Source: Hydrolagus affinis
Lineage: Eukaryota
Assembly: GCA_012026655.1 (NCBI GenBank)
Contig: JAAILG010001627.1
Span: 1 to 64,000 of the forward strand
Length of the DNA stretch: 64,000 bases
Direction of reading: 5' to 3'
Position numbers and translations under genes: made by a program. Numbering within the stretch: the first letter of the stretch is position 1; every line of letters starts with the position of its first letter. The notes below the pieces were generated by a model, which saw only the letters and a program-made list of their open reading frames with translations, had not been told where the DNA came from and searched no databases. Below, piece after piece: positions 1-64,000 of the stretch.

Positions 1-329
1 GGGAAAGGGAGTGAGGGAAGAAGAAGAGGGGGAGGGAAAGGCTAGGGGCATGGGGGGGGGATCAAATAACAACAATAAACAACAACAATAAACAACAAAA
101 GCAAGAATATTAACCATAAAAACAATAACAATCAGCAACTAACAATAATCCAGCAACCGCTCATTCTCCCCGCCACCCTCCCGGATGATCTTCAAAATGG
201 CGGGAAACAGGGCCCAGTGTGACGACGGGCCCGAAAACCGACCGGCTTCTCAGCTGGTGTACTCGGCGACTTGGTGATGGTCCTGGTCCCTCGGACACGG
301 CGTGACCGGCCAGTTTGTGTAGCAGCAGC

Positions 330-620
330 AGACACAGAGAGAGAGAGAGATTGTCTCGGTCCTGACGCGATCTCCATCTCGCTCCGGTTCTCGCTCTCTC
401 GCTCGCTCTCCGTCTCGTTCTCTCTTTCGTTCTTCTTCTTCTCCTCGTTCTCCGTCTCTGTCTCTCTCTCGATCTCTCTCTCTATCTCTCTCTCTCTCTC
501 TATCTCGCTCTCTGTCTCGATCTCTCTCTCTGTCTCGATCTCTGTCTCGATCTCTCTCTCGTTCCCCTCCTCCTCCTCCTCCTCTCTCCCATTCCTCTCC
601 CCCCTCACTCCCTCGCTCCC
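330..620. repeat. CT/GA-rich low-complexity tract
   Basis: Degenerate (CT)n and TCTCGA-type units; explains the overlapping low-complexity ORFs. Confidence 0.9.
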
Positions 621-1905
621 CGATCAGGGCCAGGTGAAGGCCAGCGAGGAGACGGGGGAAGGTCAGACACCTGGGGGGAGAGGAGACGCGGTGGAGGCAG
701 GAGAGTACGCCAGAGGGTAGAGATGCACAAGAAAGTAAAACACCAACTTGTCTAATTAATGAAACAGATTCTATAATGAAATAATTAATGAAAAAGACTC
801 TTTGCAACTTATTGAATTTACTGAGAGGTAAATAAACATGTAATATATTATATCTATGTAATGCACATACACTTTGGAATCCATCAAAGATCCAATATTG
901 ACTGGTTGATTTCCACAGATAATTCCAACAGGTTCGAGGTTAATATTCAAATAGTAAATGATCAACTTTGGATTAAATGTTTACTTCAAAATGAACCCTT
1001 TGTTTTGTCCTAGAACCTTGGGATGTCCTCCTGACGTGAAAGGCACTATATAAATGTAATGTTGTGGTTGTTGTAGAAAGAATCTCCTTCAAAAGGCATT
1101 CCAGTAAACTTGATTGCAGAAGCTTTACTTTGGCTGGATGCTATCGGCATTCACAGCCTATTTATCAATTTATCATGGTCTGTTTACCCTAGCCCCCCAA
1201 TGGACAAGTATCCATTGCAAACATGGATGTTCCTGGCGCTGTTGTACATTGTCTTGTGTGTAACAACATTGAAAATCTATTTGCGTTTCTTGCATCAAAC
1301 TTAAAATGTGCTTACCATTCATATCCCTTGATTCAAATTTGTTTAAGATTCTTTGCATACCAACTGTTTGTCTCCCATAAACAAATCATTCAGCATATTA
1401 TCCTTTCCATCTTTGTTCTTTTGGTGAATATTGATCATGTTTTTTAAAGCGCTCTTTTTTTCCCGTGAGCACTGTTGAGCTATTGGGACTACAATTTATT
1501 ACATGCCCATGTCTGTGCTTGTTTCAATGTTTGATTTGTTTCATGTGAGTAATGAATCTACTTAAATAGATGGCTTGGCCTGTGATTAAAAAACCAGAGG
1601 TTGTTGTTTCCAGGAAAGGATATGTTGAGGCATAGACCAGGGAGATTAATGGATGGTTAATTCTCCCCATTCCTGGATCTGAAACAATGACTGTCCAGCG
1701 CTTGGGACATGTTCCTGATGTGAAAGGCACTATACAAGTGTAATCTTGTTGTTGGTTCAAAACAAATGTGTCACCTTCACACACTTCATCCTTTAATCTT
1801 GAAAAGATAAATTGGGCAATGTTTTTGTTTGCTGTTGTACATGTATGAGGAATTCAAGTTCTGAATGTGATAAGGTGTGATATTTTTAAATCCTTTATGT
1901 TTAAG

Positions 1906-2048
1906 GATGCAAGAAGGATTGGGATCTAAACACTCTGCATCTGACAGGAAATCTCAGACCATGCCAGCACTTCGTAATAGACCTGGACTGATGCACGCCA
2001 GACTTCAACAGCTCGGAAACATGGACAGTTCATTCACCCTTAACCACA
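1906..2048 (+). CDS. DOCK11: DOCK11 internal coding exon (first in window; gene begins upstream)
   Basis: aag|G acceptor and gtatgt donor. Encodes [47 protein letters not shown]; [13 protein letters not shown] matches DOCK11 as recalled. Confidence 0.9.
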
Positions 2049-2212
2049 GTATGTCCAGATGTCTTCATTAATAATAATTCAATCATTTCAATGTTATGAT
2101 CCTACTTGAAACTCAAAACAGTGAATAATAACCAATGTAGTTTCAGGAGTGCTACAGAGCAGTATTTTCTTGCAAAAATCTCTTGACCATGTTCTTAAAT
2201 GTCTTCCTTTAG

Positions 2213-2328
2213 GTTTTGGTGGCTGTGAGGCAGACATCAGTCATCAGTCATTACTTGAAGGTAGCATTACTACTGAAGTATGCCTTACAGTATTAGATAC
2301 AATCTCGTGTTTTACTCAAAATTTCAAG
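2213..2328 (+). CDS. DOCK11: DOCK11 coding exon
   Basis: tag acceptor, gtaagc donor. Encodes FGGCEADISHQSLLEGSITTEVCLTVLDTISCFTQNFK; phase fits the previous exon. Confidence 0.92.
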
Positions 2329-3323
2329 GTAAGCCACGATTTTTTTTCTGCAAACAATGCTAATCTACAGAAACGCATGTCACCTTAATACATTATCCTG
2401 GCCCAATTATGCTTGAAACAAATATTTGTTGAAAAGCGACTTTACACCTCAATCATTAGTCAACACCCTGAGCAGAACTGGCAGAACTACTAATAATAAT
2501 CCTTGCATTTGTTATAGCATCTTATCATGCCTTGGATATGTCTCAGCGCTTCAAAGAATACATCGTAAAGTAAATTGACTCTATATTTTGTGGGCAAAAT
2601 GACACAGAGTTGCTGTTTTAGTAGTTAAATGAATTGTTAAAGAATAATTAATCTTTCCTCATCCTACAGAATACTCAGAATCAATTGAAATTCAAGCACA
2701 TTGTACACCTTAGAAGAAACTCTCCTTTGATGAACAATTTAAACCTTGAGATTTCAAAAATACGCTGATGACATAAACATGCACAACGACAGATCTATGT
2801 TGTCTAACTCATTTGAACTTTGGTGATGCTGCTAAAATATTCTTTAAAACAAAGTATATCTTTCCACGACTCCCAATGTAATGGACTTCTGTCCCACCAG
2901 TGAGATAAGTGAGATGAGAAATCCCTCACAAGCACACTTTAGTGTGAGACTGTTCAGTGCAACTCTTGTCAACTTCATACTTCCCTGCAAATGCTGTAGA
3001 CTTAAAAGCAAAAAGATGTCATGCTGAGATACGCACTATTTCGATCCCCACACCCCCACATGCACACGCCCACCCACCTCCCAATTTTGACTTGCCTTTG
3101 TTATGTGGGTGGGGGAATGTAGAATATACTGTAAAGTTTTTTTTTCATAATCAAATCAAATAATGACTCGAGGCTTGTGTTTTGCTTTCCCATTGCAGTA
3201 CAAGAAACACTTTTGTTTCTGTTACTCTTATTGGAGAGAAGGCCCAGGTTAAACCCAATTTAACCTAGATTAAACAATGTGTGTTTTAGTATTTACTCAC
3301 TGAGAAATCTCTTCCTCTTTCAG

Positions 3324-3458
3324 AATCAGCTACTTGAAGGTGATGGCCATAACCCTCTAATGAAGAAAGTATTCGATATTCACCTCTCAATGGTTAACAG
3401 CCAGTCGGAGACAGCTATGAAACATGCCTTTGCCTCTTTAAGAGCCTTCATTAGCAAG
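3324..3458 (+). CDS. DOCK11: DOCK11 coding exon
   Basis: cag acceptor, gt donor. Encodes [45 protein letters not shown]. Confidence 0.93.
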
Positions 3459-3842
3459 GTATACATTGGCATCTTATTTGGTTTGTATAAATATGTACAA
3501 TAATGTATCTAACTTGACAAGAGTAATTGCATGTTTCCAAAATAAGCATATACCTAATACAAAACATATTAGTAAATTAAGCTAAGCCTATTGTTTATTC
3601 TTCTTCTGATAGCCCTTTTGACTTTGTGTTGACCTGGACATTGAATGCTAATTGAATAGGTACGCATGCATTCCCTTTTAGTTTGAGGTAATAATAATCG
3701 TAATAATCCTTGCATTTGATTCATAGCGCATTATCACATCTTTGAGACGTTTCAAAGCGCTTCACAGAATATATGTGAAGTGAAATAACTGTACATTTTG
3801 TGGAGATAACAGTTCTCTTCTTCCCCCTACCCAACCACACAG

Positions 3843-4025
3843 TTCCCTTCAACATTTTTCAAAGGAAGAGCAAATATATGTGCATCGTTTTGCTATGAAA
3901 TCCTAAAGGGCTGCACCTCGAAGCTAAACTCGACCAGAAGTGAAGCCTCTGCAATTCTGTACTTGCTGATGAGGAGCAATTTTGAGTACACCAAAAAGAG
4001 GACCTTTTTGAGAACACATCTGCAG
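3843..4025 (+). CDS. DOCK11: DOCK11 coding exon
   Basis: cag acceptor, gt donor. Encodes [61 protein letters not shown]. Confidence 0.93.
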
Positions 4026-4888
4026 GTCGGTGCCAACCTTCCAACTCCAGCACAAACAGTGCTTGCTGTGAGACTATAGGAACAATTGGTTGTTCTTTGC
4101 TAGTACGTGCGCGAACACACACACACACACACACACACACATGCTGCCTACCTGAGCCGCCTGACATCTAAAGAAAACTTTAGATGTGTTTAGATCATGA
4201 AAACAAATCGAATGGAAAGATCATTGCAGCAAAACTGTTGAGCAAAGGGTTTTAAAAGAATGATTCAATCCAGCCAAGCCCACAAAACTCGATGAGAGTG
4301 TTTCCTTTTTGTGGAAATAAAACCACTACTCATGTTGCCGCACTGTCCCTTTCTAATCACAGAGAAAATGCTCACTTTGTCTAAAAAATAAGAAATTTAA
4401 TACATGTTCATTTGTATTTTAATTGAAATTTTTGGCCTAGCTTGCACACTTGCTGTATGTGTGTGTATATATATACCTTTCCACATGTGTGTGGCACTGT
4501 ATTCCGGTTCCTGGAGCATACATGCAGCCTTATTAGCAGTTCATTTGAATCTCAAAGCTTTTAACATGATCAGGTCAGACCTTCGAATAATAGGACATAG
4601 GGTGAAGCTATTTGACTCACAGTATCTGTGCTTGTGTTAGCTCCTAACCACAGATACTTGGATCCCATTCCCTGGAGAAAACCCAAGCTCTCCTGGCCAA
4701 TCCTACACTTCCTCTCAGTCCCAAAAGAGCCATTACACATCTCCAATGTGTCCACCTACATTCCCATCACTATTGTCCCTGTTCTATGGCTAGTTTGAAA
4801 TCATCGTGGTTTTCTCCTAACACTGATAACATTTTTAAAATATCCCATGGTCTTGAAACATGAAATAATCTGCAATTTCTTCCTTTAG

Positions 4889-5002
4889 ATTATCATTGCA
4901 GTCAGTAGACTTATAGCAGATGTGGTGCTGACTGGAGGATCCAGGTTTCAGGAATCTTTGTCCATCATCAATAATTTTGCCAACAGCGACAAGGCTCTCA
5001 AG
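4889..5002 (+). CDS. DOCK11: DOCK11 coding exon
   Basis: tag acceptor, gtattt donor. Encodes [38 protein letters not shown]. Confidence 0.93.
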
Positions 5003-5199
5003 GTATTTGCATGCTTGATTCCTTCAATGTAATGCATTACACTTGCTGGAGTGTAAATGATTTTAAGCTTAAGATTCATACACTTCCCAGGAGTATAATG
5101 TGTGTAATTGAAGGAGTCTGGTTTTATGATTGCAGTAATGGAGCAATTTGTCTTGTTTTGGGGGCAGTGAAGTGGGCCAGTGCCTGCCAAATGGAGTGG

Positions 5200-5640
5200 G
5201 CAGATTACTAGTGGTTTAGAAGGGCACAGAGGTACGGTGGGGCAAGTTCGTGGAAGGATTTAAAAGTGAGGTCAAGGATTTTAAACTCGATCCTTTGAGG
5301 GATGGAGAGCCAATGGCTCCAGGCAAGGATTCTGAGAGAGGCTTTCGGAACCTAGCACGGGAGAGCGTTCTGAATGGTCTGCGGTTTGTGGAGGGAAGAA
5401 TCGGGAAGTCCAGTGAGCAGACAGGAGGTGTAGTTAAGCTTGGATGTGATTTTAAAAACATGGATGAAGGTCTCAGCAGCCTGAGGGGAGATGTAGCGGC
5501 AAAGGCGGTCAATTTTATAATAATAATAATCCTTACATTTCGGGTCGGGCAAAGCTGAATAGGTCAAGGTACGGATGTGGGGTTCAAAGGAGATTTGGAC
5601 AAGCCACGAGGTTCTGCACTGGCTGCATGAGGTGGAGAGT
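5200..5640 (-). mobile_element. L2-clade LINE fragment (RT C-terminal region)
   Basis: Minus-strand translation ISPQAAETFIHVFKITSKLNY...IQNAL resembles the L2 ORF2 end at 38700-39480. Confidence 0.7.
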
Positions 5641-5699
5641 TAATTCATGTTTGATAATATGGTACTTTGTACAGTGTCCTTCACTTGTGCAACCGATCG

Positions 5700-5853
5700 G
5701 TAAAAAAAAAACAAGTTCAGAAGTTTAATAAGTGTGCACGCATTGCATACATGCGCAAAGTGAGCCTACTCACGATTGCTGGAATGGGAAATTACCCCGG
5801 GAGGGGGTTGAGCAATCCGGTTGATCGGTTCACGGATAAACGGGCTTTTACTG
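5700..5853 (-). mobile_element. Truncated copy of the Tc1/mariner-type MITE at 30717-31129
   Basis: Ends in gcttttactg|ta. Internal 5721-5767 is the reverse complement of ~30851-30892. Confidence 0.6.
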
Positions 5854-6813
5854 TAATTGGAGTTGAGGTACAGATCAGCCGTGATCTAATAGAATAGTGG
5901 AACAGGCTCGAGAGACTGAATGGCCTAATCCTGTTCCTATATTCCTAGTAGGCAGGAGTGGGAATGGTGCCAGAAATTTCCCTTCCTTTATCCAGAGCTT
6001 CAAGGCCAATTGTAGGTCACTGCTCCAGCTTGGATCAACTCATTGAGAAGGGGGTGGAAGGAAGGAAACCAAGATCTTTTAAAATCTACTAGCTGTATCC
6101 CCATGTAACATATGCGGCCTGATGCTTTTGAACACGTTTATTCATATATTTCAAAACTTTTTTAAAATAATGTATTTGTTATTTACAAAAAAAGGGTGAG
6201 CTTTAATCACTGTTTTTCTTTATTGTTGTTTTGTTTGTTTTTTAAGATGTATTGGTTTTTGATTTCCTTTTAGAAGTTCATTGTTACAATTGTGGAAACA
6301 TACCTAAGGCTTTTTTTTATATGTATATATATATATATAGATAGATTGCTCTTCAACTGACTGGGTAAACCAGCGGAGCCGTCAAGGTGTGGCCACTGAC
6401 GTTTGTTGCAAGGAATGTTTATATATGGGATTAGCCAAGGGTGGGGTTTATTGATGATTGATTGTTCTCAATTCACTGATACGAATCGCTGGAAACCAAT
6501 TATAACCTGACAAGTTGCGGTTGGTGATGGGCAGTTCTCGTTGACATTCTCATGCTAAAATGAGAAATAAATGACCAGCATTAAAACCATGCATTGAACA
6601 TTCCTTACACTCATTGCATAAAAATAGCCATCTGTTCCACCAGGTTTATAATGGGACTTTCCATTGTAAAGATTTAATGAACGATTATTTTTTTGTAACT
6701 ATTATTCATTTGAACCCCATTATGTAAATCAGCATAAAACCACTGGATTTCCATGCTGGCAAAGTATTTTTTCTGACTTTTTTTCCATTTAAAAAAAAAT
6801 GTCCTTTCACAAG

Positions 6814-7029
6814 TCGACAGCTTTTCCGAGTGAAGTGAAAGATTTGACAAAGCGAATTCGTACGGTGCTGATGGCTACATCGCAAATGAAGGAGCACGAA
6901 AAAGACCCTGAAATGTTAGTGGATCTGCAGTACAGTCTGGCAAAGTCGTACGCCAGCACTCCAGAGCTGAGGAAGACGTGGCTGGACAGTATGGCAAAGA
7001 TCCACGCAAAAAACGGCGATCTGTCCGAG
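6814..7029 (+). CDS. DOCK11: DOCK11 coding exon, start of DHR-2 region
   Basis: aag acceptor, gtaacc donor. Encodes [72 protein letters not shown], a DOCK-D family signature. Confidence 0.95.
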
Positions 7030-7354
7030 GTAACCAAGTTCTGGCTTCAACGCAACACAAAAACTTGCATTTATATTGCACACTTGATGCCTAACAGTGT
7101 TGGAGCTTGACATCTAGTCTAGAGAGGACTTGATTTTTAAATGCAAAGAACATCTTTGAATTTGCAGAGAAATTGTTCAACAAAAACTTGGCATACAAGA
7201 AAAAAACCTAAATGACCTCAAATAGATGAGACTGGGTAATCCCTGTGTCACAGTTCAGGTGACTTCAACAACAACCACAACAACCAAATTACATTTATCA
7301 GCACCTTTGGACATCCTCCTGATGTAAAAGGCACTAAACAAGTGTAATTTTGTT

Positions 7355-7990
7355 ATTGTTATTGTGTAGCATCTTTCACGTGGGAAGAACGCCCTAAAGC
7401 GCTGGATAAGCAGTGTTTCAGACCCAAGCTGGGGTCGGGATTAGGGAGGGTGGAGTACACAGGGGCAAGGAAGGTGACCAAAGGTATGGTTGGAAGAGGA
7501 GTGGCTTGAGACTTGTCTTGAAGGAGGCAATGGAGGGGCGAGGCAGAGGTACTGTGGGATGAAGTTCCAGAGGGTGGGGGCCGGGTGGCAGATGGCCTGC
7601 CTGCCAATTATGGGATGGGCGAGGTGGAGGACATGAAGGAGGTCGGAGCCTGCCGAGTGGAGGGAACGAGCGGGTTGGTTGGGGGTTATGAGGTCGCAAA
7701 GGTAGGGAATGCAAGGCCATGGAGGGCTCTGAAAGTGAGGACCAGGATGTTGAACTGTGCACTCTTTGTGAAAAGAAACCAGTGGAGTTGGGCGAGCCTG
7801 GTGTTGGAGGGGACGCAGGCTGGAGAGTACTGGCTGATCTGCAGCCTATGGAGGGAGGAGTTGGGGAGACCAATGAGCAGGAAGTTTGCGTAGTCAAACC
7901 TGGATATTATGAATGCGTGTATAAGGGTCTGCGGCTCCAATAGTGGAGCTGGGCAATGGTGTAGAGGTGGGGGAAGGCAGAGTGGGACAT
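7355..7990 (-). mobile_element. L2-clade LINE 3' fragment
   Basis: Minus-strand translation QTLIHAFIISRFDYANFLLIGLP...LHW...FNILVLTFRALHGLA, plus an L2-type tail. Confidence 0.8.
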
Positions 7991-8611
7991 GGTATGGATA
8001 TGATGTAGGAAAACAACAATAAAATTACATCCGCAGAGCGCCTATCACGACAACCCAAGGTGCTGAACAGTCAGGGGTCAGGCCCGAGCATGGGAATAGG
8101 TGAAGGTCAAACAAGATGCCAAGATTCCAGAATGGCTTTGTAAAAAGTTCAATGTATTTTAAAAAAGCAAGATTTTATTTTGAACCACACAATAAGAGAA
8201 TTGTTTTTCACTCTGTTGTTGGATTGTGGAATGCCCTGCGAAGTAGAGGCAAAATTAATTGTGGGTTTCAAGAGGAAGTAGACAAGTACAGCATATGAAC
8301 AGTGGTTTGAAGGTGTACAGGGATAAATCAGGGTAGTGAGATTGAATGAACAGCTTGCTCTGAGAGCTGGTGCAGACTTGTTGGGTTAAATGGTTCTTTC
8401 TGTGCTATAAATTTCTATCATTCTATGAAATAATTGTCTGAATGTTCAGGTACACTGCCTCAGCTCTATGTGTAGTGACAGTCGTGGACTGAAATATAAA
8501 CTCAGCTATATATTGATATACTTATTTAGTGATACTAAATTGGACACAAAGCCATTGCTCATTCTCACAGTGAAAAGCCTTAGTTTTACGATGCATGTTC
8601 TTTCTTTGCAG

Positions 8612-8669
8612 ACATCAATGTGCTATGTCCACGTGGCAGCACTGGTTGCAGAATACCTCTACAGAAAAA
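8612..8669 (+). CDS. DOCK11: DOCK11 coding exon
   Basis: cag acceptor, gtaagg donor. Encodes TSMCYVHVAALVAEYLYRK. Confidence 0.92.
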
Positions 8670-10430
8670 GTAAGGAACAAACATTCATTTCGTTGAGTAT
8701 CTAATAAATCCTATTTATGAATCAAAAAATGTTAGCTGAACAGCATAATGTCTTCATGCTGAATTCATACTGATTCACTGCCAAATATGCAGGATAAATG
8801 GTGAGCGTAGGCAGTCTAAATCTCACTGAAGCTACACGCTTGACATTTCAGGATTTTCACTGAAGGCAGCATCAAACTGACTCAATTCGTGATTCATTTT
8901 TAAAATTAAAATATTCCTGTGGGGTTTTTTTTCCTACATCTCTCAGGTTACAGAGATGGGTGGCCATCAAAGTTTTAGTTAACTTGTTCCAAATCCAACG
9001 ATTATTAATGCTCAGACAAAGGGAATAACAACAACAACAAATTACATAAAATTCTAAATGCGCTGCAGCCTGCAAATGGTGACCTTCAGTATCAGATGAG
9101 ATACATTAGGCTTTGTGTCCTTATGCAAAATGCTATATTTTAATAGTTGTTTGGGTGTAGTACAAACCAATGCATGTAAATGTTCATGTTGTTGCTTTGT
9201 AAGAGAGCACGGGGAAGCACAAGGGAGCCATTCTCTTCTGAATTCAACTTTGAATTAAATGATTCTTGCCTTTGATATTCTCTGCGCTACTTCTTTCAGG
9301 CAGCGGACCATTTTTAAAAATGTTATTCTCATTGTCGACATTACTACGTCCAGCTGTTGTGTTTATTTACAGCCTGACCCAAAGTGGTACAACGTGTCTT
9401 GCGTAACATCTAACGAGTGAAAGCAGTCGGTATTCTCTTTTTATTCTATGCCATCTCAACACCAAAATGCCACTGAGACAGGCCAAGGAGCCTGTTTAAT
9501 AGCATGGTGGGAGCTTGTCACACTTAAATTGGCTGCTGCTTTTGACTACAGATATAGAATCCCCTGCTAGTACTTACCTGTATTATTTTCCAGTGGCTGC
9601 TAAGCAGTGGGTGGTTGTGGTCAAGGTGACGAATCCACCAGTTTCACAAACCTCCTCATAAGGAACTTCTCGCCTCCACTCTGCACAGATTAAATCTGGA
9701 ACTCCCAGCGTCACAGTCTGTGAGCACAAATACCACATCCTTCTGCATCAAAGAAACACATATTGGCATGTTAAATTGGTGCACCTTTTCTTCCTCTTTA
9801 TTAAGGATCTTCAACTTCCACATCGGTGTAAATCTCCTCTTCCTGTTTATTGTTCACCTTCAAGGTTATTTGAGGATACCTGCTGTGTGAAAATTGGTTC
9901 TTTAGTTTGCTTCCCAATACAAAATCACTACACTTAACTGTATTTATCTGTGAAGCACTCTGCAGTGACTCAGTCTTGCAGGCGCCATATAAACTCTAAG
10001 GATCATTATTAATAAGGATGGCATTAGAGTTTCCGATTATCTGTTCAGCAGCTTGCTTTCAATGGATAGGAAATATTGAAGATCGCGGTGCAATTAAAAC
10101 CCTTGTGACTCACATCCTCTCTGAGTGAAGCTTAGTAGCATTTTACACAGAGTATGTGAGGTCATCAGGCAAAGAAAACGACTGCTTCAATTCTGTACTT
10201 AGATGATCGTGGAGTCATTTACGTCATTGAGTCACTGGATTGAATTTAAATTATACCTTGCAATTGCACACTGGTTCTAATATGTTAGAATTCTGGGGTA
10301 ACATTCAAATTTAACCATTGTGTCCTTGGTCTGGTCTGATCACCCCCTACCATAAAACGATATTTATGGCAAATAACTGAATATCTTTTATGGCATGTAC
10401 CTTGTCTGAATAACCTTGGCTCTTTTCCAG

Positions 10431-10537
10431 AATCCTTTCCTAAAGGCTGCTCTGCTTTCAAAGCAATAACTCCCAACATTGAGGAAGAAGCTGCTATGAA
10501 GGAGGATGCTGGCATGCAAGATGTCCACTATACAGAG
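10431..10537 (+). CDS. DOCK11: DOCK11 coding exon
   Basis: cag acceptor, gtaaaa donor. Encodes [35 protein letters not shown]. Confidence 0.93.
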
Positions 10538-10739
10538 GTAAAAACTCAGAAAAAATGCAACTCACATACGTTTCTGGTTGAGTCCGTTTTTCCATTCCCG
10601 TACACACATCATACGATGCACATTGATTTAGTGTTTCACTGATTTTTACAGTAAATTCTATGAAGTCCTTTGAGGCACCCACGTGATGAGTAAACGCAAT
10701 ATCAAAGGCAAGAATTATTATTGTACAATTGTATTTGGG

Positions 10740-11060
10740 GTAACAGCAACAACAACAACCAATTACATTTGTATGGTGCATTTTGCATCGGGAGGACGTC
10801 ACACTGTGCCGGACAGTCAGTGATTTGGAGGACCTGAGCAGCGGGTTGAGATCAGGAGGGGTGGACAGAAAGGAGAATGGGAGGGTAGAAGGGTGGCTGA
10901 AGACGTAAGTCTAACAAAGTCTAAAGAGGGTCTTGAAACGTGACTTGAAATAGGAGAAGGGACCGTGGGATGGAGTTCCAAAGGGTGGGGGCAGAGAGGC
11001 TGATCACCCGCTGATGGTGGGGTTGGGCAGGGCACGTGGATCCGGCCAGAGCCCAACACT
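10740..11060 (-). mobile_element. L2 3' UTR/tail fragment
   Basis: (AAC)n tail with aattacatt, homologous to 50405-50760. Confidence 0.7.
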
Positions 11061-12089
11061 TTTAACTGTTCAATTGGAAACGTAATTTATCCTGGTGTGA
11101 ATAATAATAATTAAGGCTGGAATAACCAAATTTGAATTAAAGGATATGGTAACATCTGAAGGAAATTTACACCAAAATGAGTCCCTGAGGTCAGCCATGG
11201 AGGTTCCTTCCTCCTATTGAAGGCAGCAGCTTCTCATGTGAAAATGGTTTGTGGTTTATATTTTACTTGTATTTAGCTTCAGAAATCAGAATTGCCCAAT
11301 CGTTTTCAGCTGCACAAACAAAAAAAGAGGAAGAAACAGAGCCCTGTGATTCACCAGCCATTGGCATGACTTTAGCAGCTATTCCAGGACTTTAGCAAAA
11401 ATTGCCTAAGGCAAAGTCAGTGGGAAGAAAGAATTCCAGGGGCAAGGTTGCAAACATCAACTTTTGTAATGAGAAATATTAAACCTGCTCAAAGATATTG
11501 ATCTTAAGTATGCTGTGCAAAAATGTAACCTCTACGTTTAATGAACCGGTTTAGGACAGAGGTGAATACATTTACAGCAGCCAGAAGTTTTTTAGTTCCT
11601 GAAAATTATCTAGCACAGTGTCTCTCCACGGTGTCTTCAAGCAAACAATGGTCCAGATTACACTCACAAAGAAAACCTTGATGAAATTAAATCTCATGGT
11701 GCACATTACTGGCTTCTGCTACTTGCATTCACCCATAAATATACTGTCAATTCACTTTACAGTACGTTCTGTGAAGCGCTTTGAGACGTCAATAAGATGT
11801 GAAAAAGCTCTATATCAAATGCAAGGATTATTATTATTATTATCCTACATTGTGTTTTAAAAGTTTTTTTTTAATATTAACCACAGTTTAGATTTTTCTC
11901 TAGCCACACTCGTATCCTTATCAAAACACTAATTAAAACATGGAAACCTATTATAAATATTTATTGAAATGATAAATCCTGACATGCAAACAAAAACTCT
12001 CCTTATTGTAGCCCTAAGCTTCAGCAAAGCATATATTTGCTTAATTCACTCAAGATCTTTTTAGACTACAGTTTTGATGTCCCAAGCAT

Positions 12090-12490
12090 TCTACATGAAT
12101 TCAAAATCTTCATCGTCAATTTCAAGGCCCTCTATGGTCTTGCCCCCTCCCACCATTCGTACCTGCTATCCCCATATCAACCTATCCATTCCCACCCGAC
12201 CTGCCTTATCATCATCAACCAGATTTTCAGCCTCCCTGCCCCTAACCTTTCGAACCAAGCCACAGTCCCTTTGCTTTGCTCCTTACATTTTCTCTTTCAA
12301 GGCACGACTCAAGACCCCCCTTTTCGATAGTACCTTCAGCCTCCCTCCAGCCTCTCTGCCCTCCTATATCTCAACCCTGCCCCCAACCCCCTCCCCCCAC
12401 CACACTCGGATCCTGACCCCTGACTGTTCAGTACCTTATGTCATCCTCCCAATGTGGAAGGTGCTTTTAAAAGTGTAATTTTGTTGTAAT
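12090..12490 (+). mobile_element. L2 3' fragment
   Basis: Translation FKIFIVNFKALYGLAP...FKARLKTPLFD, with tail aagtgtaattttgttgt. Confidence 0.75.
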
Positions 12491-12551
12491 ATATGGGGAA
12501 AGTTTTATTGCTTTTATTTATCTCAATATTTAACATGCCCTGCTCGGTTAG

Positions 12552-12674
12552 GACGTTCTTGTGGAGCTATTGGAGAAGTGTGCGAACGGACTGTGGAATG
12601 CAGAGCGCTATGAACTGATTGCAGAGATTTACAAATTCATCATTCCAATTTACGAGAAACGACGGGAATTTGAG
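12552..12674 (+). CDS. DOCK11: DOCK11 coding exon
   Basis: tag acceptor, gtgagt donor. Encodes [41 protein letters not shown]. Confidence 0.93.
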
Positions 12675-13214
12675 GTGAGTCTCATTCAACTGATTCACAT
12701 CTTCCTGTATTAATGGTTAAAGCCTGTTGTATTACTTCTTGCCCGAAAGATGCAATGAGCCCAGGAACCTTATCACAGTGAGAGGTAGAGAATCAGTAAG
12801 TTCATCTCTCCTACCCCTTGTGGGGTGCCTTGGACAGTTTATACTAAACGTGTCTACATCCTTGATCATATTTCTCCCAGCTGATCCAATGGTGGTGAGA
12901 AGGCAGCAAAAGTGTAGGATAGAATTTCAAGAGGTTCAAATTCAAACCAAAGGTTTCAAACTTTGCTTGGCACTTGACGTAAAAAATGTGGTGGTTTATA
13001 GTTTACTGTGCTCTTAAGGTTTGGCATGGCAAGCCACCCTTTAGCCTCTCTCTGTGGCACCATAAGAATATGTGAGGATTCTAATTGCTACTCACCACTA
13101 AATATTTGGAATTGAAAACAGATTCCTATCTCCAGCCACAAATGGCTGAGGAATGAGAGGCAAGACATTCAAGATGTAACACTTTAGTAACAAGTTAGTG
13201 ACTCTTTGTCTACC

Positions 13215-13900
13215 TGTTTGAAAGTGGCAGGATAGGTAGACAAAGGACAAAGCTGTTAAGAAGGCATATGGGATACTATGCTTTATAAATAGGGGTATGG
13301 AATACAAAAGTCAGGAAGTGCTGATTAACCTCTATAAGACTTTGGTTAGGCCTCAGCTGGAGTACTGTGTACAATTCTGGTTACCGCAGTTTAGGAAGGA
13401 TATTAAGGCATTGGAAAGGGTGCAGAGGAGATTTACAGGATGGTACCAGGAATGAGGGACTTCAGCTGCGAGGAAAGGCTAGATAGGCTAGGCTTATTCT
13501 CTCTAGAACAAAAAAGATTGAGAGGAGACTTGATAGAGGTTTATAAGATTATGAGAGGTTTCGACAGGGTGAATAGGGAAAGACTGTTTCCACTGGTGGG
13601 CAAATCAGTGACTCGTGGTCACAGATTTAAAATAGTTTCAAAACGAAGCAGAGGGGAGTTGAGGAGAAATTTTTTCACTGAGCGGGTTGTTCGAATCTGG
13701 AATGCATTGCCTGAAAAGGTGGTAGAGGCAGATTCCATAACAGCTTTTAAAAGGGAACTAGATCTTTATTTAGGAAGAGCAGGTCTGTTAGGTTATGGGG
13801 AGAAAGCTGGGCAGTGGGATTGAGTTGCTCTGTTCAAAGAGGCGGCACAGACTAGATGGGCCGAATGGCCTCCTTTTGTGCCGTATAATTCTATGATTCT
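13215..13900 (+). mobile_element. CR1 LINE 3' fragment (RT C-terminus and tail)
   Basis: Translation LYKTLVRPQLEYCVQFW...LFSLEQKRLRGDLIEVYKIMRG...VVRIWNALP, with tail gggccgaatggcct...attctatgattct. Confidence 0.9.
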
Positions 13901-14149
13901 AAGTCATAGGTCAGTGTGTTGCCTGAGGTTTACAAAAGACACCCACAAAAGGCTGGAGAATAGATTATCTGTTGAGTGGATCGCAGAATTTAAACCATCT
14001 CATTCAGACGTCATGCTATGTTCTTCTTTCCAGCAATGTAACTTTGACATGCTTTTTGTGCATAACAATATTGGACATATGGTATGTCTTGTATATTTAT
14101 AAACTGTTTTGTACAAACCTGATCATAGATTCTTGTTGCTTTTTTTTAG

Positions 14150-14263
14150 AAACTTTCTTTCATATACAGCACACTGAATGACGCTTATAAGAAAATAGTG
14201 CAGGTGCTTAATACGGGGAGGAGACTGCTGGGGACCTTCTTTCGAGTGGCTTTTTATGGTCAG
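14150..14263 (+). CDS. DOCK11: DOCK11 coding exon
   Basis: tag acceptor, gtgagt donor. Encodes [38 protein letters not shown]. Confidence 0.93.
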
Positions 14264-15237
14264 GTGAGTAACCTGGTACATGATGCAATGCTTCTATTTA
14301 ACGTCACAGTACCTTCTTATTTTACATGGTTAATGTTAATATCCAAAGGAATTCAGCTTGATTTTCAAAATGAGTTGTTCAAAACTTGCCATAATTTTAA
14401 GAACATAAGAAATCCTAGACTTAAAAAAAGACCAAGGTCCATCTCGTTTGCCTTCCACCTTCCTGGAATCGTATATACATATGTCCCTATGCACTATATC
14501 TCATAATGTAATTTCCAAAAAGCAAACAATCTAATCTACGTTTGAAAGAATCAACACTTGCTGCTTCAACCATCTCCCTTGGAAGCCCGTTCCACTGGTA
14601 CACCACTTGCTCTCTGAAATAGTATTTGCATACATTCATTCTGAATTTACCCCTTCTTCAATCATAGTCTGTGTTGCCTGGGTTTAACTATTCTGGACAA
14701 ATTGTAACAGCCTGTCATGATCTACAGTATAATATGTTTCCCCTTTGAAATCTTCAGAGATTTACAGTACGTTTTCAAATATTAAGACAACACAAAGAAT
14801 ATTTTTATTAAAGCTTAAAAAAAACATTTTTCAGCCTTTAGATCAAAATTCTAACGACCCTTGGAAATCATTTTTTTTTCTTCCACAACCTGGTATCCTA
14901 AGGAAGTATAATGAGGGTTCTCTGTGGCAATGCAAACAGAGCTTTCATAATCTTCTTGCTATGATCAAAACAGCTTCTTGCCCCATCACTTGCTTGCCTG
15001 ATTTAATTAATTTAATAAGGAGGGGCACTGATGCTTCAAATGAGTAAACATTAACCATTCACCTCTACAACCCATGTTTGAACACAGCCCAGACGTATTC
15101 ACTGACAGTTTGAGGTTTTCTATCATTTATCTTGCTATTCCTTAGTGGTCCTAACTTTGTTGATGTGATTTATTGCTGGATGTAACTTTTTAAAATGAAT
15201 TTCTAAGTTCATTACTCTATCTGAATTACATTTAAAG

Positions 15238-15384
15238 AGTTTCTTTGAGGAGGAAGATGGAAAAGAATACATCTATAAGGAACCCAAATTGACCAGGCTT
15301 CCCGAAATATCCGAGAGACTGCAAAAACTTTATGGTGATAAATTTGGGGCTGACACAGTGAAAATCATCCAGGATTCTAACAAG
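15238..15384 (+). CDS. DOCK11: DOCK11 coding exon
   Basis: aag acceptor, gtatat donor. Encodes [49 protein letters not shown]. Confidence 0.92.
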
Positions 15385-15822
15385 GTATATTTTTTAATCA
15401 TGTTTTGCAGTGCAGACATATTAATTCTACACCTGCCCTTTTTAATGCCTGGAATTAGCAAGATAGTAAAAGTGAGAGACACATCCAAGCTTCAGAAAAC
15501 ATTTTTCTTCGCCTTTTTAGACTTAGCCTTGCTGGCATCCCAGCTAATCAGGAGTTAGCCATCTCGTAATATAAAACCAGGTATGTAAGATTAAAAAAAG
15601 AGTAGGAATTAGTGATCTTTCAATAGCCTTTTGTATCTTGTGTTTTCTTAGCATTCTCCTTGTAAGGAAAGCAAACTGATCATTATTTATGTGTGTCTTA
15701 ACTTGTTGCAAAATTATAAGGGTTATGTTCTTCTATTGATAGTAATTCAAGGGAGAAACTTGGCAAATTGAGTTGAAATATTACTATATTTTTAAGGTTC
15801 TAATTTCACTATTTCTTTTTAG

Positions 15823-16033
15823 GTTAATGCAAAAGACTTGGATCCCAAATATGCGTACATTCAAATTACATTTGTCATTCCCTATTTTGATGAGAAAGAA
15901 TTGTGTGACAGAAGAACGTATTTTGAGAAAAACCACAATATTTGCCGATTCGTTTTTGAGACTCCCTACACGTTATCTGGAAAGAAGCAAGGAGGGGTGG
16001 AGGAACAGTGCAAGAGACGAACCATTTTAACGA
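15823..16033 (+). CDS. DOCK11: DOCK11 coding exon
   Basis: tag acceptor, gtaggt donor. Encodes [70 protein letters not shown]. Confidence 0.94.
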
Positions 16034-17106
16034 GTAGGTACATGTCTATGACTAAACCTTAGAAGCTTGAAATACAAATCTACAGCTAAAGCTGTTAATT
16101 GCTGTGAGATATTCTATTGACACACTAACCATTGGTTCCATTGGTTACTAACTATATACTATTATTTGTTAACTGTATTTACTGTACATTGAAACCAGAC
16201 ATTGTATGCATTTTCTGAGTTTGACTGGATTGTATATTACCAGATTATTGCTGGCAAACATGACAAACTTGTCTAATGTCTGCCAAGTATAGCTGATTGC
16301 GTGAGAGCTGAATCAACCTACTGGAAAAACAACCTTCCATATCCTTTTGTTTCAGTCGCTGTAAGCATTGCCAACAGCATCACAAAAACTTTTACTTCTT
16401 TACAGATCTTGACTATCGTCTGTCCTAGATATGAGAGGTTTAGTTATTTTTAAGTATAGTAACATTTAGGGGTCAGCCAGGTGTCAGACACGAAAATTCA
16501 TTGCAATGCAGAAAAATATCTAGAGGGTACAGAGTTCGAAGTATGCCATCTAAACATGACATTTTCCCGGTATCTGGAACAAAATGCGCTATGACTGGAA
16601 ATATTCCATCTTTATGCGTGCTTATACCTCACAACAACACTGCAGATTCACTGAGATAACAGTTCTTTTTAGCCCAGGTACTGGCAGATGAGATGTACAC
16701 AAATATAGGTGATGGGTGAACAATGACACAGGTTGTCACAAATCAGAAATTTGCATCACACACAATGAACACTGTTTTGTCTCTTCCTCATTTTACTCAC
16801 CCTGTCTGGTTTTTCCCCTTATCTCTCAGGTGTCATTCAGCTTCTTTATCTTTTTTGTTTGCTCACATCCCTTCTTTCTACATAGGAGAAATGACCAAAA
16901 GTTTGGGATTTGTGTCTGTGTTGCTCTGAGCCATCTTTCTCTTGTTGTTGCAACACTTTGGCACATGCTGAAGTGGAGACAGAATATGATGGGTGGGCAG
17001 AGTGAGTGAGAAGAACCCATGGAAAGATCAGAAAAGCAGTTTAACTATCATCTTAACAAGTAGCGAAACTGTTGCAAAACAGTATTCCTCAACTGGCTCC
17101 CCACTC

Positions 17107-17140
<34 letters not shown>

Positions 17141-18035
17141 TGAATAAAGGCCCTATCCAATATAACTCTCATTAAGTTATACATACCAAACATTGCATGT
17201 TTAGTTATTGGCTTATGCTGACATAATTGATATTAGCATGGGCAGCAGTATTTAAAAACCAAAACAGTCAAAACAAAATTGGTCATTTTAATCCCACACT
17301 GTTTGTGGCACACTGCTGTGCGCAATTGGCTGGCATGTTTCGCCCACCACAATACACTGTAATTGCCAATTACAGTGTATTCTCTGAAGCGCTTTGGGGC
17401 GTCTAGGAGATGTGAAAAGAAGCGCTGTATCAAATGCAAGGATTATTATATTTAATAATATTAGCAAGATGGAGGTAGATCAGGGGGCTAGCTATTTTTA
17501 GGTCAGGATATTAAGGCATACAGTGCAAGGGCAGTAACTGGACTTGAGGTACAGATCAGCCATAATCTTATAAAATGGTGGAACAGGCTCAAGGGGCTGA
17601 ACAGCCTAGTCCTATTTTTATTTTTGTATTTGTTTTTTTGACGGTGAGCTTGAGAGAGAGAGAGAGGTGAGGTCATCCTGCATTCCCACTTTTGTTTGTT
17701 TTCCATTGAAACCATCTGATAAATGTACTGGTACCTGCTTGGAGGTTGAATAAGAAGAGTTTGGCTGTGAAGTCCCCTACCCAATTACTCACTGTCCAGG
17801 CTGGTTAGTGAAGAATGGTAACATGACTCTAACTTGATGTAAAGGGGTGCTGCTCTATGCTATGAAATGTCGCACATGCATTAAGGAGTGAAAAAAGAAA
17901 AGGGACCAGAAATGGTGCATAATACTTTGCCTAACACAATTGTTTCAAGAAGATTTTGAACCTTTTGTGCCTATTTAATGGTGAACTTTGTAACACCGCA
18001 AACTTACTTTCACCTGTTGTTGAAATTGCTTCCAG

Positions 18036-18226
18036 CAATACACACATTTCCATACGTAAAGAAGAGGATTGCAGTTATGTACGAACATCATGTTGACCTG
18101 AAACCTATTGATGTAGCAACTGATGAAATGAGGGACCGAACAGCAGAACTACAAAAACTGTGTGCCTCGAATGAAGTGGATATGATCCAACTACAACTTA
18201 AACTCCAGGGCTGTGTTTCAGTGCAA
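18036..18226 (+). CDS. DOCK11: DOCK11 coding exon (DHR-2 lobe C)
   Basis: cag acceptor, gtgagc donor. Encodes [63 protein letters not shown]. Confidence 0.94.
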
Positions 18227-19017
18227 GTGAGCGTAACAGTAACAATTTACATTTACATAACAAGTTTCACATTGCGAGGATGTCTCAAATGCTTTATACA
18301 GTTGAGTGGGAGCTGGAGCATATGATCTACAGATCTACAGATCTACCCAACCGATCAACAGAGGGTTGGGTGTGGGATGGGGGGGTGGGGGGAGGAGTAA
18401 GGTGACCAAAAGCATTATCATTAAGAAAGATTTAAAAAATGCTGAGGTAGGGTGGAGTTTGAGGCTGAGGAACTCGGATGGGGTTTCCACAGAGTGGGAG
18501 CAGAATGGCTGAAAGCCCACCTAGCAATGATAGGATAGATCAGACTGGAGCTATGAAGAGCCAGGGTCTGCTGAGTAAGGGGAACAGACGAGACAAAAGG
18601 ATTGCAGGAAATGACGGAGCTAGGTCTTGTTTAAGTGTTCGAATCAGACTAATTAATTCAAAAGTGAAAGATGCTTATCTTATTATCTTATTATCTTATT
18701 AAAGAAATTCAAAGAGAATGGTAAGTGGTTTTATGTGATGCCTGTGACTGCAAACCGATTTGCAGTAACGGAACAACAACATTGCATTTGTAAAGTGCCT
18801 TTCATGTCGGGAGGACGTCCCAAGACACCGAACAGTCGGGGATCAGTTCGGCAAAGTAATTAAGACCTTGAATACATTTCTTCTGATTTTTTTTTCATCT
18901 TTAACTTTACAAGTCTGCAAAAGCCAAATCTTTTCACTGCAAATTGCGGTTTACAGTATAGATGTGGTGTTTTGTCTTTAAGAAGAGGATGCAGTTTCAT
19001 CCTTGTATTTATTGTAG

Positions 19018-19118
19018 GTGAACGCTGGACCACTGGCTTATGCAAGGGCGTTCCTCGATGAACAAAAATCCAGCAAATATTCAAGCAAAAAAGTGAAGCA
19101 GCTAAAGGATGTCTTCCA
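19018..19118 (+). CDS. DOCK11: DOCK11 coding exon carrying the nucleotide-sensor valine (VNAGP)
   Basis: tag acceptor, gtgagt donor. Encodes [33 protein letters not shown]. Confidence 0.94.
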
Positions 19119-19312
19119 GTGAGTCAACGAAACATACTGTATTATCTTGATCAGGCATAATGGATATTCATAAATAGTCCGTGACTGTCGCTAGTGTCTG
19201 AAGATTAGAAAATATATTGGAAAGTTTCATAATTTGAGTGTTTGACTAATTGTGTTGAATCTTACAAGGAGAAAAGGAAACTGATATTCTCTCTTTTAAA
19301 AACCGTACCCAG

Positions 19313-19451
19313 GCAATTTGTTGCAGCCTGCAGCCTTGCTTTGGATTTAAATGAGCGTCTGATCAAGGAGGACCAGATGGAGTACCACGAAGGGCTAAAG
19401 TCAAACTTCAAAGACATGGTGAAAGAATTATCGGAAATAATCCACGAACAG
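19313..19451 (+). CDS. DOCK11: DOCK11 coding exon
   Basis: cag acceptor, gtcagt donor. Encodes [46 protein letters not shown]; HEGLKSNF is DOCK11-type as recalled. Confidence 0.94.
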
Positions 19452-21075
19452 GTCAGTGCTGGCATCTCTCCTGCTAACTGCAACAGGTGGAAGAAACCAT
19501 CTGGTGGGAAGAGAAATGGGCATATTCGTTTGCGTAAATAAATCCAAAGTTAATCGCCGGTTGAAGAATCTGGAGCATTTCCATTATCTCTCAGTTGACC
19601 AATTTCGCAATCTCACAATGGTGGAACGAGTAAATTTGGTGAAACTGAATTCAGTCTAACTGAAAAGTAATGGAATGCTGCAATCGGTCGGAATGCATGT
19701 AATAAACTCCGCACACGCCAGCCATCGATTCATGTCAATTTCAAGCACCTTATAGTGGGTATTCAACATTTTGCTTTTATCGGTTGACTTTTATGGGTAA
19801 ATTTATGAGGTTGCTTTCTAATTACCTCTGTTTTCCTTGACCATCAATGCATCCTCCTCTACTTTAGAATACCATGCAATTTAGGTGCAGATTTTGCTAC
19901 AAATACTGAGGTCAGCACTCACTAGTATGCCTGCTTGGGTTGGGGTGGAGGCAGGCCTGGCTGGCTTTACTGCTTTCCATTCTCTAACCAGTCGAGTGAG
20001 TAGATTTAATGTTTGTAACTTGTTGTCACAAATGTTTTTAAATCGCATTTTTAATATTTAATATAATCCTTGGAATGTTATTCAATTTCAACTTTGACTA
20101 GACTTCCTGCTGCCTGCAATAAACTTTAAGTGAACTGATCATAGCACATAGCATTTGTTCATAAATTAATAAATTTTGCTGACTAAACAACTTCCCTCAT
20201 ACCCAAACATTAATGTAATTGTTTAACACACTGCCGCCTTATTTGCATCTGCTTAAGAATTCAATCTGCATTTCGGATTTGTTGACAACAATGCACCAAC
20301 ATTAGGGATGATGACAGGGTATTCAGATCGCCAATTCTCTTGCATTTAAATCATTTTGTTTCATTTGTTTAACTGATTTTTGACTGTTCCTTACAAAAAT
20401 GGTTGGATGTTTCTGTTAATGTGTACTGTTTTCCTTTATTTCACGTATGCTCCCTTGTTATGAAGGACTTAATGGGGTAAATGTAATCTGCAATTTTATA
20501 TTTGAGATGTCATTTAGATTTACCAAATAATCTTCTGTATAAACTGCACCAATCCAAGCTTTCATCCCCACTCCCTAATTATTGACATTTTAGGAAATAT
20601 TGTATATGTGTGTGTATGGGTGGTGGTGGGGGGGGGGGCACCTTTTTTTCTGCATTGTTTTAAATGTTTTCTTCCTTTCTCTCTATCCCTGGGACATGCT
20701 GTAGCTCTGTGTGTGCTTCTGACTTTCCCTTCTACCTATAGTCTTTGGTTCTCTCTTGCTCTCTTTCTTTGCCTTTGTTTTTCTTTTTTTCTCCCCAATC
20801 TGTTGATTCCTTCTCTTTTAATGCTCCACCCAACATGAAATATATGTGAGCAAAAACACCTGCAATACTTTGTGACAATTTAAAATCTCTCTGCTTGATC
20901 TTTGAATAGTAAATTCATTCTCTCAAACTTGCCTCGGATGAATGGCTTTGTAAAGGTGTGGCTGATACACCGGTACAAAGCATGGCTGTTTTCAAGCTTT
21001 TGATAGACTTCAATCTTGTTTTTTTGTTTCTTTTTTTAAAAAAAAGCATTTTAACATTTTCCTTTTCTGATTAAG

Positions 21076-21201
21076 ATTTTCACAGAAGAAGATATCATGA
21101 AATCACAGCTGCGGAACTCGCTGTTTGTTTTTAGCGCCATCAGTGGAATGACTTCTGGTGCCTCAGTTCATGGTTCACCCAACGCCCCCTCGACTACCTG
21201 A
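21076..21201 (+). CDS. DOCK11: DOCK11 terminal coding exon to TGA
   Basis: aag acceptor. Encodes IFTEEDIMKSQLRNSLFVFSAISGMTSGASVHGSPNAPSTT*, similar to the DOCK9/11 C-terminal N(S/T)L(H/F)xFxAISG motif. Confidence 0.85.
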   Translation: MFTEEDIMKSQLRNSLFVFSAISGMTSGASVHGSPNAPSTT

Positions 21202-23326
21202 CGGGGCTGCTCACTGAGAAACGAGGGTGCTTAAGACATTTTATCATTATCCATTCTCAGGAAAGTTTGTTGCCAAAGCTTTCATTGTGGCCAATGGAAA
21301 CTGTAACACCAGTTGTTTTAAGTGCAATGGTAGTTTTCCATGGCCTGCCCAGAGTCATTTGAGCAAACTGCTCATCACTCTGATCAAGAAATTCCATTCT
21401 ACAATGCTGTTCTGGATTGTATTCAAAGGAGCAACCTGCAGTTAGAGGGGCCCAAGTGAATGCAACTGCAATTTTTTGTATTTTTTTTAAAAAAAACATT
21501 CTTATTCAGGTCAAATGTGTTTTGCCCACAGTGGCTAAATTTATGTATTAGACATTTTGATGAGAATTAACTTTGAGGGGTCTAATACTGCATCACCAGT
21601 ACAATGCTGAACATGTATTTCAAAACATTCATGTAATTTTCTAGTTGTACAGAATGCTGGTTTGAATGTGTTTGAAAATAAAGCTGGTTGACGTGTGATG
21701 CTTCACAATATCATATATTTAACATGTAACAAAATAGCAGTAACTGTGTAATGTATATAAAAAAATCTTAACTGTGGCGGATTATTTAAAAAAACATTGT
21801 TTTTATTTCGGACAAAAACGTTTCAGGGCAAAATACATACAGACCAATGAATGAATAATACTTGCCTTTGCTAATGATAGTTGATGTGTCTAAAATATGC
21901 ATTCAAAAAATGGAAAGAGTTGGAAAGAAAAAATGAACCTTCAGAATGCATGTTCTTCAGCTAATCTTACCTAGAGATTCATTCCTTTGCCAAGGTGAAT
22001 GGAAAACAAATAGCTTGAATGATTTAGAGAGATTTGTTGCTGCTGCTATTTCATTGTGAACCTTGTAAATGCTGTTGTAGCTTACAGAATGTGAATGTTG
22101 TTGGTGGCTTTTAAAAACAATTTTCTGCAATTTTATTCTAAATATTATAAATGGGGAAGGTTCAAGAACTGTTGCATGTTTCCCGATGCAAAGTATTCAC
22201 GGTAATTTGAGGAAGATGTTTATTTTGGCGCACTAACCCTGCAATTCTCAACAGATTTTAAAAAAAAATATGTAACTCATAAGGCAATTTGTGAATGTTA
22301 GTTCCCTTTCGTGTCCTCTTCCCTTCGCCCTTTCTCCCCCACGTCCATTCCCCCCCCCCCCCCCACCACCACCACCTTGTCCCTCTATAAAGATGATATA
22401 ATATGAATCAGTCACTTTTGTTATATGTTAGCACCTGTTGTGTTTTTATTTATGTTTTAATTTGCTTAACGTATCAGTCTGCCAGGAACCTATTACAGTA
22501 TCTCCTAACACCAATGATGCAAATAGAGGATTTGTGGTGGTAAATTACATGTGCCACGCCACCAGAGACGTATGCAAACTAGAGATCATATTTGCTACCA
22601 CACACAAAGATCTCATGAAAATAAAAAAACAAAAGTGCAACTGTACTGTTACAGTATTACAAACAGCAAAATTTAAACAATGATCAGTGATCTCAGTTCC
22701 ATTTTTTTTTATTAACCCAAGCTTTACTGCTATCTTTCTTCATTTCTCCAGTGGACAGAAAATAAAGTGATCATTACTAGCCAGCCATGTGGAGACTTGC
22801 TATTATTCAGTGGCTTTTGTTCTAATGCTGTACTGGGTTAATGCTTGGGAGACTAGTTTGTGAATACTTGTACCTGTACTATGAAACTTTTCTCTTGGCA
22901 GTTACTGCTGATTTGACATTTTGTAAATATTGAGGGAAAGCATTGAATTATTTCTGTATCTAGGTCAAAACTTAATGGAAATACTGCTCGTCTCATATTA
23001 CCCAAGCATTTTTCTACTTTGCACAATCCCCAACCCCCACCCACCCCCATCACCACCAACCCTACCCTTAATATTCTGTATGAAGATTGTATTTGTATTT
23101 TGACCAACTTTTGCTCTAAAAGCATCAAATTGTGCCTCCATGCCAAAAGTACAATAGCTTTGGCCATTTGAAGATGTGGTTGCGTAAGCAAGTTGTGTCT
23201 CCTTTGCTGATAGGTTGACTGTACCCTATTAAACGATGCCTTCGTTTTCAGCATCAATAATTAAGTCCTTTTTATTCAAGCATATTTTAATGCCAAGAAG
23301 ACCTCTATGTAAATAGATTGATGTAA

Positions 23327-23332
23327 AATAAA
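23327..23332 (+). terminator. Probable distal polyadenylation signal of DOCK11 (proximal AATAAA also at 21677-21682)
   Basis: AATAAA followed by a GT/T-rich tract, at the end of a repeat-free AT-rich stretch downstream of the stop codon. Confidence 0.5.
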
Positions 23333-24299
23333 GAAAAGTATAAGTCGTGCTTTCTTGTCTCATTCTCTTATTTTCCCCTGGATTCATATTGTGTTCATGT
23401 AACCTCAAGAAGTGGTTTTCTCAGCACTGCCGAAGGCAGTAATACCAACCCTTCTCTCAAGTGATGCTGTCATTTCCTGACTGTAGGTGAGCTGGGTACT
23501 TTCTCCGTCTGTACATTGTAGCTTTAATGCTTTTTTTCATATTTCTCAGATTTACTGAACATCCCCGCCTATAGTAACAGGAGTTGAAACTCCCAGACGT
23601 AACCGAGTTTACAGTTTGCAAGCTACATAGCACTCGCATGAATGATGCTATACAGCAAAAATAAGTTATTGTTGTTGCTTTGGAATCTACACCACAGTAC
23701 TGTATAAAGCTTCACGGCGTATCACAGCTTGCTGTTTTTAATGTAGTTGAAGGAACCATTAACTATGCAATATGAAGATGGCAATTATTGTAACTGTAGA
23801 CCTGAACAAATCTTGCAAACCATTAGCCAAATCTCTTTCCTTGACAATGTTTGGTCTCAGAAGAAATCTAATAGTACACCTAGCAATTACTTTCCATTCT
23901 GTTGATCATACCCATTTTATTTCATGGAATTTATGCCATGTATGTTTTAAATGTTTATTTTTAACTGGGGCAAAACCTTAAGCAAGTTTCCTTACTCCAC
24001 ATACTTCTGCGCACCTAGTGGTAAGTAGGAACCCAGTTGTTAGTCGATTGCCAGCTCCCTTTCCAGGTAATAATCGCTTCATAAATAATAATTTGGTCAC
24101 TTAATTCAAGAATTTTGAGGAAACACTGCTGTTCGCAATTGGGTGCTACCTTTTATCCACAAAATTCACTTTATTATACGTGAAGTGCATTGAGACATCT
24201 GAACAATGTGATAATGTGCTATATCAAACGATCGGATTCTTATTGTGATGCCTTTATCAGCCGATCATATAACTGCAAGTCTTGAGCAGAAGGCTACAC

Positions 24300-24680
24300 G
24301 GTTCGTTTCACTTTGCATGGCCCAAGGGGAGAGAGAGAGGTAGGAGGGCGACAGAAGACATGATCGAACAGGAGGGTCTTGAAGGAGGCAACGGAGGAAA
24401 CGGGGAGAATGGACTGGGATGGTGTTCCAGAGTATGGGGGAGAGAGGCTGAAAGCCCAGCCACCGATGTTAGGTGCATTGTGCAGTGAGTTTCCCCTCCA
24501 GCGAGGGTGGTACTTCAGCATTAACACGTCAACGGCAAAATCTGTAGGCGTCGGGTGGGAGACATGAAGCAGATGGAAGCCCACTGAATGGAGGGGCCAG
24601 GTGGGTTGATAGGGAGACAGCAGGTTGGAGAGATAGGAAGGGGTAAGGCCGTGAATGGCCTTGAAAGTGAGTAGACATGG
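24300..24680 (-). mobile_element. L2 3' fragment interrupted by a 67-bp non-L2 insert
   Basis: Translation LTFKAIHGLTPSYLSNLL...IGGWAFSLS; insert at 24485-24551. Confidence 0.75.
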
Positions 24681-24942
24681 ATGCTGCAACAATGGGATTT
24701 GGGATAATATAATAATCCCGCATTTGATATAGTGCTTTTCGTATCTTCTAGACGTCGCAAAGAGCTTCACAGAATATACTGTAAAATGAATTGACTATTT
24801 GTGAATGAAATGCTGCAGCCAATTGTGCATAGCAGAGTCCCACAAACAGCGGATTGAAGTGACCAACGTATTATTGTTTTTTGTCCTTGAGATTATCATC
24901 AGGTGTGTGAAGTAAGGAAAGACAGAGGGCGACAGAAGACAT

Positions 24943-25220
24943 GTGGTTAGAGCACTCGCCTTGCAAGCGAGAGACATGGGTTCAATCCGCGGCAGGGCGA
25001 AGCCTTGGGCAAGTTGCCTTACTCCACCCGCCTGATAAGAATCCCTCAACAAAATTGGTCATTCCATTCCACGACTGCTGGTGGGACACTGCTGTGCGCA
25101 ATTGACTGCCGCGTTTCACCCACAAACATACAGTCAATTCACTTCTATTCAGTGAAGCGCTTTGAGACGTCTAGAAGATGTGAAATCGCTATATCCAATG
25201 CAAGGATTATTATTATTATT
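24943..25220 (+). mobile_element. tRNA-derived SINE (dominant family, L2-like tail); head-to-head with a minus copy at ~24705-24920
   Basis: tRNA-like head tggttagagcactcgccttgcaagcgag...ggttcaatcc, shared body, and tail atccaatgcaaggattatt. Confidence 0.85.
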
Positions 25221-25724
25221 GTCCTATTATCTTTAGGATCCCAACCGTTTTATAAGTGAACCTGGGTTCTAACTATCATGCAGTAAGGGTGGGAGGGGGG
25301 TGTCTAGTGTCTTGTGACTTGTCTGGTGAGGGGAGGGTGAAGGGGGAAGAGGGAGAAAATAGAGGGCAACTGTTTGCACAGAAGGTTTGAAAGTTGAGGA
25401 ACAAATGCATTCGCCCTAAAGGGGCCAAATGGAAAGCTGGTGATGATGTACTGTGCTGAACGCCCACAGATTTTGCCGTTGACGTGCTAGTGCTGAAGTA
25501 CCGCCCTCCCTTGAGGGGAAACTCACAGCTCACTGTGTGTAGTGTGTGTTAATCAGCGAGTTAACACTTCACAGCGCCAATGTCTCCAGTGAGTGTGGAT
25601 ATAACCGTGGTTTGATTGAGTAGAGCCAGTCCAGGCGGAGAGGTGGTAGTGGGGGAGAGAGAGAGAGAGAGAGATTGTAGATTACATTGGGTAGAGGGGT
25701 GGAGGAGAGAGGCGGATAAACGAG

Positions 25725-25818
25725 ATGATGTGCGGATTATTGAGTTTGGTGGTGCTTTTAATCTGCCTGTTCTGTCCGATAAATCTAACCTCAAGAGTCA
25801 GTAGTTGCAACAATACAG
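25725..25818 (+). CDS. IL13RA1: IL13RA1-like exon 1 (signal peptide)
   Basis: ATG to G|gtaagt. Encodes MMCGLLSLVVLLICLFCPINLTSRVSSCNNT, a hydrophobic signal peptide; phase 1 matches exon 2. Confidence 0.8.
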
Positions 25819-28747
25819 GTAAGTTCTTCTCCTTTGGTTTTGTTTTGGTGGAGGGGCTGGGGCTTGGGGTTTGATTGTTATTATTTATTGTTTTAAGATC
25901 ATTTCGTTTTCTCCTATGTCTTAATGTTTCGGTGTTCTTTAAACTTTTTTTTAAAAAGAAGGGGAAGGAGGGTTGAACTTGTTAGTTTCTAAAGTACTCA
26001 GTGCTGATTCACACACACACACACACATACACAGTACTGTATATTCTTGTTATCATTGCCAATGATACATTTTTTGATAATATGATGACTGAGTTGTCGC
26101 TTTGAAGTCAGGCAGGTACAACACACACACACACACACAATCACATACAACAAACACAAGTTAATCAGGAGAGGCAGACATTCGTTCACATCTCTGCTCC
26201 TGTTTTAAAAGTTTAACACGAAGAAGATAAGTTTACCACACCATGTAAAGTTTATTTATATCTATCTATATACATATATATATATAACCCTAACCCTATA
26301 TATAAATAATAATCCTTGCATTCGATGTAGTGCTTTCCACGTCTTCTAGACGTCTCAAGGAGCTTCACGGAATACACTGTAAGGTGAATTGACTGTATAA
26401 TTGTGGACGAAACTGCAAGTTCTAAAGTTGTGTAAAACCGCATTTGACCTCCAGTTGGTGCACTTGAGGAATGTGGACTTGATGCCCCCAAGTGTCGGTC
26501 TAGCTCGGGTTGGTAGCCCTCTGGCTCGGAAGGTTATAGTTCAAACCCAGCTTTCAATTGTTAGTCAATTGGCGGATCACTTTTCTCAGGGTAATAATTC
26601 CTTTGAACAATAATAGTAGTTTGCTTACTCAATCCACGACTGTTTGTGGATTACACCCCTGGGTGTAATTGGCGGCCAAGTTTCTCCCACAAATTATACA
26701 GACAATTCACTTCACTGTATATTCTGTGAAGCGCTTTGAGACTTCTCAAAGATGTGATAATATGCTACATCCAATGCAAGGATTACCGCTGTAGAGCATG
26801 AGGTTTTGTGCCTCACATCGCCTTGTGACGTCGTCCTGACGTGAAAGGCACTCTATAAATGTAATTTTGTTGTTGTTTGTTGCTGTGGGATGGGGTTTGG
26901 TGCAGGTGAGGATGCAGGTGGCAGATTTCTGGATTAGTTGGTCCTTGTGGATAATGGAACTGAGGAGACCAGAGGGGAGTAGATTTGAAAACTCATGTGG
27001 TTACAAAGGTGTGAATAAGACTCCAATCGGTTTCAGAAAGGGGTGTAAGCAGATCATGTGTCAGAGGTGAAGGAAAGCCAGGGTTGACGAAGGAAAAACT
27101 GGGAAACAAAATGCCCAGGTTGAACAAGTCTTCCAGAAAACCTAATCGTTCACTTTACTGCTGTTTGATGAACATTGCCCTGCTAAATCGGCTGCAGTGT
27201 TCACCTACAAATACAGTCACTACATTGCACAGACTTTGTGAAGTACTCTGAAAGACACTAAGGATTGTTATTATTATATCTACTATTAAGCTTCCAAAAC
27301 ACTTGGTTAAAATGTGTCTTAAATGCAACTGATATCTATCCACATCTCTTCGGTGAGGTGAGTTAGGACGGATTTTAGATATGCCATACAAAAGGTCAAG
27401 AGATCACAAGGGCACGGTTATGAAGGATAATTAGAAAAGATACACTAAAGTATTTCTTTGCTGACAAGCTAATGACCAGCTTGAATGGGTCAACAGAAAG
27501 GGTGTTTAAAGTGATGGAGTGGACAGAAGGTATCTCGAAACATCCTTGATGCTGGTATGCAAGCATCAAGGTACTAGTAGTAATAATAATAATACTAAAA
27601 ATAACAACCATTGCATTTGACATAACATTTTATTTGGAAACATCTCAGAATACTTCACAACGTTATTCTTATTCTTTAGTGACTTGATGGGCCGAATGGC
27701 CTCCTTTTGTGCAGTACAATTCTATGATTCTGTGCAGCCGATATGTGCACTGCCAACCAAACAGCCATCAAAATGAATGTTTGTTGGCCCGGACAGCAGG
27801 GGGAATCCAGTATTGTGAAAGAAAGTCCCTGAAGAATGCTGCCTGCATTCAATTCATGGGCTCGATTCCAGGAAGGGTGAAAGCTTGGGCAAGTTTCCTT
27901 AATCCACATGCTTAATAATAATAATCCCTCAAAAAAATAAGAAATTGGTCATATCAATCCACAACTGTTTGTGGGACACTGCTGTGCTCAGTTGGCTGCC
28001 ACGTTTCGCCCGCAAATATACAGTCAGTTCACTTTCCAATATATTCTGTGAAGCGCTTTGGGACATCCAGATGATTTGAAAAGCACTCTATCAAATGGAA
28101 AGATTATTCTTATTTATGGTCTTGCCACAGAAGGAAGCTGCCCAACCCTCTAGAGGCAGGGCAGGGAGCAATGAGAATGGCAAACAAAAACACTCATTAG
28201 ACAAGCTCGGCCTCTTCACTCTTGATCTCAAAACGAGTTCTCTCAGAGGGGACTTTAACAAAGTGCATACGTGCAAGGTGCATAATGGTATTGCGAAAGT
28301 AAGCCCAGAACATTAATTTGGGTTGTACTGAGCCAGGAGAACAAAAGACGTCTCAAAGACACAAGAAAGCGCTATATCAAATACAGGAAATACTATTTTT
28401 ATTATTAAAAGAGCATGGCTTTATCTGCAGAGGGAAATTGCAGGACAGACATCAGAACAGTTTAAGCAGGAAATGTAGTTAAGGAAATCATACTCTTTTT
28501 TTAAAAACAAAAAGCTTGATGCTTTGGTGGGAAAACATAGAATGTGTGTTCTGGAAGCATGAGATCAAATGAGCCAAAGACAATAATAATAATCAAATGA
28601 GCTGAAGAAACTTCTTGGTCTGAACCGATCTAGAGTGGGGTTTTATGGACTTGTGTAAAATCTTAGAAAATGACTGTTGGCAGTAACAGGTTAGAACTCG
28701 AGCAATGAGCCCAGCAGAGTGACGAGGGCAGTTCTGTGATTAAGTGT

Positions 28748-28852
28748 GTTCACTTTCCTTTCTCCATAGTTGCTGCCTGACTTGCTGAGTGTTCCCATCA
28801 ATTTCTGTTTTTGTTTCAGATTTCCAGCATCTGTAGTATTTTGCGTTTTTGT
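28748..28852 (+). mobile_element. Penelope-like terminal repeat fragment
   Basis: Homologous to 42810-42877 and 48909-49040. Confidence 0.6.
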
Positions 28853-28989
28853 TAGAGTGACGTGGAACAGAGTGAGAATTCTGTTTTTAGGCATGAGTGG
28901 AGAGTGGGAATTCAGTGTAGATGGGGAAAGGAGGTGTAGGTGAGAATTTATTTCGATTTCCTTGTAAAGGAGAAGCAAAACCAGCAAGA

Positions 28990-30470
28990 GCCTAAACAAA
29001 AGGTTACATTCCCAAGGCAGTGGGTGTTTAGGTATTAAGTAGAAGCTTGAAAGGGATAATGACAACACAGGTAGTATGCATGTGGGAATCAATGACATAA
29101 GAAAGAGCAAGAAGGCGGTCCTACTAAGGGAGCTAGGGGAAAAAAATCAAAAAAACGCAGGACCTAGAAGGTGGTGGTCTCCGGATTGTTACCTGAGCCA
29201 CGTACAAATTGGCATAGAGACAAACAGGTCAGGGAAATCAATGTGTGGCTGAAAGTTTGGTGTGAGAAGGAGGAGTTCCATTTCATAGGACACTGACTCC
29301 AGTACTGGGGCAGGAGTGAGCTGTACTGCTGGGAAGGGCTGCACCTGAACAGGGCTGGGACGAAGGTTCTAGCAAAAAGAATAAATAGGACTCTTGAAAA
29401 GGCATTAAACTGGTAGGGGGGTTGGGGGCGAGGGGGCACGAGTGCGAACAATAACAAAAATATAATGCATAATCTCCCTCATAATGCACCATAGGAAAAG
29501 GAAAGATAATAGAAAGTCATCACAAAAGGTGTAACAAATCAAAAATAATAATAATCCTTGCATTTTATATCTATATATATATAATACTATATTATATATA
29601 ATACTGTGTGTGTCTATATATGTATAAATATATATTATATGACTTGGATGAAGGAATAGAAAGTTTTATATCCAGGTTTGCAGATGACACTAAGAACGGA
29701 GACTCAGTAAGTAATGTAAGTGGGATTAGAATGTTACGAAAGGACCTAGACAGATTCAGTGGCCAAAGTTGTGGCAGATGGAGTTCAATGTAGGGAAGTC
29801 CACTAAGGACCGAAAAATAATAAGGAAGAATATTTTCATAATGGAGAGAAATTAGGAGCTGTGAAGGAGTAAAGAGATTTGGGTGTCCATATCCACAAAT
29901 CACTTAAAAAAAAAACTAGTTCCCAGGTGCAAAATGTAATCAGAAGGACAAATGGAATGTTGGCCTTTATCTCAAGGTGCCTGGAATACAAATGGGAAGA
30001 AATGATGCTTCAGCTGTATGGAGCATTAGTCAGACCCCACCTAGAGTACTACATTCGGTTTTGTGCACCTCAGGAAAGATATATTGGCCTTAGAGGGGAT
30101 GCAGCACAGGTTCACCAGAATGTTACCGGTCCTAAAAGGGTTAAATTATGAGGGAAAGCTGCGTAAACTTAGATTGTATTTCCTTGAGTTTAGGAGGTTT
30201 ATGGGTGGTTTGATTGAGGTATTTAAGACGATAAAGCGATTTGATAGGGTAGATAACGAGAAGCGATATCCCCTGGTGGGGGAATCCAAAACAAGGGATT
30301 AATAGATTACTGTATTATTGTTTCCCTTTCCAACATAGTCTTAGAGCCAGGCCATTCAAGAGTGAAATCAGGAAGCATTTTTTTCACTGAAACGGTTGTA
30401 GAAACGTGGAATTCTCTCCCCCAAAAGGTCATGGATGTCGGATACATCCACACCTTCAAGAGCAAGATTA
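28990..30470 (+). mobile_element. Internally deleted CR1 LINE: ORF1 SGNH-esterase remnant followed by ORF2 RT remnant
   Basis: ORF1 part translates HVGINDI...VVVSGLLPEPR...EGLHLNRAGTKVLA (~29079-29380). ORF2 part translates ISRFADDTK...LVRPHLEY...VVETWNSLP (~29630-30470). Contains stops and frameshifts. Confidence 0.85.
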
Positions 30471-30716
30471 TAATAATCTTTGCATTTGATATCGTGCTTT
30501 TTACATCTTCTAAACATTTCAAAGTGCTTCACAGAATATATTGTAAAGTGAATTGACTGCATAGATATGACCGAAATGCGGCAGCTAATTGTGCACAGCA
30601 GTGTCCCACAAACAGTTGTGGATTGAAATCACCAATTTTTTATTGAGGGATTATTAAGCATGTGGTGTAAGTAAACTTGCCCACGGTTTCACCCTGCCTG
30701 AAATCGAATAATAATA

Positions 30717-31129
30717 CAGTAAAAGCTTGGTTATCCTGCACCCAACCAACCAGAATGCTCAACCAACATATCAGATGTGTATCTCCCAATACAATTCACC
30801 ATTCCAGCAATCGGATCTCATAGCGGAGCCATCTGGCACACTCCCGGTATGCTCACTTTGCGCATGTGTGCGCATGCGCACTTATTAAACTTACAGAACG
30901 CTGGAATTTTTATTTTACTGATCATTTTACCGAGTGTGCTGGAATGCTTTATTGGTAAGTATCCATACAATATTCTGTTATTATTTAGTCTATTATTAAT
31001 ATGGTATGTTTTAAAATAAGTAAATTATTTGTGTAGGATTTTCGGCAACTTGCCGCTCGAATATCCGGCATATTTAATTAACCGGCAACAGTCAGATCCC
31101 GAGGGTGCCGGATAATGAAGCTTTTACTG
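30717..31129. mobile_element. Non-autonomous Tc1/mariner (pogo/Tigger-like) MITE, 413 bp
   Basis: 27-bp TIRs (CAGTAAAAGCTTggTTATCCtGCACCC, 3 mismatches) with TA on both flanks. Confidence 0.85.
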
Positions 31130-31130
31130 T

Positions 31131-31450
31131 AATAATAATAATCCTTGCATTTGATATAGCGCTTTTCACATCTTATCGATGTCTTAAAGTGCTTCACAGA
31201 ATATACTGTAAAGTGAATTGACTGTATATTTGTGGGCAAAACGCATAACCAATTGCGCACAGCAGTGTCCCACAAACAGTCGTGGATTGAAATGACCAAT
31301 TTTTATTATTGTGGGGTTTTTTTTGGATGGATTATTATTAAGCGTGTGGAGTAAGGAAACTTGCCAAGGTTTCGCCCTGATCTGCCTGGATTCGAACACA
31401 GGTCTCACGCTTGTATGGCTAATGCTCTAACCACTGATGTACAGGAGCTC
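31131..31450 (-). mobile_element. Full-length tRNA-derived SINE
   Basis: Reverse complement of head (A/B boxes), body and (TTA)n tail. Confidence 0.9.
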
Positions 31451-31778
31451 CACAGGTTGATACATTTTTGGTAAGTCAGGATATTAAAGGATATCAAGAG
31501 AAAGCGAGGAATTGAAAGGATTTGTAGAGGTACAGATCAGGCATGATCTAATTAAATGGCAAACAGACTCAAAGGGCTGATTGGCCTACTCCTGTTCCTA
31601 TGTTCCTAACCTGTTCATTTACCCCATTGTTTGGGCTGAACTACTGAAAGTTGATTATTGCCCAATCTTCTACCCCTAATGGTCTCTATTGTGATTGGTC
31701 TCTGTGCAACTCTTGGATTACTTTTAGCAAGAGTCAGACTCTGATGTGCTCAAATTGAATGTTTTGATTGTGTTACAG

Positions 31779-31909
31779 TGCTCCTCCCTTACCCCAGTGA
31801 CTTGAAATTTACATTACGGGGACTTTGTGTTGTTACGTGGATCTGGAAAGCTGAGAAAAATCTACCCCGATATGAAAGCCAGCACAAATATGGCTCCGCC
31901 GATTGGATT
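31779..31909 (+). CDS. IL13RA1: IL13RA1-like exon 2 (D1, first half)
   Basis: cag acceptor, gtaagt donor. Encodes LLPYPSDLKFTLRGLCVVTWIWKAEKNLPRYESQHKYGSADWI; compare human PPVTNLSVSVENLCTVIWTW. Confidence 0.88.
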
Positions 31910-32005
31910 GTAAGTACAGATAGTAAAACATTTATGTGCCTTTCCTGTTTTTATCAAAGTATGTACAGTACACTAAACGTCTGTTGTTTCCCTGTGCCTC
32001 TTTAG

Positions 32006-32159
32006 GAGACTAAAAGAAATGCACAAGCGAACCGTACAGAAGTGATGAATCTCAATGAAAGAATTAGCTTCAGAGTCAGAGTGATAACAAAAGTGAACTC
32101 CACTGATAATAATTGCAATGAAAGCAATTGGAGCCAAATAGACATACCACCACCATTAG
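32006..32159 (+). CDS. IL13RA1: IL13RA1-like exon 3 (D1, second half)
   Basis: tag acceptor, gtaaga donor. Encodes ETKRNAQANRTEVMNLNERISFRVRVITKVNSTDNNCNESNWSQIDIPPPL; compare human LNERICLQV...ISPPEG. Confidence 0.88.
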
Positions 32160-33206
32160 GTAAGACAAAGCTTGTGATTAATAATAACACTAATAATCAA
32201 GTTAAAAAAAAATGTACTGTATTACTAAAATAGAGGTTATGAAGGTTCTGGGTTGTTCTCTGCTGAGCTCAGCTGCAATAGCAATGAAGGAATACTGCAA
32301 TGGACCTCATTGTTCCTAGGTTTAGCAAAGAAAAATAATTCAGTTTCTGCTCCAGTTTCTATTAAAAAAAGAAAAGATACATAAATGTTTTACTATCTGT
32401 ACTTACAACCCAATCGGCGGAGCCATATTTCTGCTGGCTTTCATACCAATAACAATATCAATCAATTAAAACTTATATTTATATAGTTGAGAGGACACTA
32501 ACCCTATCCCAGGTAGTACTATATGTACAGTACTCTTTGCAGATGTATGGCATAGTTCTATTAAAAAGAATCTGTAAACACTGCCAGCAAGTGTAAGAAG
32601 AATGAGTGTTCAGGCAAGTTACTGGAAAGCTATCGTTGTTGTTACAAATCCCCTACATTAGTCACTTTCACTACAAGATAAGACAAGATATTGTGGGCAG
32701 AACTTAAAAAGTACAGCTTACTTACTGAGGTTTCAGTGGCTGCCAGTTTGACTTTATAGGTCATTGTCTTCCATGGAACAAGTTGACTTTTAGGTGATGC
32801 AATAGCTTTGGGATAAGGCACTATTTTAAACTATTGAGAGAAATGTTAGTTATGGAGGAATAATATCAGCATTAACACAAACACAAGATTTTAATGCATT
32901 GCAAAAGTGGACTTTATTCAAGAACTTAAGAAATCTCGAGGGTGTGATCTATACATTTACATTATCATTGATTTGCATTCTTCCCTTTTTGTAAAGGGAG
33001 AATAGAATAGTACTTGCAATTGTGTAATTAGCATAAAATGAAAATGGTTTCAATTAATCCTGTCATTTTGAAACGCAGACAATTCTTGCATTAGCTCTAT
33101 TTGTAAGTCTGCATTTTTGACAGCCTTTTGATTTGCTTGTTGGTCTTTCCCAGGGCTGATTTGAAACCCTGGAACATATAAATAAAATTACAACATTCAC
33201 CCTTTG

Positions 33207-33513
33207 GAGCTCCTGTATCTCAGTGATTAGAACACTCGCCTTACAAGCATGAGACCTGTGTTTGAATCCAGGCAGATCAGGGCGAAACCTTGGGCAAGTT
33301 TCCTTACTCCACACGCCTAATACCGGTAATAATAATCCCCCCAAAAACACAATAATAAAAATTGGTCATTTCAATCCACAACTGTTTGTGGGACAATTGG
33401 CTGCCGTGTTCTGCCCACAAATATACAGTCAATTCACTTTACAATATATTCCGTGAAGCGCTTTGAGACATTGATAAGATGTGAAAAGCGCTATATCAAA
33501 TGCAAGGATTATT
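33207..33513 (+). mobile_element. Full-length tRNA-derived SINE
   Basis: gagctcctgtatctcagtgattag...gtttgaatccaggc...aaatgcaaggattatt. Confidence 0.9.
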
Positions 33514-33600
33514 CTTACAATAAACTGCTTTGAAATGCTGCTTCCTGATTTTTGCAACTTTTCAATCTTTGCTCCATTTTCTATAAAATTTCACTTGCAG

Positions 33601-33721
33601 GCAAGCCTGAGACTGCAGTCAGAAATGTTGAGTACACTTTGTATAACTATGAATACATAAATTGTACCTGGGACTTTGGGAAGAAAGCACCAGCGAACAC
33701 TGTATATCGGTTACAATACTG
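33601..33721 (+). CDS. IL13RA1: IL13RA1-like exon 4 (D2, first half)
   Basis: cag acceptor, gtatga donor. Encodes GKPETAVRNVEYTLYNYEYINCTWDFGKKAPANTVYRLQYW, with the CxW motif. Confidence 0.9.
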
Positions 33722-33818
33722 GTATGAAACTATGTTTTGTTCGCAATTGATTTAATTTAAATGATTTGAAAGTCTTAAAAGTCATCTGGTGAGGATTAAA
33801 GTACATTTGCTGTTGCAG

Positions 33819-34012
33819 GCAAAGCGACGCGGAAGGCATTCAGAATTGTACAACCTACATCTGGAAGCAAGGCAAGGTTGTTGGTTGCCATCTTGAGAAA
33901 GATAAATTTAATCGTGAATTGGACTTAAACATTTGCATTGGACCGAAGCCTCCAGAAAAAAAGCCTCCGGAAATAAAGTCATACTACTATACATTACATA
34001 GTCAAGAGTTTG
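33819..34012 (+). CDS. IL13RA1: IL13RA1-like exon 5 (D2, second half)
   Basis: cag acceptor, gtgagt donor. Encodes QSDAEGIQNCTTYIWKQGKVVGCHLEKDKFNRELDLNICIGPKPPEKKPPEIKSYYYTLHSQEF, containing conserved Cys3 and Cys4. Confidence 0.88.
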
Positions 34013-35181
34013 GTGAGTTGTAAAGTCTCTCGTTATGACACATTGATAAGACATTAAAATCAATTTCTTAAGTTGCCTTCTCATTAGCAAGAGAGAAAAC
34101 ACCTTTCAGTAACTGGATATGCACAAGATGCTGAATGGGTAGAAGCAACTAATTATAATCCCTAAAAAGAAAACATATACACACACACACACTGCTGTGC
34201 ACAATTGGCTGCCGCGTTTCATCCACAAGTATACAGTCAATTCACTTTAAAGTACATTCTGTAAAGCACTTTGAGATGTTTAGGATATGCGAAAAGCGCT
34301 ATATCAAATGCAAGGATTATTATTATTAAGCAATTGATTAAGACACTTCATCTCGTGAGTATTCACTTTAAATACAATTCACAGCAGTGAAATGAATGTC
34401 TATGAACTCGTATCTGTACAGTTCCACAGAACAAAACCACCTACGAGGGTTTACTAAACTGGTAATTTCACTTTCAGAGACTGTATTAGAAATGAGAATT
34501 CTTGTCGGAGTTGATTTTAATAATGAGATTAAAGATGCCTTGAATTTATTTCTCATCACTAATGCCTTGACTTATCTAAACAAGTCTCCAGTCATAATGA
34601 GAGGAGAATAAAAATACACATCACTAGGAAATCATTTAATAATGTGTGAGATTGACTCAGTGGCCAGTACTCATGCCTCTGAGTCAGTAGGTTATGGATT
34701 CAAGCTTCACATTGGGAATACATAGTTAATGGAATAATCCTATGCAGTGCTAGTGGATGTTGCATTGTCAGAATCTTTAATACTGTACTACAATAACTAA
34801 GTTGCTTTTCAAATAAATAAAAATAAACCCTTTAAAATAGAATTAAAATTTGTTCCATTTTAATTCTCTCTCTTTGTTTAATAGAATCATAAAACGTTTA
34901 TAGCACAGAAGAGGACATTTCAGCCCTTTCAGTCCTCTTCTGTGCTATGTGTTTCTCACATTCACTTGCTCTTTTTCCCATACACTTCACTGTTGATTTA
35001 TTTTCTTTTTAAATGCTATTATAGATTCTGTTTCCACTTCTATTTATGGTGAAGCATTCCATATTCTACCCAATCACAAATTACAAACAAATCTCTTTTA
35101 TCTTTTGTATGAATTAAATATGTCGATTTGGGGTAATTTAGATTAAAAAAAAGTAAAGGCCCTGTTTCTCTTTTTTTGCAG

Positions 35182-35330
35182 TGAAACTCAGCCCACCAAG
35201 CAACTTAACTGTATCTAGGAATAATCAGGGACTTGCCATAAAGTGGAACATCCCTCCAACTTTGAAAGAACGTTGTGTTGATTACAACTTGAAAATGAAG
35301 ACTGACAACAATGATTGGGAGGAATTTAAT
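35182..35330 (+). CDS. IL13RA1: IL13RA1-like exon 6 (D3, first half)
   Basis: cag acceptor, gtgagt donor. Encodes VKLSPPSNLTVSRNNQGLAIKWNIPPTLKERCVDYNLKMKTDNNDWEEFN. Confidence 0.9.
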
Positions 35331-35436
35331 GTGAGTCCCCCTCACTGACAGCACTGTGATGAATCAAATATCCAAGTGGCTCTAAGAAATATAAATAAAT
35401 CTTCTATTAACTCCTTTTTCTCTCTCTTTCTTTAAG

Positions 35437-35575
35437 ATTAGCGAGAAGACAGAACTACACCATCCCGTCAGAAATCCTGAAAACCATCATTATACTGTTA
35501 AAGTGCGAGCAATATTTACTAATATGTGTGGAACGAATGGGAAGTGGAGTGACTGGAGCAGCAAAGCAACTTTTG
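35437..35575 (+). CDS. IL13RA1: IL13RA1-like exon 7 (D3, second half, WSxWS)
   Basis: aag acceptor, gtaaa donor. Encodes ISEKTELHHPVRNPENHHYTVKVRAIFTNMCGTNGKWSDWSSKATF; WSDWS at 35545-35559. Confidence 0.92.
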
Positions 35576-36142
35576 GTAAAAAGCCAACTCTATAAACATA
35601 GCAGATGCAGTTGGTTTCTGTGTCCCAGAGCTACACTGGGGAATGGTGGAAAAAAAAGCTGTCTAACAACTTATCCTAGAAAATGTAAATATTGGGTAAT
35701 AGACAGGATCACACATGTTTTGATGATGCACTCCGATGGTTAGATACTCCCTCCTTTTGTGAACACATATAGAGGCTTTTTTCTTACCAGAGTTTAGGGT
35801 AGGTGTTTTGTAAGTATTCTTGCAATTGGGACAAAGGAACATCATAACTTTCCATATTTTTCTTATGACAGTACATAACTATCAAGTCAGCCATACAAAG
35901 TTATGTATATTGAATCAGATGAACTCAACAACAACAAGATTACATTTATAGAGCGCCTTTCAGGTCGGGAGGACGTCCCAAGGCGCTGAACTTAAGGCAG
36001 TTTAGGTAGTCACTCTATGATCCTCAAAAGCTATTCTGTAAAATATATTACTTGCTATCACAACTAGTTAAAAGTGTGATTTGGTTATGTGGTTCCATCT
36101 TTTCTGGTCCGCATGAATATTGAATCTGAAATACTCTTATAG

Positions 36143-36236
36143 GAAAAGAATGCTTCAATTGGAGAATTCCTTTCTTCATTACTGTTGTCATATTTGTGGC
36201 AATCGCAGCAATACTGCTCCTCACCTACTTAAAACG
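36143..36236 (+). CDS. IL13RA1: IL13RA1-like exon 8 (transmembrane)
   Basis: tag acceptor, gtaagt donor. Encodes GKECFNWRIPFFITVVIFVAIAAILLLTYLKR; compare human IVLLLYLKR. Confidence 0.92.
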
Positions 36237-36261
36237 GTAAGTACTTTAATGATAATAGTAA

Positions 36262-36729
36262 CTAATAATCCTTGCATTTGATACAGCGTTTTTCACGTCT
36301 TGTAACAACTTTGATTTATATAGTGCCCTCCACGCCGGACGGCGTCTCAGACCACTTAATTCAATGTCTCAAAGAGCGTCACAGAATATACTGTAAAGTG
36401 AATTGACTATATACATGCGGGCGAAACGCAGAAGCCAATTGCGCACAGCAGTGTCCCACAAGCACTTGTGGAATTAAATGACCAANNNNNNNNNNNNNNN
36501 NNNNNNNNNNNNNNNNNNNNNNNNNNNNNNNNNNNNNNNNNNNNNNNNNNNNNNNNNNNNNNNNNNNNNNNNNNNNNNNNNNNNNGGGAGGGATTATTAT
36601 TAGGCGTGTGGAGTAAGGAAATTTGCCCAAGGTTTCGCCCTGACCTGCCTGGATTCGAACACACGTCTCCCCAGCTTGGTCTCCCCAGCTTGCAAGACAA
36701 GTGCTCCAACCACTAAGCCACAGGAGCTC
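36262..36729 (-). mobile_element. tRNA-derived SINE spanning an assembly gap, with a nested L2 tail
   Basis: Tail starts at 36262 and head ends at ~36729; L2 tail at ~36304-36357. Confidence 0.8.
36486..36585. other. Assembly gap (100 N)
   Basis: Run of N. Confidence 1.
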
Positions 36730-37016
36730 CATATGATATGAATGTTCTATCATATGACAATTTGCAGCATCTGCAGTGAATACAATAAGCAAAGCTCTGG
36801 CAATCTCCAGCCCGCAAGATTTAACTGATAAACATAAACCCAGATTTGTCTCGACCACTACAACAACAACAACAACAAATTACATTTATAGAGCGCCTTT
36901 CACGTCGGGAGGACTAGTGATAGGCTTTCAAAACTCATATGATTCCTTAATCCTAAAACTGACTTTATTGGGTGTGATTCATTAAGTAATGCTCTCATTT
37001 GTTTCTTATGTTTAAG

Positions 37017-37101
37017 GCTCCAGATTCTGATACTTCCACCAATTCCTGACCCTGGAAAGATGTTGAAAGGCATGTTTGGGGAGCAAAATGTAGATTTTTC
37101 G
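37017..37101 (+). CDS. IL13RA1: IL13RA1-like exon 9 (Box1)
   Basis: aag acceptor, gtaggt donor. Encodes LQILILPPIPDPGKMLKGMFGEQNVDFS; compare human LKIIIFPPIPDPGKIFKEMFGDQN. Confidence 0.93.
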
Positions 37102-37934
37102 GTAGGTCTGCTCTGCAGTTTTCAGGACCATACTAACTTATTCTGGAATTCAGGGCACAGCGTTCTTCAGGGCTGACAAATGAATTCCTGTAATGTTGCC
37201 CAAAAATCGGAAATCATATTGCAATACAAGGGAGTGGGGGGACAATATTCTGTCATTTTGCATCTGGTTCGAGAAACATAGACCCCATATTGAAGTGAAG
37301 TATAAGAAAAATACCTGCTGGGTTTTCAGATCGATCGCTTCCTGCATAGAGAAGGCATGCGCAGTGTGAATGAAGTGCTATATTGTGTATCTTTGCAGCG
37401 TGATATCAGCAATAGCTATTACAAATATTCATAGCACACAGAAAGAGGCCAGACAGAGTATGCACTGTTATAAAGGGACCTTTACTAAACCAGGACATCT
37501 TAGCACAGGGTCTCTGTATCTCACAATACCATTGAATTTGAGCAACTGGGCCTAACCTGCCTAATCGGTAAAAGTTAATATCTCATTCAAAGGGAACATG
37601 GATTTGGGTCGAAGCAGATCATTGCTGAGAAACATTTAAACAAACAAACAAATATATATATAGAGAGAGAGCCCAATATAGGGCCTAAAATCTAGAAATT
37701 GAAAACCCTTGCCTCTACATCCAAACATTAACGCACAAAGAGGAAGAAAAACATTTACTGCCATCTGTTGGTCTACGCCAAGGTCAGTTTAGCGAAACAA
37801 TCACAACATTATTGCGCCCTACATCCAGGGTAGAATTTTGGTTCGTTTATCCCCATTCATCACTCAACAAAGTACAATAATACAGTAGATTTTTAATGAG
37901 AGTGACTCAGCTGCATTTTTGTTTACTTTTATAG

Positions 37935-38147
37935 GCATGGATCATTCAGCCTAAAGAAAATCTGGTGTCAAAACCTGAAGAGGAAGTAACTTGTCTTGTC
38001 CTGACGGTGGAGAAGATCAAGGTGCAAGAAAAGGAAGGAAAGTTCAGTGGACATGAGATGCTGGAGGAACAGACTCTGCCTGTTTGTGTTGATGAAGCCA
38101 CCACTGTGGATGATAACTACATGTTTTATAACATGGTGACTTTGTGA
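37935..38147 (+). CDS. IL13RA1: IL13RA1-like exon 10 (cytoplasmic tail to TGA)
   Basis: tag acceptor. Encodes AWIIQPKENLVSKPEEEVTCLVLTVEKIKVQEKEGKFSGHEMLEEQTLPVCVDEATTVDDNYMFYNMVTL*. Spliced CDS totals 1374 nt (457 aa). Confidence 0.85.
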   Translation, partial: AWIIQPKENLVSKPEEEVTCLVLTVEKIKVQEKEGKFSGHEMLEEQTLPVCVDEATTVDDNYMFYNMVTL

Positions 38148-38699
38148 TATTAACAATTGCTCTGTGCATTTCTTTTCACCGGAGGTGTCGTTGCAGCTTT
38201 TTGACTTGCGAGCCAGAAATTTACATTTCATGTACTGTTCTGTCAGTGAGCCATTGTTGTTTGCATTATCTGGCAATTAGCATTTCCAACTGTGCACTTG
38301 GCAAATTCGGATTAGTTTGGACTTTAGACATAATCTCTTAACTACGTCAGTTAAGGTCAGAAGCGAGCAATGGGAGAGTCAAGGTCTACAGTGGGTAGTT
38401 TGATTCTTCTTGATATGGTTTATTTACAACCTGTTCAGTGTGTCTGATTTGTAGGAATGTTTTATCAGTCGTTTTCAAGAAGTACTACTGATGTCAAAGA
38501 GACTGTGCAGTATTGCACATGGGCTTCTTAATCTGATGTCTATGGTAGCGATTTTGATGCAGTTGTTGATTTCATGCCTTGAACCGACATTGGCATTTCA
38601 GAAAAAAACTTACAACAGTTGCTCACAACAAAGCACAGCCTACGCAGTGTCATAAAAATACTGCCATACTCGGAGGCCATACTCCTTGGCTCTCGTCAA

Positions 38700-39480
38700 T
38701 GTCTCCATTCACACGGCACTCACCTCCTCCACCTTCCCGGCCCGCCCCTAAAACTCTCCGAACCTGTGCGCAACCTAGGCATCAGGTTCGACCCCCAACT
38801 GTCCTTCCTCCCCCACATCCGGTCCATTACCAGCAATGCCTTCTACCACCTCCGACGGATTGCCCGTCTCCAGCAATACCTCACCCCAAAAGCCGCTGAA
38901 ACTTTGGTCCGTACCTTCGTCACCTCTCGGCTGGTCTATTGCAACGCCCTCCTCTCCAGTCTCCCCTCCACCACAATCCACAAAATTCAGCTAATCCAAA
39001 ACTCTGCCGCCCGCATACTCACCCGCTCCAAGCTTCGCTCCCCCATTACCCCAATCCTTGCCAGACTTCACTGGCTCCCTATCCCAGAGAGGATCGATTT
39101 CAAGAACCTCACCCTTGTTTTCAAATCCCTCCACTCCTCTGCACTCCCCCTATCTCTCTGATCTCCTCTCCCCCCAACCCAGCACCCGCTGCCTTCGCTC
39201 CTCTGGGTTTGGCCTCCTCCATGTCCCCCGAATCCTCCGCTCCACCCTCGGCGGCCGTGCCTTCAGCCATTACGCCCCGAGGCTCTCGAATTCCCTTCCT
39301 CACTCCCTTCGCCTCGCCCCCTTCCCAGTTTTAGGTCACAGCTGAAGACCTTTCTCTTCGACCGCGCTTTTGGTCACCTTTCTGCCTCTGGCTCGGTCCC
39401 AGGATCTGCTATTGTAAAGCGCTCTGAGACACCGTCCGGCGTGGAGGGCACTATATAAATCGAAGTTATTGTTGTTGTTG
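38700..39480 (+). mobile_element. L2-clade LINE 3' fragment (RT C-terminus and tail)
   Basis: Translation VRNLGIRFDPQLSF...AAETLVRTFVTSRLVYCNALL...IQNSAARILT...LHWLPIPERIDFK, with tail ggcactatataaatcgaagttattgttgttg. Confidence 0.9.
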
Positions 39481-39800
39481 CCATATAAATAATTGGAATT
39501 GCAATCCATACTGTTTCATTTTGTTACCGGATGCTTGTTTGTCAAGGTGATTTTGACCTTCAATAAGATTGAAACAAGATAAATTGGGAAAATAAAGAAT
39601 CGTTCAACAGGAATTAACAACTGCAAGTATTCACTTGAGGCAAATTGAATGCTCTGAGGTTGGTATTGGAGATAGAAGATAACAGCACAACATATTCTCA
39701 CCCTTCCTTGATGTACCATTTACATTTTTTTTAGTTGAACTCAGTACAAAATTCAGTTATTTATAAAAAGACAGTTTCTGCTTTGCAAATCGAGACTTTA

Positions 39801-39806
39801 AATAAA
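39801..39806 (+). terminator. Candidate IL13RA1 polyadenylation signal (others at 39591 and 40265)
   Basis: These are the first AATAAA hexamers I found downstream of the stop codon; this one is followed by T-rich sequence. Confidence 0.35.
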
Positions 39807-40989
39807 CATGGTTCCTTTGAACATATTCATTCATTTTTATTAGAAGCTAGACCACAACAAATATGTGCTGCAACTGTTTGTAAATAGCTTTTTAACTTGT
39901 GTGCACTTAAGTAAGGGTCAAGACACCCTATTCTTCAGTGGAGAACAATCAGTGTAAAACTCTGATGTGTGACTGGAAATAATCTCAAAACAACAACTTC
40001 AGTTTATAGCATCTTTCATGCAAATGCTTCACAAAATTGCATTGATTCAAAGTGTCGGTTTATGAGCTAATTTTTATTGCAGTCTGGCATTGTTTTTGGC
40101 GAATACTTTCACTGCTACACTTTCTATTGAAAAATGGGAATATTCATGTGTGAGGTTCTGGTTTTGTGTGCTAACTGCTCATTGGTATTGAGGAAGAAGA
40201 GCTGCGATATCGAAGGGAGATGCAGGCATGTACAGGATTAGAATAGAATCAATTTCATATCCAGAATAAAGGTTTATTAAAGTTATCTGTCTTGTTAATT
40301 GCTGTACAGTATACCTTAACAATTAACCACTGCTAATTTGTAGCGTAACTTTTTCCGGGTCTACACTGCTCTGCTGTCCAAACTACATAATAATCTTTAC
40401 ATTTGCTATACATCCTTTTACACCAGGAGGATGCCTCAAAGCCCTGTACAGTACAGGATTTACCATAAAGTGTATTAACTGTATTTTGTATGCAAACACA
40501 GCAGCCAATTTGCACACACTGATGTCCTGCAAACAAACAAGTAGATGGCCAATTTGATCAGTAGGATTTTTGGTCGGGAATCTCAGAGAAACTCGCTTCT
40601 CTTTTTGAGTTTGGCCAACATTCTCCCAAATAAAATTGGTCATTCACTTCGGGTGTTTGTGGGACATTGCTAAACATAAATTGGCTGCGCAATCATCTAC
40701 AAAATATGCAATCTTTGTAGTATATCCTGTGAAGCACCTTTTGGAAAAGTCCTGCTGAATGCCAATCACACAAATTATTATTTTACTGCACAAGAGAGGT
40801 CATAAGAACATTCCATGCGTTCTTATCCAAACTGTATACTGTATTTAATAATAATCCTTGCATTTAATACAGCACCTTATCACGTTTTTGAGACATCTCA
40901 AAGCGTTTCACACAATATACTACAAAGTACTGTACATTGACTGTGTATTTTCCGGATGAAATGCAGCAGCCAATTGCGCACAGTTTGTC

Positions 40990-41312
40990 TGGGTGAGAAG
41001 ACTATGGGTTCAAACCCTACATTAGGACTTGAGGTTGTCGCCTCAAAGCACTGCATTGAGATGGGATGTAAACTGGTGTCTACCTTGTTATTCAGGTAGG
41101 TGATAAAGCTCCCATCGGCACTATCACAAATGAAAGGCAGTTTCTCCCACTGCTAACGACAATAATCCTTCAGACCAGTCATTCAACACACTGGTTGTTT
41201 GTGGGATTATCTGTAGCCTTGTAATGCTTACAACAACAAAAACATATCACGTGACAGTTAGGTTAGTGTAAAGCACTTTGAGATATTTCAACATTCTACG
41301 TGCTATAAAATC
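40990..41312 (+). mobile_element. Old Deu-domain SINE (SacSINE1/AmnSINE1-like)
   Basis: B-box-like ggttcaaacc; central gatgtaaactgg...tcaggtaggtgataaagctcccatcggcactat resembles the Deu domain as recalled; L2-like tail. Confidence 0.55.
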
Positions 41313-42644
41313 GATGACTTAATTTGTACACAGTTTTGATAATGAAGGAACCTGACCTGGAATCAATCCAATCGTCTCTTGGGAATCTTTAGGTAAAGGA
41401 TGGAATGGGTTCCACAGTCATAGGAAGAGAAAAAAAATCCCAAACATGAAGGGACTCATTCGCATCAAATTCTTGGAAGGTATTGCTCACTGTCAGTTTC
41501 AGTTATGAATCGGTTGTTCCACAATGTCAAGTAACACATAAAAGAGCTGTTTAAATTGGGAACAGGGAATCATGTGGTTTAAAAAAAAAACTGCAAATCC
41601 AGCGTTTTGTTGTTGCTAATAAAACTACGTTTTCTAAATCAAAAAAAGACACATGTATTACTATATTTAGAAAGTCAAATGCATTGTTGTATTGATCCAA
41701 ATTACATATAATAAAGATATTACCAGAAAAATAATATCACAAATGAACATTGTAAGTGAAAAAAATATCCCCGACTGAATAGCAGGACCCATTTATAGTG
41801 AAAAACATAAATTGCTAAAATGTATTAAAATGTTTTCCAAACAAAACTGCTCACAAAAACACCACCACTGAAATAGCAGACAACGGGATCCTGTTTCCCT
41901 TCCTAAACGGGGTACTCCCACTGAGATTAGTTACTCAACACAGATCAGGGGATCAAACAGGCAACTCTTCTGCTTATACATCAAACCCACTCACTGAATT
42001 ATCAGAAAGGGCAGCAAATCATTCTCGTAAAGAAGTGGAGCCCTCATCTGATTAGTTCATTTGCCAGGCCCTGGGCCTTTCACAAGTTCAACACACATTT
42101 CACACATTTGGTGACCTACAACCCTATTGACCCGTCTGGTCAGAGAACTCTGGTCTGCTTCATGACCTCCAGCCTATGAGCTTCACCATCAGCCAAAGGG
42201 CTTTCAGCCACTCTGTTCCCACTTTCTGGATCTTCATCCCGGACCAACTCGCACGCTCACCAACTCGCACGCTCCTTCCTTTCGTTCAAGGCACTTCTCA
42301 AAACGTGCATCTTCGACCTTGCCTTCCCCATCCTCTCGGCTCCTACTCCCAGCTCAGTGCTCAGCCAGCAGTGCCGAGCACTTTGAGACAAGCTCGTATC
42401 GGCATTATATAAATGTAATGCATACAATTACAACCTCTAAGCAAAACAAAATTTCACTTGGTAATGTAAGAATATTACCCAAACTAAATTCCCAAACAAA
42501 CTCCAAATTCAAAGGTCTAAGGAAAGGAGACAATCATCCTTCACCTACAATATTCAGTCAATTCACTATACAGTATATTCTGTGAAGCGCTTTGAGACGT
42601 CTCAAAGACGTGATAAGACGCTATATCAAATGCAAGGATTATTA

Positions 42645-42879
42645 GAAATAAAAATGCAATGTACGCAGATGCTGGAAATCTGAAACAAAAACAGAAATCA
42701 CTGGGGACACTCAGCAGGTCAGGCAGCATCTATGGAGAAAGGAAAGTGAGTCAACATTTCAGGTCCATGACCCTTCATCAGAACTTCAGTTTGTGGACCC
42801 AAAACGTTGACTCACTTTCCTTTCTCCGTAGATGCTGCCTGACCTGCTGAGTGTTCTCAGCGATTTCTGTTTTTGTTGT
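42645..42879. mobile_element. Penelope-like inverted terminal repeat element with a hammerhead-like core
   Basis: ~84-bp inverted arms, flanking 11-bp direct repeat aaggattatta, and CTGATGA-stem-GAAA on the minus strand. Confidence 0.7.
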
Positions 42880-45800
42880 AAGGATTATTATATCTCCCTA
42901 AAATAGAACAGAGTCCCCTAAAGATAGGGGGTAAAGCACACCTCTGAATATTGTTGTTGTAAACCACACATCAAAACTAATAGGAAAGATATGAATCTCA
43001 TTTGCAAATTCCTTCTAGGAGTCATGTAAGACATTTTTAACAGGCAAAATCACATCCTGGTTTAGGTGTATCTTATTTTGTTTTAGAATTTCAGTGTACA
43101 GAATCGTTCATTTACAGCCTTAAGTTTCAAGCTTTTTTTGGGTATGGTAAGGGCAAAAAAGGGCACAATTTTGTATGACTGCATCTGCGTGGCTAAGGTG
43201 ATCTTGCATAACCTATGATCCATTTAAATTGAAACAAATAACTGATTTATTGCCGAAAAAAGGGAGTGCCGAATGGACTTTCAGCATATGTCATGTTAAG
43301 AGTGAATAAATCCCTGTGTTGCTAGGGAGCAATGTTGACAATCTGCACTAATGCCAACAGAAGTGAAACTACACATGACATTCTTCCCGCTGCAAAACTG
43401 GCCCTAAAAGCATTTGGAACAATAGTGCTGGAACTCCAAAGTTTGCTAAGATCTTGTAGGAACTGAGCCAGGACAATATTCAAGCCTGGATCAGGCTATG
43501 TGGCTATGTGCAAAAGATGAAACTTCCAGTGATAGAGGCTGATGCTATGTTGATTGATCCTTTCATCCTTATCTACACGCCTTTGTTTACTTAGCAGTAT
43601 GTGGGAACCCTACAAATGTTGTTTGGCCACCCACAAATTGACGGATCACTTTCTGGAGGTACTAATCCCTTCAAAATAACAATGATCTTGTCACTCAATC
43701 GAAGACTGTTTGGGGGACATTGCCGTGCGCAATTGGCTGCTGCACGTCGCCCACAAAATGCAGGCAATCCACTTTATAGTATTTTCTGTGAAGTGGTTTG
43801 AGGTGTGTCAATGACATGATATGGTGCTATATCAAATAAAAGAATCATTATTATTATTATGTGTACAAGATGAACTGGATAAGTAATTTGATTAGGAAAA
43901 GTATTGGAGTAATTAGAGGAGGATGCACACTGAGACTTGTATGTATTCCTAAGGATGGTTTACACAAAAACGCTCTGAGATATTATTTCACCTGTAGGGC
44001 GCTGTATACATGCAGGCTTTTAGTGGTGAAGCGAATGTTGTCTCGACACACAGTGGGTTGTGAACCAAATTAGTTTTCTAATGCTATATATTCAATGTGA
44101 GAGGTGTTTCAGTTGTCCAGGATCAAAATCTAAACAGTAACTAACACCAGTAGGTGTCGTCGTTACAAAAGAATACTATTTTGCGTCTCGATGGTTCCAC
44201 CTCCTGGCAGTTGACTTTCACAGCAACTATCTTTCTGGCGAATGCAGTACATTTTCAAAATCATAATAAAATTCCACAATTTTGAAGTTGATAGATTTAT
44301 TCCATTTTAAAAACGTAGAAAAGAATGACTCTACAATCAAAGGCATCTGGCAAGGAGCTGCTTGAGATTGCAGTAATAAATCTTTGCATTTGCTAAAGGC
44401 GCCTTATCATATCATCAACAGTATGTACCCTGCTCCTGCAGAAGACCTCTTTTATGCACACACACCCCATCCTGATAAAATATTTGAGCAACATTACTCG
44501 TTTTATTCATTTAAAAAGTTCAAAACTTGAGTGGATCCACTGAAATTTTAAACAAAAATCTCTTTATCTCATGGCTCAAGCTTATCCAAGTGAGCTACTC
44601 GGGATGTTAGAGCATCACTTATGCAGTACCATATCAGATAAGTATCAAGTCTGTAAAACAATATTGTTTACAAATATACACTTTCATGGTAGTAATAATA
44701 AGAATAGTCTTTACATTTGCTAAAGCACCGTTCACTTCAGGAAGATATACCAAAGCACTTCACTGGATACTGTATGGTAAGGTAAAGTGCAGTGACTGTG
44801 TATTTTGTAGGTGAATTATATATATGTAATATTCTGAGATCCTAATTTAAAATCCTACTAAAGGAGAGTATTGTTTTGTTTGTTTGTTCCTTGTCCATCA
44901 TTTCAGTCTAAAATACTCAACATTACCCTAGTAACTTTCTCCTCATATTGTCTTGCCTCTCACACTCTCTGTAATGTGCTGATTGTATTATTTAAGCATT
45001 ACAACAAAAGGCTAGCAGAGGGCTTGGCAATGTTGGAAATAGCTGGACCCCCATAGTGCTGCAGGACAGAACAAAGACTACTGACTGCAATCAAATGACA
45101 AGGTCACACCAGAGATCATCTCTCCATTCAGCGAGAGATCAGGCTAATCATTTTGGACTGGGCTTCCTGCAATATCAGCAGGTGCAGCACATTTTAGCAC
45201 TGGGCGTATAGATTTTTTAAGGAGCAAAACAAATTAAAATCCAACAAACACAAAAGAATGGTAACAGGTCTTCACTGGTACCCTGTCCATTTGAAGAAGT
45301 TTTCTAGAAATTCTATTCTTTTGTAGCAACAAGTGAATGAAAAGAAACCTGATTTCAGGTATATTAGGCCAGGAATCAAGGTTAGGTAGAATGACCGACT
45401 CCCCAACTATCAGGGACTAATTTTGGAGCTTAATTGAAGACCTAGTCAGTTCCATAAATATTCATTTCATCAGTAACCAAATGGTATTAACCAGATGAAA
45501 CTGATATATTATTTCAATCAGGCTGTACAGAACTGAATAGCACAGAAATGGACTTCAATAAGTATTTGAATTCCATGTGAAGAAGTGGTTACAGTTGAGT
45601 CCCGAGCATAAAGGAGCTATTGCTGATGGAGCTATGGCTGAGTTCTGTGTGTAAAAGAGGTAAAGCTGAGTTTTGTGCAGAAGAGGTCTGTGCCTGAAAC
45701 GCCGAGCAATGGTGAAAAGCCAACTATTCTGCAGCAACTCAATGGCAATACTTAAGGCGGAGAGAATGTGTGCCATTTCCTGTTACCCAGTTAGGAGCAG

Positions 45801-46797
45801 TAATATTGTTAAAATATAGAAAAATAGTTGGGAACCTCAAGACAAAGTGTTCTCTCCTCTCTTCCCTCTCTTTCCAATGGCTTAACATTGACTCATTGTT
45901 AATTTAATTGGTTTAGAAATGCCAGGATAGATATCATGCACATATGCCTCTTGTCAATGCGTGTCTAGTTTATAGAATGGCAGTATTTCAGAAATGCAAT
46001 TATGGGGAGTTTTGCTTTGCCTGAAAATAAACTATGCAGTTACCTTAGACTGTAAAATCCATTAGCATCGGGAGCAATAGTTTATATAGTTTTATTTCAG
46101 ATGGTTTATCAGTTACAGTAAAGTTAGGTGCAGTTAAATGTGTAATATAGTACTTATATATGTATTTAAATTAGATTTTAGCATTTTACACTACAAGGTT
46201 TAAAAATTATGGCTTTCATTCAAATTCGTGGGTGGATTTTTGAAATGTAAAACTCAAGCGTAAAGTTCCAAGGAGCAGATTTATTTCATTGATAGAAACA
46301 TCAAGTTCTCAGTGAGTGAACTAAACTAATGACATTAGCACATGAGGTTTGGCAAGTACTAGTGAAAGCTTCTTCGTTTCAATGTTTGAGGACATACCAG
46401 TTCTGATCAAAAGGAGGCAGGAGATCGGGAATCTATACCTCTCAAAGGTCCACCATTGAGAACAGACACAATGTAACATTGCGAACTATTTGAATTTACA
46501 AACGTTTTCAATGAGTTCCCAATTAGCGTGAATTGCTCGTGTCTGGGATTCAATCCGATTTACATTGTGGGGCAGAATCAAAGGCACTGACAGCAACATG
46601 GGAGCATGAGAGAACTCATGCACAACACAGCTGTGGCAAGATCATTAACTGTTTTGCCACCTATTAATGATGTCACATTGCTGACTACTGCTGGCTAAAA
46701 TACAGAGGAAAACTGGAAAGGTCACAGTCGGGGGGCTTTTTAAGTAGAATATTTCATAAAAACATTTTTATTCGGGATAAAAGAGGAGGTTAAAACA

Positions 46798-46837
<40 letters not shown>

Positions 46838-47758
46838 TACACTTTGAATCTCAGCAAGGAAAGGCAATTTAAAAACAAATTGATATTAATATAAAATATT
46901 TAAAGAAAATGAAATAAAACGGATTGGGGAACGCTGCTTTAAGTTAAATATAAGCTTAGAATGCACAGGTTTCCTCTTAATAGCAATATTTTTCATTAGC
47001 AGAAAGCAACAAATGTCTGAAGCCAAAACTTGAATGTTATGAAAATGAATTTTTTTGAAGAATGTGCATTCAGCAGTGAGCACTACCATAAATCATATGC
47101 TGTAAATTTCAGGGATTTTCTCAACTTCCCCATATGCCAAGGGCAACCTTGGATCCAAATTATATTTTCTGGAATTTAAGAGCAGGATACTATATTAATA
47201 ATAAATTAATTATCTGATCTGATAAATGGCTTAATTTGCACTTGGAAGGTTTTCATGCATTGAGGCAGTAAACAAGCACGTCAATCTGATGAAGTTGGCA
47301 GATTTACTGTCAATTGCTAATGATATCCCATCCTCCAGTGAAGATAAAGGTCATCTTAGATTGATCACCCTGTGAGGTTACACATCATCCCACGAGTGTA
47401 CAGTACTGCACCAAGAATTTACACTCATTAGATATGGCATGCTATGGTATTTATCTTTCGTTGCCTTATTTCAAGCCACATAATCTCAACATTTACTTAC
47501 TTTCTAAATTTCCAGTAAAAATGTGAACATTTTAACATCCAGAATACAATGGTCCAATTTGAATGCAATGCTGTGATTTGCGGATACATATCAAATTGTT
47601 TGTAGTTCAGGTCTAACTTTTATAATATATAATAATCCTTTGCATTTGATATTGTGCTTTATTATGTTGTCGAAACCTCTCAAAAACACTTCATAAGATA
47701 GCACCACAGTGGGTGTAGGTGTTGTTGGGCATTGTTAACCACAATGTAGGAATGTTGT

Positions 47759-47962
47759 GGAGTCCTGTAGCTCAGTTGTTAGAGCACTCGCCTTACAAGC
47801 GAAAGACATGGTTTCAATTCCAGGCTGGATGAAACCTTGAGCAACTATTCCACACACCTAATAATAATCCCTCAAAAAATAATAAACCAGTCATTTTCAA
47901 CCCACGACTATTTGTGGGACACTGCTGTGGGTAATTAGCTGTCGTATTTCACCCACAAAGTA
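47759..47962 (+). mobile_element. tRNA-derived SINE, 3'-truncated
   Basis: ggagtcctgtagctcagttgttagagcactcgccttacaagcg followed by the family body. Confidence 0.85.
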
Positions 47963-48908
47963 TACTCTGTGCATCAAGACTTTACTATGTTTGAAAATAC
48001 CTGGTGTACATTTCTGGTACAATATTCAAGAGCATCATTACTGTTGTACCCTGTTGATAATAACCAAGGTGACTCTTAAGCCTATTAAAGAGAACTAGTG
48101 AGCTAGATTGATATCTAATGGTTAAATAAACATGCGTATCATCTATTCCACTGTACAATATTGCACTTTGATCTTGACTGGAGTTCTGCTACGTAAATAT
48201 GCAAATTGATTATATATTTTTATAATGCTCTGGTCATAAATCCATCATAAAAACTTATAAATTGCTTGCAAAAATCTTGTTTACCGGCACTTTATACCCC
48301 GTCTCCTGCCCTGCCAGTTAAAATGATCTTCCTCCTTACTGGTTTCCCTGTCCAGAAATGAAATGTTGCTGGAACAACCCTAACTATGGCACAAAAATGA
48401 CATCTCGTGGTTGTGCACTAGTGAATAGTATCTGTGGAATGTCATTTCCATGAATATCTAGCTATAAAATAAACAGAAAGAAGACTGCACCTCTGTGACA
48501 GTCCTATCCAAATCAAACTGGCCTAACTGGTTATGTGTGATCTTACACTCGTAAAAAGCAACCCAGTGAGGGGAATAGAGACTTGAGCAGGGTCAGATAA
48601 TAAGAATAAGAATCATTGCATTTGATATAGTGCCTTATCACGACTTCTAGATGTCTTAAAGCGTTTCACAAAATATACTGTAAAGTGAATTGACTGTATC
48701 ATTTATATCTTTTGTGGAGGATGTCTTGGGACAATTAGCTATTTTGCTCAGTATTTTCTACCTATCTTCACCAATTTCTTTGAAAATCTGGAACTGTTAG
48801 AAAAAATCTGAAATCGTTATGGGAAGATGTGCAATAACAATGTTGTTGGTTGAGCCCTGGTCCTCATCTAGAATCCAGTTGCTCTTTGCCAAAGTTTCAT
48901 TCTTTTCA

Positions 48909-49040
48909 GCTGAAGGGTCATGAACCCGAAATCTTGACTCACTTTCCATTCTCCGTAGATGCTGCCTGACCGGCTGAGTGTTCCCAGCGACTTCTGTTTT
49001 TGTTTCAGATTTCCAGAGACTGCAGTATTTTGTGTTTTGC
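48909..49040 (+). mobile_element. Penelope-like terminal repeat fragment
   Basis: tgaagggtcatgaacccgaaatcttgactcactttcc...tttcagatttccag; same family as 42645-42879. Confidence 0.65.
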
Positions 49041-49629
49041 TTTATGATTTACTCCCTGATCATTTCCAACAGATATGATTATTGTCAAATTGCTACTATG
49101 GTTGGTAGGAAACTTGATGGTGAATAAAATATTGCCCACAAGCTAAAATATTTTATTGATGGTATGATAATTGGGTTACGCTGCATGAGTTTGGTCTAAA
49201 ACCCAGCTACAGTATATAGAAGCTATACAAAAGGAATCAGATTGCTGACATGCAATATAATATTTTGGAACTGATTCTGAAGGCTGGCCTGATTATCTTG
49301 CCAACTTGATCTATGAGGAAGAATCCTTTGGGAAACCAATAAGCCAACCAACATACCTCTAGGATTACGCCATTCTTAACCACAGTGACCTCTCCAAACC
49401 AGATTCCCAATGATGTTCAGTAATCAGCATTTATTGTTTCAACAAAAGAGGGTCTAAATTATGGCAACTTCCATTTCCAGACATGACTCGCAGTTTGTAA
49501 TCAGGATTCCCCACTTGCAACTTGGTGTCTGCATTACTGAATCCCAATAGAAAACAATATTCTTTAGACACCAATATATACGAAGTCCTGTACGGTGATG
49601 CATTTTCGGAGGAGAGGCAATATAGGCCA

Positions 49630-50400
49630 GATACTACAATCTTTAGGGGAGTGAAGGAACAGAGAGACCTAGGGGTTCATTTAAGTACATGTTTGAAGGT
49701 GGAAGGACAGTTAGATAATGCTGTTACAAAAGGATACGGAATACTAGACGTTATAAATAGGGGCATAGAGCACAAAAGTCAGGAAGCTATGATTAACCTG
49801 TATAAAATGCTGGTTAGGGCTCAGCTGGAGTACCGTGTTCAGTTCTGGGCACCACACTTCAGGAAGGATGTTAAGGCGTTGGAAAGGACGCAGAGGAGAT
49901 TTACCAGGATGGTAACAGGAATGAGGGGCTTTGGTTATGAAGAAAGGCTGGGGAGGCTAGGATTATTCTCATTGGAGAAGAGAATGGAGGAGAGCTAATA
50001 GAAGTTTTCAAAAACTGTTTCCACTGGTAGGTGTGTCAGTGACTCGAGATCACAGATTTAAAATAGTTTCTAAAAGAAGCAGAGGGGAGGTGAGTAGAAT
50101 ATTTTTCACACAGCGAGTTGTTCGAATCTGGAAAGCAACAACAACAAAATTACATTCATAGAGCGCCTTTCACGTTGGGAGGACATCCTGATTAATGCAT
50201 TGTCTGAAAGGTTGGTGAAGGTCGATTAAAACAACTTTTAAAAGAGAGGTGGATAGTTATTTGGGGAGGACAAGTTTGCAGAGTTATGGGAGAGAGCCAG
50301 GGAGTGGGATTCACTTTGCATAGCACTTTTCAAAGAGCCGGCACAGACTCGATTAGCCAAATGGCCTCCCTTTGTGCTGTAAGATTCTATGATTTAATGA
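49630..50400 (+). mobile_element. CR1 LINE 3' fragment with a nested antisense L2 tail (~50135-50190)
   Basis: Translation EQRDLGV...LYKMLVRAQLEYRVQFWAPHFRKDVKALERTQRRFTRMV, with tail attctatgatt. Confidence 0.88.
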
Positions 50401-50404
50401 TTGT

Positions 50405-51075
50405 AGTTTACAACAACAACAAAATTACATTTATAGAGCGCCTTTCACATCGGAAGGACATTCCAAGGTGCTGAACACTCAGGTCAGGACCCGAGCAAGG
50501 GAGAGGGGCAGGGGAGGGAGTGGGGGAAGAGTTAGGAGGGGAGTGAGAGAGTTGGGAGGGCAGCAGAAAGCACGATGGAAGAGGAGGGTCTTGAGACAGG
50601 CCTTGAAGGATGCGAGGGAGGGAGCGAGGCGAAGGGACTGTCAGATGGAGTTCCACAGTGTGGGGGCAGAGAGGCTGAAAGCCTGTCTTCCGATGGTAGG
50701 GTGGGTTGGGCAGGGGACATGGAGTAGGCCGGAGCCCGCTGAATGAAGGGGGCAGGCAGCTTTATAGAGGGGCAGCAGATCAGAGAGATAGGGGGTACAA
50801 GGCTGTGAATAACCTTGAAAGTGAGAACGAGAATCTTGAATTTGATCCTCTGGGGGATGGGGAGCCAATGGAGCCAGACAAGGGTGGGAGTGATGTGGTC
50901 ACAGACCTTGGTGCAGGTGAGGACATGATCTGCAGAGTTCTGGATGATCTGCAGCTTGTGAAGGGAAGAACCAGGAAGGCTGATGAGGAGGGAGTTTCCA
51001 TAGTCGAGCCTTGATGTGACGAATGCGTGGACTAGGGTTTCGGCAGCCTGAGGGGTGAGGCAGTGGCGGAATCTG
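50405..51075 (-). mobile_element. L2-clade LINE 3' fragment
   Basis: Translation LTPQAAETLVHAFVTSRLDYGNSLL...LHWLPIPQRIKFKILVLTFK, with (AAC)n tail. Confidence 0.9.
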
Positions 51076-51077
51076 GC

Positions 51078-51410
51078 TTTGTGGTTAGAGCACTCGTCTC
51101 GCAAGTGAGAGGACCTGGGTTTGATTTCTGGGCTGAACAAAACATTAGGCAAGTTTTCTTATTTCACATACCCATTTACCTAGCAGTAAGTAGGAACCCA
51201 GTTGTTAGCCGAATGGTAGTTTGCTTTCCGGGGTAATAATCTCTAAAGATAAATAAATATAATTTGAATCCACAACTGATTGTAGTGTAGTGCCCAATTG
51301 CTATTTTGCCCTCAAACTATACTATCAAATCATTTTACAGTATATTCTGTGAAGCACTTTGAGGGATCTCAAAGACGTGATAAGGCATTACATCAAACGA
51401 AACGACTATT
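51078..51410 (+). mobile_element. tRNA-derived SINE, longer subfamily (also 55538-55903 minus and ~23980-24245 plus)
   Basis: Same head and tail as the dominant family, plus an extra internal segment ccatttacctagcagtaagtaggaacccagttgttag. Confidence 0.75.
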
Positions 51411-52787
51411 ATATACTGTGTACATATTACACCTGCAAATAAATACACAGTTACTGCACTTTACAGTATATCCTGTGATGTGTTTTGAGATATTTCTGCT
51501 GATTTGAAAAGCGCTATACCAAATGCAAGGATTATTATTATTTTATTTCAATCCACAGAATAGTATTCTTTGTACGTAATTGGTATAGAGCCTTCCACAT
51601 CAGGAGGTCACTGGAGAGTGCTTCAAAGGATTGCTTCATAGCGCTTTCAGCCAACTAAAGCAAGCAAAGTTGTGAGATCCATAGGCAGGAATAGATTTTA
51701 ATGTGGGGCAATATTTTTGATAGTGAAGGGAAGAACCAGGAAGATACATCTGATCTTTCACACGTTGTGTCAGGAACAATAAATAGTCTACTGTAGAGTA
51801 ATTACAAGGTGCTAATGATGTTGATTTTTTTTAATGATTTAAGAGATTTTATAACAATTCATCCGAACCTCAAAATTAAATTATGGCCTTAAAATCACTC
51901 ATATGTATATGTAATATATAGTGTTAAATTTAGGATGTGTTTTAGATTACATTTTGGGCCCTATTATTTCCACTGGCAACAAGTTACTGATAAACACTGG
52001 CGTGTCAAGCCGACAACACAGAAGGCATAAAGGACATTGCTACTATAGGACTGCAGGACATTGGTAGTATTAGACCCACTTAATGTACCCTGATACTTTG
52101 CAATGTTGATGTGCAGTAACATCTGCAGTGAAGGATCACTAATTGGGAGGGAATCAATGCAAATAGAGTGATAATCAACAATGTTTAATTTATATTATAC
52201 AACAATCACATACTCTGCTATTTTCAGAAAAAGTTTTTTTTACATTAATGAGAATGTGATAAAATTACTGCTAATATATATAGCACTTTCCTTGTCTTGC
52301 ACACCTTTGTTACAGAAACAATCAAGGCAGTAGTGTCTTTGTTTCCCCGCATTAAAATCAGACAATTATTTTGGCCTCATCTTATTTTTAAATCTCTTCA
52401 AAAATTTGCATTTTAAAAGCTGCATTTGCCTGGTGACGTCAAGGGATATTTAGAAACTTTTTTTCACAAACTTTTAAGAAAAAAGAGACTTCACAACAGT
52501 GGGATGTTGTAAAATATAAAACATCTCTTCAAACATTGCTGCAAATATACAGTATTTATTATAATAAATAAGTAATAATCCTTGCATTTGATATTGTTTT
52601 TTATCAGGTCTTCTAGACATCTCAGAGCACTTCATAGAATAATACCGTAAAGTGAACTGTCTGAGTTTTGTGGTCAAAATTATTAAATGGGTAATTAATA
52701 GTGTACGAAAAGTACATGAATCTATACAACCAATATAAAAATGATTTACAATGGGCAAAGGGTATTGTGACACTTGTAATAATCACG

Positions 52788-53115
52788 GAGTCCTGTAGCT
52801 CAGTGGTTAGAGCGCTCGCCTTACAAATGAGAGACCCGGATTCAATTCCAGGCCGGGCGAAACCTTCCTCAAGTTTCCTTGGTCCACACGCCTGATAATA
52901 ACCCCTCAAAACCAAAACAATAATAAATCATTCACTTCAATATACAACGGTTTGTGGGACACTGCCGTGCACAATTGGCTGCCGCTTTTCACGCATATAT
53001 ATATACAGTCAATTCACTTTACAGTATATTCTGTGAAGCGCTTTGAGGTGCCTAGAAGACGTGAAAAGCTTTGTATCAAACGCAAGGATTATTATTATTA
53101 TTATTATTATTATTA
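52788..53115 (+). mobile_element. Full-length tRNA-derived SINE
   Basis: A box tagctcagtgg, anticodon-like arm with loop cttacaa, family body, long (TTA)n tail. Confidence 0.9.
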
Positions 53116-53329
53116 AAGCAGGATTTGGGATCATTACAACCTGGCGAGGTTAATAAATAATATCCCTTGCGTTCGACACAGCGCTCGTCGCGTCTTCTAG
53201 ACGTCTCAAAGCACTTCCCAGGACATACTGTAAAGTGAATTAACTGTAGATATTTTTTTTTGGGGGGTGGTGGGGGGGTGGGGGTGGTTGATAGGTTATT
53301 GCTAGGAGTGAAATCAAGTGAAGTGCAGG

Positions 53330-53992
53330 ACAGTGGCTGAGACATTTAACCTCCCAGTCTTGTTGCTGGAAGGAAGGAAGGAAAGGAAGGAAGGACAGAG
53401 AGTGAGTGAGTGAGTGAGTGTGTGTGTGTGAGAGAGTGAGTGAGTGACCTAGGCTGCGGATGAGTGCTTGTAGTGACGCGTTATGAGTTACCCAACTCCA
53501 CCCAACAGCAGCAAACACAAGGCAGCTGCATTTCAGAGCCAAACATGGCGTTAACCTTCTTGCTCTGAGCGTTTAGTCAAAGAGTGAGTGATCAGAGAGG
53601 GAGAGAGAGAAAGACAGAGACACACAGAGTGAGAGAAACAAACCATGTAAAACAGTGAACAACTTCAACCCGCCCAAGTCAGTCACTCTCTTGAAAACCA
53701 TCTGCTCCCAGTCCACACAGAGAGAGTAAGAGAAAGAGTAAAGAGAGAGAAAGACACAGAGAGAGAGAGAGAGAGAGAAAGGGAGAGGAAGGAAGAAAGA
53801 AAGTCACCAAAACGACCTTGGAAACACGCTATGGACTAGGGGGGGAAAAAAGCCTAACTACTTGTTTTAGGAATTTTAGAGAAAAATAGATAGATACACT
53901 TTTTTTTCTAAATTTTTATTTTATTGTACATATTAAATATAAACAGCCCAAGTCACGGAAGGAGCGAAAAAAAGGGGGAGGGAGAGACAGAG
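53330..53992 (+). promoter_or_regulatory. Putative STK26 promoter and non-coding first exon
   Basis: GA/GT-rich region with a YY1-type AACATGGCG at 53542-53550. A strong donor AG|gtaagt follows 53992, with a candidate acceptor at 54123-54124 upstream of the ATG. Confidence 0.5.
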
Positions 53993-54332
53993 GTAAGTTT
54001 CACAAGTGAGTTGAGTGCAGAAAGTATAAGTTGCTGTGTGTTGAGTGTGTATGTGTGTTGAGTTTTGCTGCCAAACTAACTTTGCTCGATTCTCTTTTCT
54101 CTCGGTCCGGGTGGGGGACTGTAGGACACACAACAACAACAAAACAACGAGAAGAAGAAGAAGAAGAAGGAGGAGGGAGTGGAAAGGGAGCCTGGTTTTG
54201 TTGCGGGGAGGAAAGGCTGGATCCTGTGTGTGGTGGTGGTGGTGTTTTGTGGAGAAGAAAGTTCCTCTCTCTGTCTCTCTGTCTCTGGTCTGTGTCTTGT
54301 CTTCGCTGAGGGTTCGTCAACAAGTCGCGATC

Positions 54333-54374
54333 ATGGCTCATTCACCGGTGGCCATGCAAGTGCCAGGAATGCAG
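54333..54374 (+). CDS. STK26: STK26 (MST4, GCKIII kinase) first coding exon; kinase exons lie beyond the window
   Basis: 42-nt exon encoding MAHSPVAMQVPGMQ, followed by gtaagc. Closer to STK26 (MAHSPVAVQVPGMQ) than to STK24 (MAHSPVQSGLPGMQ). Confidence 0.88.
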
Positions 54375-54399
54375 GTAAGCGAGGCCCTGATCTCACACT

Positions 54400-54630
54400 C
54401 ACTGACTTGTCTGGTCTGTCTGACTGACTTGAGTTACTGTCTGACTGACTGAGTCTGACTGAGTGAGCTAGTGACTGTCTGACTGACTTGAGTTACTGTC
54501 TGACTGACTGAGTGACTGACTGAGTGAGTGACTGAGTGAGTGAGCTAGCGACTGACTGACTGAGCTAGTGACTGACTGACTGACTGAGTGAGCTAGTGAC
54601 TGCGTGATAAGTTAGTGACTTGAGTCAGTG
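54400..54630. repeat. (GACT/GAGT)n degenerate tandem repeat
   Basis: Runs of tgactgactgag and tgagctagtgac directly after the STK26 exon donor. Confidence 0.9.
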
Positions 54631-54757
54631 AGAGAGAAACGTCCCGATCCGCACCATTGCGTGAAATTTACCAACAGACGCGAATCTGAAACAACAGCAA
54701 CTTCTGAACTTCCTCTGAACAAGATTAATGTGTGGGTTTCCCCCTCCCCCCCCCCCC

Positions 54758-54857
54758 NNNNNNNNNNNNNNNNNNNNNNNNNNNNNNNNNNNNNNNNNNN
54801 NNNNNNNNNNNNNNNNNNNNNNNNNNNNNNNNNNNNNNNNNNNNNNNNNNNNNNNNN
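54758..54857. other. Assembly gap (100 N) flanked by an overlapping duplicate
   Basis: 54586-54757 is repeated at 54858-55028. Confidence 0.95.
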
Positions 54858-57800
54858 GAGTGAGCTAGTGACTGCGTGATAAGTTAGTGACTTGAGTCAG
54901 TGAGAGAGAAACGTCCCGATCCGCACCATTGCGTGAAATTTACCAACAGACGCGAATCTGAAACAACAGCAACTTCTGAACTTCCTCTGAACAAGATTAA
55001 TGTGTGGGTTTCCCCCTCCCCCCCCCCCACACACACACACACACATGTATATATGTGAAATATGTTTGTTTATGTGTGTGTGTGTGTATGTGGATCTCCT
55101 GAAAAAAATACAGTCCCCAAGATTATCAAAGAATTTAGTAATCTACCTGTCAATCCAGCTGAAAAATTGAACTCTCTTCTCCCCCACCCCAACAACCATT
55201 ACATTAACACTTCCTCTCTCCTCTCTCCTCTCCTCCTCCCCACCCCCCATATCAAACACACAGCCATTAACAATGTGAAAAGAACCGATTCAGGCAGAGG
55301 GGTTTGGAAGCCACAGAGTAGCTAATGGTTGAGTTTGCCTTTGTTCTGAACTCATTCTTGTGTGTTGTTTGAGCGTGTGTGTGTGTGTGTGTTGAGGGTG
55401 GTGGGAGGGAATGGACAGTTTTAACTTGGTGTGTTCAGAGCATGGAGAGAGCAGGACCTTTTGTCACGTTGGGAATGAGTGAATCCATGTGGTGGAGGTC
55501 TGTCAAGGGTTGGCTTTGATGATAATAATAGTTCTAATGATAATAATCCTTGCATTTGATATTAACACCTTATCACGTCTCGAAACGCTTTACGGTTAAT
55601 ACTGTAAAGTGAATCGACTGTATATTTGTGGGCGAAGCGTGGCAGCCAATTGCACACAGCAGTGGCTCACAAACAGGCGTGGGTTGAAGTGACCGAACTA
55701 TTATTGTTTTTTTTTAAAAAAGTCATTATTATGCCTGGAAAGCGATTTCCCCCAATCGACTGACAACCGGGTTTCCATTTACTGCTAGGTAAACAGGCTT
55801 ATGAAATCAGGAAACCTGCCCAACATTTCACCTCTGCCGGGAATCAAACCCAGGTCACTCGCTTGCGACGCAAGTGCTCTAACCACTGAGCCACAAGACT
55901 CCACATTATAAATCACCACAATAGTCTACGTTTCCCCCTCGCCCTCCCGTCAAAAAAAACAAGAGCTAAAATCAAAACAAAGAGTTTTTGATGCATCAGC
56001 CTTGATAATGTCACCGTCGAGGGTTAATCTTGAATTGCCTATCACCCTGCATGCAATCTGCCATTGAACCTCTGTACACTTTATTTGGGGGGAAAAAAAC
56101 AGATTGCTTTTGATCGAGGTCTGTGCTAATCAAGGTGAATAATGCCAGCATTGTGGCAGACTCGATGGGCCGAATGGCCTCCTTTTGTGCCGTAACATTC
56201 TACGTTTCCATGATTCTATCTATGCTTCTTATTTTTTTAAAAAAATATATATGGTTTTATCATACATGAGGGGAGCTATATAGCATACTTATATATACTT
56301 TTCCATTTTAGCATTGCACATGTATTTCCATCCATCCTTAGGGTTATTAAGTTGGACACAGTGTATCTGACCACCCAGGAAAGTTCAAGTAATAATAATA
56401 ATTTGTTTTCCTACCCATGTCCAGAAGCAACAGAGTTGCTAGCCGTTTTTACACTAATCCCATTTTCACTTAGGGACCCTACTATAGCAACTACTTGCTA
56501 TATTGCTATATAGCTCCCCTCGTGTATGATAACACCATATATATTTTTTGAAAAAAATAAGAAGCATAGATAGAATCATAGAAACGTAGAATCTTACGGC
56601 ACAAAAGGAGGCCATTTGGCCCATCGAGTCTGCGCTGGCTCTTTGAAAAGAGCAATTCAATCCCACTCCCCAGCTCTCTCCCCATAACCGCGCAAAACCT
56701 GTCCTCCCCAAATAAACGTCTAGATATTGATAGCAAATTTAGTTTGACTACATTCTACAGCACTGTACCCTGTTCTCTGCATTTCTCCCTCCCCCAGACT
56801 CGGAGTCATGCTCCATTATTGTAAGGGGCTCTGGAACTCTACCCTGCGTGAGAGATGCTATATAAATGCAAATTGTGGTTGCTAGAAGTAGATCTTCATC
56901 CTGTCAGTATGAGGTACATTTGAATTTTGGGACAAACAGTGCCACTGCGCCAACCAATCAAGCTCCCTACTATTCCTTATAAAGAGGCTGAGAGGATTGT
57001 GGTGATTGCCAGGACCAGGATAGCACACCTCAGACTCTCTCAAGTTGTTTCCAGCGCTGCACATCAATAGAATTGTAAAACTTGCTGATCAGGAAAGAGG
57101 GAATGTAGGTGCGGAACAATATTACAACTTTGTTTTGTTTGTCGAAAACAAATGCTGAAGAAGTTATACTTCCCACTGCTTTATTTTTCAAATAAAGTCC
57201 TTTATTTAAATAAAGTCCTTTGTGTTACAACAAGTATTAAAGTACTCGTTTTATTGACTTTACAAAGCTAACCACAGTGTTACTATCAGGGACTGTCGGC
57301 TGACATAAATTTTTATCTTTATAATTTTGGGAGGTTGTGGTAATACTGTATAATAATGAATGTAGTAATATGAGGCTTTTGTGCAGTTGAAGGACTAAGA
57401 TGGTGACATTATAAAGCACAAGAGTGAAATGTAGAAAGCATCAGCACCACAAGATTGTCAGAACTTTAATTAATTCCAGACCATCTGTGCCATTCTAAAG
57501 TACTTTTGCATTTTATTTTGCTGCTTGTGGATGAGTTGGATGCTGAGTTGGGTGAAAGCCTCTGATGTGTGCTAAAGGATGCTCAGAGGCTCGTATCCCA
57601 GGATGACGGAGCTCTGGACCAGTTACAATGAGAGTTGTAGAATACACTATTTTTTCTGCTAGCTGTTCTTGTGATTTCCCCCCCCCACCACCAACTATCC
57701 ACCTCTTCTAAAGACCTTTGACATCTCTACCTTTGACTGGGGTGCAGTCACATGGAAGTGACCCACCCAATGGCCACTGTTCATAAGTGAAGCATGGCAG

Positions 57801-58789
57801 CTGACAGTGAATGCTGGTGGGATGTTTGACCCATGGGTGGTGGTCAGAGTGAGGGGGGGGAGGGAGGGGGTGGAAGGACGAGAGGGAAATTGAAGCCTAG
57901 AGTAATCGTTCCCTCACATAGTGTGTAACACCCAGCAGGGGTCTAGTTGCTATTCAATCTAATTTTCAGTAGGAACTAAATGGATTTACATAGCACCCTT
58001 CATGTGGAATAGTACACCGTAGCATTCATTATCACCAAATTCAATTTGGATACCAACTAGGAGTGGGTAACCAAGTGAGATCTCTCGTCTGTAATTAGCA
58101 ATCTTCTCCTTTGCAATTGTAATCTGCTACCCTGGCTGAGGTGAACTAATTCAGCACAGTTACCTTACCTTGATACTGTCCCATTAAGTGTTCTTTATGC
58201 CTTAATGCTTTGGGACTTTATCCTGCGTGAGGGGACACTATATTAAATGCAAGTTGTTGTTCTTTGCCTTGCCCCGTCCTATCCTATTTTCAGGTCGTGC
58301 CTAAAGACTTTTCTTTTCAATCGCGCTTTCAGTCACCTTTTCCCCCCCTCCACCTGGCTCGGCCTCAGGATCCGTTATTGTGAAGCGCTTTGAGACGTGG
58401 AGGGCGCTACATAAATCCAAGTTGTTGTTGCTGCCTTTAGGGTGGTGCTTTTGAGTTGATAATTTTATTCACTAAAGTATTGGAGAAGTTGAGTTGACTT
58501 TTTTTCAAAGCGTCAGAAACTCCCCTCCATTCACTAGACAGCTCTCCAGTGACACAGAAATATCTTTGCTGATCTGTGGAAAATATTACATCATAACTTC
58601 TTTGTGCTCATACTTATAGATTCTGGATAATGATGATGGTTGTGTTTATTGTCTACTTGTTACATAAAGTTAATCTGTTTGAAGGAATTCCAACTTCAAC
58701 GAAAAATAACTAAGTGAGACGATTTAGGAGAAACCATGTTTATTTATTAAAATAACTGGTTGGGAAGTTCTTCCTCTGATTCACTTTAG

Positions 58790-59065
58790 TGCTGCATCTA
58801 TGCTCCCACACTCTGGAACTCCATCCCACAGTCAGTTCTCCTCGCTTCTTCCCTTGCCTCCTTCAAGGCCGGTCTCAAGACCCTCCTCTTCCATCATGCC
58901 TTCTGCTGCCCTCCCAACTCTCTCCCTTCCCTTCTAACTCTCCCCCCCCCCACACCCCCACCACCTTTCCCCTCTCCCTTGCTCAGGTCCCAACCTGACT
59001 GTTCAGTGCCTTGGGATGTCCTCCCGACATGGAAGGCGTTCTATAAATGTAATTTTGTTGTTGTA
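58790..59065 (+). mobile_element. L2 3' UTR/tail fragment
   Basis: Reverse-complement homolog of 50405-50670; tail ctataaatgtaattttgttgttg. Confidence 0.8.
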
Positions 59066-61687
59066 TGCATATAAAGTGGGTCTGGAACTGCTTAGAAATA
59101 ATACAATGTTACCTGCAGTGCATTCAAACAAGAGTAGGTAGGGTGATGGGGTCATTTAATGTCTCTGATGACAAGTGCTCAGGTGCCAGGCAGGATAGGT
59201 ATTGCCAGGATGACATTGGGAAGCTTTTTGGGTTTTCTTTGTGAGATCCATTGTTTTTTTTTGTGTGGTTTAGGGTTTAGACCACAGTCTTTAAAAAAGC
59301 AGTCTGATATGCAGTCTAGGTTACACCGTAAAAATTAAAATTGTTGGCAGATTCAGACCTATGCTGTAAAACATGTGTTTGATTTCACTCCAGATTTTAC
59401 CATGGTATATGCTGACTAACAGAACACATGTTTTAGGCACATCCTGATGTTGAGACTGTCCCAATGAATGTTTAACGGGAACTTAAATCTAGGGCGCTTG
59501 GAGAGCTGAATATTTAATTTTTGTTAATTTTTTTTGAGGGGTGGAGAATCGCAGGTAGTATATAAACCTTATAAACCTTCTATTAATGAGGTGAACCTGG
59601 AGTGTGTCTCTTTCAACAGTTGAAAATGTTCGATTAATCAATATCTTTTAACAGAGATTGTGAGACTCATTTTTTTGTTCCAAGTTTCTTCATAATATTC
59701 ACAATATTTGTGAAAACGTAAGAGACATTTGGGAGAGACCAGGAGATTCACAAAAGGCAAATCACACCGATAGTGATGGGAGGCAGCTTTGAATGAATAG
59801 TGTAGATTGGTGAAACTGATTGTTTAAAAATATACAAAAGTAGCAAGGGGTAAATGTATCCTTTCCACTAAAGTTCCACTTTCATACAACAATCATATCA
59901 GTCTGGATCTCTGCTCCACCACCATACAGCATTTGTTGTTGTTACAAACTCTTGCAAACTGGTTAAATTTACTTTTAACGAAATAAATAAAATGCCCACT
60001 GTTTGTAAAGCATTTTGATTGTGCAACAAAAAGTTGTTTTCATTACATAGCAACAAGTGGTCCTCTGAGGTAGTCTCGCTTTGCACAGGATCGCTTTGGC
60101 TTTGTTTGTGTCACTTATGAGTGCTGTATTTATGAATGTGGTGGCCACCTTACTTTGTCGTAACAGCAAGGCTGATCTTCAGTGGAAGATGAAAAGCAAC
60201 TGAATCAGATGCAGGAAACCAGCCAGCACTTACTGAATAAAAATCCAATCTGGTTTTATTTTCATTTTCAAAATGTTTATTTGTTTATTTACTATATTTG
60301 CGGGGTGTTGGCCAGCAATTGGGTTGAGTGAAAATGCATGCAGAACAACATTGGCAAACTGCTTGTTAAGAGTGTTCTGGGCCTACACCAACAGCAGGAA
60401 GTTGCTCTATAAGTTGACCCAGGAAGCAGTGTTCAACTGACTTGAGTCCCACTCAAATGTCATAAACTATTAATATTTCCTAGGATTATTGGGTGTGAAG
60501 TACATGCCAATGCCAACACTGCCGTGATTTGCAAATGAAAAAGGCTGTCGGAAAGTTTGGTGTGCGCTTGAGAGGCAAAGTGATTGATTGTACTTGTTCA
60601 GCGCTGAATTCTGTAATGAGCAGGTGTGTGAATTTCTGCTGTTTATTTCTGACAATGTCGTGATGCTCTGCTTGTAAGAGAGTGCATTCGAACAACATCA
60701 GTACAGCCCACTACATCTGCTGTATTACATTTAAATGGCATTGATCGAAGAGCCATGGGAGGCGTGGAGGTTTTCGAATAAACTATTAGAATATTTTATG
60801 AATGCAGAGAGGAGGAAAATATCCTTTTTGGGATAAAAAAAAAACTAGACTCACAGATATCCTTTGACATAGAGTGTAATTCTGCATCGTTACTGCAGTC
60901 ATTATACCTTTCACTTTAGGCTCATTGCTAATCTTAGGATTATTCCAAAATTAGGGCCCAGAAGTTTGCTTACTGGTAAATGTGTAGATGTTTTTTCCAG
61001 ATGAAATGATTAACTGCGGTGACTTAAAGTTACCATTCTAGATGACAGATTATAACTCCTCAGCCAATGCGTTTATGACTCTCCCTTCCCCATCGCCATT
61101 GTAAGGAGCTGGGGGAGTTCACCATCGCTGCAGATGGCAACTCAGAGAAGCCAGAAAGGGAGACTGTTGAAGGAGTCGCCGGGAAGCAGGGAACTACCAT
61201 GTGTATCGAGTGCTGCATTGTTTCCATCCTAACCAGACCATAGCCTCTTGAGGGAGACTGGACCATTTGATTTGATGAGAAAGGTAACCGAAGTGTTAGG
61301 AATAAATAAGGAACCAAACCAAACTGTAGCCTCCACTCAAAAAATGAAGTCCTGGCACAGCAGAGCCTAAGTCAGTCGTTTGTCTGAAGTTAGATTGCTG
61401 TGGGTACGAGACTAATTGCTTACACAGACAAGTTCACAACCATTCTAAATATCAAAGTATAGAATAGAGTTGCATATGCTATTTATACTGCATGACAGTT
61501 TCATAAACTGACTTGAGGGACGGCAGACTGCTCTCGTGCTGTCAGGCCTCAGTCAGTCTATTCTGCGTTTTACCACAGGATGAATCTTTTTTTTTTCTCT
61601 CATCAATTCCTGTAGGGAGGTTTCTCACCTTCACTTGAGACTTCCCTTGGCAGCTGAGTAGAGATCGAGACCATACAATGTATATGT

Positions 61688-62015
61688 GGAGTTCCTGTAG
61701 CTCTGTGGTTAGAGCACTCGCCTTACAAGCGTGAGACCTGTGTTCAAATCCAGGCAGATCAGGGCGAAACCTTGGGCAAGTTTCCTTACTCCACATGCCT
61801 AATAATAATCTGTCCCCCCAAAAAACACATACAATAATAAATATTAGTCATTCCAATCCATGACTGTTTGTGGGACACTGCTGCGTGCAATTGGCTGCTA
61901 TGTTTCGCCAACAAATATACAGTCAATTCACTTTACAATATATTCTGTGAATTGTGTTGAGATGTCGATAAGCTGTGAAAAGCGCTATATCAAATGCAAG
62001 GATTATTATTATTAT
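61688..62015 (+). mobile_element. Full-length tRNA-derived SINE
   Basis: ggagttcctgtagctctgtggttagagcactcgccttacaagcg...gttcaaatcc...aaatgcaaggattattatt. Confidence 0.9.
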
Positions 62016-63901
62016 TCTGAATCAATTTCATTCAAGAACCTCTGACACTTACAATGGACTAAATTAAATTACTTCTTAAAAATCGCATTGGATTTATATC
62101 AAAGACTTGTATTGAATGGACACCTCGCTGCTTCCCTTTGAACTCCCTGCAAAAAATATGCAAACACAATGCTGTGAATTGAGCAGGCTGCAGGCTGCAT
62201 TGATGTTAGACATATTAAAAATAATAATAATCTTTGCATAGCACTTTATCACGTCTTCTACACATATAGAAGCGATTCATAGAATGTACTGCAAAGTGAA
62301 TTGACTGTACGATATTCGTCTATTGTAACATCTTTCAATGAGTTAAATCTTTGATGATTCACATTGTTTGTCCCTGTGGAAATGGTTTGTGTGACAGACT
62401 GTGATATTGTTAGAACTATTGTCAGTGACTTTTGTACAGTGTGAAAAACAATTGCCTGTGCATATCCGTGGGTGGATCTTCTTTCAACAAAGTGTTTACT
62501 GTAGGTATTGAGCAAGATCAGCCTATGGGAAATATTTAAAGTGAAAAATTAACCTGAATGTCATAGCGACAGTACAGACTTCTCAGAGGAATAACAGTTT
62601 CACACTCCCACCACAATGTTTTAGGACGCTTTTCAAGTTCCTCATTAGATATCTGTCATACGAAGGTGCTGCAAAACAGCAGGGAGTTTTTTGTAACGTT
62701 TAAATTACAAAAATATTTCTACAGAGTATTTTAAAGCCTCTATGTTATCCGTTTTCAAGCATGATAAGAGGATCAGTTCAACCAAAAGTCGTGAGAAAAA
62801 AAAAATTCTGTATCAAAACACTTCGTAAATGTTTCGGTAGCTGAAGACCCAGCTTCTTTCTGCAGTTGATGTTTCCTTTGCTCATGGCTTTCTCAGCTTG
62901 GTTTGCAATGGCGTTTACAGACTTGTGTAAATTTAGTGCATGGCTAATCTGGCAGCCACGGTACTGGGTTTTGATAACTATGGCAGTGAATCGAGGCAAA
63001 TGCAATTTGATTCAGCACTCCCAGATAAACAGGGATTTGTATTTAAGGGTGGGGGTGTAGGTAATGATGGTCAGAGGTTATCAATGTTGTTGTTGTGCCT
63101 AGATTTAATGTTGAACCAGGGACCCACCTTTATTCATTTGACTGCCGATCTGCTTAGTCATAGCCACTTCCTCTCATCCATTGCTTCTCACTTGCTCCCA
63201 GATGTCAAGCATAACATTTATTAACTTCTGCAGGCAGCTGTACGCTTCCTCAATCAGGTGATTGATTTCAGTCTTAGTTGAGTCCTGAATTGATGCATAT
63301 TCCATGCAATCTGTCAGCACGCTCGTTGTGACAGTGTCACCTTCTGCTGCAGAATTTCGCACAGAGGCTCTAGCCCTGACAGATCTGGACAGGGAGATCC
63401 TGACAGGTTGAGCTGCCTGGGCCAAATGGTATTTTTGTCTCTTCTGCGTTTTGCAAAGGGTGACTACCTCTTTGTTTTCACCAAGAATAAAGGGCAGTCG
63501 TTCAAATAACTGGCCTGAATGGGCATTTCTTCAACTTTCTATAGGAGGGTAAGGTTAACTTCTGTGAATGTAACACAGCCCTGCCATGAACGTAAACCAT
63601 GTTGCTTGTCGGTGTGTGAAATAAACACTTTGATGTGACTGATCCAAAACTGAATTGGATATAACTGGACCTTTATTATATTTAGGGATTCAGATTTTTG
63701 TTTTTAACCGAAAATGCCTCCTGATAAAACACCCCAATCCTCAAGTAAATGAAATCGGTATTTCTGTAGTAAACTATAGAAAAAAATCGTTGTAATCAGT
63801 TACCTGTCCTGACACCAACTGCATGTATGTTATTCTCGCTCGCTATCTCTCCCTCTCCCCTCCATGTGGACAGGCGCGTCTGAATCCTCTCATTACAAGT
63901 A

Positions 63902-64000
63902 CCGTATATCTCCGCGTATAAGGCGCACTCGCGTATAAGGCGCACCCCCCACTTTTGACCTTTTCTTGGTGAAAAAAAAACGGAAGCATTTTCGATGATA
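63902..64000. mobile_element. Left end of a Tc2-like Tc1/mariner DNA transposon running off the window
   Basis: TA|CCGTATATCTCCGCGTATAAGGCGCAC terminus with a repeated 16-bp cgcgtataaggcgcac unit and intact CpGs. Confidence 0.6.

What the first reader, a model, noticed from the sequence alone, without database searches (positions are those of the whole stretch)
31871..32445. Antisense copy of the IL13RA1 exon-2 end and 5' splice site in intron 3: a possible RNA switch that removes the D1 domain
Seen: 32379-32445 is the reverse complement of 31871-31937 at 65/67 identity, with weaker similarity for ~17 nt more. The source covers the last 39 nt of exon 2, the GTAAGT donor and the start of intron 2 (28 intronic nt in all), and is not TE sequence. 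In pre-mRNA this forms a ~67-bp stem that buries the exon-2 donor and puts all of exon 3 in a 441-nt loop. Exons 2+3 total 285 nt, and the exon 1 and exon 4 junctions are both phase 1, so skipping both is in frame and deletes D1 cleanly. Established: IL-13Ralpha1 D1 is needed for IL-13 binding much more than for IL-4, and the related IL3RA has a splice form lacking its N-terminal domain. Inference: a kinetic, structure-based splice switch could tune ligand specificity. It could also be a recent neutral duplication.
Basis: partly seen in the sequence, partly recalled or inferred. Interest (0 to 1): 0.75.

Follow-up and report, generated by a model that had tools for sequence, protein, structure and literature searches.

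The report
Backwards exon-end copy in IL13RA1 intron
A chimaera-like fish's IL-13 receptor gene carries, in intron 3 and shared with two related species, a 67-base backwards copy of its own exon-2 end and splice donor joined to a jumping-gene tail; it is likely a tolerated insertion scar that is predicted to pair with the original in the RNA, but nothing yet shows that it switches splicing.

Summary
32379-32445 is the reverse complement of 31871-31937 (65/67), only two copies are found in the assembly, and contigs of two related species carry it, so it is no artefact. The gene is an intact 457-aa IL13RA1-like receptor. Since copying, 5 of 6 differences break pairs, none is compensatory, and the copy changes no slower than the flanking intron. 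Similar unique local inverted copies occur at about 3 per Mb here, mostly beside repeats, so tens covering a donor are expected by chance. The predicted stem buries only the exon-2 donor, which points to delayed or retained intron 2 (premature stop), not loss of D1; in-frame skipping is true of every domain of this gene. The one RNA run laid had no reads on exons 2-4, so splicing is untested. The scan noted like cases in other cartilaginous-fish genes. Verdict: real, probably a tolerated scar; D1 switch about 6%.

The parts
31871..31937 (+). Source arm: last 39 nt of exon 2, donor ATT|GTAAGT (GT at 31910) and first 28 nt of intron 2
   Evidence: no difference listed in organisms A or B
32379..32445 (-). 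Antisense copy in intron 3, 65/67 to the source
   Evidence: present in A (32391 T>C, 32393 C>G) and B (32381 A>G, 32419 G>A)
32363..32378 (+). Left flank, 12/16 complementary to 31938-31953: inferred priming microhomology
32446..32496 (-). 3' tail fragment of a high-copy SINE-like repeat ((ATTG)n-type tail) abutting the copy; firm for 32451-32486, by eye to 32496 and perhaps to about 32532
   Evidence: very high contig depth in that bin in A and B; SINE label rests on the repeat's anatomy and on recall
32357..32368 (+). Left copy of candidate target-site duplication TTCTATTAAAAA
   Evidence: 48 of 5000 and 29 of 5000 null trials score as high; found post hoc
32556..32567 (+). Right copy of candidate target-site duplication
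32497..32555 (.). Rest of the inferred insert, origin unresolved (partly like the repeat, one 14/15 match to intron 2)
31779..31909 (+). Exon 2, first half of D1
   Evidence: PF18001 positions 2-28, E 0.024, below cut-off
32006..32159 (+). Exon 3, second half of D1, lies in the predicted loop
   Evidence: PF18001 positions 50-91, E 0.0011, below cut-off
25725..38148 (+). IL13RA1-like gene, 10 coding exons, 457 aa, open frame
   Evidence: 324 of 457 residues identical to Callorhinchus milii XP_007890565.1; 9 exon matches on this contig
31133..31460 (-). SINE in intron 1, inverted partner of 33197-33517
   Evidence: 339 nt, 84%
33197..33517 (+). SINE in intron 3; with 31133-31460 it brackets exons 2+3; absent from organism D's contig

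Best explanation
The copy is likely a tolerated scar of one retroelement insertion or break-repair event in intron 3, and the gene likely still splices mostly to the full-length receptor. Inferred steps: a broken plus-strand end at 32378 paired through 12 of 16 bases with 31938-31953 (on its own strand or on the nascent pre-mRNA), was extended by 67 nt across the exon-2 donor, then continued on the 3' tail of a SINE, and the ends were rejoined, leaving a short duplication. Shown: the anatomy, presence in three species, uncompensated decay. Predicted: a 67-bp stem that buries the donor at equilibrium. Inferred: it seldom wins, because the donor is made about 470-495 nt before its partner bases, the 96-nt intron 2 and its acceptor are complete 374 nt before the copy begins, and splicing of intron 3 removes the antisense arm.
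For: Copy abuts a repeat tail within 5 nt; rough chance 0.6% from 639 tail bins in 1.05 Mb (post hoc). Microhomology 12/16 and candidate TSD. Four new differences in the copy in A and B against 1.98 expected from flanking intron (P(>=4) 0.14, P(<=4) 0.95); 1 of 4 keeps a G.U pair (neutral share 0.33), 0 of 4 compensatory, one is a CpG change. The two shared mismatches are best placed in the exon: the copy reads Gln as in C. milii where the exon has His67; weaker for Ile75. 6 of 127 local inverted pairs in 1.79 Mb of other contigs are unique in the sample, 0 of 6 with a donor-like motif, 5 of 6 with one arm inside or beside an interspersed repeat. A second such copy at 24476-24551 interrupts an old repeat and is not at an annotated splice site. 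D1 is as conserved against C. milii (64/95) as D2 (74/105) and D3 (67/96). Template jumping and locally templated sequence at insertion sites are described for human L1 (PMC10830420; PMC11702581; passages).
Against: No RNA evidence either way. The duplex stays very strong in all three species (-108.6, -100.9, -102.0 kcal/mol), and a long stem tolerates mismatches, so four changes cannot exclude function. The copy has been kept in 3 of 3 species where the place is covered. A stem over 185 nt masks a donor in vivo in Drosophila CG33298 (PMC2724269), and stems over 50 nt can act in vivo (Solnick and Lee as cited in PMC2275289). No empty-site orthologue was seen, so insert borders and TSD are unproven. 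The lay hid 127 rows; each contig has one unlisted difference and A has four unlisted gap letters. The known L1 cases place templated bases mostly at the reciprocal (5') end, here they lie at the tail end. The chance estimate assumes 150,000-200,000 donors.
Confidence: 0.7

Rival explanations
1. The stem forms often enough to delay intron 2: intron 3 is spliced first or intron 2 is detained, and some transcripts are lost to nonsense-mediated decay, damping receptor level (by accident or under weak selection).
For: Only the exon-2 donor changes accessibility (0.64 to 0.12 at 37 C, 0.49 to 0.11 at 6 C). The donor matches the consensus at 6 of 9 positions and the only other 6-of-9 site scanned (31959) would leave a 47-nt intron. 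Retention gives a stop after 106 aa. Donor-sequestering kinetic duplexes exist in human genes (PMC12519161, passages).
Against: Partner bases appear 491-496 nt after the donor; longest unbroken run 30 bp, 15-21 bp in A; no constraint on the copy; no reads to show it.
Confidence: 0.17
2. One reading: the stem causes joint skipping of exons 2+3 and a regulated receptor without D1, tuning ligand preference.
For: Skip is in frame, 95 aa removed. IL3R-alpha SP2 lacks its N-terminal domain (PMC5785977, passages). C. milii has several IL-4/13 genes (PMC4690019).
Against: Exon-2 acceptor and exon-3 donor stay as open as without the copy. All three domains are phase-1 modules. 0 of 31 database proteins of this family (26 cartilaginous fish, 5 coelacanth) are exon1>exon4 forms (whether those species have the insert is unknown). 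No clear IL-4 or IL-13 orthologues in these fishes. The D1 need for IL-13 over IL-4 is recalled; searches gave no passage for it.
Confidence: 0.06
3. The copy acts as an intronic editing-complementary sequence: ADAR edits the exon-2 end or the donor.
For: Exon-plus-downstream-intron duplex is the layout of the GRIA2 Q/R site (PMC7045468, search listing only; details recalled). The shared A.C mismatch lies on A31907, where editing would give Ile75Val.
Against: A31907 has a 5' G, a disfavoured neighbour (recalled). 10 of 12 exonic A's would recode, two of them Tyr to Cys. The copy is unconstrained. No RNA reads on exon 2.
Confidence: 0.04
4. If a D1-less or circular product exists, the 339-nt inverted SINE pair that brackets exons 2+3 causes it, not the 67-nt copy (not exclusive with the best explanation).
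For: 31133-31460 / 33197-33517, 84%, the best flanking pair of any exon of the gene; geometry fits loop-out skipping by inverted Alus (PMC13019027, passages).
Against: [quoted passage not shown]
Confidence: 0.1
5. Origin only: a replication template switch or polymerase-theta templated insertion made the copy independently of the SINE tail beside it.
For: Fold-back on the same strand gives the same sequence; SD-MMEJ makes inverted templated insertions (PMC7407515, passages); two baseline copies sit in the middle of SINEs.
Against: Copy ends within 5 nt of the tail end, the place where reverse transcription starts; candidate TSD encloses both pieces.
Confidence: 0.25
6. Assembly artefact.
For: Fragmented assembly (245,464 contigs) with a perfect duplicate either side of an N gap elsewhere in the window.
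Against: Single contigs of organisms A and B span source and copy, with their own substitutions.
Confidence: 0.01

Closest known systems
Non-LTR retrotransposon insertions with locally templated sequence or template jumps (human L1: PMC10830420, PMC11702581, PMC2912911; passages read)
   Same: Truncated element end joined to nearby genomic sequence, microhomology at the primer, candidate short TSD.
   Different: Here the local piece lies at the element's tail end and covers a splice donor; the element is a fish SINE; RNA or DNA template cannot be told apart.
SD-MMEJ / polymerase-theta templated insertions (PMC7407515, passages)
   Same: Inverted copy of sequence near a break, primed by a short imperfect repeat.
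   Different: 67 nt copied from about 440 nt away, followed by a repeat tail.
Donor-masking RNA stems: Drosophila CG33298, human MAPT exon 10 (PMC2724269), GAK exon 7 and BRSK2 exon 19 kinetic duplexes (PMC12519161)
   Same: A downstream intronic arm predicted to pair with a 5' splice site.
   Different: Those are conserved or detected in cells and tested by mutation or oligonucleotides; this one shows no conservation signal, spans a whole exon and has no usable alternative donor.
Inverted Alu loop-out exon skipping (PMC13019027)
   Same: Inverted repeat around exon 3; the SINE pair around exons 2+3 is a direct analogue.
   Different: One arm of the 67-bp stem is the exon end itself, so it masks rather than brackets.
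IL3R-alpha SP2 isoform lacking the N-terminal domain (PMC5785977)
   Same: Same receptor family; the hypothetical product would be of this kind.
   Different: No such isoform was seen for this gene; the passages read give no RNA-structure cause for SP2.

Membership tests
IL13RA1 (class I cytokine receptor alpha chain with N-terminal D1) | D1-D2-D3 ectodomain, WSxWS, transmembrane helix, Box1 tail | tested here: met
   (WSDWS, PPIPDP in the model; motif names recalled); weak Pfam hits per exon
IL13RA1 (class I cytokine receptor alpha chain with N-terminal D1) | Closest relatives are annotated IL13RA1 | tested here: met
   324/457 to XP_007890565.1; 19 of 21 hits carry an IL13RA1-type name
IL13RA1 (class I cytokine receptor alpha chain with N-terminal D1) | Orthology against IL13RA2 / IL5RA by tree and synteny | tested here: inconclusive
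   No tree built; best PDB hit of the C. milii protein is IL-13R alpha2 (6e-34) before alpha1 (7e-23); DOCK DHR-2 exons upstream fit DOCK11-IL13RA1 synteny (recalled)
Retroelement insertion with locally templated sequence | Element 3' tail at the junction | tested here: met
Retroelement insertion with locally templated sequence | Target-site duplication | tested here: inconclusive
   12/12 repeat, null 0.6-1.0%, post hoc
Retroelement insertion with locally templated sequence | Empty site in an outgroup | tested here: inconclusive
   no listed piece of organism D covers the place
Functional donor-masking RNA structure | Stem covers the donor in folding models | tested here: met
Functional donor-masking RNA structure | Arms conserved or co-varying | tested here: not met
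   4 changes against 1.98 expected, 0 compensatory; small numbers
Functional donor-masking RNA structure | Alternative product seen in RNA | tested here: inconclusive
   no reads on exons 2-4 in X17
Functional donor-masking RNA structure | Disruption and compensatory rescue change splicing | not testable with these tools
   needs a minigene
Editing-complementary sequence | A-to-G differences in RNA within the duplex | tested here: inconclusive
   no coverage

The most novel reading that the evidence does not exclude
A SINE's reverse transcriptase primed on the gene's own nascent pre-mRNA and wrote an antisense copy of the exon-2 donor into intron 3; chimaeras kept it as a speed- or temperature-sensitive gate that, helped by the flanking SINE pair, yields a D1-less or down-regulated IL-4/13 receptor, one case of a general route by which retrotransposition creates splice switches in cartilaginous fishes.
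Probability: 0.07. Interest if true: 0.72.

Novelty: new member of a known kind. Interest (0 to 1): 0.25.

Why it matters
As a scar it is a clean, dated example of local templated copying tied to a SINE end, and shows that a strong donor-covering stem can be tolerated when its second arm is made some 470 nt late: a natural test of co-transcriptional commitment. If it does steer splicing, it would show retrotransposition building a splice switch in one step in an immune receptor of the most basal jawed vertebrates.

Tried and rejected
Organism D: no listed piece over the insert. Word-based protein search with exon 5 found nothing; PDB search with exon 5 found nothing. Rfam on 31000-33600: one chance-level SNORD43 match, E 0.089, below gathering score, rejected; it gave no tRNA match for the SINE head, so the SINE label is from anatomy and recall. 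Origin of 32497-32555 unresolved. One search returned 0 through a script fault and was redone. The baseline pair on C2300 counted as unique but proved to be repeat-derived and dropped out; the 6 remaining pairs were checked only against the sample, so some may be low-copy transposon ends. Paper searches for a published account of this element or of such copies in IL13RA1 (0 papers with 5 of 6 terms; nothing on it in the listing) found none; the library lacks most subscription papers. No supplements were read. In-frame skipping as evidence: rejected as generic. Assembly artefact: rejected.

Full report
Observation. 32379-32445 is the reverse complement of 31871-31937 at 65 of 67 bases; with the flank the pair is 83 nt at 93%. 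The arm has two places in the 1.11-Gb assembly G000 (lower bounds). The gene model has ten coding exons, 25725-38148, 457 aa without a stop; exon 2 is 31779-31909, intron 2 is 96 nt, exon 3 is 32006-32159, exon 4 starts at 33601. Exons 2 and 3 match the two halves of PF18001 weakly. The protein is 324 of 457 identical to Callorhinchus milii IL13RA1 XP_007890565.1 and much less like shark proteins, which points to a chimaera-like fish. DOCK-family DHR-2 exons lie upstream; DOCK11-IL13RA1 synteny is recalled. Against: the C. milii protein's best PDB match is IL-13R alpha2, and I built no tree.

It is real and shared. I laid 4 of 20 listed runs. One contig of organism A spans 31600-32484 and one of organism B spans 31840-32486, both through source and copy. 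No difference is listed in the source arm. The copy differs at 32391 and 32393 in A and at 32381 and 32419 in B. Three of these four break a pair, one gives G.U, none is compensated; a neutral share of 0.33 would give wobbles, and flanking intron 3 predicts 1.98 changes (P(>=4) 0.14). The window's two mismatches are not listed as different in A or B, so they are likely shared. Read in the exon frame the copy has Gln where the exon has His67 and C. milii has Gln, so the exon likely changed after copying; for Ile75 (copy Val, C. milii Glu) the same is weaker. In all, 5 of 6 differences break pairing. Limits: the table hid 127 rows, each contig has one unlisted difference, A has four unlisted gap letters, and the numbers are small; the duplex stays at -101 to -109 kcal/mol. 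Organism D gave no piece over the insert, but its contig lacks the SINE at 33197-33517 (217 letters for 554).

Directly after the copy, 32451-32486 matches four other loci at 92-100% and about a dozen places in 1 Mb. In those loci the match is the end of a repeat that continues on one side only into the SINE body common in this window, with an (ATTG)n-like tail on the minus strand (the SINE label is from anatomy and recall, Rfam gave no tRNA hit). A tail within 10 nt of a given end has a rough chance of 0.6% (post hoc). The 16 nt left of the copy pair at 12 of 16 with 31938-31953, and TTCTATTAAAAA stands at 32357-32368 and 32556-32567 (48 of 5000 and 29 of 5000 null trials score as high). The inferred insert, about 32379-32555, is local antisense copy, SINE tail and a 59-nt rest of unclear origin. 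The simplest single history: a plus-strand end at 32378 annealed 425 nt upstream, on its own strand or on the unspliced nascent RNA, was extended 67 nt, and moved on to SINE RNA at its 3' end. Human L1 ORF2p copies DNA and RNA templates from short primers and jumps templates (PMC10830420, passages); new L1 insertions can carry sequence templated from nearby DNA (PMC11702581, passages); template jumping and TSD models are laid out in PMC2912911 (passages); SD-MMEJ gives inverted templated insertions without any element (PMC7407515, passages). These cases put the extra bases mostly at the reciprocal end, and I have no empty site, so the single-event origin is inferred.

How unusual. In 1,787,900 bases of other long contigs there are 127 local inverted pairs (at least 40 nt, 85%, 20-5000 nt apart); 6 of 127 are unique within the sample, 3.4 per Mb (95% 1.2-7.3), about 3,700 per genome (1,400-8,100); 0 of 6 hold a donor-like motif. 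With an assumed 150,000-200,000 donors, 28-37 (10-80) would cover a donor by chance. This is an upper-leaning figure, since some pairs may be low-copy transposon ends. In 5 of 6 one arm lies in or beside an interspersed repeat, one of them near a SINE-like tail as here; the sixth is beside a simple repeat. A second case lies upstream of this gene: 24476-24551 copies 25460-25535 (88%, two places in G000) and interrupts an old repeat. The scan's own notes list like cases in APCDD1, MOB1B, TMPRSS6 and an adaptor gene of other cartilaginous fishes (unchecked, and selected by readers who look at exons).

What the RNA would do. The stem dominates the fold. At equilibrium the exon-2 donor is 0.12 unpaired with the copy and 0.64 without (0.11 and 0.49 at 6 C), while the exon-2 acceptor, exon-3 acceptor and exon-3 donor do not change. 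A blocked donor leads most directly to intron-2 retention (stop after 106 aa) or exon-2 skipping (stop after 33 aa); skipping exon 3 alone stops after 95 aa; only the double skip keeps the frame, and that needs two open sites to be ignored. Exons 4+5 and 6+7 are phase-1 modules too, so the frame fit is no evidence. Timing works against the stem: first copy base 469 nt after the donor, partners of +1 to +6 at 32401-32406, intron 2 complete 374 nt before the copy starts; removing intron 3 takes the arm away (inference). For the stem: a box 185 nt away masks a donor in Drosophila CG33298 (PMC2724269, passages), donor-sequestering duplexes act as kinetic switches in human genes (PMC12519161, passages), and artificial stems over 50 nt of perfect pairing act in vivo (Solnick and Lee, second hand in PMC2275289); the longest unbroken run here is 30 bp. 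An editing role is possible in geometry, with an A.C mismatch on A31907, but 10 of 12 exonic A's would recode. The 339-nt SINE pair around exons 2+3 is a better fit for a double skip, yet 8 of 8 internal exons have some such pair (PMC13019027, passages). None of this could be tested: X17 has no reads on exons 2-4.

Biology. D1 is as conserved as D2 and D3 against C. milii (64/95, 74/105, 67/96). 0 of 31 database proteins of this family are exon1>exon4 forms; four are N-terminally incomplete models. IL3R-alpha SP2 lacks its N-terminal domain (PMC5785977, passages). Clear IL-4 and IL-13 orthologues are limited to mammals and birds (PMC4905449, passages); C. milii has several IL-4/13 genes (PMC4690019, passages). 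That D1 matters more for IL-13 than IL-4 is recalled; two searches and a look into PMC13605598 gave no passage for it. PMC7274943 and bioRxiv 2025.02.02.635956 were read as passages and added nothing decisive.

Verdict. Real, shared by three close species, likely a tolerated insertion scar (0.7); a measurable delay or retention of intron 2 is the next most likely (0.17); a regulated D1 switch about 0.06. New member of a known kind; interest 0.25. No published account was found in searches, which do not cover most subscription papers.

Noticed in passing
window 24476-24551 and 25460-25535: Second unique local inverted copy (76 nt, 88%): sequence 190-265 nt upstream of the receptor's ATG copied backwards into an old LINE-like fragment; two places in G000.
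   Followed up: partly
window 31133-31460 and 33197-33517: Inverted SINE pair (339 nt, 84%) bracketing exons 2+3; the second SINE is absent from organism D's contig.
   Followed up: partly
window 54586-54756 and 54858-55028: Identical 171-nt copies on both sides of a 100-N gap, likely a scaffolding artefact.
   Followed up: no
window 56156-56285 and 56504-56633: Local inverted pair of 130 nt at 95%, 218 nt apart, partly repeat-like; possibly a small element with terminal inverted repeats.
   Followed up: no
window about 3800-21200, + strand: 3' exons of a DOCK-family gene (DHR-2 lobes A, B, C by Pfam); DOCK11 by recall.
   Followed up: partly
window about 54380-54430, + strand: Short open frame that by recall looks like the first coding exon of an STK24/STK26-type kinase; the contig ends at 64212.
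   Followed up: no
window 33946-33978: 15-nt tandem duplication inside exon 5 adds five residues to D2 relative to C. milii.
   Followed up: no
window 32003-32009: Exon-3 acceptor is a tandem TAG-GAG (NAGNAG); organism A has 32008 G>T, which removes the second AG.
   Followed up: no
G000 C40 (L114-L118 joined, 11290-11394 / 11908-12013) and C1300 (L078-L082 joined, 15829-15883 / 16407-16457): Unique local sequence copied backwards into the middle of nearby SINEs (106 nt at 96%; 55 nt at 87%).
   Followed up: partly
G000 C4206:22585-22734 and C33634:6775-6897: Weak matches to the D2 exon, likely paralogous cytokine receptor genes.
   Followed up: no
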